Origin: Flavobacteriaceae bacterium
GTDB lineage: Bacteria > Bacteroidota > Bacteroidia > Flavobacteriales > Flavobacteriaceae
Length of the DNA: 32,909 nucleotides
Direction of reading: 5' to 3'
NCBI GenBank assembly: GCA_038124405.1
Contig: JAYPBW010000002.1
Location: forward strand, 2,185 to 35,093
Below are positions 1-32,909 of the stretch, one piece after another. The notes beneath the pieces are model-generated. The model searched no databases, was not told the origin of the DNA, and was given only the letters and a program-made list of their open reading frames with translations. Numbering within the stretch: position 1 is the stretch's first letter; each line of letters starts with the position of its first letter. Made by a program: the position numbers and the translations under genes.

Positions 1-45
1 GAGTAGTGTTTATCGATTGATCAACAAGCAATAGGGTAAAGATAA

Positions 46-819
46 TTAATCCAGAATGGAAAATTGTCGGCTGCTGGGATCAAATTGAACGACATTGCTG
101 TCAAATAATTCGGCAATTACTCCCGAATCTGTTAGCTGATCTGGTGTGCCCGTGATCACATGGCCCGGAGTTACACAGATGATGTTATCCGCCATTTTTA
201 ATGCCATTGAAATGTCGTGGGTGGAAAAAATTACGCCTTTATTGTGTTGTTTTGAAAGGTTTTTTAGCAGCATCACGGTTTGGGCTTTATGGGCTAAATC
301 TAAATGCGTGGTGGGCTCGTCTAAAAGAATAAAGGCAGTGTCTTGAGCCAGTGCTCTTGCGATAGAAACCCTTTGACGCTGTCCATCACTCAGCATTCCG
401 CATTTTTGATCCATCAAGGAATCGAGTTGCGTGGCTTTTATGGCTCGGGTGATGATCTGCTGATCTGCAGCGTTTATTTTTCCCAGCCAGTTCGTGTAAG
501 GGAATCGACCGAGTTCAACAAATTCCCGCACACTTAAATGATCGGAGTATTCTTTTTTTGTCAAAACAATGGCCAGTAGTTTTGCTCTTTGTGATGGGGT
601 CAGATTTTTAAATGAATGCCCCAACAAACTGATGGAACCATCCAGTGGGCTCAACTGTCCTGCCAAAGTATTAAGCAGGGTCGACTTACCAGCGCCATTG
701 GGTCCAATGATGGCGGTCAGCTGATTTTGACCAATACTGAAATTAACCCGATCGGCTAAAATATTCTTTTGCCCTCGGTCACTCAGATACCCTATGGTTA
801 AATTTTCAACGTTTAGCAC
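46..819 (-). CDS. ABC transporter ATP-binding protein, iron-chelate/cobalamin (FecE/BtuD-like) type
   Basis: Walker A GPNGAGKST, ABC signature LSDGQRQR and Walker B ILLDEPTTHLD are present. The GTG start lies 3 nt after the stop of the upstream permease gene. Confidence 0.9.
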   Translation of the reverse strand: MLNVENLTIGYLSDRGQKNILADRVNFSIGQNQLTAIIGPNGAGKSTLLNTLAGQLSPLDGSISLLGHSFKNLTPSQRAKLLAIVLTKKEYSDHLSVREFVELGRFPYTNWLGKINAADQQIITRAIKATQLDSLMDQKCGMLSDGQRQRVSIARALAQDTAFILLDEPTTHLDLAHKAQTVMLLKNLSKQHNKGVIFSTHDISMALKMADNIICVTPGHVITGTPDQLTDSGVIAELFDSNVVQFDPSSRQFSILD

Positions 820-822
820 GAC

Positions 823-1854
823 TCAAAACATTAGGTTTTTCTTTTTTATTAAAATCCAAATGACCACAGGTGCTCCTAAAATTGATGTAACTGCATTAAT
901 CGGTAAAGTAAGCGCGCTAAATGGAATCTGGGAAACAGCATCGCACAGCAGCATAATGATGCTTCCCCACAAAAAACTGGCAGGCACCATAATTCTATGA
1001 TCAGGGGTCCGTATGATTTGACGGACCAAATGGGGCACCGCCAACCCTACAAAAGCAATGGGACCCGCAAATGCTGTAATGCCGCCGGCCAAAACACTTG
1101 TGGAAAGAACAATCAATAAGGTGCTTTGTTTAACAGAAACACCCAGGCTAGCCGCATAGCCAGGACCCAAGAGCATGGCGTTCATCACTTTAATGCCGCG
1201 AATGGCTAAAATTAGCCCTAAAAGGCAACAGAACAACAAAATCAAAATACCCGTCCAGCTCAAATGACCTAAACCGCCAAAGGACCAAAAAATAAATCTT
1301 TGTAAGGCCTCTGCACGGCTGAAGTAGCTCAACACGCTCACAACAGCACCAGTAAGGCTGCCGAACATAAGCCCTATGATTAACAAGGTCATGGGGTCTT
1401 TAATCTTATTTGCAGCACCTACAACGGCCAATAAGACCAAAAAACTTCCTCCAGCTGAAGCCAGTACCATGGCCCATGGACCAGTCAACACGCTAGCACT
1501 CAAACCGGTAATTAGGCCTGACCCAAGAACTAAAAAAGCCACCCCTAGGCTTGCGCCGCTGCTAATCCCCAAGACAAATGGTCCGGCCAGCGGATTGCGA
1601 AAGAGCGTCTGCATGAGTAATCCTGACACAGACAAACCACCACCTACTAAAATGGCAGTTGTTGCCTTTGGTATGCGATAGTCGTTTACAATGAATAGCC
1701 AGGATTCTTCAAGAGGGTAATCCGTAAATAGACCGCTGAGGATCGATCCAAAAGGGATGTAAACCGAGCCCAAGCTCAGATTGACCAAAAATGCTAACGG
1801 CAATAAAATCAACGGCCACAGTAATTTAGACTTAAGGTAGGTCTTAGCATTCAC
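823..1854 (-). CDS. FecCD/BtuC-family ABC transporter permease
   Basis: 343-aa polytopic membrane protein with the typical FecCD layout and Gly-rich helices. It sits between the binding protein and the ATPase. Its GTG start overlaps the TGA stop of the upstream gene (GTGA). Confidence 0.88.
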   Translation of the reverse strand: MNAKTYLKSKLLWPLILLPLAFLVNLSLGSVYIPFGSILSGLFTDYPLEESWLFIVNDYRIPKATTAILVGGGLSVSGLLMQTLFRNPLAGPFVLGISSGASLGVAFLVLGSGLITGLSASVLTGPWAMVLASAGGSFLVLLAVVGAANKIKDPMTLLIIGLMFGSLTGAVVSVLSYFSRAEALQRFIFWSFGGLGHLSWTGILILLFCCLLGLILAIRGIKVMNAMLLGPGYAASLGVSVKQSTLLIVLSTSVLAGGITAFAGPIAFVGLAVPHLVRQIIRTPDHRIMVPASFLWGSIIMLLCDAVSQIPFSALTLPINAVTSILGAPVVIWILIKKKNLMF

Positions 1855-2990
1855 GGTTCAAGTGGTTTAAAAAAGTTGGTCTCATACCCTTGTTCCATGA
1901 GCTCAGGGTGTAAGATGCTGATAAGATCTGATAGAACCCAATCTGGACGCATCGCCGCTAACTCATAGTATAAAAGCCCCCCTGTCGGACCTTTGGTTTT
2001 GCTAAAGGTATAAATCTCTTTGCGTTTAAAGGGAGGAAATTCAGCATAAACAGGACTGCTTTGGGTCATTTGATTGTAGGAGGTGAATTGACCGGGTCCG
2101 ATCCAGAACTGGGCAGTCTGAGCAAGGCTCAAAATTTGCTCGATGTTCCATTGAAGGCTTCCTGTACCTTGGGTTGATTTCCAGATGTAGTCGCCGTTGG
2201 CGTCTTCAATGAATTTGGCGGCCCAACTGTTTCCTTTGGGAGCGTACCAGACATCCTTATACAAGGCTCCGCTAATGACTTTAGGCTGCGTTTTAGCCCC
2301 TGCAGCCACATCTTTTAACTTAACGTATTCAGACTCGATCTGCCGAAATATGGAGTCCGCCTTGTGTTTTTGATTGAAAAGGGCGCCAAAAACTTTAATC
2401 CATTCGGCCTTGCCCAGCGGATGTTGCTCGGTCCAGTCTCCATTATAAATGATTGGAATTCCGGCATCACTAACTTTATCTAAGCCATTCTGGGTTTGGT
2501 CAATGGCAAAGGTCATTAGAAGGTCAGGACGTCTTTGAATGAGCAACTCAATATTCAAGGATTCATTTTGCCCCAGCTCCTGGACTAATCCGTCATTAAT
2601 GCGCCCTCGCGTGGCAAGAGAGGAGATGTAATCGAGATTGGGAAAGCCCACCAGTGCGTCAGTCTTACCCAGCATCTCCAGGGCTGGTATATGGGTGGTG
2701 GATGTCGCTACGATGGTCTCTATAGGCACCTCAATGATTTGATCAAACCCTTCTGTATGAAACTCTTTTGTGTTTTTTGATACCAAAGCAATTCGATGAA
2801 GCGTAGACCCGTTTTGGGGATCGCGCAACTCCAGAATTTGAATGCTGTCGCGGTCCATTAAATAAAATCCTTTGGCATAATGTGCCTGGTCGTCTGCATT
2901 CAATTGTAGTGTTTCACTCGACGGTACCTCACCACATGAGGACAGCGCGATAAAACACCAGATCACACTCAAAAAATAGCTCAATCGCAT
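1851..2990 (-). CDS. ABC transporter periplasmic substrate-binding lipoprotein (BtuF/FhuD-like, cobalamin/iron-chelate class)
   Basis: Lipoprotein signal MRLSYFLSVIWCFIALSSCG. It is the first gene of the binding protein-permease-ATPase operon. I prefer the ATG at 2990; the ORF track uses an in-frame TTG at 2996. Confidence 0.8.
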   Translation of the reverse strand: MRLSYFLSVIWCFIALSSCGEVPSSETLQLNADDQAHYAKGFYLMDRDSIQILELRDPQNGSTLHRIALVSKNTKEFHTEGFDQIIEVPIETIVATSTTHIPALEMLGKTDALVGFPNLDYISSLATRGRINDGLVQELGQNESLNIELLIQRRPDLLMTFAIDQTQNGLDKVSDAGIPIIYNGDWTEQHPLGKAEWIKVFGALFNQKHKADSIFRQIESEYVKLKDVAAGAKTQPKVISGALYKDVWYAPKGNSWAAKFIEDANGDYIWKSTQGTGSLQWNIEQILSLAQTAQFWIGPGQFTSYNQMTQSSPVYAEFPPFKRKEIYTFSKTKGPTGGLLYYELAAMRPDWVLSDLISILHPELMEQGYETNFFKPLEP

Positions 2991-2993
2991 GAT

Positions 2994-3001
2994 CAAAAAT
3001 A
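2994..3001 (-). promoter_or_regulatory. Candidate Bacteroidota -7 promoter box (TATTTTTG) for the btuFCD-like operon
   Basis: The minus strand reads TATTTTTG-ATC-ATG, matching the TAnnTTTG consensus described for Bacteroidetes sigma-A promoters. It lies only 3 nt from the ATG at 2990. Confidence 0.4.
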
Positions 3002-3035
3002 ACAGAAATAATACGGTCGGTGGGCAGTTTTACTG

Positions 3036-3043
3036 TATTTTTG
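3036..3043 (+). promoter_or_regulatory. Candidate -7 promoter box (TATTTTTG) driving the cobalamin riboswitch / btuB transcript
   Basis: Exact TAnnTTTG match. The predicted transcription start, about 5-7 nt downstream, coincides with the first base of riboswitch helix P1 (3049). Confidence 0.5.
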
Positions 3044-3048
3044 GATTG

Positions 3049-3217
3049 TCTTTGGTTTTTTTCAATCATTGAGAGAATTAAAAGGGAATTTGGTGCAATT
3101 CCAGAACTGTTCCCGCAACTGTAAGCCGTCCTTGTAAAAGGGCCGTCACATACTTCAACCACTGTGCTTGTCATGGGAAGGGTGGCGTAACGGGTAAGTC
3201 AGGAGACCTGCCAAAGA
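3049..3217 (+). promoter_or_regulatory. Cobalamin (adenosylcobalamin/B12) riboswitch aptamer
   Basis: Closing helix P1 pairs TCTTTGG (3049-3055) with CCAAAGA (3211-3217). Conserved core strings are present: AAAAGGGAA, GGTGCAATTCC, CTGTTCCCGCAACTGTAA, CCACTG...GGGAAGG, and the B12 box AGTCAGGAGACCTGCC (3198-3213). It lies directly upstream of a TonB-dependent receptor gene. Confidence 0.9.
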
Positions 3218-3318
3218 ATAACAAACGTCCAACTTTCGGGATAAAGGTTTGGGGGTAAGGATCTGGCTTTAAAGCCCAGACTCGTGCATCCATATTGTTC
3301 CGATCAACACGATTGATC

Positions 3319-5289
3319 ATGATTAAACCAAAGAGCGTTGTGCTCGTTTTGGCTACTTTTACTGGCCTTGCTTCAGGTGCTTTAGCTCAAAATTTAAATG
3401 ATTCCTCCAAGCAGAATGATTCTTTAATGACCAAAAGAGACTCGCTGAGTACGGTTCATTTGACCACTAAAATTTTGTCCAAAGGGACTACCTCTTCAGA
3501 TCGTATAATTTCAATCGACCAACAGGTTCTCAAGTCATTTGCTGGTCAATCTTTAGCTTCAGTACTCAATCAAATTGGTGGCATCGAGGTAAACGGAGCC
3601 ACCGGTCATCCCGGTCAAAACTCAGGGCTTTACGTGCGGGGAGGAAATAACCGACAAGTCCTGCTTATGATCGATGGGGCCGTAGTCAATGACCCCTCAA
3701 GCATTGCCACTGATTTTGATTTACGACTTTTAGCCATCAATCAAATTGAGTCTATAGATGTGATTAAAGGTCCGTCCAGTGTGCTTTATGGCTCTGGAGC
3801 AGCTACAGCGGTTATTTACATCAAAACTAAGGCACATAAAGACCAAGGTATCTCGGTGAATTTGGAGCAAGTCTTGGGCACCAATCGAGGGCCTAATGAT
3901 GATCCATTGTCGGGTATTTCAAGGCACTCTATGCTACGGGTCGCTGCGCGACAGGGTGCATGGGTCTTTCAGGCTCAAGCTTCAGGAAGATTCACTGATG
4001 GTCTCTCTGCTGTCACTGCTCAAGATGGGGAAGCTGCGTTAAACCCCGATGAGTTTTCACAAACCAACGGTCGCTTCCTCATTAAATATAACCCTAGTGA
4101 AAAATGGTCCATGGAGCAATTCGTGGCCTACGATTTTATTCGTCAAGATTATGATCGATTTGATTACCGTGATGCGCCTTTTCAAAGCACGTCTACCCTC
4201 TGGCGCACCGGCGGGAGTTTTTACTATAACGGAAGGAGCTCCAAGTATGAATTTCACGATCAGTGGTCTCAAACCGAAAGAGTAATCAATAGTGATTTTC
4301 CAGCCGTATACAAAGGATTAAACTACAATGCAGATCAATTCATAACCACTAAATGGAGCGATCAACTCGGGACGGTCATTGGGACTCAGGGCGGTTGGTC
4401 CGCTATGGATTTGGCCCAGGCTTTTGGTCCAAACCTTCCTTTGAGCACCTCGCTAAGACCGGCAGATAGTCGCGTCTATTTTCTGGACCCTTATTTGAAT
4501 ACCCAATGGAACTGGAAAGAACAGTGGCAGATTGATGCCGGATTCCGTTGGCATCACCATCAGACCTATGGAAATCAATTGGTTTATCAATTGGGTGGAA
4601 GTTATGCTTGGAAAAGTGCTCAAAGTCAATGGGAGATTTTTGCCAAGCACGGTACATCATTCATTGCGCCATCACTTTATCAGCAATTTGACCCCATTTA
4701 CGGCAACACCGACTTGTTGCCAGAATTTAATCGCACCAATGAATTTGGAGTCGAATGGCGTTTTTCTGGTCAAAAAATATCGATACAATATTTTGATCGT
4801 CTTGAGGAACAAGCGGTATCGTTTCTGTTGATCGATCCTGAACAATTTGTTTATCAGTACGCCAATAACGAATCCTTGCAGAAAAGAAGAGGGTTGGAGG
4901 CCGGTGTCATTCTAAAAATGAGCCAGCAGGCTAATTTAACAGGGCACTATACCTACATTCACTCTCCTGATAACGATCTCTTGCGCATACCACCCCACAA
5001 ATTCAACATTAATGCCAATTACACCCTAAGTACTGAGGAATCCATCGGGATCCGTTGGACCTGGTCCGATGCCAGAATGGATCAATTTTTTAATGCCAAT
5101 ACTTTTGAAACGGAGTCGGTCTCCTTGCCGTCCTACCATTGGTTAGAGGGCGTTTATCAATGCCAGTTGTCTCCCAATATGAGCGGGGTTTTAGCCATTA
5201 CAAATCTGTTGAATCAAAGCGCAATTCCAATTTACGGTTATGCATCTCAGGGAAGAAATGTCAGATTATCGCTCCGTTGGGATTTTTGA
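3319..5289 (+). CDS. btuB: TonB-dependent outer-membrane receptor, BtuB-like (vitamin B12/cobalamin transporter)
   Basis: Signal peptide MIKPKSVVLVLATFTGLASGALAQ, plug-domain motifs (IEVNGATGHPGQ, YVRGG, IDGAVVND, IDVIKGPSSVLYGSGA) and a C-terminal ...LRWDF with terminal Phe. It is controlled by the cobalamin riboswitch. I prefer the ATG at 3319; the ORF track starts at TTG 3295. Confidence 0.85.
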   Translation: MIKPKSVVLVLATFTGLASGALAQNLNDSSKQNDSLMTKRDSLSTVHLTTKILSKGTTSSDRIISIDQQVLKSFAGQSLASVLNQIGGIEVNGATGHPGQNSGLYVRGGNNRQVLLMIDGAVVNDPSSIATDFDLRLLAINQIESIDVIKGPSSVLYGSGAATAVIYIKTKAHKDQGISVNLEQVLGTNRGPNDDPLSGISRHSMLRVAARQGAWVFQAQASGRFTDGLSAVTAQDGEAALNPDEFSQTNGRFLIKYNPSEKWSMEQFVAYDFIRQDYDRFDYRDAPFQSTSTLWRTGGSFYYNGRSSKYEFHDQWSQTERVINSDFPAVYKGLNYNADQFITTKWSDQLGTVIGTQGGWSAMDLAQAFGPNLPLSTSLRPADSRVYFLDPYLNTQWNWKEQWQIDAGFRWHHHQTYGNQLVYQLGGSYAWKSAQSQWEIFAKHGTSFIAPSLYQQFDPIYGNTDLLPEFNRTNEFGVEWRFSGQKISIQYFDRLEEQAVSFLLIDPEQFVYQYANNESLQKRRGLEAGVILKMSQQANLTGHYTYIHSPDNDLLRIPPHKFNINANYTLSTEESIGIRWTWSDARMDQFFNANTFETESVSLPSYHWLEGVYQCQLSPNMSGVLAITNLLNQSAIPIYGYASQGRNVRLSLRWDF

Positions 5290-5432
5290 TCTTGGTGCTG
5301 TTCGCATGAGCGATTCAGTGGATGGAATTAATTTAATGAATAATGAACATTTATCGAGCCCCAATCTTAATAACTTTTCTGTTCTAGTGACTTGAAAGTA
5401 CTTATTTTAGTGCCTTCAATAAACACCAAATC

Positions 5433-6392
5433 ATGTCCACGAATACAGAAATAGAACACATCAAATGTTTGATTATTGGATCCGGTCCAGCAGGCTATAC
5501 GGCAGCTATTTACGCCTCAAGAGCAGATTTGCACCCGGTTTTATACACTGGTCTCGAGCCGGGGGGTCAGTTGACCACAACCACCGAAGTGGATAATTTT
5601 CCCGGTTATCCGGAGGGTGTTGATGGGCCGTCTATGATGGTTCAATTGCAGCAACAAGCCGAGCGTTTCGGTACCGATGTGCGTATTGGAATGGCAACTG
5701 CAGTTGATTTTTCTAATGAAATTGGAGGTGTTCATCGAGTTACGATAGATAACAAAGACGAAATTCTTGCAGATACGGTAATCATTTCAACTGGAGCGAC
5801 TGCAAAATATTTAGGTCTTCCAAGCGAACAACGTCTTCGAGGCGGAGGTGTGTCAGCTTGTGCTGTTTGTGATGGATTTTTCTACAAAGGACAAGATGTA
5901 GCTATTGTTGGTGGCGGAGATACCGCAGCAGAGGAAGCTACATATCTCGCCAATATTTGCAATAAAGTGACCATGTTAGTTCGAAAAGATCACATGCGCG
6001 CCTCAAAGGCTATGCAACACCGTGTAACATCTACAGCTAATATTGATTTACGCTATAACACCGAGATTGATGAAGTGTTGGGCGAGCAGGTTGTAGAGGG
6101 ACTTACAATGGTAAACAATAAATCAGGCGAAAAAGAAACCATTTCTATTACAGGCTTATTTATCGCCATTGGGCATAAGCCTAACACAGATATTTTTAAA
6201 GGCCAACTCGACATGGATGACGCTGGATATTTAATTACCACAGGAAAATCAACTAAAACAAATATACCTGGAGTATTTGCTTCTGGAGACGTTCAAGATA
6301 AAGAATACCGACAAGCTGTTACTGCTGCGGGTACAGGATGTATGGCTGCCTTAGACGCAGAACGCTATTTAGCAGAAGTTGAATCTGTATAA
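5433..6392 (+). CDS. trxB: Thioredoxin-disulfide reductase
   Basis: FAD motif IIGSGPAGYTAA, redox-active CAVCDG, NADPH motif VGGGDTAAEEA and C-terminal GDV...RQAVTAAGTGCMAALDAERYL. Confidence 0.95.
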   Translation: MSTNTEIEHIKCLIIGSGPAGYTAAIYASRADLHPVLYTGLEPGGQLTTTTEVDNFPGYPEGVDGPSMMVQLQQQAERFGTDVRIGMATAVDFSNEIGGVHRVTIDNKDEILADTVIISTGATAKYLGLPSEQRLRGGGVSACAVCDGFFYKGQDVAIVGGGDTAAEEATYLANICNKVTMLVRKDHMRASKAMQHRVTSTANIDLRYNTEIDEVLGEQVVEGLTMVNNKSGEKETISITGLFIAIGHKPNTDIFKGQLDMDDAGYLITTGKSTKTNIPGVFASGDVQDKEYRQAVTAAGTGCMAALDAERYLAEVESV

Positions 6393-6404
6393 ATTTTGTA
6401 GTAG

Positions 6405-6854
6405 ATGAAAATTACCCCTCGTTCTATCAAGTGGTACACCTTGCTCAAGTTGCCTTCTGCATATTTAACAGGGGTTCGTGTACGAGCTATAGAGGGTGAT
6501 TCTTGTTTGGTAAACGTGCGTTTGAAATGGTTAAATCAGAACCCATTTCGTTCTATGTTTTGGGCTGTACAAGGAATGGCTGCTGAACTTTCTACAGGTG
6601 TTTTGTTGATGAAGTCTCTTCAAGACAATAATACAAAAGCTTCGATGTTGGTAATTGAAAGTAAGTCCACATTTTCTAAAAAAGCAGTTGGGACTATCCG
6701 TTTCCAATGCATTCAAGGGAAAGAAATTACAGATGTTATAAAAAAAGCGGCAAATGGACCGCAACAGCTTTGGCTTCACGCAAAAGGAATTGATGAAATA
6801 GGTGATGAAGTATCCTCCTTCTCCTTTTTGTGGTCTGTTAAGATTAAAAATTAA
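6405..6854 (+). CDS. Hypothetical protein, DUF4442-like (probable hotdog-fold/thioesterase-like)
   Basis: 149-aa ORF placed 12 nt after trxB. Its size and N-terminal pattern resemble DUF4442 proteins as I remember them. No catalytic motif was verified. Confidence 0.5.
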   Translation: MKITPRSIKWYTLLKLPSAYLTGVRVRAIEGDSCLVNVRLKWLNQNPFRSMFWAVQGMAAELSTGVLLMKSLQDNNTKASMLVIESKSTFSKKAVGTIRFQCIQGKEITDVIKKAANGPQQLWLHAKGIDEIGDEVSSFSFLWSVKIKN

Positions 6855-6913
6855 CATTTCTACAACACATTTGCATCTTCTAAATTTGTTTTTTTGTTAC
6901 AAACTAACCAAGC

Positions 6914-7090
6914 ATGTCAACCAAATTAAACCTCTCTTATTTTAAAACGGTTTTATCTAAGATTTACAGGTATCCAACACTGCTGAATAAAGAGCTTGGA
7001 AAAGCAAAAAAGCACTTGAGTTCTTATGAATATAAGAGTCTGAAATCATGGCTTTCCAAAAAAGAGACCTCTAGTTTGACTTTGGACTAA
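6914..7090 (+). CDS. Candidate small basic protein (58 aa), unannotated in the ORF track
   Basis: ATG at 6914 to TAA at 7088-7090 encodes MSTKLNLSYFKTVLSKIYRYPTLLNKELGKAKKHLSSYEYKSLKSWLSKKETSSLTLD. An exact TAnnTTTG box (TAAATTTG, 6881-6888) lies 25 nt upstream. The ORF overlaps the 3' end of convergent oxyR by 20 nt. Confidence 0.3.
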   Translation: MSTKLNLSYFKTVLSKIYRYPTLLNKELGKAKKHLSSYEYKSLKSWLSKKETSSLTLD

Positions 7091-8006
7091 TAATTTTTAC
7101 ATCGTCATATACTATTGCGCCTCTAACAATGGCACGTATTTTATCATGAAGCGCATTTATAATGTGGAGCTTAAGACCTCTTTTGTGATAAATTACACTC
7201 ACTTCTCTAGCGGGCTCGGGTGCATTAAAAGATTTTAAATTTTGCTGTAATTCCGACCCTATTTGTCGGGCATTTAAATAAGGAAGTAGCGTAATTCCCA
7301 ATCCTTCGTTTGCCAATTTTACGAGGGTTTCAAAACTTCCACTTTTTATTTCAAAAGCAGCGGGTGAATCATGTTTTAGCTTACATATATTCAATGCCGA
7401 ATCTCTAAAACAATGTCCATCTTGAAGCAGTAAAATACGTTCTGTTTTTAGCATTTCTGTAGCCACTGTTTTTTGCTGATGCAATTTTGAGTGTAGGGGT
7501 ACATAAACCATAAACGGCTCATAATAGAGGGGTTTTTCGATAATCTCGTCAAAGCCAATTGGTGTAGCTGCAATACCTGCATCTAGGGTGCCTTTTTCTA
7601 AATGTTCAATTATTTGTTGTGTTGGCATTTCCTCAATTTCAAGAGTTAATTGAGGATAGGCTTTTAACATAGTTTGTAAAAACATAGGTAGTAATGTTGG
7701 CATTATTGTCGGAATTATTCCAAGTTTAAAAACACCACCAATAGTCCCTTTTTCTTGATCTACCACATCTAACATTCGTTCAGATTCAGCAACGATTTGT
7801 TTTGCCTGTTCAATAATTTTTTCTCCCACAGTTGTTAATCTAATGGGTTTTTGTGTTCGGTCAAATATTTGGATATCAAGCTCTTGTTCTAGCTTTTGTA
7901 TTTGCATGCTTAATGTTGGTTGAGTAACAAATGCATGTTCGGCTGCAGCAGTAAAATTTTGATATTCGGCAACAGCGATACAATATTTAAGTTGAGTTAT
8001 CGTCAT
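7071..8006 (-). CDS. oxyR: LysR-family hydrogen-peroxide-sensing transcriptional regulator OxyR
   Basis: N-terminal LysR helix-turn-helix (FTAAAEHAFVTQPTLSMQIQKLE). The string LLQDGHCFRDSALNIC carries both redox cysteines, equivalent to E. coli OxyR C199/C208 (GHCLRDQAMGFC). Confidence 0.9.
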   Translation of the reverse strand: MTITQLKYCIAVAEYQNFTAAAEHAFVTQPTLSMQIQKLEQELDIQIFDRTQKPIRLTTVGEKIIEQAKQIVAESERMLDVVDQEKGTIGGVFKLGIIPTIMPTLLPMFLQTMLKAYPQLTLEIEEMPTQQIIEHLEKGTLDAGIAATPIGFDEIIEKPLYYEPFMVYVPLHSKLHQQKTVATEMLKTERILLLQDGHCFRDSALNICKLKHDSPAAFEIKSGSFETLVKLANEGLGITLLPYLNARQIGSELQQNLKSFNAPEPAREVSVIYHKRGLKLHIINALHDKIRAIVRGAIVYDDVKIISPKSN

Positions 8007-8716
8007 TGTTTGTTATTTAAAATAGTTACACGCATTCGCATGTTGGTTAGCGGCCATTCTCGTTTATCAATTGGAAGCGCATTAATTGCATCAACAACTT
8101 CCATACCGCGAATTACTTTTCCAAAAACGGTATAGTTTCCATCTAAATGATAGGCACCGGGAAATTGCTGAACAATAAAAAATTCGTAGGGAGATGCGAG
8201 TTTATGCGGATTTTCAATTTCACTGCTTGGCATTGACAATACTCCCCGATGATGTTTTAGTCCTTTTTTAGTATCCGGCGGAAGTAAATATTTTCCAATT
8301 TTTCTACGTTTCTGTCCTGTATCCACATTATCTGAATTTCCACCTTGAATAATAAAATTGGGAACCACACGGTGAAAATAGGTGCCATCAAAATATTTTT
8401 GTTTGGTCAAAAAAATGAAGTTGGCTCTGTGATAAGGAGTTTGCTCAAAAAGCAGTACATCAAAACTACCTAAAGGTGTTTCTATCTGTACCTTGTTTTC
8501 TTGGTTATTCCGACCAAATTGTTGTAAAAATGGGATGGCAGTTGCCGAAGTTAGTGGAGTTAAAGTATCTTTTTTCACAACTTCTTTTTTTGGTGTTGCT
8601 GTGATAGGTGTTTCAATTGGTTTTGAAGTTTTTTTGGGATTATTCGAAGAATTACATGAGGAAAAACTTCCTAAACACAACAAAACAAATAAGTACGTCA
8701 AGTAATAACGATGCAT
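8003..8716 (-). CDS. Cyclophilin-type peptidyl-prolyl cis-trans isomerase, lipoprotein
   Basis: Lipobox LLCLGSFSSC and cyclophilin core FHRVVPNFIIQGG ... YTVFGKV. Its stop overlaps the oxyR start (ATGA at 8003-8006). Confidence 0.88.
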   Translation of the reverse strand: MHRYYLTYLFVLLCLGSFSSCNSSNNPKKTSKPIETPITATPKKEVVKKDTLTPLTSATAIPFLQQFGRNNQENKVQIETPLGSFDVLLFEQTPYHRANFIFLTKQKYFDGTYFHRVVPNFIIQGGNSDNVDTGQKRRKIGKYLLPPDTKKGLKHHRGVLSMPSSEIENPHKLASPYEFFIVQQFPGAYHLDGNYTVFGKVIRGMEVVDAINALPIDKREWPLTNMRMRVTILNNKQ

Positions 8717-8784
8717 GCCCTAAAGGTACAGGTTTTCTCTTTTTATCTCTTCAGAATTACAAGTCTCAATTTCATCGCCTTTTG

Positions 8785-8792
8785 TATTTTTG
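8785..8792 (+). promoter_or_regulatory. Candidate -7 promoter box (TATTTTTG) for the acyltransferase gene
   Basis: Exact TAnnTTTG match within TTGTATTTTTG, 20 nt upstream of the only available start codon (TTG 8813). Confidence 0.4.
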
Positions 8793-8812
8793 CTAAATCT
8801 AAAATCTGATCG

Positions 8813-9535
8813 TTGTTTAAACGGAATCCATTTGGACATTACCTTTTAGTCAAACTTTGGCTTATCCGTTTGTTGGGGTTTATTACACGTAGGCGTTTCA
8901 ATAAATTTAACAACCTTCACATTAGAGGCTCTGAGATTATTCGTCAGCTTCCAGAAAAAAATGTGTTATTCATTTCCAACCATCAAACATATTTTGCTGA
9001 CGTAACCGCTATGATGCATGTTTTTTTTGCCAGTTTAGCAGGTCGTGATGACAATCTAAACTACTTGAGTTACATATGGCGTCCAAAATTAAATGTGTAC
9101 TATATCGCAGCTAAGGAAACCATGAAAGCAGGTTTACTGCCTCGTATTCTTGCTTATACAGGTTCCATTTCTATTGAACGCACATGGCGCGAAAAAGGAA
9201 AATCAATAAACCGTCAAGTTAAAATGAGTGATATTTCAAATATTGGAAAAGCGCTTAACGACGGTTGGGTAATCACTTTTCCTCAAGGAACTACAAAGCC
9301 CTTTGCTCCAGTAAGAAAAGGTACTTTGCACATTATCAAAACCTATAAGCCGGTTGTGGTTCCCATACAAATAGATGGATTTAGAAGATCGTTTGATAAA
9401 AAAGGAATCTTTATAAAAAAGAAGGGCATCAAGCAGACCATGCATATAAAGCCACCCATCACACTAGGCATGGAGGCCTCCAACGATGAATTAATTGCTC
9501 AAATTACTGAAGCAATAGGGCAAACCCGAAAGTAA
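8813..9535 (+). CDS. Lysophospholipid / 1-acyl-sn-glycerol-3-phosphate acyltransferase family protein (PlsC-like)
   Basis: HX4D acyltransferase motif NHQTYFAD and a later FPQGT block. An in-frame TGA at 8807-8809 and the absence of any ATG before the catalytic motif force a TTG start at 8813. Confidence 0.8.
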   Translation: MFKRNPFGHYLLVKLWLIRLLGFITRRRFNKFNNLHIRGSEIIRQLPEKNVLFISNHQTYFADVTAMMHVFFASLAGRDDNLNYLSYIWRPKLNVYYIAAKETMKAGLLPRILAYTGSISIERTWREKGKSINRQVKMSDISNIGKALNDGWVITFPQGTTKPFAPVRKGTLHIIKTYKPVVVPIQIDGFRRSFDKKGIFIKKKGIKQTMHIKPPITLGMEASNDELIAQITEAIGQTRK

Positions 9536-9538
9536 AAG

Positions 9539-10039
9539 CTACTCAACAATTCCAGCGCAACTAACACGTGCTCCAGCAGCTCCAGAGGGTTGTGAAACAA
9601 AATCGTCCGCACCTTGATGCACAATGATGGCTTTACCTAAAATGTTTTTTGTTTCATCATCACATCCTATACACCATTCATCGGTTTCAAAATAAACACG
9701 GCCAATTCCGTCAACTCCAACTTCAAAATTTCCGATATCCCCTTTGTGATATCCTTTGCTATTGCCCCATGCGCCGTGCGGCTTAAAAGTAGGGTTCCAA
9801 TGCCCACCTGTTGAAGTACCATCATCTGAAGAGCAGTCTGCTTTTTCGTGAAGGTGAATAGCGTGTGTCCCTTCCGACAAACCCCGTATGGTTACACTCA
9901 GTTGAACCCTTCCATTTTTTTCAGTTAACAAGGCAAAACCTGTTGCTTCAGAACCACTTTTTGGGTTTAATCCAATTTCTAATTGACTATGTTGACAACT
10001 GCAAAAGCCAATAACGAGTAAGAACACAATTTTTTTCAT
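9539..10039 (-). CDS. sodC: Superoxide dismutase [Cu-Zn], lipoprotein
   Basis: Lipobox VIGFCSC and the metal-ligand blocks HAIHLHEKADC, GGHWNP, GDIGN and IIVHQGADD. Confidence 0.93.
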   Translation of the reverse strand: MKKIVFLLVIGFCSCQHSQLEIGLNPKSGSEATGFALLTEKNGRVQLSVTIRGLSEGTHAIHLHEKADCSSDDGTSTGGHWNPTFKPHGAWGNSKGYHKGDIGNFEVGVDGIGRVYFETDEWCIGCDDETKNILGKAIIVHQGADDFVSQPSGAAGARVSCAGIVE

Positions 10040-10075
10040 GATTCTAATGTACGTAAAATTAAAACGATTTCTAAT

Positions 10076-10828
10076 TTACTGTGTCAAGTACGGTACAAGT
10101 TTGTCGTAATAGCGTTGGGCTATAAACTGTGCCCCTTGCAGATTGTAATGGATGTTGTCGGCTAAAAAATCATCCTTAAAACCTGTTGCCATATCTACAG
10201 GAACAACCAGTGAAGTGGTGTTTGTTTGGGTGTTCGCAATATCTTCAATAAGGTCATGAATTTGGTTAAAAGAAGCTGTTAATTCAGCATCCATGAAACT
10301 TGTTTTTCCTGGTGCTAGTTGCTCAATCAGGATTATTATATTTGGATTATATGCTTGTAGCTTGTCAATAATAGCATTGATGTTTGGGATTATTTCCGAA
10401 AGGGGTATTCCTTGTAAAGCATCATTGCCTCCAGGTGAACTGAAAAGCACAATATCTGGTTTTTCAGTTATTTCGAGCCATCCTTCTAAGTTGTTGTTTA
10501 TTCGTTCAGCGGTCCAACCCGATCGTCCCTCGTGATCACTATCAAAACAAAAGCCACCAAAAGCTTCATATATCGAAATGTCTTTTTGTGTTCCAACAAA
10601 GTCAATACTCCAGTTTTCATTAACTAGTTCTTTCCAAAGTGGGTATCTGTAGCTTTCGAAGTAAGGTCGGAATCCCTGAACCCTTGAAGCTCCCAGTGGC
10701 ATAATTTTGATTGTTCCCGTACTTTGTTTGCACGGTCCATCATCCAAATCACTTTCATCCGATGTTGTACATCCAATAGATGTAAGGGCAAAAAAGATAA
10801 GCGTAAAAAAAAGATAAAATCTATTCAC
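10076..10828 (-). CDS. SGNH/GDSL-family hydrolase, lipoprotein
   Basis: Lipobox LTSIGC. SGNH blocks are present: IMPLGASRVQG (Ser nucleophile), GRSGW, GGNDAL and DNIHYN (Asp-x-x-His). GTG start. Confidence 0.8.
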   Translation of the reverse strand: MNRFYLFFTLIFFALTSIGCTTSDESDLDDGPCKQSTGTIKIMPLGASRVQGFRPYFESYRYPLWKELVNENWSIDFVGTQKDISIYEAFGGFCFDSDHEGRSGWTAERINNNLEGWLEITEKPDIVLFSSPGGNDALQGIPLSEIIPNINAIIDKLQAYNPNIIILIEQLAPGKTSFMDAELTASFNQIHDLIEDIANTQTNTTSLVVPVDMATGFKDDFLADNIHYNLQGAQFIAQRYYDKLVPYLTQ

Positions 10829-10912
10829 TTTAAACTTTAATCAAAAGTTATACCAAGTTTATGTTAGGGTGCATATTAATTAAAATTGCTGATATTTGGA
10901 CAAAGAATTGCT

Positions 10913-11908
10913 ATGAATCCACTAAAGTTTGTTTTGTTGGGTATTATTGTTTTGTGCTTTACTTCATGTGGAGTTCAATACCGTACGGCCCCTTTTACTG
11001 CTATAGAAACACCTGTTTCTTATTCCAAACTTTCTAATTGGGCAGTCTATGCAGGAACATCGATAACAGGTGAAAAAGTGGGTGATAGTTCTATGGCAGC
11101 AGCCGATGTCTTTTTTGTATATCCCACATTGTTAACCAGTAAAAAAGATACGCGTTGGAATGCGCCGATTAACGATAGCATTATTAATTCTGATGTCCTA
11201 AAATGGATTATTCCATATCAAGCATCGGCATGGGCTGATGCTGGACGGCTTTTTGTTCCTTATTATAGGCAAAATCATTACCGCGCCTTTTTCGAACCAT
11301 ATGCCGAACAAGGTGGGTTAGCAGCACAACAAATAGCGTATGCCGACGTAAAAGAAGCTTTTGAGTATTATTTGACTCATGAAAACAATGGACGTCCCAT
11401 TATTTTAGCGGGTCACAGCCAAGGAGCAATACATCTAAAAAAAATTGTGCAAGAGTTTTTTGATGATAGGGAATTACAGCAACAATTGGTAGCAGCATAT
11501 TTGGTTGGAACAAAAGTAAAACCAGATGAATTTATAAACGTAAAACCACTTTCCAGCCCTAATGCTACGGGAGGTTATATAAGTTGGAATAGTTATAAAA
11601 TGAACAACTTGCCAAAATATGCCGACTGGTATAAAGGTGCTACAACCACAAACCCTGTTACTTGGAATGACATTAACACTAGTGATTTTACCCAGCATAA
11701 GGGCTTGAAATATTATAATGAAGAAATTATTTCTTCTTGTTTAGAAGTTGAAGTTACTGACGGATTACTTTGGGTGAGTTTGCCAAAAGTTCCCAAACGG
11801 TTTTGGGTTTCCTTTATAAAGGACTATCACAGATTTGATGTCACTTTTTTTTGGCAAGACATCCATCTCAACGCAAAACAACGCGTTGGTGCTTTTCTAA
11901 AAAAATAA
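10913..11908 (+). CDS. DUF3089-like alpha/beta-hydrolase-fold lipoprotein
   Basis: Lipobox VLCFTSCG and the strings DVFFVYPT, VPYYRQ and the nucleophile-elbow-like GHSQGA. I prefer the ATG at 10913; the ORF track starts at TTG 10886. Confidence 0.65.
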   Translation: MNPLKFVLLGIIVLCFTSCGVQYRTAPFTAIETPVSYSKLSNWAVYAGTSITGEKVGDSSMAAADVFFVYPTLLTSKKDTRWNAPINDSIINSDVLKWIIPYQASAWADAGRLFVPYYRQNHYRAFFEPYAEQGGLAAQQIAYADVKEAFEYYLTHENNGRPIILAGHSQGAIHLKKIVQEFFDDRELQQQLVAAYLVGTKVKPDEFINVKPLSSPNATGGYISWNSYKMNNLPKYADWYKGATTTNPVTWNDINTSDFTQHKGLKYYNEEIISSCLEVEVTDGLLWVSLPKVPKRFWVSFIKDYHRFDVTFFWQDIHLNAKQRVGAFLKK

Positions 11909-11913
11909 ATAGG

Positions 11914-12240
11914 TTATGGTGCCTCAGGGGCAAGCCTAACTTTTACACCTTCAAGACCTGGAGTAATTGGTATTTGACATCCCAATCTAGAATTTCTTTC
12001 TACAAAATAGGCTTCGTCAAGCATTGCCTCTTCATCATCATTTCGTTCACCAAAATGCTCATCGGTTAGAATATATACTTGGCATGAAGCACACATAGCC
12101 ATGCCACCACAAATTCCTTCAACAGGTAGTTCATAGCCCTTACAAACCTCCATTAAATTTAGATTCATATCTGTAGGAACAGAAAATTTGTGTTCAGTTC
12201 CTTCCCTGTCTATAACGGTAATATTGATATCTACACTCAC
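11914..12240 (-). CDS. [2Fe-2S] ferredoxin, adrenodoxin/putidaredoxin (vertebrate) type
   Basis: Cluster ligand pattern C-x5-C-x2-C (CGGMAMCASC) plus a distal LGCQ. The GTG start overlaps the TAG stop of the upstream reductase gene by 1 nt. Confidence 0.88.
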   Translation of the reverse strand: MSVDINITVIDREGTEHKFSVPTDMNLNLMEVCKGYELPVEGICGGMAMCASCQVYILTDEHFGERNDDEEAMLDEAYFVERNSRLGCQIPITPGLEGVKVRLAPEAP

Positions 12241-13271
12241 TACTTTACGGTTTGCTTTTGTTGTTGTTCTTCAAAGCCCTGCACCCCTTGTACAGTTGTA
12301 TATTTTAGTGTGAATTTTTTGTCAGGATTTATGATTTTATAGGCTGTTTGTACAGCGAGAGTGGCTTCGTGGAAGCCACATAGAATAAGCTTTAATTTTC
12401 CTGGATAGGTATTGACATCTCCAATTGCAAAAATCCCAGGTCTATTCGTCTGGTAGTCAAATGTGTCTACTACAATAGCATTTTTTTCAATATCTAATCC
12501 CCAATCTCCAATGGGGCCAAGTTTTGGAGATAATCCAAATAAGGGAAACCATAAATCAGTTGCAACCGTTGTTTGTTCTTCTTTGTTATGGATTACAACA
12601 GCGTTTAACGAGTCGGCTCCTTTTAATTCTTTTACCTCTGCAAATGTGTGAAGTTTCATTTTTCCTTCGGCTGCCAATTCGTGTGCTCTAGATACAGAGT
12701 CTTTGTGTGCTCTAAAACGATCACTTCTATGTACTAAATGAACAAAACTTCCTTTTTCGGCAAAATAAATAGCCCAGTCAAGTGCCGAATCTCCACCACC
12801 AGAAATAACCATATCGATACCTTCAAATTGATCTGGGTCTTTCACAATGTACCGAACGCCTTTGTCTTCAAAGTCGCCAATGTTAGCAATGAGAGGTTTC
12901 CTAGGTTCAAAACTTCCTAGCCCACCCGCGATCATAACTACAGGTGCGTGGTGTGGTGTTCCCTTATTGGTGGTAACCACAAAGGAACCATCTTCTTGCT
13001 TTTCTATACTGTCTGCACGTTCACCTAAAGTAAAACCTGGCTTAAATGGCGCTGCTTGCTCCATTAATTTGTCAACTAATTCTCCAGCAAGCACAGAAGG
13101 ATACCCCGGAATGTCGTAAATAGGTTTTTTGGGATATATTTCTGAGAGTTGCCCTCCGGGTTGAGGAATGGCATCTATAAGATGGCAACGAAGTTTCATG
13201 AGTCCCGCTTCAAATATGGCAAAAAGGCCAACTGGTCCAGCTCCAATTATAATGATATCGGTTTTAATCAT
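12240..13271 (-). CDS. Thioredoxin-reductase-like ferredoxin-NADP(+) reductase (YumC / Chlorobaculum FNR type)
   Basis: Two dinucleotide-binding motifs (IIIGAGPVGLFA and VISGGGDSALDWA). It lacks the CxxC redox pair found in the genuine trxB of this window, and a ferredoxin gene follows immediately. Confidence 0.82.
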   Translation of the reverse strand: MIKTDIIIIGAGPVGLFAIFEAGLMKLRCHLIDAIPQPGGQLSEIYPKKPIYDIPGYPSVLAGELVDKLMEQAAPFKPGFTLGERADSIEKQEDGSFVVTTNKGTPHHAPVVMIAGGLGSFEPRKPLIANIGDFEDKGVRYIVKDPDQFEGIDMVISGGGDSALDWAIYFAEKGSFVHLVHRSDRFRAHKDSVSRAHELAAEGKMKLHTFAEVKELKGADSLNAVVIHNKEEQTTVATDLWFPLFGLSPKLGPIGDWGLDIEKNAIVVDTFDYQTNRPGIFAIGDVNTYPGKLKLILCGFHEATLAVQTAYKIINPDKKFTLKYTTVQGVQGFEEQQQKQTVK

Positions 13272-13839
13272 TTTTTTCGAGTAATTTTTCTGTTAATACG
13301 TTCATAGCTGCAATTTTTTGCTCAAAATCACCCTTTAGGCTATTTCGATAAACATAAAGTTTATCTAATAATGCGTTAGTTTCATCTGGCAAAAAGCCTT
13401 CTAGCCACTGGCGCATTCGTTTTGCTAAAGTAGGGGATTTTCCGTTTGTTGAAATAGCTACTTTTAAATTCCCTTTTGTTACAATACCGCCCATATAAAA
13501 GTCACAAAGCGGAGGATTATCTGCCACATTTACTAAAATATGTTTCTTTCTGCACAGATGATAAACCCTGGTGTTTACTTTCGGTACATCTGTTGTGGCA
13601 ATAACAATGTTTTTATCTTTTAAAAATCTACGCTTAAAGCTGCTATGGATTACTGTTACATTTTTGTTTTTGATAAATTCTTTTGTCTCCTTACGCACCA
13701 TTGGGCTCACCAGAGTCACGTTTGCATTGGGAGAGGATTTAAAAAGGAATTGTAACTTTTCAAGTGCAACAAAACCACCTCCCACAATGAGAACTTTTAG
13801 TTGTTCTGTTTTTAAAAAAATAGGGTATAGGGTGTTCAT
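13264..13839 (-). CDS. Precorrin-2 dehydrogenase / sirohydrochlorin ferrochelatase (SirC/Met8/CysG N-terminal-domain type)
   Basis: Rossmann motif VLIVGGGFVALEKL and a size typical of siroheme synthase N-terminal-domain proteins. I prefer the ATG at 13839, which overlaps the cobA TGA stop (ATGA). The ORF track starts at 13869. Confidence 0.8.
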   Translation of the reverse strand: MNTLYPIFLKTEQLKVLIVGGGFVALEKLQFLFKSSPNANVTLVSPMVRKETKEFIKNKNVTVIHSSFKRRFLKDKNIVIATTDVPKVNTRVYHLCRKKHILVNVADNPPLCDFYMGGIVTKGNLKVAISTNGKSPTLAKRMRQWLEGFLPDETNALLDKLYVYRNSLKGDFEQKIAAMNVLTEKLLEKND

Positions 13840-14597
13840 GCGTACTGCAGCTCTTCTTGAATTTTCCACAATGATGTTTGGTCTTCAACGGCGTGTCCCA
13901 CAAATATGGTAGCTGGATTGCTTATGCCTTCTTCTTTAACGCGAGTAGCAATCGTATTTAAGGTTCCTTTCACCCATTTTTCGTTTGGTAATGTTCCGTT
14001 TTGAACAATAGCAACTGGAAAATCAGCAGACTTATACTTTTTAAAAATGCTCATAATTTCCTCAAGGTGAGTCATGCCCATAAGGATAACAACCGTAGCT
14101 GAAGATTTTGCCGCATGACTAATATCTTCCGACGGTTTCCCGTCACATGTATATCCAGTAGTAACCCAAATACTTTCAAATTGACAACGCCTAGTAAGGG
14201 GAATTCGGTGTGCAGCCGCAATACCTGTAAATGAAGAAATTCCAGGGATAAGTTTAGCAAATATTCCAAAGCGTTCAGCATGCGCAATTTCCTCTGCAGC
14301 GCGCGCAAAAACAGAGACATCACCTCCTTTTAATCTAACTACGTTTTTTCCTTCTTTAACAAAATCGACTAGCATCCTGTTAATTTCTGCTTGCTTAAAA
14401 GAATGCTCTCCTTTTCTTTTTCCCACAAAAAAGTGCTTTCCAATAGTGTTGTGTGAAAGGATTTCCGCATTGACCAATGCATCATAAAGAATAACATCTG
14501 CTTCTTTAATGATGTTAATTCCCTTGACAGTAATTAATTCGGGGTCTCCGGGACCAGCCCCAACAATGGTAAGACTGCCGCTAGTTTTTTTGTGCAT
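13836..14597 (-). CDS. cobA: Uroporphyrinogen-III C-methyltransferase (SUMT)
   Basis: Motifs IVGAGPGDPELITVKG, VVRLKGGD and IPGISS, typical of the tetrapyrrole methylase family. Confidence 0.9.
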   Translation of the reverse strand: MHKKTSGSLTIVGAGPGDPELITVKGINIIKEADVILYDALVNAEILSHNTIGKHFFVGKRKGEHSFKQAEINRMLVDFVKEGKNVVRLKGGDVSVFARAAEEIAHAERFGIFAKLIPGISSFTGIAAAHRIPLTRRCQFESIWVTTGYTCDGKPSEDISHAAKSSATVVILMGMTHLEEIMSIFKKYKSADFPVAIVQNGTLPNEKWVKGTLNTIATRVKEEGISNPATIFVGHAVEDQTSLWKIQEELQYA

Positions 14598-16653
14598 TTC
14601 TAACGTTTTTTATCCATTCTATTACATGTTTTGCCTCTCGCAGGTATATTTTAGCAAACGATTCACTAGGCGAAGTACTGTTTAGTAGTCGTGTAATGTT
14701 CCCAAAGGTGTCATTCTCTATGCTACTGTAACTTGGAAAATGAGTTTCAAAAGCATCTACAATAGAGTGATGCGAGTTTATTTTTGCTGCGCGTGTAGTG
14801 AGAAGCGCTTTGGCTGCGCGAATTCTACCTGCATAACTATAATATATACTATTTGCCCATGCATTATTTTCAAGAGCCATTTTAGCTTTTTCAAGATGCT
14901 CTTCGGCGTCAAATAATAATGTCTGGACCAAGTCTATGGTTACCCCAGCACATTCTCCAACTCCAATAGCTTTTTTATACACATCTTCATTTCCCCAATC
15001 TATGAAATCACTTTCTTGAAGTATTGATGTGTCTGCATAACCTTTTAGGTTTTGATAGAAATAATCCGTCTCTTTTCTTAGGTAATATTGTAGAAAGGTT
15101 TCGTTTGACTCGGCGTTTGTGTCAAAATCTTCCAATAACCAACGCAATACCTCAGGTGTACGTTTTGCAGGAACTTTTAGCGCCTTGTCTGCGTATCGAC
15201 CTTCTCCATTTCCTAATACACCACCACCAAGAAGTACTTGTGTAGCAGGCGCAATATTTCCATTTGATTTTACCGTCATACCTTGAAACCCAATATCGGC
15301 AATGGCATGCTGCCCGCAAGCATTCATACAGCCACTAATTTTAATGGTTAGGTTATGTTTTGTAATCACATCAGGATATTCTTGTTCAATAACGCACTGC
15401 AGTTCATTCGCTAATCCCATACTACTCGCAATTCCTAAATTACAAGTATCTGTTCCAGGACAAGCAACAATATCATTTATTTTGTGAAAACCAGGTTTGG
15501 CTAAATCAAGTTGAACTAGTGCCTGGTACAGCGCTTCAAGATTAGATTCTTTAATTCCACGAAGTAAGATGCTTTGTCCAATTGTAAAACGTAAATCGTC
15601 TCCACAAAATGCTTCTACCACTTCTGCCAGAGCTCTCGCTTTATCAGATGAAATATCTCCAGTTTTGATAGGAAGTCCAACTGAAACAAAACCAGATTGT
15701 TTTTGTGAAAACACATTGCTTGCTTTCCAGTTTTCATAGATTTCATTAGGCATGTCGCTTACTGCAAAATCCTCGGTTTGCTTTAGCTCAATTTGTATAT
15801 CAGGTATAGCTATCTTTTTTGGGCTAATAGCTCTATAAACTTCATTGACACGTTCATTGAACGTATCAAATCCCTGTTCTTTAATTAAGAACTTCATTCG
15901 TGCTTTGTTGCGTCTATTTCGCTCTCCATACTGATCGAATACACGAACAACAGCCTCGCTAAAAGGGATAAATTCCTTTACTGAAATAAATTCTTTAATA
16001 ACATCTGCAACTCGTGGTTGAGCACCAATACCACCGCCTACTAGCATTTTAAAACCACGCTTATTGTTTTTTATAACAGGTATAAATCCAATGTCGTGCG
16101 TAAAAGTTATGGCGTCATCTTTTGCTGAACTTGAAAATGCAATTTTTATTTTTCTTCCCATGTCCTGACAAATAGGATTGCGTAAGAAATACTGAAAAAA
16201 TGCATGCGCATAAGGCGTAACATCAAAAGGTTCATTAGGGTCTATCCCTGCCATCGCAGATGCCGTAATATTTCGGATCGTATTACCGCACGCCTCTCTC
16301 ATGGTGATGTCATCTTGTTCAAGTTCTGCCCATAGCTCAGGCGTTCTATCTAAAGAGACGTAGTGAATTTGAATGTCTTGGCGTGTTGTGATGTGCAAGT
16401 TTCCATTGGAATATTCGTCGGAAACCGCGGCAATTCTTCGCAATTGTTTGGAGCTACATTTCCCATAAGGAATCTTTATGCGCACCATTTGAACACCTTG
16501 CTGCCGTTGTCCATAAACGCCTCTGGCTAGACGAAGACTTCTAAACTTTTCCTCATCCATTTTTCCTTCCTTGAAAGCAAAAATTTTCTGCTCAAGTTCT
16601 AGAATATCATGTTCAACAATGGGGTCTTCTATCTCAGTTCTAAAACTTCTCAT
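14581..16653 (-). CDS. sir: Assimilatory sulfite reductase hemoprotein, ferredoxin-dependent (NirA/Sir) type, with a C-terminal extension of about 120 aa
   Basis: Siroheme-[4Fe-4S] cysteine motifs CPGTDTC (C398, C404) and CMNAC (C442, C446) and duplicated nitrite/sulfite reductase repeats. It is embedded between cysN and the siroheme synthesis genes. Residues 571-690 lie beyond the expected core. Confidence 0.88.
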   Translation of the reverse strand: MRSFRTEIEDPIVEHDILELEQKIFAFKEGKMDEEKFRSLRLARGVYGQRQQGVQMVRIKIPYGKCSSKQLRRIAAVSDEYSNGNLHITTRQDIQIHYVSLDRTPELWAELEQDDITMREACGNTIRNITASAMAGIDPNEPFDVTPYAHAFFQYFLRNPICQDMGRKIKIAFSSSAKDDAITFTHDIGFIPVIKNNKRGFKMLVGGGIGAQPRVADVIKEFISVKEFIPFSEAVVRVFDQYGERNRRNKARMKFLIKEQGFDTFNERVNEVYRAISPKKIAIPDIQIELKQTEDFAVSDMPNEIYENWKASNVFSQKQSGFVSVGLPIKTGDISSDKARALAEVVEAFCGDDLRFTIGQSILLRGIKESNLEALYQALVQLDLAKPGFHKINDIVACPGTDTCNLGIASSMGLANELQCVIEQEYPDVITKHNLTIKISGCMNACGQHAIADIGFQGMTVKSNGNIAPATQVLLGGGVLGNGEGRYADKALKVPAKRTPEVLRWLLEDFDTNAESNETFLQYYLRKETDYFYQNLKGYADTSILQESDFIDWGNEDVYKKAIGVGECAGVTIDLVQTLLFDAEEHLEKAKMALENNAWANSIYYSYAGRIRAAKALLTTRAAKINSHHSIVDAFETHFPSYSSIENDTFGNITRLLNSTSPSESFAKIYLREAKHVIEWIKNVRNAQKN

Positions 16654-17897
16654 GCGGTTTCAATAAATCCAACACCTGCGGTGTTGTATGTTTGTGGGTC
16701 AATTAAAATAAAGGATCCTAATGCTGGATTGTCTTTGTAGGGCTTTGTAGCCAAAGGTTGTGCCATTGCTAAGGCTCCTTTTCCAATATCGTTTAGCTCT
16801 AGTTGATTTGCCTGACTTTGCTCTAAAGCCTCTAAATCTATTTTTGAGCGCACACTTTGTATTTTTACTAAACTTCGTTGAATACCTTGCTGCAACCAGT
16901 ATTTGTTTCCAACAGAAAGTGGCGTGTCTTGCATCCAACAGAATGTTGCGCTTACACTTTTCCCACGATTTACATTAGCACTTTCATTTAAAATACTGTC
17001 TCCTCTAGAGGCGTCAATCTCATCAACTAATAAAATAGTACCATTTTCTCCAGATTCAAGTTTTTCAACTGTAGTGCCGTATTTCTCAATTCGTTTAATT
17101 ACACTTTTTCTTCCAGAAGGATGAATATTTACTGGATCGCCCACAGAAAAACTTCCCGAGCGTACATTTCCTGCAAATCCACGATAATCGTGTAATTCTT
17201 CTCGTTTTGGACGAATGACATATTGAATTTGGAATGCACCATCAGAGGCTTCATTGCTTTCTATTGGAAGGGACTCGATCAACTCTAATAAAGGGCTTCC
17301 TGAATACCAGTTTAGTTTTTCAGATGAAGCCATGATGTTTTCATTGTATAAAGCTGATACGGGAGTATAGAAGTATGTAACTCCTTTATTTCCATGTTTT
17401 TCAGCGAGGTCTTCAAGTGTTTTTTTGATGTTTTCAAATACTTCTTGGCTATAATCTACCAAGTCCATTTTATTCACCGCAAAAATGATTTGTTTTATGC
17501 CCAACAATTGAGCAATAAAAAAGTGACGCTTCGTTTGTTCTATTACTCCTTTTCTAGCGTCAAGCAAAATGATAGTTGCTTGCGCGTTAGAAGTTCCAGT
17601 AACCATGTTTCTGGTGTATTCTACGTGTCCGGGCGAATCAGCAATTATAAATCTCCTTTTCGGTGTAGAAAAAAATATATGCGATACGTCTATAGTTATA
17701 CCTTGCTCTCTTTCGGTTAGAAGTCCGTCGGTAGCAAGTGAAAGATCTAAATACCCAAATCCACGAGCTTCGCTTCTTTCTTCAATATGCTGAATTTGAT
17801 CCGTTTTTAGTGAACCAGTTTCGTACAATAGTCTACCAATTAATGTGCTTTTTCCATCATCAACACTACCAGCAGTTGCAATTTTGATTAGTTCCAT
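16650..17897 (-). CDS. cysN: Sulfate adenylyltransferase subunit 1 (GTPase), without a fused APS kinase domain
   Basis: G1 motif GSVDDGKSTLIGRL, DSPGH and NKMD. At 415 aa there is no C-terminal CysC domain. Confidence 0.93.
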   Translation of the reverse strand: MELIKIATAGSVDDGKSTLIGRLLYETGSLKTDQIQHIEERSEARGFGYLDLSLATDGLLTEREQGITIDVSHIFFSTPKRRFIIADSPGHVEYTRNMVTGTSNAQATIILLDARKGVIEQTKRHFFIAQLLGIKQIIFAVNKMDLVDYSQEVFENIKKTLEDLAEKHGNKGVTYFYTPVSALYNENIMASSEKLNWYSGSPLLELIESLPIESNEASDGAFQIQYVIRPKREELHDYRGFAGNVRSGSFSVGDPVNIHPSGRKSVIKRIEKYGTTVEKLESGENGTILLVDEIDASRGDSILNESANVNRGKSVSATFCWMQDTPLSVGNKYWLQQGIQRSLVKIQSVRSKIDLEALEQSQANQLELNDIGKGALAMAQPLATKPYKDNPALGSFILIDPQTYNTAGVGFIETA

Positions 17898-17898
17898 A

Positions 17899-18789
17899 TT
17901 AAAAATATCCTACTTTTTTACGTTCCTCCATAGCTCCTTCAGACCTTTTGTCGTCCATACGTGCTCCTCGCTCCGAAACATTAGACCCTCCAATTTCATT
18001 TATGATTGTATCAAGTTCTGTTGCTTCAGAGAGTACAGCAGCAGTACAACTCATATCGCCCACAGTTCGAAATCGTACTGACGTATGTTTTCGTTTATCT
18101 GTTTCGGCTACATGTACAAACTCAGAAACAGGCATCCATTGATTGTCACGCATGAAAACCTCACGTTTGTGTGCATAATATATTGAAGGAATTTCCAGCT
18201 TTTCCTCTTTAATGTAATGCCAAACATCCAGTTCGGTCCAGTTACTAATAGGAAATACACGAACATTTTCTCCATTGTGAATCATACCGTTTAACATGTC
18301 AAACAGTTCTGGGCGTTGTAGTTTTTCATTCCATTGACCAAAATCGTCTCTGACAGAGAACACGCGCTCTTTTGCACGTGCCTTCTCTTCGTCTCGGCGT
18401 GCACCACCCATACAAGCATCAAATTTGTGCTTTTCAATGGTGTTTAATAGTGTAGTGGTTTGCAAGCTATTACGACTTGCATGCCTCCCTTTTTCTTCCA
18501 CTACGTTGCCCGCATCAATATCATCCTGCACATGCCCAACGATGAGTCTGAGCCCGTGCTCTTCCACAAGCTTATCCCTAAGTTCAATGGTTTCTGGAAA
18601 GTTATGCCCCGTATCTATGTGTACTAGCGGAAATGGAATGGCTGCTGGAGCAAAAGCTTTTCTTGCTAAATGCAACAAGGTAATGGAGTCTTTTCCACCT
18701 GAAAAAAGTAGACAAGGATTGTCAAACTGACCTGCTACTTCTCTTATGATATAAATAGATTCTTCTTCTAATTGTTTAAGGATGCTCAT
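17899..18789 (-). CDS. cysD: Sulfate adenylyltransferase subunit 2
   Basis: PP-loop SGGKDS, and the strings LVHIDTGHNFPE and RFRTVGD are typical of CysD. Confidence 0.93.
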   Translation of the reverse strand: MSILKQLEEESIYIIREVAGQFDNPCLLFSGGKDSITLLHLARKAFAPAAIPFPLVHIDTGHNFPETIELRDKLVEEHGLRLIVGHVQDDIDAGNVVEEKGRHASRNSLQTTTLLNTIEKHKFDACMGGARRDEEKARAKERVFSVRDDFGQWNEKLQRPELFDMLNGMIHNGENVRVFPISNWTELDVWHYIKEEKLEIPSIYYAHKREVFMRDNQWMPVSEFVHVAETDKRKHTSVRFRTVGDMSCTAAVLSEATELDTIINEIGGSNVSERGARMDDKRSEGAMEERKKVGYF

Positions 18790-19496
18790 GATTTAATTGT
18801 ATGAAGTCCACATTCTTTTTTACTAGATTCCCACCACCAACGACCGGCACGAATGTCTTCACCTTCCGTGATGGGTCGTGTACATGGGGCACAACCAATA
18901 CTCACAAATCCTTTTTTATGTAGTGTGTTTTGTGGTACATTATGTGATGTTAGGTAACGTTCCACATCTTGCAAAGTCCAACGTAGAAGAGGGTTAAATT
19001 TTATAATATTAAACGTAGTATCAAAACTGAAATAGTCCAACCCTGCTCTATTTTGAGATTGATTACTTCGTAAACCAGTTACCCATACATCCTTGTTCGC
19101 AAGTGCTCGTTTTAAGGGGTCAATTTTTCTAATGTTGCAACATTCTTTACGGTTTTCTACAGATTCATAAAAGCTGTTTGGTCCTTTGGTTGTCACCAAC
19201 TCCTCTACGACGCTGTTATCAGGCGCATAGACTCGGATACTGTTCTTAAACTTTTTTTGCGTAAGCTCAAGGACATCATAGGTTTCTTGAAATAATCTCC
19301 CAGTGTCTAATGTGAATATTTCTACAGGTAATTCGTTGGTAGCAATATGGTGTGTGATTACTTGATCTTCTTGACCTAAGGAGGTTGAGAAGGTTATCCT
19401 TCCAAGTTCTTGATTGAGTAGGAATTTGAAAAGGCCTCCAATTGTATCAATTGATTGCGCATTATTATTTAACGCATCTACTTTTAATTGACTCAT
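18786..19496 (-). CDS. cysH: Adenylylsulfate (APS)/phosphoadenylylsulfate reductase, thioredoxin-dependent, Fe-S (APS reductase) type
   Basis: C-terminal catalytic ECGLH, plus the cluster cysteines RKECCNIRK and GCAPCT (CC...CxxC). I prefer the ATG at 19496, which overlaps the upstream TGA stop (ATGA). The ORF track starts at 19523. Confidence 0.88.
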   Translation of the reverse strand: MSQLKVDALNNNAQSIDTIGGLFKFLLNQELGRITFSTSLGQEDQVITHHIATNELPVEIFTLDTGRLFQETYDVLELTQKKFKNSIRVYAPDNSVVEELVTTKGPNSFYESVENRKECCNIRKIDPLKRALANKDVWVTGLRSNQSQNRAGLDYFSFDTTFNIIKFNPLLRWTLQDVERYLTSHNVPQNTLHKKGFVSIGCAPCTRPITEGEDIRAGRWWWESSKKECGLHTIKS

Positions 19497-19747
19497 TTTC
19501 TGCCCCATTTTACAGTATTCCAAACACGTTCATGAACGACATACAAAACCATTTTTGTAACCAATTCAATTCCACCAATAGAAAGCGCAAAAGCTAGTTT
19601 CCCTGTAATGATATAGGAAATAAGGATGGTGTCTAGCGTTCCTATAATACGCCAGCTAATAGATTTAAGTATCGATCTAGACCAGCCTTCACTTTGAGTG
19701 CTTTCCTTTCTTTTTTTAGAGTTAAGTATAAGTTGATCTACAATCAT
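19493..19747 (-). CDS. DUF2061-like small membrane protein, first gene of the sulfate assimilation operon
   Basis: The string KSISWRIIGTLDTILISYIITG...IELVTKMVLYVVHERVW has a two-helix pattern resembling DUF2061. I prefer the internal ATG at 19747. The longer ORF to 19837 would run through the divergent promoter and into the rrf2 start. Confidence 0.6.
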   Translation of the reverse strand: MIVDQLILNSKKRKESTQSEGWSRSILKSISWRIIGTLDTILISYIITGKLAFALSIGGIELVTKMVLYVVHERVWNTVKWGRK

Positions 19748-19763
19748 CGATATTAATTCGGGG

Positions 19764-19771
19764 CAAATATA
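19764..19771 (-). promoter_or_regulatory. Candidate -7 promoter box (TATATTTG) of the sulfate assimilation operon
   Basis: Exact TAnnTTTG match on the minus strand, 16 nt upstream of the ATG at 19747. Confidence 0.45.
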
Positions 19772-19778
19772 ATAAATA

Positions 19779-19793
19779 CTATCAAATTGATAG
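19779..19793. promoter_or_regulatory. Perfect 15-bp palindrome CTATCAAATTGATAG, candidate Rrf2 operator shared by two divergent promoters
   Basis: The 7-nt arms CTATCAA / TTGATAG flank a central A. With one mismatch it extends to a 21-bp near-palindrome (ATaCTATCAAATTGATAGgAT). It lies between the two candidate -7 boxes at 19764-19771 (-) and 19816-19823 (+). Confidence 0.5.
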
Positions 19794-19815
19794 GATATAT
19801 AGATTATATTTTTTT

Positions 19816-19823
19816 TAAATTTG
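19816..19823 (+). promoter_or_regulatory. Candidate -7 promoter box (TAAATTTG) of the rrf2 operon
   Basis: Exact TAnnTTTG match with its G 5 nt upstream of the A of the rrf2 ATG (19828). This implies a leaderless or near-leaderless mRNA. Confidence 0.4.
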
Positions 19824-19827
19824 AAAT

Positions 19828-20238
19828 ATGATATCAAATAAATGTAAATACGCTATAAAGGCATTAGTTTATATTGCGAAGTATGATAATGGTTCCAAGG
19901 CAGTTATGACTTCTGATATTGCTAGAGAGCAAAATATACCTCGAAAATTTTTAGAGATTATTCTTCGCGACTTAAGGAATAACCGCATATTGGAGAGTAA
20001 AAGGGGTAAAGACGGCGGCTTCAGACTGCTCCGCCCAGCAGAAGATATAAGTTTGACCGAAATTATGCGAATCATAGACGGGCCTATTGCCATGCTGCCC
20101 TGCGTTTCACTGAATTATTATCGTTCATGTGATGAATGTGAAGAAGAAAGCTGTGAAATTAAGGGGGTTTTCGAACAAGTCCGAGACAGAACGCTAGAAG
20201 TACTTAACGGTAAAACAATTAAATCCTTAACTTTGTAA
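19828..20238 (+). CDS. Rrf2-family transcriptional regulator with a four-cysteine cluster (IscR/NsrR-like, not CymR-like)
   Basis: N-terminal Rrf2 winged helix (KCKYAIKALVYIA...IPRKFLEIILRDLRNNRILESKRGKDGGFRL). Cysteines sit at 92, 101, 104 and 109 (PCVSLNYYRSCDECEEESC). Confidence 0.88.
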   Translation: MISNKCKYAIKALVYIAKYDNGSKAVMTSDIAREQNIPRKFLEIILRDLRNNRILESKRGKDGGFRLLRPAEDISLTEIMRIIDGPIAMLPCVSLNYYRSCDECEEESCEIKGVFEQVRDRTLEVLNGKTIKSLTL

Positions 20239-20633
20239 TGTTAATGAGAAAATTAGGCGCTTTATTACTAGGTGTGTTTATGTTGCTGCTTTCTGTGAAA
20301 AGCAACATAGGAATGCATTTTTGTCATGGCACCTTAGTAGAAGCTTCTATAAATGAGTCGCTTTCTAGTTGTTGTACTAAAACAACGCATACCAATCAAC
20401 CTACACTGAATAGACAATGTTGTGAGATTGCTCATTTTACTGCGGAACTTACAGAAACAGTTCTTACAGGTAATGACGTTGAATTTCACGATTGTCCATC
20501 TCTCATTCTTGAAGATTCATTTGTATTTCATTTTATAAAAACAGTTCCTGAGCTTCAAACATTTGACTTTGAGTCTCCCCCCGAACCGTCTCACATTTCG
20601 TTACATATTTTATTTGAGCAATACTTGATTTGA
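20238..20633 (+). CDS. Cys/His-rich small membrane-anchored or secreted protein of unknown function (possibly HYC_CC_PP-like family)
   Basis: N-terminal hydrophobic segment LGALLLGVFMLLLSV, then HFCHG, SSCC, RQCCE and HDCP, with a PPEP near the C-terminus. Its ATG overlaps the rrf2 TAA stop (TAATG). Confidence 0.6.
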   Translation: MLMRKLGALLLGVFMLLLSVKSNIGMHFCHGTLVEASINESLSSCCTKTTHTNQPTLNRQCCEIAHFTAELTETVLTGNDVEFHDCPSLILEDSFVFHFIKTVPELQTFDFESPPEPSHISLHILFEQYLI

Positions 20634-20682
20634 TTAGCAAACTACCTCCGCTTAGTTTGTTTAATTCATTAAATCATATATC

Positions 20683-22914
20683 ATGTTCAAATCTTATTTA
20701 AATCTAATATTTAGTATATTCAGTTGTGCCCTTTTTGCACAACAGCACCTTGTTACTGGATACGTCTATGAACAAGGAGACACTTCTCAATCACCACTTG
20801 TTGGCGCAAGTGTGTATTGGGAAAATTCATCTGTTGGTACGGTCACCAATGATGAAGGCTATTTTTCAATCACTCATAAACCCGAACATAACGTTTTGGT
20901 GATTTCTTATTTGGGTTTCAAAACCGAAACACGCTCAACTGTATTTAATCAGCCCATTAAAATAGTGTTGGAACCAGATGACGCCTCTTCTCTAAATGAA
21001 GTGACTGTTTCGCAAAAGCGAAAATCCTTGCAACGCGCTATTTTTTCGCCACGAAATGTCACAACCATTGGCAGCGATGAATTATTAAAAGCAGCTTGTT
21101 GTAACCTTTCTGAAAGTTTTGAAACAAACCCTTCTATTGATGTAAATTATGCCGATGCCCTTACAGGAACTAAGCAAATACAAATGTTAGGGCTTACGAG
21201 TCCCTATATATTATTTACGCAAGAGAATATCCCTAGTTTGCGTGGTAGTAATCAAACCTTTGGATTAACATTTACACCTGGGACTTGGGTTGAAAGCATT
21301 CAAATTACTAAGGGTGCTGGAACGGTAACTAGTGGTTATGAGAGTATTTCGGGTCAAATTAACACAGAGTTGATTAAGCCCCAAACGGCACCACCGCTTT
21401 TTGTTAACGGATTCCAATCTGTAAATGGGCGCTCTGAATTAAATATTCAGGCAAAGCATGAGTTTTCAGACAAATGGGCTACAACGCTTTTTTTGCATGG
21501 AAATCAGCGCGTAAAAAAGACAGACCAAAACAAAGATGGGTTTTTGGATATGCCACTTTCTAATCAAATTAATGTGCTGAATCGTTGGCAATATATCAAT
21601 CCAGATAAAGGATGGGTAGGTTTTTTAAACATTGGCTATGTAACAGATGAAAAACAAGTTGGTCAATTGGATTTTGACCCAAAAAAGCATCGTTTTGGAA
21701 ATTCAGTTTGGGGTGGAGAACTTAAAACAGACAAGTTTAATTTTTCTTTAAAGACAGGGTATGTTTCTCCAGAAATCCCTTACAGAAGTTTAGGGTTTCA
21801 ATCTGCTGTAAGCTACCACAACCAAGAAGGATATTTTGGAGGAAACACTTATGATGTTTCTTATACTAGTTATTTCCATCACCTAGTGTATCAATCTATT
21901 TTGGGGAATACGCTACACAAATTCAAAACAGGCATACAGTATATGGCTGATGTTTACGATGAAACTATTCTTAGTACAGAAATCCATAGAAATGAAACCA
22001 ATTTGGGAGGTTTTTTTGAGTATAGTTATGACGCTCAAGAAAACTTTAATCTAATTCTTGGTCTCCGATTTGATCATCATAACACCCTAGGTAATTTTAT
22101 TACACCTCGTGCTCATATTCGATACGCGATGTTTGATAATAAAACCATTTTACGACTTTCAGCAGGAGAAGGCAGACGGGTTTCAAGCATTTTTGCCGAA
22201 CACCAAAAATTCTTAGGCAGTCAACGTCAACTTCTGATTTCAAATCCAACAGCTCCTATTTATGGATTGCTTCCTGAGCGTGCTTGGAATTATGGTTTTA
22301 GCTGGATTCAAAAGTGGAATATTCCAAACCAACCTACAGAGTTTGGTATTGATGTGTATCGAACTTCGTTTACTAATCGAGTTGTTGTGGATTGGGAGAC
22401 ACCAGGAGAAATTTCCTTTTATAATTTGGATGGAAAAAGTTACGCACAGAGTATTCAGTTTTCGGCAAACACAAGCTTTAATCAGCGTGTTGATCTTCGC
22501 TTTGCCTACAAAGCATACGACATTAATACGACTTATAATTCGGGTGAAAAACGTATGCCACTACAGCCCAAAACACGTTGGTTTGCTTTTTTAGGGTATA
22601 ACACACAAATAGATTCTGGGAAACAATGGCGTGCTGATATTACAATGCACCGAGTAGGAGAACAACGATTAGTAGCGACTTCCGCATTACCCTCACGGCT
22701 AGCCAATGGATTTTCTTTGTTGAGTTCGCAGCTTACACGTCAATTTTCAGAAAAGCTATCGCTATATTTAGGTGCTGAAAATTTGTTGAATGTTAAGCAA
22801 TCAGATGCTATTCTTGGCGCAGCAGATCCTTTTGGCGCAAATTTTGATACGAGTCAAGTATATGCGCCTGTTTTTGGCAGAATGTTTTATGCAGGATTCC
22901 GCTTTAATTTATAA
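20683..22914 (+). CDS. TonB-dependent outer-membrane receptor with N-terminal carboxypeptidase-regulatory-like domain; substrate unknown
   Basis: Signal peptide, CarboxypepD_reg-like segment (VTGYVYEQGD...PLVGASVYWENSSVGTVTNDEGYFSI), plug-like region (IQMLGL...ITKGAGTVTSGYESISGQIN) and a long beta-barrel ending ...FYAGFRFNL. There is no SusD-like partner gene. Confidence 0.85.
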   Translation: MFKSYLNLIFSIFSCALFAQQHLVTGYVYEQGDTSQSPLVGASVYWENSSVGTVTNDEGYFSITHKPEHNVLVISYLGFKTETRSTVFNQPIKIVLEPDDASSLNEVTVSQKRKSLQRAIFSPRNVTTIGSDELLKAACCNLSESFETNPSIDVNYADALTGTKQIQMLGLTSPYILFTQENIPSLRGSNQTFGLTFTPGTWVESIQITKGAGTVTSGYESISGQINTELIKPQTAPPLFVNGFQSVNGRSELNIQAKHEFSDKWATTLFLHGNQRVKKTDQNKDGFLDMPLSNQINVLNRWQYINPDKGWVGFLNIGYVTDEKQVGQLDFDPKKHRFGNSVWGGELKTDKFNFSLKTGYVSPEIPYRSLGFQSAVSYHNQEGYFGGNTYDVSYTSYFHHLVYQSILGNTLHKFKTGIQYMADVYDETILSTEIHRNETNLGGFFEYSYDAQENFNLILGLRFDHHNTLGNFITPRAHIRYAMFDNKTILRLSAGEGRRVSSIFAEHQKFLGSQRQLLISNPTAPIYGLLPERAWNYGFSWIQKWNIPNQPTEFGIDVYRTSFTNRVVVDWETPGEISFYNLDGKSYAQSIQFSANTSFNQRVDLRFAYKAYDINTTYNSGEKRMPLQPKTRWFAFLGYNTQIDSGKQWRADITMHRVGEQRLVATSALPSRLANGFSLLSSQLTRQFSEKLSLYLGAENLLNVKQSDAILGAADPFGANFDTSQVYAPVFGRMFYAGFRFNL

Positions 22915-22925
22915 ATATTAATAAA

Positions 22926-23276
22926 ATGAGAATATCTATTATTTTGATGTTGTTTATGGCTACTTCTTTGGTTGCCCAAACAAAAAAAGAGACCCTTTCT
23001 GTACGTGGTAATTGTGGTATGTGTAAAGAGCGCATCGAAGCAGCAGCCTTAAAAACAAAAGGTGTGAAGTACGCTGTTTGGCAATCTAACAACGAACAGT
23101 TGCAACTTATCTACAATGCAAAAAAGACATCGGCTGAACAAGTAGCTAAAAATATTGCTGCAGTGGGGCATGAGGCTCATGGTATTGTTGCTGCAGATAG
23201 TATTTATACTACCTTACCTATGTGTTGTAAATACAGAGAAGGGAACCCACATGATAAGGGTTATACGGATAAATAG
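22926..23276 (+). CDS. Secreted heavy-metal-associated (HMA) domain protein
   Basis: Signal peptide MRISIILMLFMATSLVAQ, an HMA ferredoxin-like fold with metal site GNCGMCKERIE (CxxC), and an extra C-terminal LPMCCKYREGNPHD. It starts 11 nt after the TBDR stop. Confidence 0.82.
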   Translation: MRISIILMLFMATSLVAQTKKETLSVRGNCGMCKERIEAAALKTKGVKYAVWQSNNEQLQLIYNAKKTSAEQVAKNIAAVGHEAHGIVAADSIYTTLPMCCKYREGNPHDKGYTDK

Positions 23277-23319
23277 AACATTACTTTACTACGTATAATT
23301 TAGTGCGTTCGTAAACAAA

Positions 23320-23347
23320 AAACCCGCAACTCCTGTTGTGGGTTTTA
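23320..23347 (+). terminator. Rho-independent terminator of the rrf2-TBDR-HMA operon
   Basis: Stem ACCCGCAAC (23322-23330) pairs with GTTGTGGGT (23335-23343) including one G-U pair, around loop TCCT. A T-run follows. Confidence 0.7.
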
Positions 23348-23476
23348 TTATGCGGACAAAGAGTGATTACTTCGTGAACCTTAATATTTATCCTGAGCAA
23401 GTATAGAAACCAACTTTCTTGCAGGAAGTATTTGTTTTTTCAAATCAAACATGAAGTAAACTTCAGTTTGCTTCAT

Positions 23477-23507
23477 AAAAAAAACCAAGTGCAAACACAC
23501 TTGGTTT
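23477..23507 (-). terminator. Rho-independent terminator downstream of tRNA-Ser
   Basis: Perfect 10-bp stem AAACCAAGTG / CACTTGGTTT with a 6-nt loop. On the minus strand an unbroken T-run follows (plus-strand A-run 23477-23481). Confidence 0.75.
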
Positions 23508-23514
23508 CCTTTTG

Positions 23515-23599
23515 CGGAGAAAGAGGGATTCGAACCCCCGGAGGTGTGACCCTCAACGGTTTTCAAGACCGCCGCATTCGACCACTCTGCCATTTCTCC
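23515..23599 (-). tRNA. tRNA-Ser (anticodon UGA)
   Basis: The minus strand folds by hand into a cloverleaf: acceptor GGAGAAA/TTTCTCC, D stem GCA/TGC, anticodon stem GCGGT/ACCGT with loop CTTGAAA, long variable arm GAGG...CCTC, and T arm GGGGG-TTCGAAT-CCCTC. Length is 85 nt and no CCA is encoded. Confidence 0.93.
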
Positions 23600-23666
23600 A
23601 ATGGCTGCAAATATAGGCTCTTTTTTTGTTTCTTAAAATGCATTTCTATCTCCTTTTTCTATTACC

Positions 23667-23674
23667 TACATTTG
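23667..23674 (+). promoter_or_regulatory. Candidate -7 promoter box (TACATTTG) of the TauE/SafE permease gene
   Basis: Exact TAnnTTTG match with its G 5 nt upstream of the A of the ATG (23679). This is the same geometry as at rrf2. Confidence 0.4.
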
Positions 23675-23678
23675 CCAC

Positions 23679-24434
23679 ATGATTGATTTTCCTTTTGACC
23701 TACTGTTACTTGTTGGCGCAGGACTTTTTGCTGGCTTTATTAATACTATGGCTGGAGGTGGATCCTTGCTTACATTGCCCTTGCTTATTTTTTTAGGATT
23801 GCCATCGGCTACTGCAAATGGAACTAACAGAGTGGCGATTCTTGTGGCTACAAGTTCAGCTACCTTAGGATTTCGAAGTAAAAAAATAAATTCTTTTCCT
23901 TTTAGTTTATACTTGGGTGGAATAGCACTGTTGGGAGCTCTTGTTGGAGCCCGAATTGCTATCGATATTGATGGGAGTATATTTAATAGGATTTTGGCAA
24001 TAATCATGATAGTTGTAGTTGTGCTAATGGTGTTTAAGCCTAAGTACAGCACCGAGGCAACTTCTCCTAAGACTACAGGTAAAACCTTAATTTGGTCTAT
24101 GATAGCCTTTTTCTTTATTGGAATTTATGGAGGTTTTATTAATGCAGGGATTGGTTTTATCATGATGCTGTTCATGAATTATGTTAACCGAATGGACTTA
24201 GTTCGTGTAAATGCTACAAAAGTTGCTGTAGCATTTATATATACCACTGGAGCGCTGGCTACGTTCGCGCTTAGTGGTCATATTGATTGGAAATATGGAA
24301 TTGCTTTAGCTATTGGGAATTCTGCTGGAGCTTTTTTTGCTTCTCGTTACGCGGTAAAAAGAGGAGAGGGGGTAATAAAAGCCGTAATGATAACAATGGT
24401 TGTGGCAATGTCAGTGAAACTGTGGTTTTTCTAA
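23679..24434 (+). CDS. TauE/SafE (TSUP, DUF81) family anion permease
   Basis: 251-aa polytopic membrane protein with the family-typical N-terminal GGGSLLTLPLLIFLGLPSATANGTNRVAI and an internal repeat (GGFINAGIGFIMM). Confidence 0.85.
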   Translation: MIDFPFDLLLLVGAGLFAGFINTMAGGGSLLTLPLLIFLGLPSATANGTNRVAILVATSSATLGFRSKKINSFPFSLYLGGIALLGALVGARIAIDIDGSIFNRILAIIMIVVVVLMVFKPKYSTEATSPKTTGKTLIWSMIAFFFIGIYGGFINAGIGFIMMLFMNYVNRMDLVRVNATKVAVAFIYTTGALATFALSGHIDWKYGIALAIGNSAGAFFASRYAVKRGEGVIKAVMITMVVAMSVKLWFF

Positions 24435-24457
24435 AGGATTTTCTTTAACCCCTTTTT

Positions 24458-25570
24458 TTAGTACTTTTCATAGGAGACAATCTCTAGTCCATACCCAGAC
24501 ATTCCAACACGCTTAATTTGTTCGCTATTTGACAACAGTTTGATGTTGTGTATGCCTACCGCATGTATCATTTGCGCACCTATGCCAAAATCTTTTTCAT
24601 CCATTTTACGAGGACTATTTTCTTTATTTTTCAGCACAGCCAATTGTTCTAATAGTTTTCTAGCAGGTTGGAGTTGATTTATAAAAATAACAGCTCCTTT
24701 ACCTTCATTTTGAATGCGTTTAAAAATTCTATCAAGTCCACTTGTAGTTCTTTGGTTTAAGATGCTAAGCAACTCACTATTAAGTTGTTGTGTATGAACA
24801 CGAGTTAAGACTGCTTCGTTTTCTTCCCAAATTCCTAAGGTTAAAGCAATGTGTATTTGATCGTTGGTGTTTTGATGAAAGGCACGAAGTCTAAAAGTTC
24901 CATATGATGTTTGAACCTCAAAATCTTCCTTTACTTCAATCAAGCTGTCATGCTTCATTCTATAGCTAACTAGATCTTCAATGGAGACCAATTTAAGATC
25001 AAAAGTATCGGCAACTTTTCGTAGTTGCGGTAGACGCGCCATGGTACCGTCTTCGTTCATAATTTCAACAATTACGCCAGCAGCTTGAAACCCTGCAAGT
25101 CGAGCAAAATCAATAGCTGCTTCTGTGTGTCCTGTTCTTCGCAATACACCTCCTTCTTTGGCGGCCAATGGAAAAATATGTCCCGGACGTAAAAAATCAC
25201 TTGCACTCGCATCATTACTTATGAGCTTTCTGACTGTTTTTGCCCTGTCGGCAACAGAAATTCCCGATGTAACGCCATTTCCCTTTAAATCAATAGAAAC
25301 CGTAAAAGCGGTCCCCATCGGATCGGTGTTGTTGCTAGCCATGGGATATAAATCAAGAGTTCTACAACGTTTTTCAGTAATGGGTGTGCAAATCAATCCG
25401 CGGCCTTCTTTTGCCATAAAGTTGATCATTTCGGGCGTTACCATTTCTGCAGCACCTATAAAATCGCCTTCATTTTCACGGTTTTCGTCATCAACTACTA
25501 TAATTACTTTTCCGTTTCTAATATCTTCTATGGCAGACTCTATACTATCGAGACGAATGTTTTCTTTCAT
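24458..25570 (-). CDS. ribB: 3,4-dihydroxy-2-butanone-4-phosphate synthase fused to a degenerate GTP cyclohydrolase II-like domain
   Basis: RibB motifs DDENRENEGDFI, RPGHIFPL and RRTGHTEAA. The C-terminal domain aligns with RibA (YGIGAQ-like DFGIGAQMI, GYGLEI) but lacks the zinc cysteines and the EGRGIG block. Confidence 0.88.
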   Translation of the reverse strand: MKENIRLDSIESAIEDIRNGKVIIVVDDENRENEGDFIGAAEMVTPEMINFMAKEGRGLICTPITEKRCRTLDLYPMASNNTDPMGTAFTVSIDLKGNGVTSGISVADRAKTVRKLISNDASASDFLRPGHIFPLAAKEGGVLRRTGHTEAAIDFARLAGFQAAGVIVEIMNEDGTMARLPQLRKVADTFDLKLVSIEDLVSYRMKHDSLIEVKEDFEVQTSYGTFRLRAFHQNTNDQIHIALTLGIWEENEAVLTRVHTQQLNSELLSILNQRTTSGLDRIFKRIQNEGKGAVIFINQLQPARKLLEQLAVLKNKENSPRKMDEKDFGIGAQMIHAVGIHNIKLLSNSEQIKRVGMSGYGLEIVSYEKY

Positions 25571-27009
25571 TTTTTCAATTTTTTTGAGAGCTCGAAAAAA
25601 GGTTGTTTCAAATTCATTTTTAATCGTTCAATATCAAAAACAGACTTGTCTTTACTGGCTCTTAATGTTGCAATTAACCCTACAATTGTTAGTACAATTG
25701 AGATTAACCATGAGCCCCAAAAAGGGTGCAGACTACCATCTTCAGCACTATTTTTAAACAATGTTCCTGCAAAATGATAGGTCAAAAATATGGTTAATGC
25801 TACAACTATTGGCAAACCAAAGCCACCTTTTCTAATAATGGCACCTAGCGGAGCACCAACAAAAAACAATAAAACAGCAGCGTAGGCATTTACAAATTTA
25901 TCATCCCGCCATAATCGATGAAGATTGATGACCTTTTCGCGAATAAAAAACAATCTTTTTTGATTGTTAAAATTACTGAGTTGCATCTCTATATTATTTT
26001 TTGCACTCTGCAAAATTTGAATTTTTTGATTTGCTTTGAATTGAGCTAAGTGTGCTGTATCACCTAAATAGGAAGTAATTTCTTTTATTTCTTTATTACG
26101 GTCAACTGATTTAATCCCTGTTCGTAAATAAACGGTTTTGGCAAACCCTTCAATTTCTGAAACATATCCTTCCGTTAACGAGTCAATACTTTTGCCTAAT
26201 TCACCTACATTTTGCATTTTGAAGGTGTTCGTATAATTCGTTTCGTTTAAATCAACATCATTAAATGTGCGTAAATCTATGTTCATTGTGTATTGCTTGA
26301 ATGCAATACGACTATGTGGGTTGTTTTTTTTACGTTTGTTTTTTTGCACGATTTCCTCATATCTGTATCCATCGTACAATACAAGTTGCAAGCCTTCTTT
26401 TAGTTCTTCACTTTTTAATTCTCCTCGTTGTGCTTTTATCACAATATTGTTAACCTGATTGGGTGTTTTTTCGTGAATGATAACATCCTCTAAAAGTCTG
26501 TTGTTTTCACCATATTTCCTTCCCACTTTGATGTTGCTTTCCCCAATGTCGTTAAACATTCCCTCGGTTATTGCTAATGCGGGTCGCATTTTAGACAAGT
26601 TTTTCCTTAGGTTATATGTTTTGAATTCTGCTAGTGGAATAACGGTATTCGCCACATAAAAAGTTGCTAAGCATGCAATGCTGTTAACAATAATCAATGG
26701 TCGCATGGCACGCAATAGCGATATGCCTGCTGATTTCATAGCGGCAAACTCATAACGCTCTGCAAAATTTCCAAATGTAATGATGGAAGCAAGTAATATT
26801 GTAAGTGGCAATACTAGCGGAACAAGTTTAGGCGAGTAATACAGTAAAAACTTTAATAATACACTTACATCTAATCCTTTACCGGCAAATTCGTCAATAA
26901 AAACCCACACGGTTTGTATGATGAATATGAACATTAGAATAAAAAAGAAACTCACTAGTGTAGTGAGATAACTTTTTAATATATATCTATCTAATAACGG
27001 TAGTTTCAT
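25567..27009 (-). CDS. LptF/LptG-family lipopolysaccharide export permease
   Basis: N-terminal LLDRYILKSYL..., three N-terminal transmembrane helices, a large periplasmic domain and three C-terminal transmembrane helices, typical of the YjgP/YjgQ family. It overlaps ribB by 4 nt. Confidence 0.8.
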   Translation of the reverse strand: MKLPLLDRYILKSYLTTLVSFFFILMFIFIIQTVWVFIDEFAGKGLDVSVLLKFLLYYSPKLVPLVLPLTILLASIITFGNFAERYEFAAMKSAGISLLRAMRPLIIVNSIACLATFYVANTVIPLAEFKTYNLRKNLSKMRPALAITEGMFNDIGESNIKVGRKYGENNRLLEDVIIHEKTPNQVNNIVIKAQRGELKSEELKEGLQLVLYDGYRYEEIVQKNKRKKNNPHSRIAFKQYTMNIDLRTFNDVDLNETNYTNTFKMQNVGELGKSIDSLTEGYVSEIEGFAKTVYLRTGIKSVDRNKEIKEITSYLGDTAHLAQFKANQKIQILQSAKNNIEMQLSNFNNQKRLFFIREKVINLHRLWRDDKFVNAYAAVLLFFVGAPLGAIIRKGGFGLPIVVALTIFLTYHFAGTLFKNSAEDGSLHPFWGSWLISIVLTIVGLIATLRASKDKSVFDIERLKMNLKQPFFELSKKLKK

Positions 27010-27647
27010 TAAAATCTATCAATGTAATAATTTGGATAGTTTTTTTCTTCAAACACAAAGGTATTATCGGCTAATGCCTTATTTGTATTGAAAGAGCGAA
27101 CAGTAAGTGTGGTTTCAGTACCATTTTCACCTACTTCAATGAGCTTATAGATATGTTTCGTTTTTATGTCAACACCAAGTAGCAGATAAGCTGCTTGTGC
27201 GTAGGTGTCTATAGGAGTTAATTTCAAAAACTGAATGGTTTTACCTCCATATAGAGGCTGCGTGATGTCCCATGCAAAGCGATAACCTTCTTTATAGAAT
27301 GAAAATAATTTAGATGGATTTAAACTTCCTCCAAGTTCTGTGTCTACGGGCTCAATCAACACCTCTTCATTTTCATTGTTTATGGTGTACGTCAACTCTC
27401 CATCACTAAGTTGTTGAATACCCATAAGATTTAGGGCATATTTATTGTTTTCAACTATTAGGGTCCCACGTTCTTTTTGTTGAATGTATTCTTTTCTGTT
27501 TACTAGCTCGTAAGTAAAATCAATAGATATGTTGTTGTACTTAGAAAGTGTTTCCGAAACTTCATTCAAAAGGGTTTCTGCGCGTTGGTCTTGAGCAACA
27601 GCAAATGATAAAATAAGTAGGCTGATTTTTTGGGTGATAATTTTCAT
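27009..27647 (-). CDS. lolA: LolA-like outer-membrane lipoprotein carrier protein
   Basis: Signal peptide MKIITQKISLLILSFAVAQ from the internal ATG at 27647, and the conserved position after ftsK in Flavobacteriia. The longer ORF to 27719 has no signal peptide at its N-terminus. Confidence 0.72.
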   Translation of the reverse strand: MKIITQKISLLILSFAVAQDQRAETLLNEVSETLSKYNNISIDFTYELVNRKEYIQQKERGTLIVENNKYALNLMGIQQLSDGELTYTINNENEEVLIEPVDTELGGSLNPSKLFSFYKEGYRFAWDITQPLYGGKTIQFLKLTPIDTYAQAAYLLLGVDIKTKHIYKLIEVGENGTETTLTVRSFNTNKALADNTFVFEEKNYPNYYIDRF

Positions 27648-29895
27648 TTTCGTTATATAAAAATTCTTGCAATGAAATAACGTCTCGGAACATGACATCG
27701 CGAGCTTTACTTCCTTCAAATGGACCTACAATTCCTGCCGCTTCAAGTTGATCAATGATACGTCCTGCACGATTGTACCCCAATTTAAGCTTACGTTGCA
27801 AAAGCGATGCCGAACCTTGTTGGGCATTTACAACCACTTCGGCAGCTTCTTTAAAAATAGGATCTCGGTCTGCAATATTATTTTCTTTTGTAGAGGTGTT
27901 TTCATCCGACACATACTCTGGAAGCATGTGTGCGTCGGGATAGGCACGTTGTGACCCAATAAAATCGGTTATTTTTTCTACTTCTGGTGTATCAACAAAA
28001 GCACATTGAAGTCTAATCAAATTATTTCCTTGCGTAAAGAGCATGTCTCCACGACCAATAAGTTGATCGGCGCCACCGCTATCCAAAATAGTTCTAGAAT
28101 CTACTTTTGAAGTAACACGGAAGGCAATTCGAGCTGGGAAGTTTGCTTTGATAAGCCCCGTAATTACATTTACCGATGGACGTTGCGTAGCAATAATCAA
28201 ATGAATTCCTACAGCACGTGCTAATTGCGCAAGTCTAGCAATTGGAGTTTCTACTTCCTTTCCAGTAGTCATAATAAGATCGGCAAACTCATCAATAACC
28301 AATACAATGTAGGGTAGAAATACATGTCCGTCATGCGGATTTAAGCGACGCTCTTTAAACTTAGCATTGTATTCTTTTATATTTCTGCACATAGCCGATT
28401 TAAGTAAATCGTATCGTTTATCCATTTCGATACATAACGAATTTAAGGTATTTATAACCTGTTTATTGTCTGTAATGATAGCATCATCTGTATCGGGTAG
28501 TTTGGCTAAATAATGCCGTTCAATCTTATTAAAAAGCGTCAATTCTACCTTTTTGGGGTCAACAAGGACAAACTTAATTTCGGCGGGATGCTTTTTGTAT
28601 AATAATGAAGTCAAAATCGCATTTAATCCCACAGATTTTCCTTGACCCGTAGCACCAGCCATGAGTAAGTGAGGCATTTTTGCTAAATCCACCACAAAGG
28701 TTTCGTTGCTAATGGTTTTACCTAGTGCAAGCGGTAGTTCCATTTCGGCTTCCTGAAATTTTTTAGCCAAAATCACAGAACGCATCGAAACAATAGTTGC
28801 CTTTTTATTAGGTACTTCAATACCCACCGTTCCTTTTCCAGGAATAGGGGCAATAATACGAATACCAAGTGCCGAAAGAGATAATGCGATGTCGTCTTCT
28901 AAATTTTTAATTTTAGAAATACGAACACCCGCAGCAGGAACAATTTCATAAAGCTTTACTGTAGGTCCAATGGTGGCTTTTATGTCTGCAATTCCAATAA
29001 TACGCTCTTTGTTTTCCTCTAACTCTTGTTCGTTAATTGTTATTCCTTCATGTGGATAGCTTTTAAGTAACGATTCGGTGGGGGAACGGAAGTTTTTGAG
29101 CTCAAGAGTCGGATCAACTTCACCAAAATCAGCAACCAATTTTTTGGCTTTTTTTACTATTTCGTCTTCTTCTGTTTCGTTTACCGAAAGTGCAATATCG
29201 TCTTTCGTCTTTTCCTTTTTTTGCTTTAGAGCGGAAACATTTGGAGGAATCGCAGGTTTTTTGATGGGCTCTTCAATTGCAGTATTATCAAAAGAAACTT
29301 GAGCTATTTGTTCTTCATCTTCTTCTGGTTCAGCTATTTGAATACTTCGTTTGGGCATACGAACGTGTTCGGGTTTCCATTTTAGCTGATATACTATAAA
29401 AGCAACTGCGACCAGTAGCAAGATGCTAGCAACTCCTAATGGACCAATGTAATGTATCAAAAGGGCGTTTGCCTCAAAGCCTGTAACGCCACTCAACAGT
29501 GGGTATTTAGGTAAAATAAGTGCAAGGGTAAGTGCAGTCCAAATTGATACTAGCAATGTCCAAATCCATCGGATTCCTAATTTGTGTGTTCCCGAATTGA
29601 GAAAATGACTCACTCCCGTAACGAATACCATAATTGAAATAAAGAAGGCACCTATCCCTACTCCTTGATATACGAATAGGTGGCTAAGCAATGCGCCTAA
29701 CTTCCGAATACTATTCTCAACGGGAATATCTCTATCGGTAAGGTTGGAGAGGGTGCTTTGATCGATTTTCCATGTTTGAAAAAATGAAATAAAAGCTGAA
29801 AACAACAATATGGAAGCCAAAACGCAAAATGCACCCCAAACAATTTGTTGTTGGCGGTTGAGTCCCTTGATACGGAATTTCGCTTTTTTTGTCAT
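27562..29895 (-). CDS. ftsK: DNA translocase FtsK/SpoIIIE
   Basis: N-terminal transmembrane helices, Walker A GATGQGKSVGLN, Walker B VLVIDEFADL, and a C-terminal gamma-domain-like LLQRKLKLGYNRAGRIIDQLEAAGIVGP. Confidence 0.93.
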   Translation of the reverse strand: MTKKAKFRIKGLNRQQQIVWGAFCVLASILLFSAFISFFQTWKIDQSTLSNLTDRDIPVENSIRKLGALLSHLFVYQGVGIGAFFISIMVFVTGVSHFLNSGTHKLGIRWIWTLLVSIWTALTLALILPKYPLLSGVTGFEANALLIHYIGPLGVASILLLVAVAFIVYQLKWKPEHVRMPKRSIQIAEPEEDEEQIAQVSFDNTAIEEPIKKPAIPPNVSALKQKKEKTKDDIALSVNETEEDEIVKKAKKLVADFGEVDPTLELKNFRSPTESLLKSYPHEGITINEQELEENKERIIGIADIKATIGPTVKLYEIVPAAGVRISKIKNLEDDIALSLSALGIRIIAPIPGKGTVGIEVPNKKATIVSMRSVILAKKFQEAEMELPLALGKTISNETFVVDLAKMPHLLMAGATGQGKSVGLNAILTSLLYKKHPAEIKFVLVDPKKVELTLFNKIERHYLAKLPDTDDAIITDNKQVINTLNSLCIEMDKRYDLLKSAMCRNIKEYNAKFKERRLNPHDGHVFLPYIVLVIDEFADLIMTTGKEVETPIARLAQLARAVGIHLIIATQRPSVNVITGLIKANFPARIAFRVTSKVDSRTILDSGGADQLIGRGDMLFTQGNNLIRLQCAFVDTPEVEKITDFIGSQRAYPDAHMLPEYVSDENTSTKENNIADRDPIFKEAAEVVVNAQQGSASLLQRKLKLGYNRAGRIIDQLEAAGIVGPFEGSKARDVMFRDVISLQEFLYNENENYHPKNQPTYFIICCCSRPTRRNPFE

Positions 29896-29905
29896 CGTTG
29901 AAATT

Positions 29906-29913
29906 CAAAAATA
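29906..29913 (-). promoter_or_regulatory. Candidate -7 promoter box (TATTTTTG) of the ftsK operon
   Basis: The minus strand reads TTGTATTTTTG-AATTTCAACG-ATG, an exact TAnnTTTG match 10 nt upstream of the ftsK ATG and immediately after the katG terminator. Confidence 0.45.
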
Positions 29914-29917
29914 CAAC

Positions 29918-29947
29918 AAAAAAACCCGATGACGTCATCGGGTTTTT
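29918..29947 (-). terminator. Rho-independent terminator of katG (palindromic, potentially bidirectional)
   Basis: Perfect 9-bp stem CCCGATGAC / GTCATCGGG (29925-29942) flanked by an A-run (29918-29924) and a T-run (29943-29947). Confidence 0.8.
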
Positions 29948-29978
29948 CTTGCGTATAGCATTTTGCTTTACAAGTAAA

Positions 29979-32102
29979 TTAATTCAAATCAAATCGATCT
30001 GCATTCATAACTTTATTCCAAGCGGCAATAAAATCTTGAATAAATTTATTGTTATTGTCGTCTTGGGCATATACTTCTGCAATTGCTCTTAGTTCAGAAT
30101 TTGAACCAAACACCAAATCTGTTCTAGAAGCAGTGCGAGCTTTTTCACCAGTACTCCTTTGGAGTCCAACATAGGAATTGTAACCTGTAGTTTGCCACTT
30201 TATGTCCATAGACAAGAGCGTTTTGAACCAAGAGTTATTAAGCTTCCCATCGGTCCAAACCCCATCGCCAGAACGAGAAACTCCCATAGCACGCAATCCA
30301 CCTACCAAAACAGTCATTTCAACAGGATTAAGTCCAAGTAGTTGTGCTTTATCTAGCATAATTTCTTCAGGCGGAACAGCAAACTCTTTTTCTGAATAGT
30401 TTCTAAAACCACAAGCCTTAGGCTTAAGTAATTCGAAAGAGTCTATATCTGTTTTATCTTGAGTGGTGTCACCACGACCAGTAGTTACAATTACTTTTGT
30501 TCCGCTAGCCATTTCAATACCAACTGCTCCTCCTATTACAATTATGTCAGCAATACTTGCGCCTGTTTCTTTAGCGATTTGTTCATAAACTTCTAAAACG
30601 CTTTTAAGTTGTGAAGGATTGTTAACTTCCCAGCTTACTTGCGGTTCCAAACGAATTCTAGCACCATTAGCTCCACCACGATTATCGGAACCCCTAAAAG
30701 TTGACGCAGAGGCCCATGCGGTTTCGACTATTTGTTGATGTGTCAGCCCACTTTTAGCTATTGCACTTCGCACCGCTTTTTCTTCATCTTCAGAAAGGAC
30801 TTTACCTGGCGCAACAGGGTCTTGCCAAATGTATTCTACGTCCTTAAAGTCTCCTGCAACATAATTGCTTTTTGGTCCCATATCTCTGTGAAGAAGTTTG
30901 AACCAAGCACGAGCGAATGCCTCACCGAATGCCTCAGGATTTTCTAAGAAACGTTCACAAATTTTACGGTATTCTGGATCAACCTTCATAGACATATCAG
31001 CCGTTGTCATCATGGGAAGTACTTTTTCATCACTTCCATCAACTTGTGGTACCATGTCTTCTTCAGTACAATTGATTGGGTGCCATTGCCATGCCCCTGC
31101 AGGACTTTTTTTACATTCCCATTCGTATTTGAACAGCAAGGTTAAGTACCCCATATCCCATTGTATTGGGTTTGTTGTCCAGGGACCTTCTATACCACTC
31201 GTTATGGTATCTACACCCTTTCCTGATTTATGTGAACTCAACCATCCAAACCCTTGTGCTTCAATTGCTTCTCCTTCAGGCTCAGCACCTACATGAGCTT
31301 CGTCTCCAGCTCCGTGCGCTTTTCCAAACGTGTGACCACCCGCAGTTAGGGCAACAGTTTCCTCGTCATTCATTGCCATGCGCTTAAAGGTTTCCCTAAC
31401 ATCTTGTGCAGAAAGTGCTGGATCAGGGTTTGCGTTAGGTCCTTGTGGATTTACATAAATAAGCCCCATTTGAACAGCCGCAAGAGGGTTTTCTAAATCC
31501 TGACGAGTTTTACCGTAGCGATTATCACCTAGCCACTCGTCTTCAGCACCCCAATAGATGTCTTTTTCAGGATGCCAAATATCTTCTCTCCCTAAAGCTG
31601 TACCATGATTTGGCCCTCCCATGTCTTCAATGGCTACATTACCTGCAAGAACAAGTAAATCTGCCCAACTTAGATGATTCCCATATTTTTCTTTAACAGG
31701 CCAAAGGAGTCTTCGCGCTTTGTCTAGGTTTCCATTATCGGGCCACGAGTTAAGTGGTGCAAACCGCTGTGCCCCTGTGGCAGCTCCGCCACGACCATCT
31801 CCGGTGCGGTAAGTCCCGGCAGCATGCCAAGTCATACGAATAAAAAATGGACCGTAATGTCCATAATCTGCAGGCCACCAGTCTTGGCTGTCGCGTAAAA
31901 CGATTTTGATGTCATTTTTTACAGCTTTTAGATCAAGATTTTTAACTTCTTTTTTATAGTCGAAGCCCGCTAAAGGATTGCTCTTAGCATCGTGTTGACG
32001 TAAAATATCAAGATTAAGTTGGTTGGGCCACCAATCTTTGTTTTGTGTTCCAAGATTAGGTTGTGTCGTTGAACCGTGGAAAGGGCATTTACTTTCGCTC
32101 AT
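29979..32102 (-). CDS. katG: Catalase-peroxidase (HPI)
   Basis: Distal-site [13 protein letters not shown], proximal-His block [12 protein letters not shown] and C-terminal ...[14 protein letters not shown]. The two-domain length of 707 aa fits. Confidence 0.95.
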
Positions 32103-32201
32103 AGTTGATGATTTTTTTTGAGTGTTAAATGTATAAAATAAGAAACGAAATTATTCCAAATTTGATTCATAAAATCTATAAACAAATAAACAGTATTGAT
32201 G

Positions 32202-32909
32202 CTACAATTTTAGTTGCTTGATTTTATATCCAATAGCAGCATACAACAGCGTTGTAAAGGGGCTCAGCCAATTGAAAATGGCAAACACAAAATACTCGGC
32301 TACCGAAACACCCAATACACCAGATTGATACGCACCACAGGTATTCCATGGTACTAAAACAGAAGTTACCGTACCCGAATCCTCGAGTGTGCGACTCAAA
32401 TTTTCGGGAGCTAGACCACGATCTTTGTATGCTTTTGCAAACATTTTCCCAGGAACTACTAAAGATAAATATTGGTCTGAGGCAGTAATGTTTATAGCTA
32501 AGCACGAAGCAACGGTACTGGCAAACAATTGGAAGGTGTTTTTTGCCCAACGCATCAATGCGCTGCTAATGGTTTGTAACGCACCGATGGCGTCCATTAT
32601 TCCACCAAATACCATGGCACAAATAATGAGCCATATCGTACCTAGCATTCCTGTCATACCACCCGATTGAAATAAATCGTTTAGCAATGGGTTTGAGGTT
32701 TCAATTGTTGTGGAAATGGTTATAGCATTCATAATAACCCTATAATTGCTAGACCATGACATACTATCTTCAGCACCCAACAATGCGATAAGCGGTTGCT
32801 GAAAAACTAGGGCAAATAAAGCCCCTAAAAGTGTTCCTGCTAACAAAGCAACTAGCGGCGGTGTTTTACGAGAAATCATTACAATTACCGCCACTGGGGC
32901 TACAAACAA
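32202..32909 (-). CDS. nhaC: Na+/H+ antiporter NhaC-family protein, 3' portion (N-terminus lies beyond the window)
   Basis: The ORF is open to the window edge. It is polytopic with the NhaC C-terminal pattern (DSGTVTSVLVPWNTCGAYQSGVLGV...). Confidence 0.75.
   Translation of the reverse strand: MFVAPVAVIVMISRKTPPLVALLAGTLLGALFALVFQQPLIALLGAEDSMSWSSNYRVIMNAITISTTIETSNPLLNDLFQSGGMTGMLGTIWLIICAMVFGGIMDAIGALQTISSALMRWAKNTFQLFASTVASCLAINITASDQYLSLVVPGKMFAKAYKDRGLAPENLSRTLEDSGTVTSVLVPWNTCGAYQSGVLGVSVAEYFVFAIFNWLSPFTTLLYAAIGYKIKQLKL

Follow-up and report, generated by a model that had tools for sequence, protein, structure and literature searches.

An APS-route sulfate reduction operon of Flavobacteriaceae in which a ferredoxin-NAD(P)+ reductase and an adrenodoxin-type ferredoxin likely feed sulfite reductase

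The concept of a cys-linked chain of ferredoxin-NAD(P)+ reductase (FNR) and Fe-S carrier is already published for the fpr2-cysIXHDNYZ cluster of Corynebacterium glutamicum, with the proposed order NADPH -> Fpr2 -> CysX -> CysI (Rueckert et al. 2005, PMC1266029). As in the locus described here, one co-regulated cluster unites a CysJ-less NirA-type sulfite reductase (SiR; CysI) with CysH, CysDN, a gene for siroheme synthesis, a ferredoxin-NADP reductase and a putative Fe-S carrier of small size. Several features nevertheless separate the two. Fpr2 is FprA/adrenodoxin-reductase-like whereas our FNR is of the thioredoxin reductase (TrxR) type, and CysX is an 82-aa four-Cys protein whereas our carrier is an adrenodoxin-type ferredoxin (Fdx). 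The gene fpr2 is divergent while our fnr is the penultimate cistron; the C. glutamicum cluster also encodes a sulfate permease, CysZ, and a chelatase resembling SirB, its SiR is devoid of the HEPN domain present in ours, and its regulator is McbR, the neighbour of our operon being an Rrf2-family candidate. Besides the cys-linked Fpr2, C. glutamicum has an apparently essential Fpr1 (PMC1266029), a pattern which we liken to that of 50 Flavobacteriaceae genera with two FNR copies; in the genome studied here (82% complete), no such housekeeping paralogue was found.

The three-component NADPH-FNR-ferredoxin-SiR logic is shared by non-photosynthetic plastids and Ruegeria pomeroyi. The R. pomeroyi set has been reconstituted (SiR SPO2634, FNR SPO2637, Fd SPO2377; PMC13188885). 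Judged from locus-tag numbers, the R. pomeroyi FNR gene also lies near the SiR gene. The FNR and ferredoxin classes of both systems are presumably different from the TrxR-type FNR and adrenodoxin-type Fdx. Escherichia coli CysJI catalyses an identical net reaction and likewise draws its electrons ultimately from NADPH, but uses the PAPS route, and CysI is only a distant relative of our hemoprotein (1e-14). The diflavin subunit CysJ (PF00667), already reported missing from the operon by the first-pass annotation, was not found in the 82%-complete assembly either.

The window, i.e. the whole stretch of 32,909 nucleotides analysed, carries nine tightly packed minus-strand genes between 11914 and 19747 (Table 1). 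Identities were assigned with Pfam and NCBIfam profiles; the ORF list and direct reading reproduced every junction and coordinate, so that gene set, junctions and identities proposed in the first-pass annotation all hold. ATGA overlaps occur at four junctions (19493-19496, 18786-18789, 16650-16653 and 13836-13839), sir and cobA overlap by 17 nt (14581-14597), sirC and fnr by 8 nt (13264-13271), and the fnr TAG and fdx GTG by 1 nt at 12240, while cysD and cysN are separated by 1 nt. This packing fits an operon; tight or overlapping junctions are frequent in the rest of the window and that of the cys genes is unexceptional for the genome. From gene content and arrangement, the nine genes are one assimilatory sulfate reduction operon of the APS route, presumably read as a single transcript. 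The nine-gene layout is common among marine and soil Flavobacteriaceae.

Table 1. Features of the cys operon and its control region (window coordinates)
Feature	Position	Strand	Evidence
Rrf2-family regulator, divergent	19828..20238	+	Pfam Rrf2, 4.6e-33
Divergent control region, cys operon/rrf2	19748..19827		Sequence reading
DUF2061 small membrane protein, 84 aa, first cistron	19493..19747	-	Pfam PF09834, 3.7e-23
CysH, thioredoxin-dependent Fe-S-type APS reductase	18786..19496	-	TIGR02055, 244.1 bits (cut-off 235.3)
CysD, ATP sulfurylase small subunit	17899..18789	-	NF003587, 440.7 bits; TIGR02039, 399.6 bits (cut-off 396.6)
CysN, ATP sulfurylase GTPase subunit, 415 aa	16650..17897	-	TIGR02034, 456.9 bits (cut-off 336.1)
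Siroheme/[4Fe-4S] sulfite reductase (SiR), NirA/SirA clade, 690 aa	14581..16653	-	Pfam NIR_SIR x2 and NIR_SIR_ferr x2
CobA, uroporphyrinogen-III C-methyltransferase	13836..14597	-	TIGR01469, 239.5 bits (cut-off 185)
CysG-N/Met8-like precorrin-2 dehydrogenase ('SirC')	13264..13839	-	TIGR01470, 121.3 bits (cut-off 62.3)
TrxR-type (YumC-like) ferredoxin-NAD(P)+ reductase (FNR)	12240..13271	-	PDB 5ygq, 8.7e-97; also 2zbw, 6gas, 3lzw, 3ab1
Adrenodoxin-type [2Fe-2S] ferredoxin (Fdx), GTG start	11914..12240	-	PDB Yah1 homologue 2mjd, 5e-16; FDX2; putidaredoxin

In the proposed pathway, CysDN would produce APS. No APS-kinase domain was found in CysN, which aligns with the bifunctional CysNC model (632 residues) over its positions 23-432 only. 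CysH displays the CC...CxxC and ECGLH motifs, has the Pseudomonas aeruginosa APS reductase as top solved match (2goy, 1e-44) and would convert APS to sulfite, which the NirA/SirA-type siroheme-[4Fe-4S] reductase would turn into sulfide. CobA and the CysG-N/Met8-like enzyme would build siroheme from uroporphyrinogen III. The earlier reading as a sulfate-to-sulfide operon including siroheme synthesis is thus retained, with an APS-type CysH. The second of these siroheme proteins had been called Met8/SirC-like; its PDB matches to CysG (6e-16) and Met8p (1.8e-15) are stronger than that to Bacillus SirC (7e-10). The protein probably doubles as sirohydrochlorin ferrochelatase; a CbiX-type chelatase was not found in the 82%-complete assembly.

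The sulfite reductase had been described as plant-type. It is a siroheme enzyme, yet its closest solved relatives are a plant nitrite reductase (3b0h, 1e-48) and Mycobacterium tuberculosis NirA (1zj8, 1e-47), plant SiR (1e-23) and CysI (1e-14) being much farther. It scores 254 bits with the NCBIfam NirA equivalog, under the 523-bit cut-off. The siroheme-[4Fe-4S] cysteine pattern is shared with M. tuberculosis NirA/SirA and plant ferredoxin-nitrite reductases (3b0h, 2akj), and C398, C404, C442 and C446 are invariant across 38 relatives. Since the nearest solved relatives are ferredoxin-dependent, as is M. tuberculosis SirA, homology places the enzyme in the NirA/SirA-type, CysJ-less, ferredoxin-dependent class. 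Unlike the M. tuberculosis and plant enzymes, it ends with a 113-residue HEPN-fold domain, overlooked before (encoded at about 14584-14922; Pfam HEPN, 24.3 bits), whose model (pLDDT 84.6) matches HEPN 2hsb over 115 residues (Z 16.0, rmsd 2.5 Å). This extra domain is conserved in all Bacteroidota SiRs of the family.

The TrxR-type FNRs of Bacillus subtilis (YumC, 3lzw), Rhodopseudomonas palustris (5ygq), Chlorobaculum tepidum (3ab1) and Thermus thermophilus (2zbw) display full-length homology to the window FNR (8.7e-97 to 1e-70). They share with it the conserved C-terminal tail and the absence of the redox-active CxxC, C29 and C298 being the only cysteines in the window FNR translation. Known TrxR-type FNRs carry HRR at the NADPH 2′-phosphate site, whereas the clade of the window FNR has HRS; with this replacement, its likely nucleotide is best written NAD(P)H. 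Known partners of these reductases are 4Fe-4S or plant-type ferredoxins, in Bacillus a 2[4Fe-4S]-type one, and flavodoxin, whereas the conserved neighbour here is an adrenodoxin-type [2Fe-2S] Fdx. In this Fdx, C44-x5-C50-x2-C53...C88 is invariant among 17 orthologues. Adrenodoxin-type ferredoxins often have midpoint potentials above those of plant-type ferredoxins, a possible constraint on how well the SiR cluster is reduced.

Within the 82%-complete assembly, the window FNR is the sole copy found and the window Fdx the sole stand-alone Fer2 protein. Neither flavodoxin (PF00258) nor a soluble plant-type FNR was found there, the lone match to the latter being a 441-aa NqrF-like ORF with Fer2 and NAD_binding_1. 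These absences are to be read against the completeness of the assembly, where a second fnr-fdx pair or CysJ could be unassembled. The genome does carry a 2[4Fe-4S] ferredoxin gene on contig C89 (C89:3588-3950), a second candidate for the carrier to SiR. The mrp-nfu genes lie at C69:3289-4659; a hairpin and then an ORF in convergent orientation come after them, and fnr and fdx were not found there.

In related genomes, 54 of 58 Flavobacteriaceae loci have fnr after sirC. The fdx gene comes next in only 13, about three quarters of the loci having a cys operon without it, and none of 10 Cyclobacteriaceae cys operons contains fnr; placement of the pair in the operon is therefore lineage-specific. 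In a survey of 201 genera (one genome per genus), 107 had SiR, 179 FNR and 174 Fdx, and Fdx is mostly missing too where FNR is. Two FNR copies were seen in 50 genomes, every one of them with SiR, and in none of the 94 SiR-less genomes; at least two Fdx copies occur in 12 genomes, again all with SiR and none without. Wherever coordinates are listed, a single-copy FNR in a SiR-bearing genome adjoins SiR. Given the 54 loci and the restriction of extra fnr and fdx copies to SiR-bearing genera, the fnr-sirC linkage is no accident of the window genome. These counts support a chain NAD(P)H -> FNR -> Fdx -> SiR, in which TrxR-type FNR and adrenodoxin-type Fdx would most likely relay the six electrons per sulfite. 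Of the NADPH chain first put forward, the FNR and Fdx types, the ferredoxin class of SiR and the linkage are supported, while NADPH specificity is made less certain by the HRS motif and the choice of carrier by the 2[4Fe-4S] ferredoxin.

The pair does not, on the other hand, form a private supply making the operon self-sufficient, as had been claimed. It is also present in 78 SiR-less genera; SiR-less Flavobacteriaceae have fnr next to fdx, as do four Cyclobacteriaceae outside the cys operon, and the housekeeping pair sits in mrp-nfu-fnr-fdx in all five genomes examined. Being the only copy found in its genome, the operon pair cannot be dedicated to SiR. FNR-Fdx thus appears as a general module of Flavobacteriales and Cytophagales that moved beside sulfur genes. 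In larger Flavobacteriaceae genomes, it follows mrp(apbC)-nfu, genes of Fe-S carriers, with a second fnr (sometimes fnr-fdx) in the cys operon, whereas in the small-genome lineage of the window one pair would be left, behind sirC, and would have to serve both sulfite reduction and a housekeeping task, probably Fe-S biogenesis. In the FNR tree, cys-linked and housekeeping copies fall in distinct clades; the window FNR sits in a further, strongly supported one (100% SH-aLRT, tree root not established), where cys-linked copies stand together with two from genomes without SiR.

Taken as a whole, an APS-route operon in which FNR-Fdx feeds SiR while the pair also keeps house is the explanation we favour, with fair though not high confidence. 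The mrp-nfu context raises the question whether FNR-Fdx rather serves cofactor maturation, i.e. Fe-S assembly or repair, or the loading of clusters into SiR and CysH, another donor driving SiR catalysis. SiR and CysH are both Fe-S enzymes, the nearest solved relatives of Fdx, Yah1 and FDX2, act in Fe-S assembly, and the pair persists without SiR. We nevertheless hold this to be unlikely: the catalytic donors it calls for (CysJ, flavodoxin, soluble plant-type FNR) were not found in the assembly, and an extra fnr, confined to SiR-bearing genera and placed specifically after sirC, is left unexplained, the six-electron flux accounting better for it. Against the explanation we favour, neither FNR nor Fdx passed the thresholds in six SiR-bearing genera, so the NirA/SirA-type family can use another donor.

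Alternatively, FNR could feed SiR without the [2Fe-2S] Fdx, via the 2[4Fe-4S] ferredoxin or by docking directly, for instance on the HEPN domain that all these SiRs carry, in line with most Flavobacteriaceae cys operons containing fnr but not fdx. This we judge improbable to the same degree, as fnr and fdx lie side by side in two orders and several lineages copied them into the cys operon as a unit, all 12 genomes with additional Fdx being SiR-bearing. Direct docking fits poorly with the HEPN domain being kept in SiRs from genomes without FNR and Fdx, and a reductase with FAD alone donates single electrons poorly unless a carrier is present. Finally, rearrangement of a streamlined genome could have placed a housekeeping pair behind sirC, where it would be co-transcribed without functional link. 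The genome is small and gene-dense with frequent overlapping junctions, the pair has another home in relatives, and no residues were found that set cys-linked FNRs apart from housekeeping ones. The recurrence of the fnr linkage in many genera, the long-standing separate clades of cys-linked copies and the perfect association of copy number with SiR across the 201 genera make this very unlikely, the least probable of the explanations considered.

Of 56 Flavobacteriaceae loci, 29 have the DUF2061 gene in the same first position, as have 8 of 9 from Cyclobacteriaceae. Its ATG at 19747 in the window is a better start than that of a longer TTG ORF, because the latter would enter the divergent rrf2 gene. 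The control region contains, on its minus strand at 19764-19771, a -7 box of the Bacteroidetes type, TATATTTG, the sole minus-strand match in 11914-19830 when scanned with TANNTTTG; a 15-bp palindrome, CTATCAAATTGATAG, lies at 19779-19793. Transcription would probably start at one promoter, beside a palindromic operator common to the operon and rrf2. The Rrf2-family protein is a candidate repressor of the cys operon; its gene is syntenic with the operon in most related loci, divergent or co-directional, and relatives with divergent rrf2 carry a related TCCTAT-N7-ATAGGA element at the equivalent position.

On the best reading of the sequence, the operon reduces sulfate by the APS route and its NirA-type sulfite reductase (SiR) would take electrons from NAD(P)H via a ferredoxin-NAD(P)+ reductase of thioredoxin reductase (TrxR) type (FNR) and then a 2Fe-2S ferredoxin of adrenodoxin type (Fdx), a pair that it would have in common with housekeeping functions, probably Fe-S biogenesis. 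We favour this chain because this class of SiR is ferredoxin-dependent, because no other donors were found in the assembly, because extra copies of fnr and fdx are strictly associated with SiR, and because the adjacency of the two genes is conserved. Counting against it are six SiR-bearing genera that lack the pair, a second type of ferredoxin, and an assembly only 82% complete. The first-pass annotation had considered the operon self-sufficient, with an electron chain of its own. The APS-route operon with a NirA-type SiR and FNR/Fdx as likely donor stands; the dedicated chain does not, since FNR-Fdx appears as a general redox module tied elsewhere to Fe-S carrier genes.

The tight array of nine minus-strand genes described previously was confirmed by the ORF list and by direct reading of the junctions, most of which are overlaps (see table); cysD and cysN are separated by a 1-nt gap. 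Short or negative spacers are also common elsewhere in the window, so that this packing is consistent with an operon but not unusual for the genome. For the first gene, the ATG at 19747 is the preferred start; a 114-aa ORF starting at TTG was rejected because it would overlap the start of the divergent regulator gene rrf2. The features of the APS route are present, with CysD and CysN, a CysH of the Fe-S type whose best solved match is the P. aeruginosa APS reductase (PDB 2goy, 1e-44), and no APS kinase domain on CysN, which aligns with the CysNC model (NCBIfam) over the sulfurylase region alone. By score, the sirC product is a CysG-N/Met8-type precorrin-2 dehydrogenase/ferrochelatase with a predicted chelatase role, nearer to CysG (6e-16) and Met8p (1.8e-15) than to Bacillus SirC (3dfz, 7e-10). 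Several SulP transporters and PALP enzymes are encoded on other contigs; sulfate transport, cysE and cysK therefore lie outside the operon, as had been noted.

Features of the operon and of other loci discussed (window positions unless a contig of the same genome is named; genes in operon order)
Feature	Position	Strand	Description	Basis
Operon	11914-19747	-	nine ORFs	ORF list
Gene 1			DUF2061	Pfam
cysH			Fe-S APS-reductase type	TIGR02055 244.1 bits (cut-off 235.3); CC...CxxC and ECGLH motifs in translation
cysD			ATP sulfurylase small subunit	NF003587 440.7 bits
cysN			ATP sulfurylase subunit, 415 aa, no kinase domain	TIGR02034 456.9 bits (cut-off 336.1)
sir			690-aa siroheme reductase	Pfam NIR_SIR x2
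cobA			uroporphyrinogen-III methyltransferase	NCBIfam
sirC			191-aa CysG-N/Met8-like	TIGR01470 121.3 bits (cut-off 62.3)
fnr			TrxR-fold flavoprotein	
fdx			Fer2 protein	
ATGA stop/start overlaps	19493-19496, 18786-18789, 16650-16653, 13836-13839	-		junctions read directly
17-nt overlap	14581-14597	-		
8-nt overlap	13264-13271	-		
1-nt overlap	12240	-	fnr TAG meeting fdx GTG	
HEPN-fold domain of SiR	14584-14922	-	residues ~578-690	
Palindrome	19779-19793		predicted Rrf2 operator (likely)	
rrf2 start	19828		divergent regulator gene	
TauE/SafE-family (TSUP) gene	23679-24434	+	membrane protein	
tRNA gene	23515-23599	-		
Cobalamin riboswitch	3036-3229	+		108 bits
664-aa ORF	3295-5289		downstream of the riboswitch	
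mrp-nfu	C69:3289-4659			
Second ferredoxin gene	C89:3588-3950	-	~116 aa, 2[4Fe-4S]-type with internal insertion	

The enzyme at the centre of this operon, first labelled a plant-type siroheme SiR, is indeed a siroheme reductase, but the term NirA/SirA-type is more accurate because its nearest solved relatives are plant nitrite reductases (1e-48) and M. tuberculosis NirA (1e-47), far ahead of maize SiR (1e-23) and E. coli CysI (1e-14). It carries two NIR_SIR_ferr and NIR_SIR repeats (Pfam), and 38 relatives all conserve its cluster/siroheme cysteines C398, C404, C442 and C446. It scores under the NCBIfam equivalog cut-offs (NF007126, 254.2 versus 523; TIGR02042, 108.7 versus 731.5; TIGR02041, 106.2 versus 756.6) and, judged by its sequence, is a member of a separate Bacteroidota subfamily for which more than 595 relatives were found. 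From the closest characterised relatives only, we infer that reduced ferredoxin would be its donor. A prediction of the SiR-Fdx complex scored 0.01, a ‘no answer’ that weighs neither for nor against this pairing.

SiR also departs from the single catalytic module of ~560 aa by an extra C-terminal HEPN-fold domain, conserved across the more than 595 Bacteroidota homologues. The domain is modelled as a four-helix up-down fold (AlphaFold, pLDDT 84.6) that superimposes on 2hsb (Z 16.0, rmsd 2.5 Å over 115 residues) and 1wol (Z 14.6); the Pfam HEPN score (PF05168, 24.3) is just above the cut-off of 22. On its N-terminal side lies an invariant linker segment, D..DWG...G.GECAG. The Rx4-6H RNase motif is not conserved among the 38 relatives, the matching R and H columns being variable, and this is probably a non-nuclease HEPN. 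It is unlikely to be an FNR-specific dock because it is retained in genomes without FNR or Fdx.

FNR matches over its full length solved TrxR-type FNRs, the R. palustris enzyme being the best (5ygq, 8.7e-97), followed by those of T. thermophilus, B. cereus, B. subtilis (YumC, 3lzw, 3.8e-71) and C. tepidum. The best thioredoxin reductase match reaches only 5e-28, and the TrxR model TIGR01292 gives 135.8 against a cut-off of 343.5. The translation contains no CxxC, its sole cysteines being C29 and C298. FNRs of the window clade display HRS (LVHRSDRFRAHKDS) where the other Flavobacteriaceae copies have HRR, at the NADPH 2'-phosphate motif. In Fdx, the ligands C44-x5-C50-x2-C53...C88 follow the adrenodoxin pattern and are invariant; PDB matches are a Yah1 homologue (2mjd, 5e-16), FDX2 (2y5c) and putidaredoxin (1oqq). 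We did not file it as the ferredoxin of an ISC system, its score with TIGR02007 (fdx_isc) being 38.6 bits, well below the cut-off of 132.1.

The assembly (1.44 Mb in 107 contigs), whose closest SiR relatives are in Flavobacteriaceae MAGs including Candidatus Arcticimaribacter (63-82% identity), was searched for other donors. At 82% completeness it yielded no flavodoxin, no CbiX and no CysJ FAD-binding domain, in agreement with the absence of CysJ first reported, and a plant-type FNR domain only within a 441-aa NqrF-like ORF. No stand-alone Fer2 protein other than Fdx was found there, but Fdx is not the sole ferredoxin: the 2[4Fe-4S]-type protein encoded on contig C89 is a second candidate low-potential carrier.

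Outside the cys operon, fnr and fdx have a housekeeping home. In all five Flavobacteriaceae examined (loci L149-L156), they end a cluster that begins with genes for a 377-aa Mrp/ApbC protein (NUBPL-type ParA plus FeS_assembly_P) and an 80-aa NifU-like protein. This linkage to mrp-nfu suggests a role for TrxR-type FNR and adrenodoxin-type Fdx in supplying Fe-S cluster biogenesis or transfer. Intermediate arrangements exist among near relatives of the window: one complete genome of 2.2 Mb (G136) carries mrp-nfu-fdx and its sole fnr in the cys operon, and another (G062) carries mrp-nfu-fnr plus fnr-fdx in the cys operon. In the genome studied here, the mrp-nfu cluster on contig C69 lacks both fnr and fdx and gives way to a hairpin and a convergent ORF. 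This leaves the cys operon with the only fnr-fdx pair found in the 82%-complete assembly, in which a single fnr was detected.

The operon layout is widespread. A tblastn survey of 80 fetched loci, with the nine proteins as queries, recovered the order (rrf2)-DUF2061-cysH-cysD-cysN-sir-cobA-sirC-fnr in Flavobacterium, Tenacibaculum, Christiangramia, Kordia, Maribacter and others. Of 58 Flavobacteriaceae loci that extend far enough downstream, 54 have fnr behind sirC, but only 13 have fdx behind fnr; those without fdx usually continue with genes of metH type. The complete ending sirC-fnr-fdx occurs in Tenacibaculum, Kordia and some Flavobacterium loci. None of ten Cyclobacteriaceae loci has fnr in the operon; four members of this family carry fnr and fdx side by side at another place in the genome.

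That fnr-fdx would merely be juxtaposed with the cys genes is an unlikely rival view; another, also improbable, is that the pair would serve cofactor maturation, to which its place behind mrp-nfu lends weight. Both have to be set against the distribution of copies in a sample of one genome per genus (201 genera of the family; as these are related, the numbers describe a pattern and do not amount to a statistical test). SiR occurs in 107 genera, TrxR-type FNR in 179 and Fdx in 174. Two FNR copies are present in 50 of the 107 genera with SiR and in none of the 94 without it; one copy is found in 51 and 78 of them, and none in 6 and 16, respectively. At least two Fdx copies occur in 12 genomes, all with SiR. 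In two-copy genomes one fnr lies after sirC and the other adjoins fdx elsewhere; in single-copy genomes with SiR and listed coordinates, the copy is beside SiR. This strict association of extra copies with SiR argues for the chain from FNR through Fdx to SiR.

Another carrier, or FNR docking directly on SiR, would be a less probable alternative within that chain. The second ferredoxin on C89 is in favour of another carrier. Six SiR-bearing genera have neither FNR nor Fdx at the thresholds applied (G005, G035, G048, G058, G119 and G123; loci L142-L146), so that SiRs of this family can work with another donor; FNR-less and Fdx-less genomes largely coincide, these six included, and the SiR of the six bears HEPN. 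No replacement donor was found in or beside their operons, where cysE, cysK, metH-type or unrelated genes lie downstream of sirC (in G005 the operon runs on into cysE and cysK). Proteins of 350 aa with a NAD_binding_1 domain in these genera are not obvious replacements because, by ORF sizes only, their five-gene cluster resembles paaABCDE of phenylacetate degradation. The shared FNR-Fdx pair remains our preferred donor. We consider improbable a bolder proposal, in which the only pair has moved from mrp-nfu to the cys operon under a four-Cys Rrf2, sulfide and Fe-S reducing power would form one regulon, and the universally conserved HEPN domain of SiR would be a docking or regulatory site at which SiR, FNR and Fdx assemble as a counterpart, made of unrelated parts, of the CysJI NAD(P)H-sulfite reductase.

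Have the duplicated FNRs diverged? In a tree of 61 sequences (quick IQ-TREE search, midpoint-rooted, so that depth is not fixed), cys-linked copies form their own clades (SH-aLRT 99% and 87%) and housekeeping copies group with FNRs of genomes lacking SiR (97%). The window FNR belongs to a separate clade (100%) that unites two FNRs from genomes lacking SiR with the cys-linked copies of relatives that have small genomes. No alignment column or residue separating cys-linked from housekeeping copies was found, so we rejected specialisation of the former; judged by sequence, duplication seems to have yielded copies for dosage or regulation rather than specialised enzymes.

The closest described system is the C. 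glutamicum fpr2-cysIXHDNYZ cluster, which combines a CysJ-less NirA-type CysI with a siroheme gene and with CysX, a small protein that is a putative Fe-S carrier; deletion of the cys-linked fpr2 only lengthens the lag and its paralogue Fpr1 is apparently essential (PMC1266029). Both systems link an FNR gene to a CysJ-less NirA-type SiR and cysHDN. Unlike in C. glutamicum, FNR here is TrxR-type and not of the FprA/adrenodoxin-reductase class, the carrier is an adrenodoxin-type Fdx and not CysX, and no second, housekeeping fnr was found in the 82%-complete genome, although one is present in 50 of the 107 genera with SiR. The operon would work like the C. glutamicum cluster without being a member of it. 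An NADPH/FNR/Fd/SiR system has also been reconstituted from R. pomeroyi (PMC13188885). The flavobacterial version differs by the classes of FNR and carrier, the HEPN extension and the mrp-nfu link of the pair. Priest et al. report that assimilatory sulfate reduction is patchy among genera of the NS5 marine group, and no more (PMC9122927); in a literature search that covered few subscription journals, we found no description of a Bacteroidota FNR/Fdx/SiR system or of a HEPN-bearing SiR, though one may exist.

These data do not describe a new kind of pathway, and many public genomes have this gene layout. To our knowledge, what powers the six-electron reduction of sulfite in CysJ-less heterotrophs is known for few bacteria only. 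For the Flavobacteriaceae, a major marine and soil group, we can now put forward a donor hypothesis: a TrxR-type FNR, usually a second copy in the cys operon, and an adrenodoxin-type Fdx. Linked elsewhere to Fe-S carrier genes, this pair corrects the idea of a dedicated chain and warns that, in streamlined genomes, operon membership is not to be taken as exclusivity. One-copy and two-copy genera constitute a natural experiment on the sharing and duplication of housekeeping electron carriers.

As for expression, a single operon transcript is predicted and plausible. The operon and rrf2 are 80 bp apart, and in this gap lie a minus-strand TANNTTTG box, the only one in 7.9 kb, and a perfect 15-bp palindrome, CTATCAAATTGATAG, likely the Rrf2 operator; each of the 18 relatives with a divergent rrf2 has a conserved, TCCTAT-N7-ATAGGA-like counterpart of the palindrome at this place (intergenic regions of L002-L024). 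A scan for sigma-70-type promoters found no more sites than in shuffled sequence. The strict Bacteroidetes pattern TTTG-N17-23-TANNTTTG is absent from the operon, even at its own start, and is therefore uninformative on internal promoters. Rfam detected no riboswitch or RNA element in or upstream of the operon. Within the 7.8-kb operon, the sense (minus) strand has no TANNTTTG -7 box and the antisense strand has three, which may reflect, probably, an A-rich sense strand. Elsewhere in the window, the TauE/SafE-family protein, whose gene adjoins a tRNA gene and is 4 kb away from the operon, may transport sulfite, sulfate or sulfonate-type anions, and a cobalamin riboswitch precedes the 664-aa ORF.

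Follow-up and report, generated by a model that had tools for sequence, protein, structure and literature searches.

A conserved three-gene envelope unit of marine Flavobacteriaceae, proposed to take up and hand off a soft metal, is adjacent to but separate from an Rrf2 regulator

Two adjacent units in the window

In a window of 32,909 nucleotides, the whole stretch of flavobacterial DNA analysed here, we identified a trio of envelope genes that is widely conserved yet uncharacterised in marine Flavobacteriaceae, and which, in the reading that we favour with moderate confidence, serves TonB-powered import of a soft metal, most likely copper, and its hand-off by thiolates, as a unit of its own apart from Rrf2. 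Four co-directional open reading frames (ORFs) occupy the plus strand at 19828-20238, 20238-20633, 20683-22914 and 22926-23276, with intergenic gaps of 49 nt ahead of the TonB-dependent receptor (TBDR) gene and 11 nt ahead of the HMA-like gene; these ORFs, their motifs and gaps and the closing hairpin all lie where the original prediction had placed them. The region is two units, not one four-gene operon. Unit 1 (19748-20238) comprises rrf2 and a candidate palindromic operator, with Rrf2 as the divergent regulator of a DUF2061-cysH-cysD-cysN-sulfite reductase-siroheme operon, while Unit 2 (20228-23346) is a self-contained trio carrying a −7 promoter box and a terminator of its own and encoding a Cys-rich DUF8199/HYC_CC_PP protein (secreted or anchored), a TBDR and a Sec-secreted HMA-like protein. 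The trio first described as part of a four-gene unit is real and conserved, but the module does not include Rrf2. No description of the trio, and no characterised counterpart, was found in the papers searched.

The trio is predicted from sequence to be independent of the control region shared by rrf2 and the cys operon. A −7 box, TAACTTTG (20228-20235, plus strand), lies inside the last rrf2 codons (S-L-T-L) as the trio's own predicted promoter, with an equivalent at an identical distance (−16) from the ATG in loci L001-L005 and L011-L012, and of 85 loci, 74 have TAnnTTTG just ahead of the small gene, compared with 5.1 ± 2.2 in shuffles, which speaks against the earlier view that the unit shares its control region with sulfate assimilation. 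At the other end, a terminator-like hairpin of the intrinsic type with a U-run (23322-23346, plus strand) closes the trio; a simple terminator scan did not pick it up, and folding gave an MFE of −19.9 kcal/mol (z = −4.69; 0/200 shuffles as good) with UUUUAUUAU directly after, in agreement with the strong terminator first proposed. A tRNA-Ser(tga) gene lies downstream of the hairpin on the opposite strand (23514-23599).

Conserved cysteines in the three envelope proteins

The small protein of the trio (20244-20633, plus strand) has 129 aa when counted from Met3, and its ORF may begin at 20238 (131 aa). All 20 relatives begin at the residue aligned with Met3, which is invariant, so the start is probably the ATG at 20244, 5 nt past the rrf2 stop; the TAATG overlap noted originally is present in the sequence but probably does not mark the real start. 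The protein carries a 15-residue N-terminal hydrophobic segment (signal peptide or anchor) and scored 32.1 bits against NCBIfam NF047658 (cutoff 28), and precomputed annotation assigns PF26622 to all of its homologues. The motifs HFCHG, SSCC, RQCC and HDCP reported before were all found in the 131-aa ORF, but conservation does not extend to HDCP or to the second Cys of SSCC; across 81 aligned sequences, H27, C29, C61 and C62 are invariant, C45 is kept in 79, and P114-P115 and a C-terminal ...YLI are also conserved. DUF8199 comprises 397 clusters at 50% identity in a representative library, and the structure model of the protein was too low in pLDDT (43.9) for use.

The TBDR (20683-22914, plus strand) is a 743-aa protein with a signal peptide and a 22-strand barrel, matching Pfam CarbopepD_reg_2 (56.7 bits) and Plug (31.1 bits), and, consistent with the original description, no SusD-like gene lies alongside it. 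A CarboxypepD_reg-like N-terminal domain (20752-21009) is followed by a TonB-box-like LNEVTVSQ (20992-21015) and an atypical plug (21046-21354), all on the plus strand, and 72 aligned homologues all retain, unchanged, the signature ELLKAACCNLSESFETNPSID (21079-21141, plus strand) within the plug. The mature receptor's only cysteines are the likewise invariant vicinal pair C139-C140 (21097-21102), and the CC motif is retained in a distant branch (L095-L102). The AF2 model gave pLDDT 70-89 for the barrel and N-terminal domain and ~24 for the plug, too low to place the Cys-Cys pair. Foldseek returned TBDR structures (E 5e-21, TM ~0.5, 10-14% identity), none of them specifically close, and by both sequence and structure comparison no solved structure is a specific relative of the receptor, which does not cluster with any receptor whose substrate is known; a firm grouping with such a receptor, named at the outset as a possible refutation, did not appear in the comparisons run.

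The secreted HMA-like protein (22926-23276, plus strand; 116 aa) has a signal peptide ending in ...LVA, directly before Gln18. In Bacteroidetes, signal-peptidase cleavage follows a 'Q-rule', with Gln after the cleavage site, and the invariant Gln18 fits this rule, which supports secretion. The protein scored 23.4 bits against PF00403, just below the Pfam cutoff of 24.8, and missed all CopZ and MerP equivalog cutoffs; HMA domains of CopA/CopZ in the PDB matched at E 1.6e-4, aligned over the metal-binding loop. Both CGMC and MCCKYR...H are present, corresponding on the plus strand to C30-G-M-C33 (23013-23024) and a C-terminal C100-C101-x-Y103 tail (23223-23234). Among 84 sequences, Q18, C30, C33, G81 and H82 are invariant, with M32 kept in 81, Y94, C100 and C101 in 83, and Y103 in 80. 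A periplasmic HMA protein is not without precedent; MerP is one. Each protein of the trio has an invariant or, in the HMA-like protein, almost invariant vicinal Cys-Cys pair, and the invariant residues of the trio are thiolate ligands, as expected of the thiolate-rich envelope module originally envisaged.

Conservation and linked metal genes in relatives

The full trio occurs in 71 of 80 species-level genome loci, so that, Rrf2 excepted, the cassette is conserved well beyond this genome, as had been asked at the outset. With the plug signature (ELLKAACC / FETNP[AS]ID) as a search pattern, receptor-bearing genomes were found in at least 589 species. DUF8199 is missing at 5 loci and the HMA-like match at 3, two of which (L075 and L077) were confirmed by eye as lacking it. 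Usually groEL flanks the trio at one end, and a GAF-domain gene, purH and mreB lie at the other. Elsewhere, in 8 of 9 metagenome loci from a distant branch of DUF8199, that gene is followed by an HMA-like gene with its cysteines kept, and the receptor comes next in the 7 contigs that reach that far, giving the order DUF8199-HMA-TBDR, unlike that of the window.

Every annotatable gene inserted in the cassettes of relatives is a heavy-metal gene. An HMA-MauE membrane protein is inserted in 24 of the 80 loci and itself carries a canonical cytoplasmic GMTCxxC HMA domain (40.7 bits), and a Cu(I)-type P1B-1 ATPase is inserted in 10, with CPC, YNx4P and Mx2SS in 10/10 and TIGR01511 at 579 bits (cutoff 397); the signature in every one of these linked ATPases is that of the Cu(I)/Ag(I) P1B-1 type, not that of Zn/Cd P1B-2. 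The HMA-MauE proteins and Cu(I) ATPases share cassette positions and near-identical N-termini. In addition, a secreted 2xHMA protein whose second domain matches MerTP at 50 bits is inserted in 3 of the 80 loci, and one locus abuts an RND/CusB-like efflux cluster with an HMA-AraC regulator. The original remark that the genes come with no P-type ATPase is accordingly true for the window, but relatives insert either a P1B-1 ATPase or HMA-MauE.

A proposed route for a thiophilic metal

We propose that the receptor, driven by TonB, would move a thiophilic metal, most likely Cu(I) or Cu(II), across the outer membrane, with its plug Cys-Cys pair serving as a metal ligand. Thiolate ligand exchange may then transfer the metal to the HMA-like chaperone in the periplasm and to the DUF8199 protein, which would supply periplasm-facing cuproenzymes (cytochrome oxidases, SodC) and, where present, could supply the inner-membrane HMA-MauE protein or work beside the CopA-type ATPase. 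We infer here which metal is handled, in what direction and order it is relayed, the periplasmic location and the cysteine redox state. Of the thiophilic metal or metal-sulfur compound first suggested as substrate, the thiophilic metal is favoured, but the metal-sulfur link rested on a lineage-specific cys neighbourhood. Several points count against the proposal or narrow it: the CxxxM-HxM copper site of OprC is absent from the receptor, Cys-based ligands are uncommon in the oxidising periplasm, and the P1B-1 ATPase, an exporter type found at only 10 of the 80 loci, could mark a generic 'metal island' and not a functional partner.

Handling of another soft metal or metalloid (Hg(II), Ag(I), Cd(II), Zn(II) or As(III)), perhaps for sequestration or detoxification, is the foremost alternative and an unlikely one. 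Vicinal Cys pairs typify the handling of Hg(II) and As(III), as in MerT, the MerA C-terminus and ArsD; the HMA-like protein has weak matches to MerP, a MerTP fusion and CopZ, the inserted 2xHMA protein resembles MerTP in its second domain, and Zn ATPase HMA domains are also among the PDB matches. However, the recurrent neighbour families are housekeeping and HMA-type only, with nothing MerA- or Ars-like among them, MerA and ars genes are absent from the window, and the linked ATPases are not of the Zn/Cd type. Physiologically, it also seems unlikely that streamlined genomes would keep, in a housekeeping position, an energised importer for a metal that is only toxic.

We regard as improbable that the trio is not a metal-ion system, its receptor importing an organic ligand (a metallophore, thiol or sulfur compound), its cysteines being redox or structural, and the MauE/DoxX partners giving redox equivalents. 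Disulfide and thiol redox chemistry is associated with MauE/DoxX proteins, also in their Pfam description, and the majority of TBDRs import chelates, not free ions; the sub-threshold HMA score, and the lack of a usable model of either small protein or the plug, leave room for such a role. Against it, the HMA-like fold aligns with CopA/CopZ over the metal-binding loop, the MauE partner has a GMTCxxC HMA domain in cassette positions shared with Cu(I) ATPases, and the loci examined hold no linked metallophore biosynthesis or ABC-type periplasmic binding genes.

Rrf2 belongs to the sulfate-assimilation operon

Upstream of the trio, rrf2 (19828-20238, plus strand) encodes an Rrf2-family regulator (PF02082, 114.6 bits) with a C-x9-C-x2-C-x4-C motif, which missed the equivalog cutoffs for IscR, CymR, NsrR and RirA in a profile search. 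Rrf2 belongs to the neighbouring sulfate-assimilation operon, adjacent to the trio but separate from it. Orthologues with 82, 65 and 64% identity (L091-L093) are divergent to DUF2061-cysH-cysDN-sir with no trio downstream, and where the trio does not follow, rrf2 does not end with the −7 box. Conversely, in L001-L003 rrf2 and the cys operon were lost together and the trio survives; rrf2 is mostly deleted there, with its last ~30 codons and the box retained.

The minus-strand DUF2061 ORF apparently overlaps rrf2, and because its orthologues are 84-92 aa we place its true start at 19747, leaving a divergent control region of 80 bp. Within this region lies a perfect 15-bp palindrome, CTATCAAATTGATAG (19779-19793), kept in all loci of the window's clade and with related palindromes in L091-L093, a candidate Rrf2 operator of the sulfate-assimilation unit, not of the trio. 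A Bacteroidetes-type −7 box, TAAATTTG (19816-19823, plus strand), stands 4 nt ahead of the rrf2 ATG, implying a leaderless or near-leaderless rrf2 mRNA, and L004, L006 and L011-L014 share TAnnTTTG at the corresponding place.

It is very unlikely that Rrf2 controls the trio within a single four-gene operon that imports a metal linked to sulfur and Fe-S metabolism, or a metal-sulfur compound, in co-ordination with sulfate assimilation: the genes are co-directional, the four-Cys motif is compatible with Fe-S sensing, the window's clade (L004-L007, L011-L014) retains the arrangement, and the rrf2 stop just 5 nt upstream of the small gene (or overlapping it as TAATG) makes read-through from the rrf2 promoter physically possible, but Rrf2 adjoins the trio at only 4 of the 80 species loci and is missing at 76, stays with the cys operon when the trio is missing, and is lost from L001-L003 while trio and box remain. 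The common position of the trio beside groEL also argues against such an operon, and identities within the clade of 88-92% for Rrf2 vs 42-57% for DUF8199 point to different constraints. The claim that Rrf2 controls the TBDR system is not supported.

Comparison with known systems

The small protein is a divergent member of NF047658 HYC_CC_PP / PF26622 DUF8199, sharing its H-x-C, C-C and P-P motifs in register; both families have a name but no assigned function, and neither name is mentioned in the papers searched. The HMA-like protein resembles CopZ of the CopZ-CopA pair in its HMA fold with a CxxC loop, and P1B-1 ATPases are linked to the trio in the 10 relatives described above, but it has a signal peptide and a CC-x-Y tail, falls below the CopZ cutoff (26.8 vs 91) and lacks an ATPase in the window.

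In the MerP-MerT system, a Sec-secreted periplasmic CxxC HMA protein uses thiolate exchange to deliver a soft metal to a membrane protein with a vicinal Cys-Cys pair. The trio likewise joins a secreted HMA protein to vicinal Cys-Cys pairs, with weak MerP/MerTP profile matches (MerP 23 vs 92.55 and MerTP 24.9 vs 180, both below cutoff), but it comes with no MerT, MerA or MerR, relies on an energised TBDR for the outer-membrane step, and lies in a housekeeping position, not on a mobile resistance element.

TonB-dependent copper import has a precedent in OprC. OprC and NosA of Pseudomonas are likewise TonB-dependent receptors proposed for ionic copper uptake, with a Cys-containing site and a 22-strand barrel, and OprC structures are among the receptor's Foldseek matches (E ~1e-17, TM ~0.52). 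The likeness is one of fold only (13-14% identity), with PirA, PfeA, FepA and BtuB scoring higher, and the receptor is unlike OprC in its CarboxypepD_reg-like N-terminal domain, its deviant plug with a vicinal Cys-Cys and its gene partners.

In Bradyrhizobium PcuABCDE and Caulobacter TccA, a TBDR that shares an operon or co-operates with periplasmic copper chaperones feeds periplasm-facing cuproenzymes, namely cytochrome oxidases (PMC12617631). These alphaproteobacterial systems differ in using a PCuAC-type chaperone (PcuC/PccA), not an HMA-type one, in having no DUF8199, and in the predicted His/His site of TccA, compared with Cys-Cys in the window receptor. By this precedent, a TBDR and chaperone that feed periplasm-facing cuproenzymes would make an inner-membrane importer unneeded.

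The cassette and its conservation across Flavobacteriaceae

An ORF scan and inspection of the sequence confirmed four co-directional genes on the forward strand of the window, as the original prediction had described: rrf2 (19828-20238), a 131-aa ORF with an NCBIfam match to the DUF8199/HYC_CC_PP family (20238-20633), a 743-aa TonB-dependent receptor (TBDR) supported by Pfam (20683-22914) and a 116-aa HMA-like protein (22926-23276). The predicted intergenic gaps of 49 nt and 11 nt were correct, every motif quoted was located in the proteins, and the proposed closing hairpin (23322-23346, forward strand) folded at −19.9 kcal/mol (z = −4.7) and was followed by a U-run; a simple terminator scan gave no match at this site, and the hairpin was detected by folding. 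A tRNA-Ser gene lies 3′ of the hairpin on the opposite strand (23514-23599). The TAATG overlap between rrf2 and the small gene is present within the ORF scan but is probably incidental, because the relatives of the small protein all start at the position corresponding to Met3 of the 131-aa ORF, making ATG 20244 the likely start. On the minus strand, the mechanical DUF2061 ORF (19493-19837, 114 aa, TTG start) overlaps rrf2; as the orthologues comprise 84-92 aa, we place its start at ATG 19747 rather than at 19837, and an 80-bp divergent region toward rrf2 results.

A search with the receptor protein retrieved more than 8,000 homologues, those from cultured Cellulophaga, Maribacter, Flagellimonas and others being ~53% identical. 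In Cellulophaga algicola, Flagellimonas meishanensis and a Psychroserpens MAG, the DUF8199, receptor and HMA-like genes (hereafter the trio) are located between a GAF-domain gene/purH/mreB and groEL, and Rrf2 is not present at these loci. Scanning one genome per species with the plug peptides ELLKAACC and FETNP[AS]ID yielded at least 589 confirmed receptors, the best-scoring 80 of which, all Flavobacteriaceae-like, were surveyed at the locus level with HMMs built for the purpose. The full trio was found at 71 of these 80 best loci, the receptor with only the HMA-like gene at six and the receptor with only the DUF8199 gene at three. Rrf2 adjoined the genes at four loci, which are those of the window's clade, so that conservation of the cassette beyond this clade holds for the trio but not for Rrf2.

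The DUF8199 family forms 397 clusters at 50% identity (E ≤ 1e-3), and a distant sub-branch, whose proteins end in ...FLFYG and are 26-34% identical, served as a query for metagenome contigs. In this branch, the DUF8199 gene is followed by the HMA-like gene in eight of nine loci and the receptor gene comes third in all seven contigs long enough, an order different from that of the window; the receptor retains KAACCNLSESFETNPSVDV and the HMA-like protein retains its cysteines. Maintenance of the gene set through rearrangement argues strongly that the trio is a functional unit.

Within the survey, a small receptor subclade (VSQRKKSSQLSFL...; L026, L052, L085, L089 and L019) lacked the DUF8199 gene within 2.5 kb upstream, and two Polaribacter MAGs (L075 and L077) lacked the HMA-like gene, suggesting that the partners are not strictly obligatory or are encoded elsewhere. 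A free-standing 150-aa GAF-domain protein, which we take to resemble free methionine-R-sulfoxide reductases, is encoded divergently to the trio at 64 of 90 loci (for example, at 5815-6267 of relative locus L008), an adjacency that probably reflects synteny only. A defence-system reading of the region was rejected, PADLOC having returned no matches.

A receptor with a deviant plug

In the receptor, the N-terminal domain is CarboxypepD_reg-like (56.7 bits) and residues 122-224 match the Plug domain PF07715 at 31.1 bits (cutoff 23.9); the Plug match is weak since AACCNLSESFETNP stands in place of the usual LRR.PGV stretch. The barrel family PF00593 is precomputed on many homologues and fell below the E 0.01 standard in a Pfam scan of the window receptor. 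An AF2 model gave a confident N-terminal domain and a 22-strand β-barrel at pLDDT 70-89, but placed the plug (window 21046-21354, receptor residues 101-230) at pLDDT ~24, yet this is the most conserved part of the protein. The segment LNEVTVSQ (residues 104-111) has the position and pattern expected of a TonB box and is a candidate for one, with E106 invariant in a 72-sequence alignment. In a nearly invariant plug stretch, C139-C140 are the sole cysteines of the mature receptor, and the distant-branch receptors contain two or three cysteines in total.

The receptor was predicted to lack a SusD partner, and indeed the downstream gene encodes the HMA-like protein. A SusC-like reading was rejected, as the SusC/RagA model TIGR04056 scored 67.3 bits against a cutoff of 368.25, over the N-terminal domain only, and a SusD-like neighbour is absent; a siderophore-receptor reading was also considered and rejected. 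A Foldseek comparison with TBDR crystal structures gave generic similarity (best E 5e-21, TM ~0.5, identity 10-14%), with PirA, PfeA, FepA and BtuB ranked ahead of OprC and ZnuD, and OprC 24th or lower. Sequence and profile searches of the PDB recovered nothing beyond the N-terminal domain and weak segments of the barrel, and did not retrieve OprC. In contrast to OprC/NosA, which use a CxxxM-HxM copper site, the window receptor has no C...M or H.M motif. Taken together, these comparisons group the receptor with no receptor of known substrate, and the clustering with a known non-metal receptor that could have counted against a metal role was not observed in the Foldseek and PDB searches.

Elsewhere in the window, a BtuB-like TBDR (3295-5289) preceded by a cobalamin riboswitch (3036-3229, 108 bits) lies divergent to a btuFCD-like ABC importer (46-2996, minus strand) comprising a periplasmic binding protein, a FecCD permease and an ATPase; the region 46-5289 is an ordinary B12 uptake locus.

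Conserved cysteines in the two small partners

The small protein scored 32.1 against the HYC_CC_PP model NF047658 (cutoff 28), and its Cellulophaga orthologue 105.5; membership in DUF8199 is based on this NCBIfam score and on precomputed PF26622 labels on homologues. Its N-terminal hydrophobic segment is followed by the motifs H-x-C (residues 27-29), C-C (61-62) and P-P (114-115). All of 81 sequences compared have H27-x-C29, C61 and C62, and 79 have C45; P114-P115 and the C-terminal hydrophobic ...LI are nearly invariant. As the N-terminal hydrophobic segment spans only 15 residues, it is better explained as a cleaved signal peptide than as an anchor in the membrane. An AF2 model from a 21-sequence alignment (pLDDT 43.9) predicted only the N-terminal helix and was unusable.

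The HMA-like protein scored 23.4 bits against PF00403, whose gathering score is 24.8, and aligned with HMA structures of CopA/CopZ over 65 residues that include the C-x-x-C loop (E 1.6e-4 to 7e-3). It fell short of the equivalog cutoffs of MerP (TIGR02052, 23 against 92.55) and CopZ (NF033795, 26.8 against 91). The loop cysteines C30 and C33 (C30-x-M32-C33), G81 and H82 do not vary across 84 sequences; M32 occurs in 81 of these, Y94, C100 and C101 in 83 each and Y103 in 80. Gln18, where the signal peptide ends, does not vary either, and a Gln at this position follows the Bacteroidetes signal-peptidase 'Q-rule'. The view that periplasmic HMA proteins lack precedent overlooked MerP. In sum, a vicinal Cys-Cys pair is invariant in each of the three trio proteins.

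Genes inserted into the cassette

Judged from gene content, the genes inserted into the cassette are the only direct genomic clue to its substrate. At 24 of the 80 surveyed loci, a 236-aa protein fuses a cytoplasmic GMTCxxC HMA domain to a MauE/DoxX four-helix membrane domain (a further relative, L009, encodes it at 10624-11334); this uncharacterised fusion is a candidate inner-membrane partner of the trio. Ten of the 80 loci encode, at the same positions, an 830-aa P-type ATPase with a near-identical N-terminus, and the P1B-1 (Cu+/Ag+) signature of CPC, YNx4P and Mx2SS is found in every one of them (TIGR01511, 579 against a cutoff of 397). A secreted double-HMA protein, the second domain of which ends in a GHD...CC-x-Y tail like that of the trio HMA protein, occurs at three loci. 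In Maribacter-type loci (L017 1168-3413, L024 and L042), three extra genes between those for DUF8199 and the receptor encode this double-HMA protein, a 256-aa outer-membrane-like protein with no family match and an NHL-repeat β-propeller lipoprotein. At one locus, the cassette borders genes for a CusB-like adaptor and for an AraC regulator whose N-terminus is HMA-like. Clustering of neighbouring genes found no recurrent family beyond housekeeping and HMA-type genes, and thus nothing resembling MerA, ars or a Zn-ATPase recurs among the clustered neighbours.

The trio sits in a housekeeping neighbourhood and persists in genomes from which sulfate assimilation has been lost. It encodes no inner-membrane importer, which would be explained if its clients are periplasm-facing cuproenzymes, as these need none. 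The window also encodes SodC (9539-10039, minus strand), a periplasmic Cu/Zn superoxide dismutase and a potential client of periplasmic copper, and a KatG-like catalase-peroxidase (29979-32102, minus strand).

A possible route for copper across the envelope

Taking these features together, we rank copper uptake with thiolate hand-off as the most likely function of the trio. The trio probably handles a soft metal in general, whereas copper as the specific metal is a tentative assignment, somewhat less likely to be right than wrong. The receptor plug itself would ligate the soft metal (copper) ion through its vicinal Cys-Cys pair, the ion would then go to the secreted HMA-like chaperone, next to the DUF8199 protein, and the relay would end in cuproenzyme assembly or at an HMA-MauE inner-membrane acceptor. 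As a complete Bacteroidota copper-acquisition pathway, combining plug Cys-Cys ligation with a thiolate relay across the whole envelope, we regard this scheme as doubtful.

The trio may instead serve another soft metal or metalloid, or detoxification. Vicinal cysteine pairs are typical of proteins that handle Hg(II) and As(III), such as MerT, MerA and ArsD, and the HMA-like protein matches MerP and MerTP equally weakly, but such a role is made less likely by the P1B-1 subtype of the ATPases and by the lack of recurrent mer or ars genes in the neighbour clustering; a mer-operon reading was rejected on the missed MerP cutoff. A redox or organic-ligand function unrelated to metal, hinted at by the MauE/DoxX domain, is less likely since every accessory gene encodes a canonical HMA domain.

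Rrf2, a probable partner of the sulfate-assimilation operon

The Rrf2 protein belongs to its family by both PF02082 (114.6 bits, cutoff 30) and TIGR00738 (110.7, cutoff 73.3), and with scores of 45-66 bits lies below the equivalog cutoffs (182-275) of IscR, CymR, NsrR and RirA. The unassigned subfamily comprising the window protein and its relatives shares a conserved C-x9-C-x2-C-x4-C motif and is possibly an Fe-S sensor. On the minus strand 5′ of rrf2 lie DUF2061, cysH, cysD, cysN, sulfite reductase, cobA and siroheme synthase genes, along with a ferredoxin-NADP-reductase-like gene and a ferredoxin gene. Rrf2 orthologues (82%, 65% and 64% identity) are divergent to the same cys operon in L091, L092 and L093, with no trio downstream; apart from the three missing genes, L093 shares the synteny of the window (Rrf2, TauE, ribBA and LptF). 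In L001-L003, a deletion spanning from inside cobA to inside rrf2 has removed the cys operon and most of rrf2, while the trio stays: cobA is cut to 115 aa and fused to the last ~30 rrf2 codons (L001 6541-7001, also in L002 and L003), and this scar lies directly upstream of the trio. L001 retains the ferredoxin and siroheme genes though the sulfate-assimilation operon is lost. The L002 MAG (GCA_002703155.1, PAEY01000018.1; also P0012 and P0024) is labelled Gammaproteobacteria, probably through a binning or taxonomy error, as the gene order of its contig (SodC, DUF3089, trio, TauE, ribBA and LptF) matches that of the flavobacterial window throughout.

The divergent region (19748-19827), compared in L004, L006, L011-L014 and L091-L093, contains between its two promoters a perfect palindrome, CTATCAAATTGATAG (19779-19793), which is kept across the clade, has related palindromes in more distant Rrf2 loci and is an obvious operator candidate. 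A consensus −7 box, TAAATTTG (19816-19823), ends 4 nt before the rrf2 ATG. Synteny thus ties this Rrf2 subfamily, on which a literature search combining Rrf2, sulfate assimilation and Bacteroidetes found no paper, to a likely role as regulator of sulfate assimilation in Flavobacteriaceae.

Upstream of the DUF8199 gene, 69 of 85 loci have the Bacteroidetes −7 element TAnnTTTG at 10-18 nt from the start codon; with the search interval anchored on the HxC codon, the count is 74 of 85, compared with 5.1 ± 2.2 in shuffles. In the window, the matching box TAACTTTG (20228-20235) falls within the last rrf2 codons (S-L-T-L) at −16 from ATG 20244, the same distance as in L001-L005, L011 and L012; Rrf2 orthologues with no trio downstream have a different ending without the box, and the L001 scar keeps it. 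This conserved box suggests that the trio is most likely transcribed on its own, from a promoter predicted by consensus, as a near-leaderless mRNA. Beyond the −7 box, the upstream motif search found no strongly conserved regulator site. An AT-rich dyad, for example CTAAAATTTAG, followed by GTTAA and located ~40 nt upstream of the trio −7 box, occurs in L016-L038, L054, L057 and others (Maribacter, Muricauda and Arenibacter types) and may be a regulator site; the window clade lacks it, rrf2 coding sequence filling its position.

The originally proposed four-gene operon under Rrf2 control, for which lineage-specific read-through from rrf2 into the trio is possible, is contradicted by these distributions, as Rrf2 is adjacent only in the window's clade, its orthologues keep the cys genes without the trio, and the trio outlives the loss of rrf2. 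We consider it very probable that Rrf2 partners the sulfate-assimilation operon and that the trio is a separate unit.

Significance and comparison with known systems

How copper crosses the outer membrane to reach cytochrome oxidases and other periplasmic cuproenzymes is largely an open question. Flavobacteriaceae, which play a major part in degrading marine organic matter, live where free copper is extremely scarce, and the trio, present in hundreds of their species, even streamlined ones, offers a testable candidate for this step. Such a role would also give a function to two families known by name only, DUF8199/HYC_CC_PP and the HMA-MauE fusion. A separate outcome is the Rrf2 subfamily with a defined palindromic operator candidate as a likely regulator of sulfate assimilation. 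The interest originally attached to the region was borne out for the trio, whereas that in a link to Rrf2 was not.

Literature searches on HYC_CC_PP, DUF8199 and the gene set, and on TBDR, HMA and copper or MauE, HMA and copper, found no paper on this module. None of the many TBDRs in the Riemerella ZntR paper mapped to the window receptor family, and the TBDR named in a Bizionia copper paper is a different, OprC-like one. Caulobacter TccA and Bradyrhizobium PcuABCDE provide precedents for TBDRs that feed oxidases copper and for operons joining a TBDR to a periplasmic chaperone (PMC12617631), and OprC is a further copper-TBDR precedent (PMC11213822); the 2025 Caulobacter study stated that a dedicated import system for aa3 oxidases is not known (PMC12617631). 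Systems that combine TonB-dependent metal uptake and a periplasmic chaperone are thus of a kind already known, and the TBDR, HMA and DUF8199/HYC_CC_PP families are already catalogued, the last by name only. New are the combination of three partners, the Cys-Cys pair in a deviant plug, the Cys-Cys theme in all three proteins and the breadth of conservation, and, if true, a thiolate relay across the whole envelope would have no characterised equivalent.
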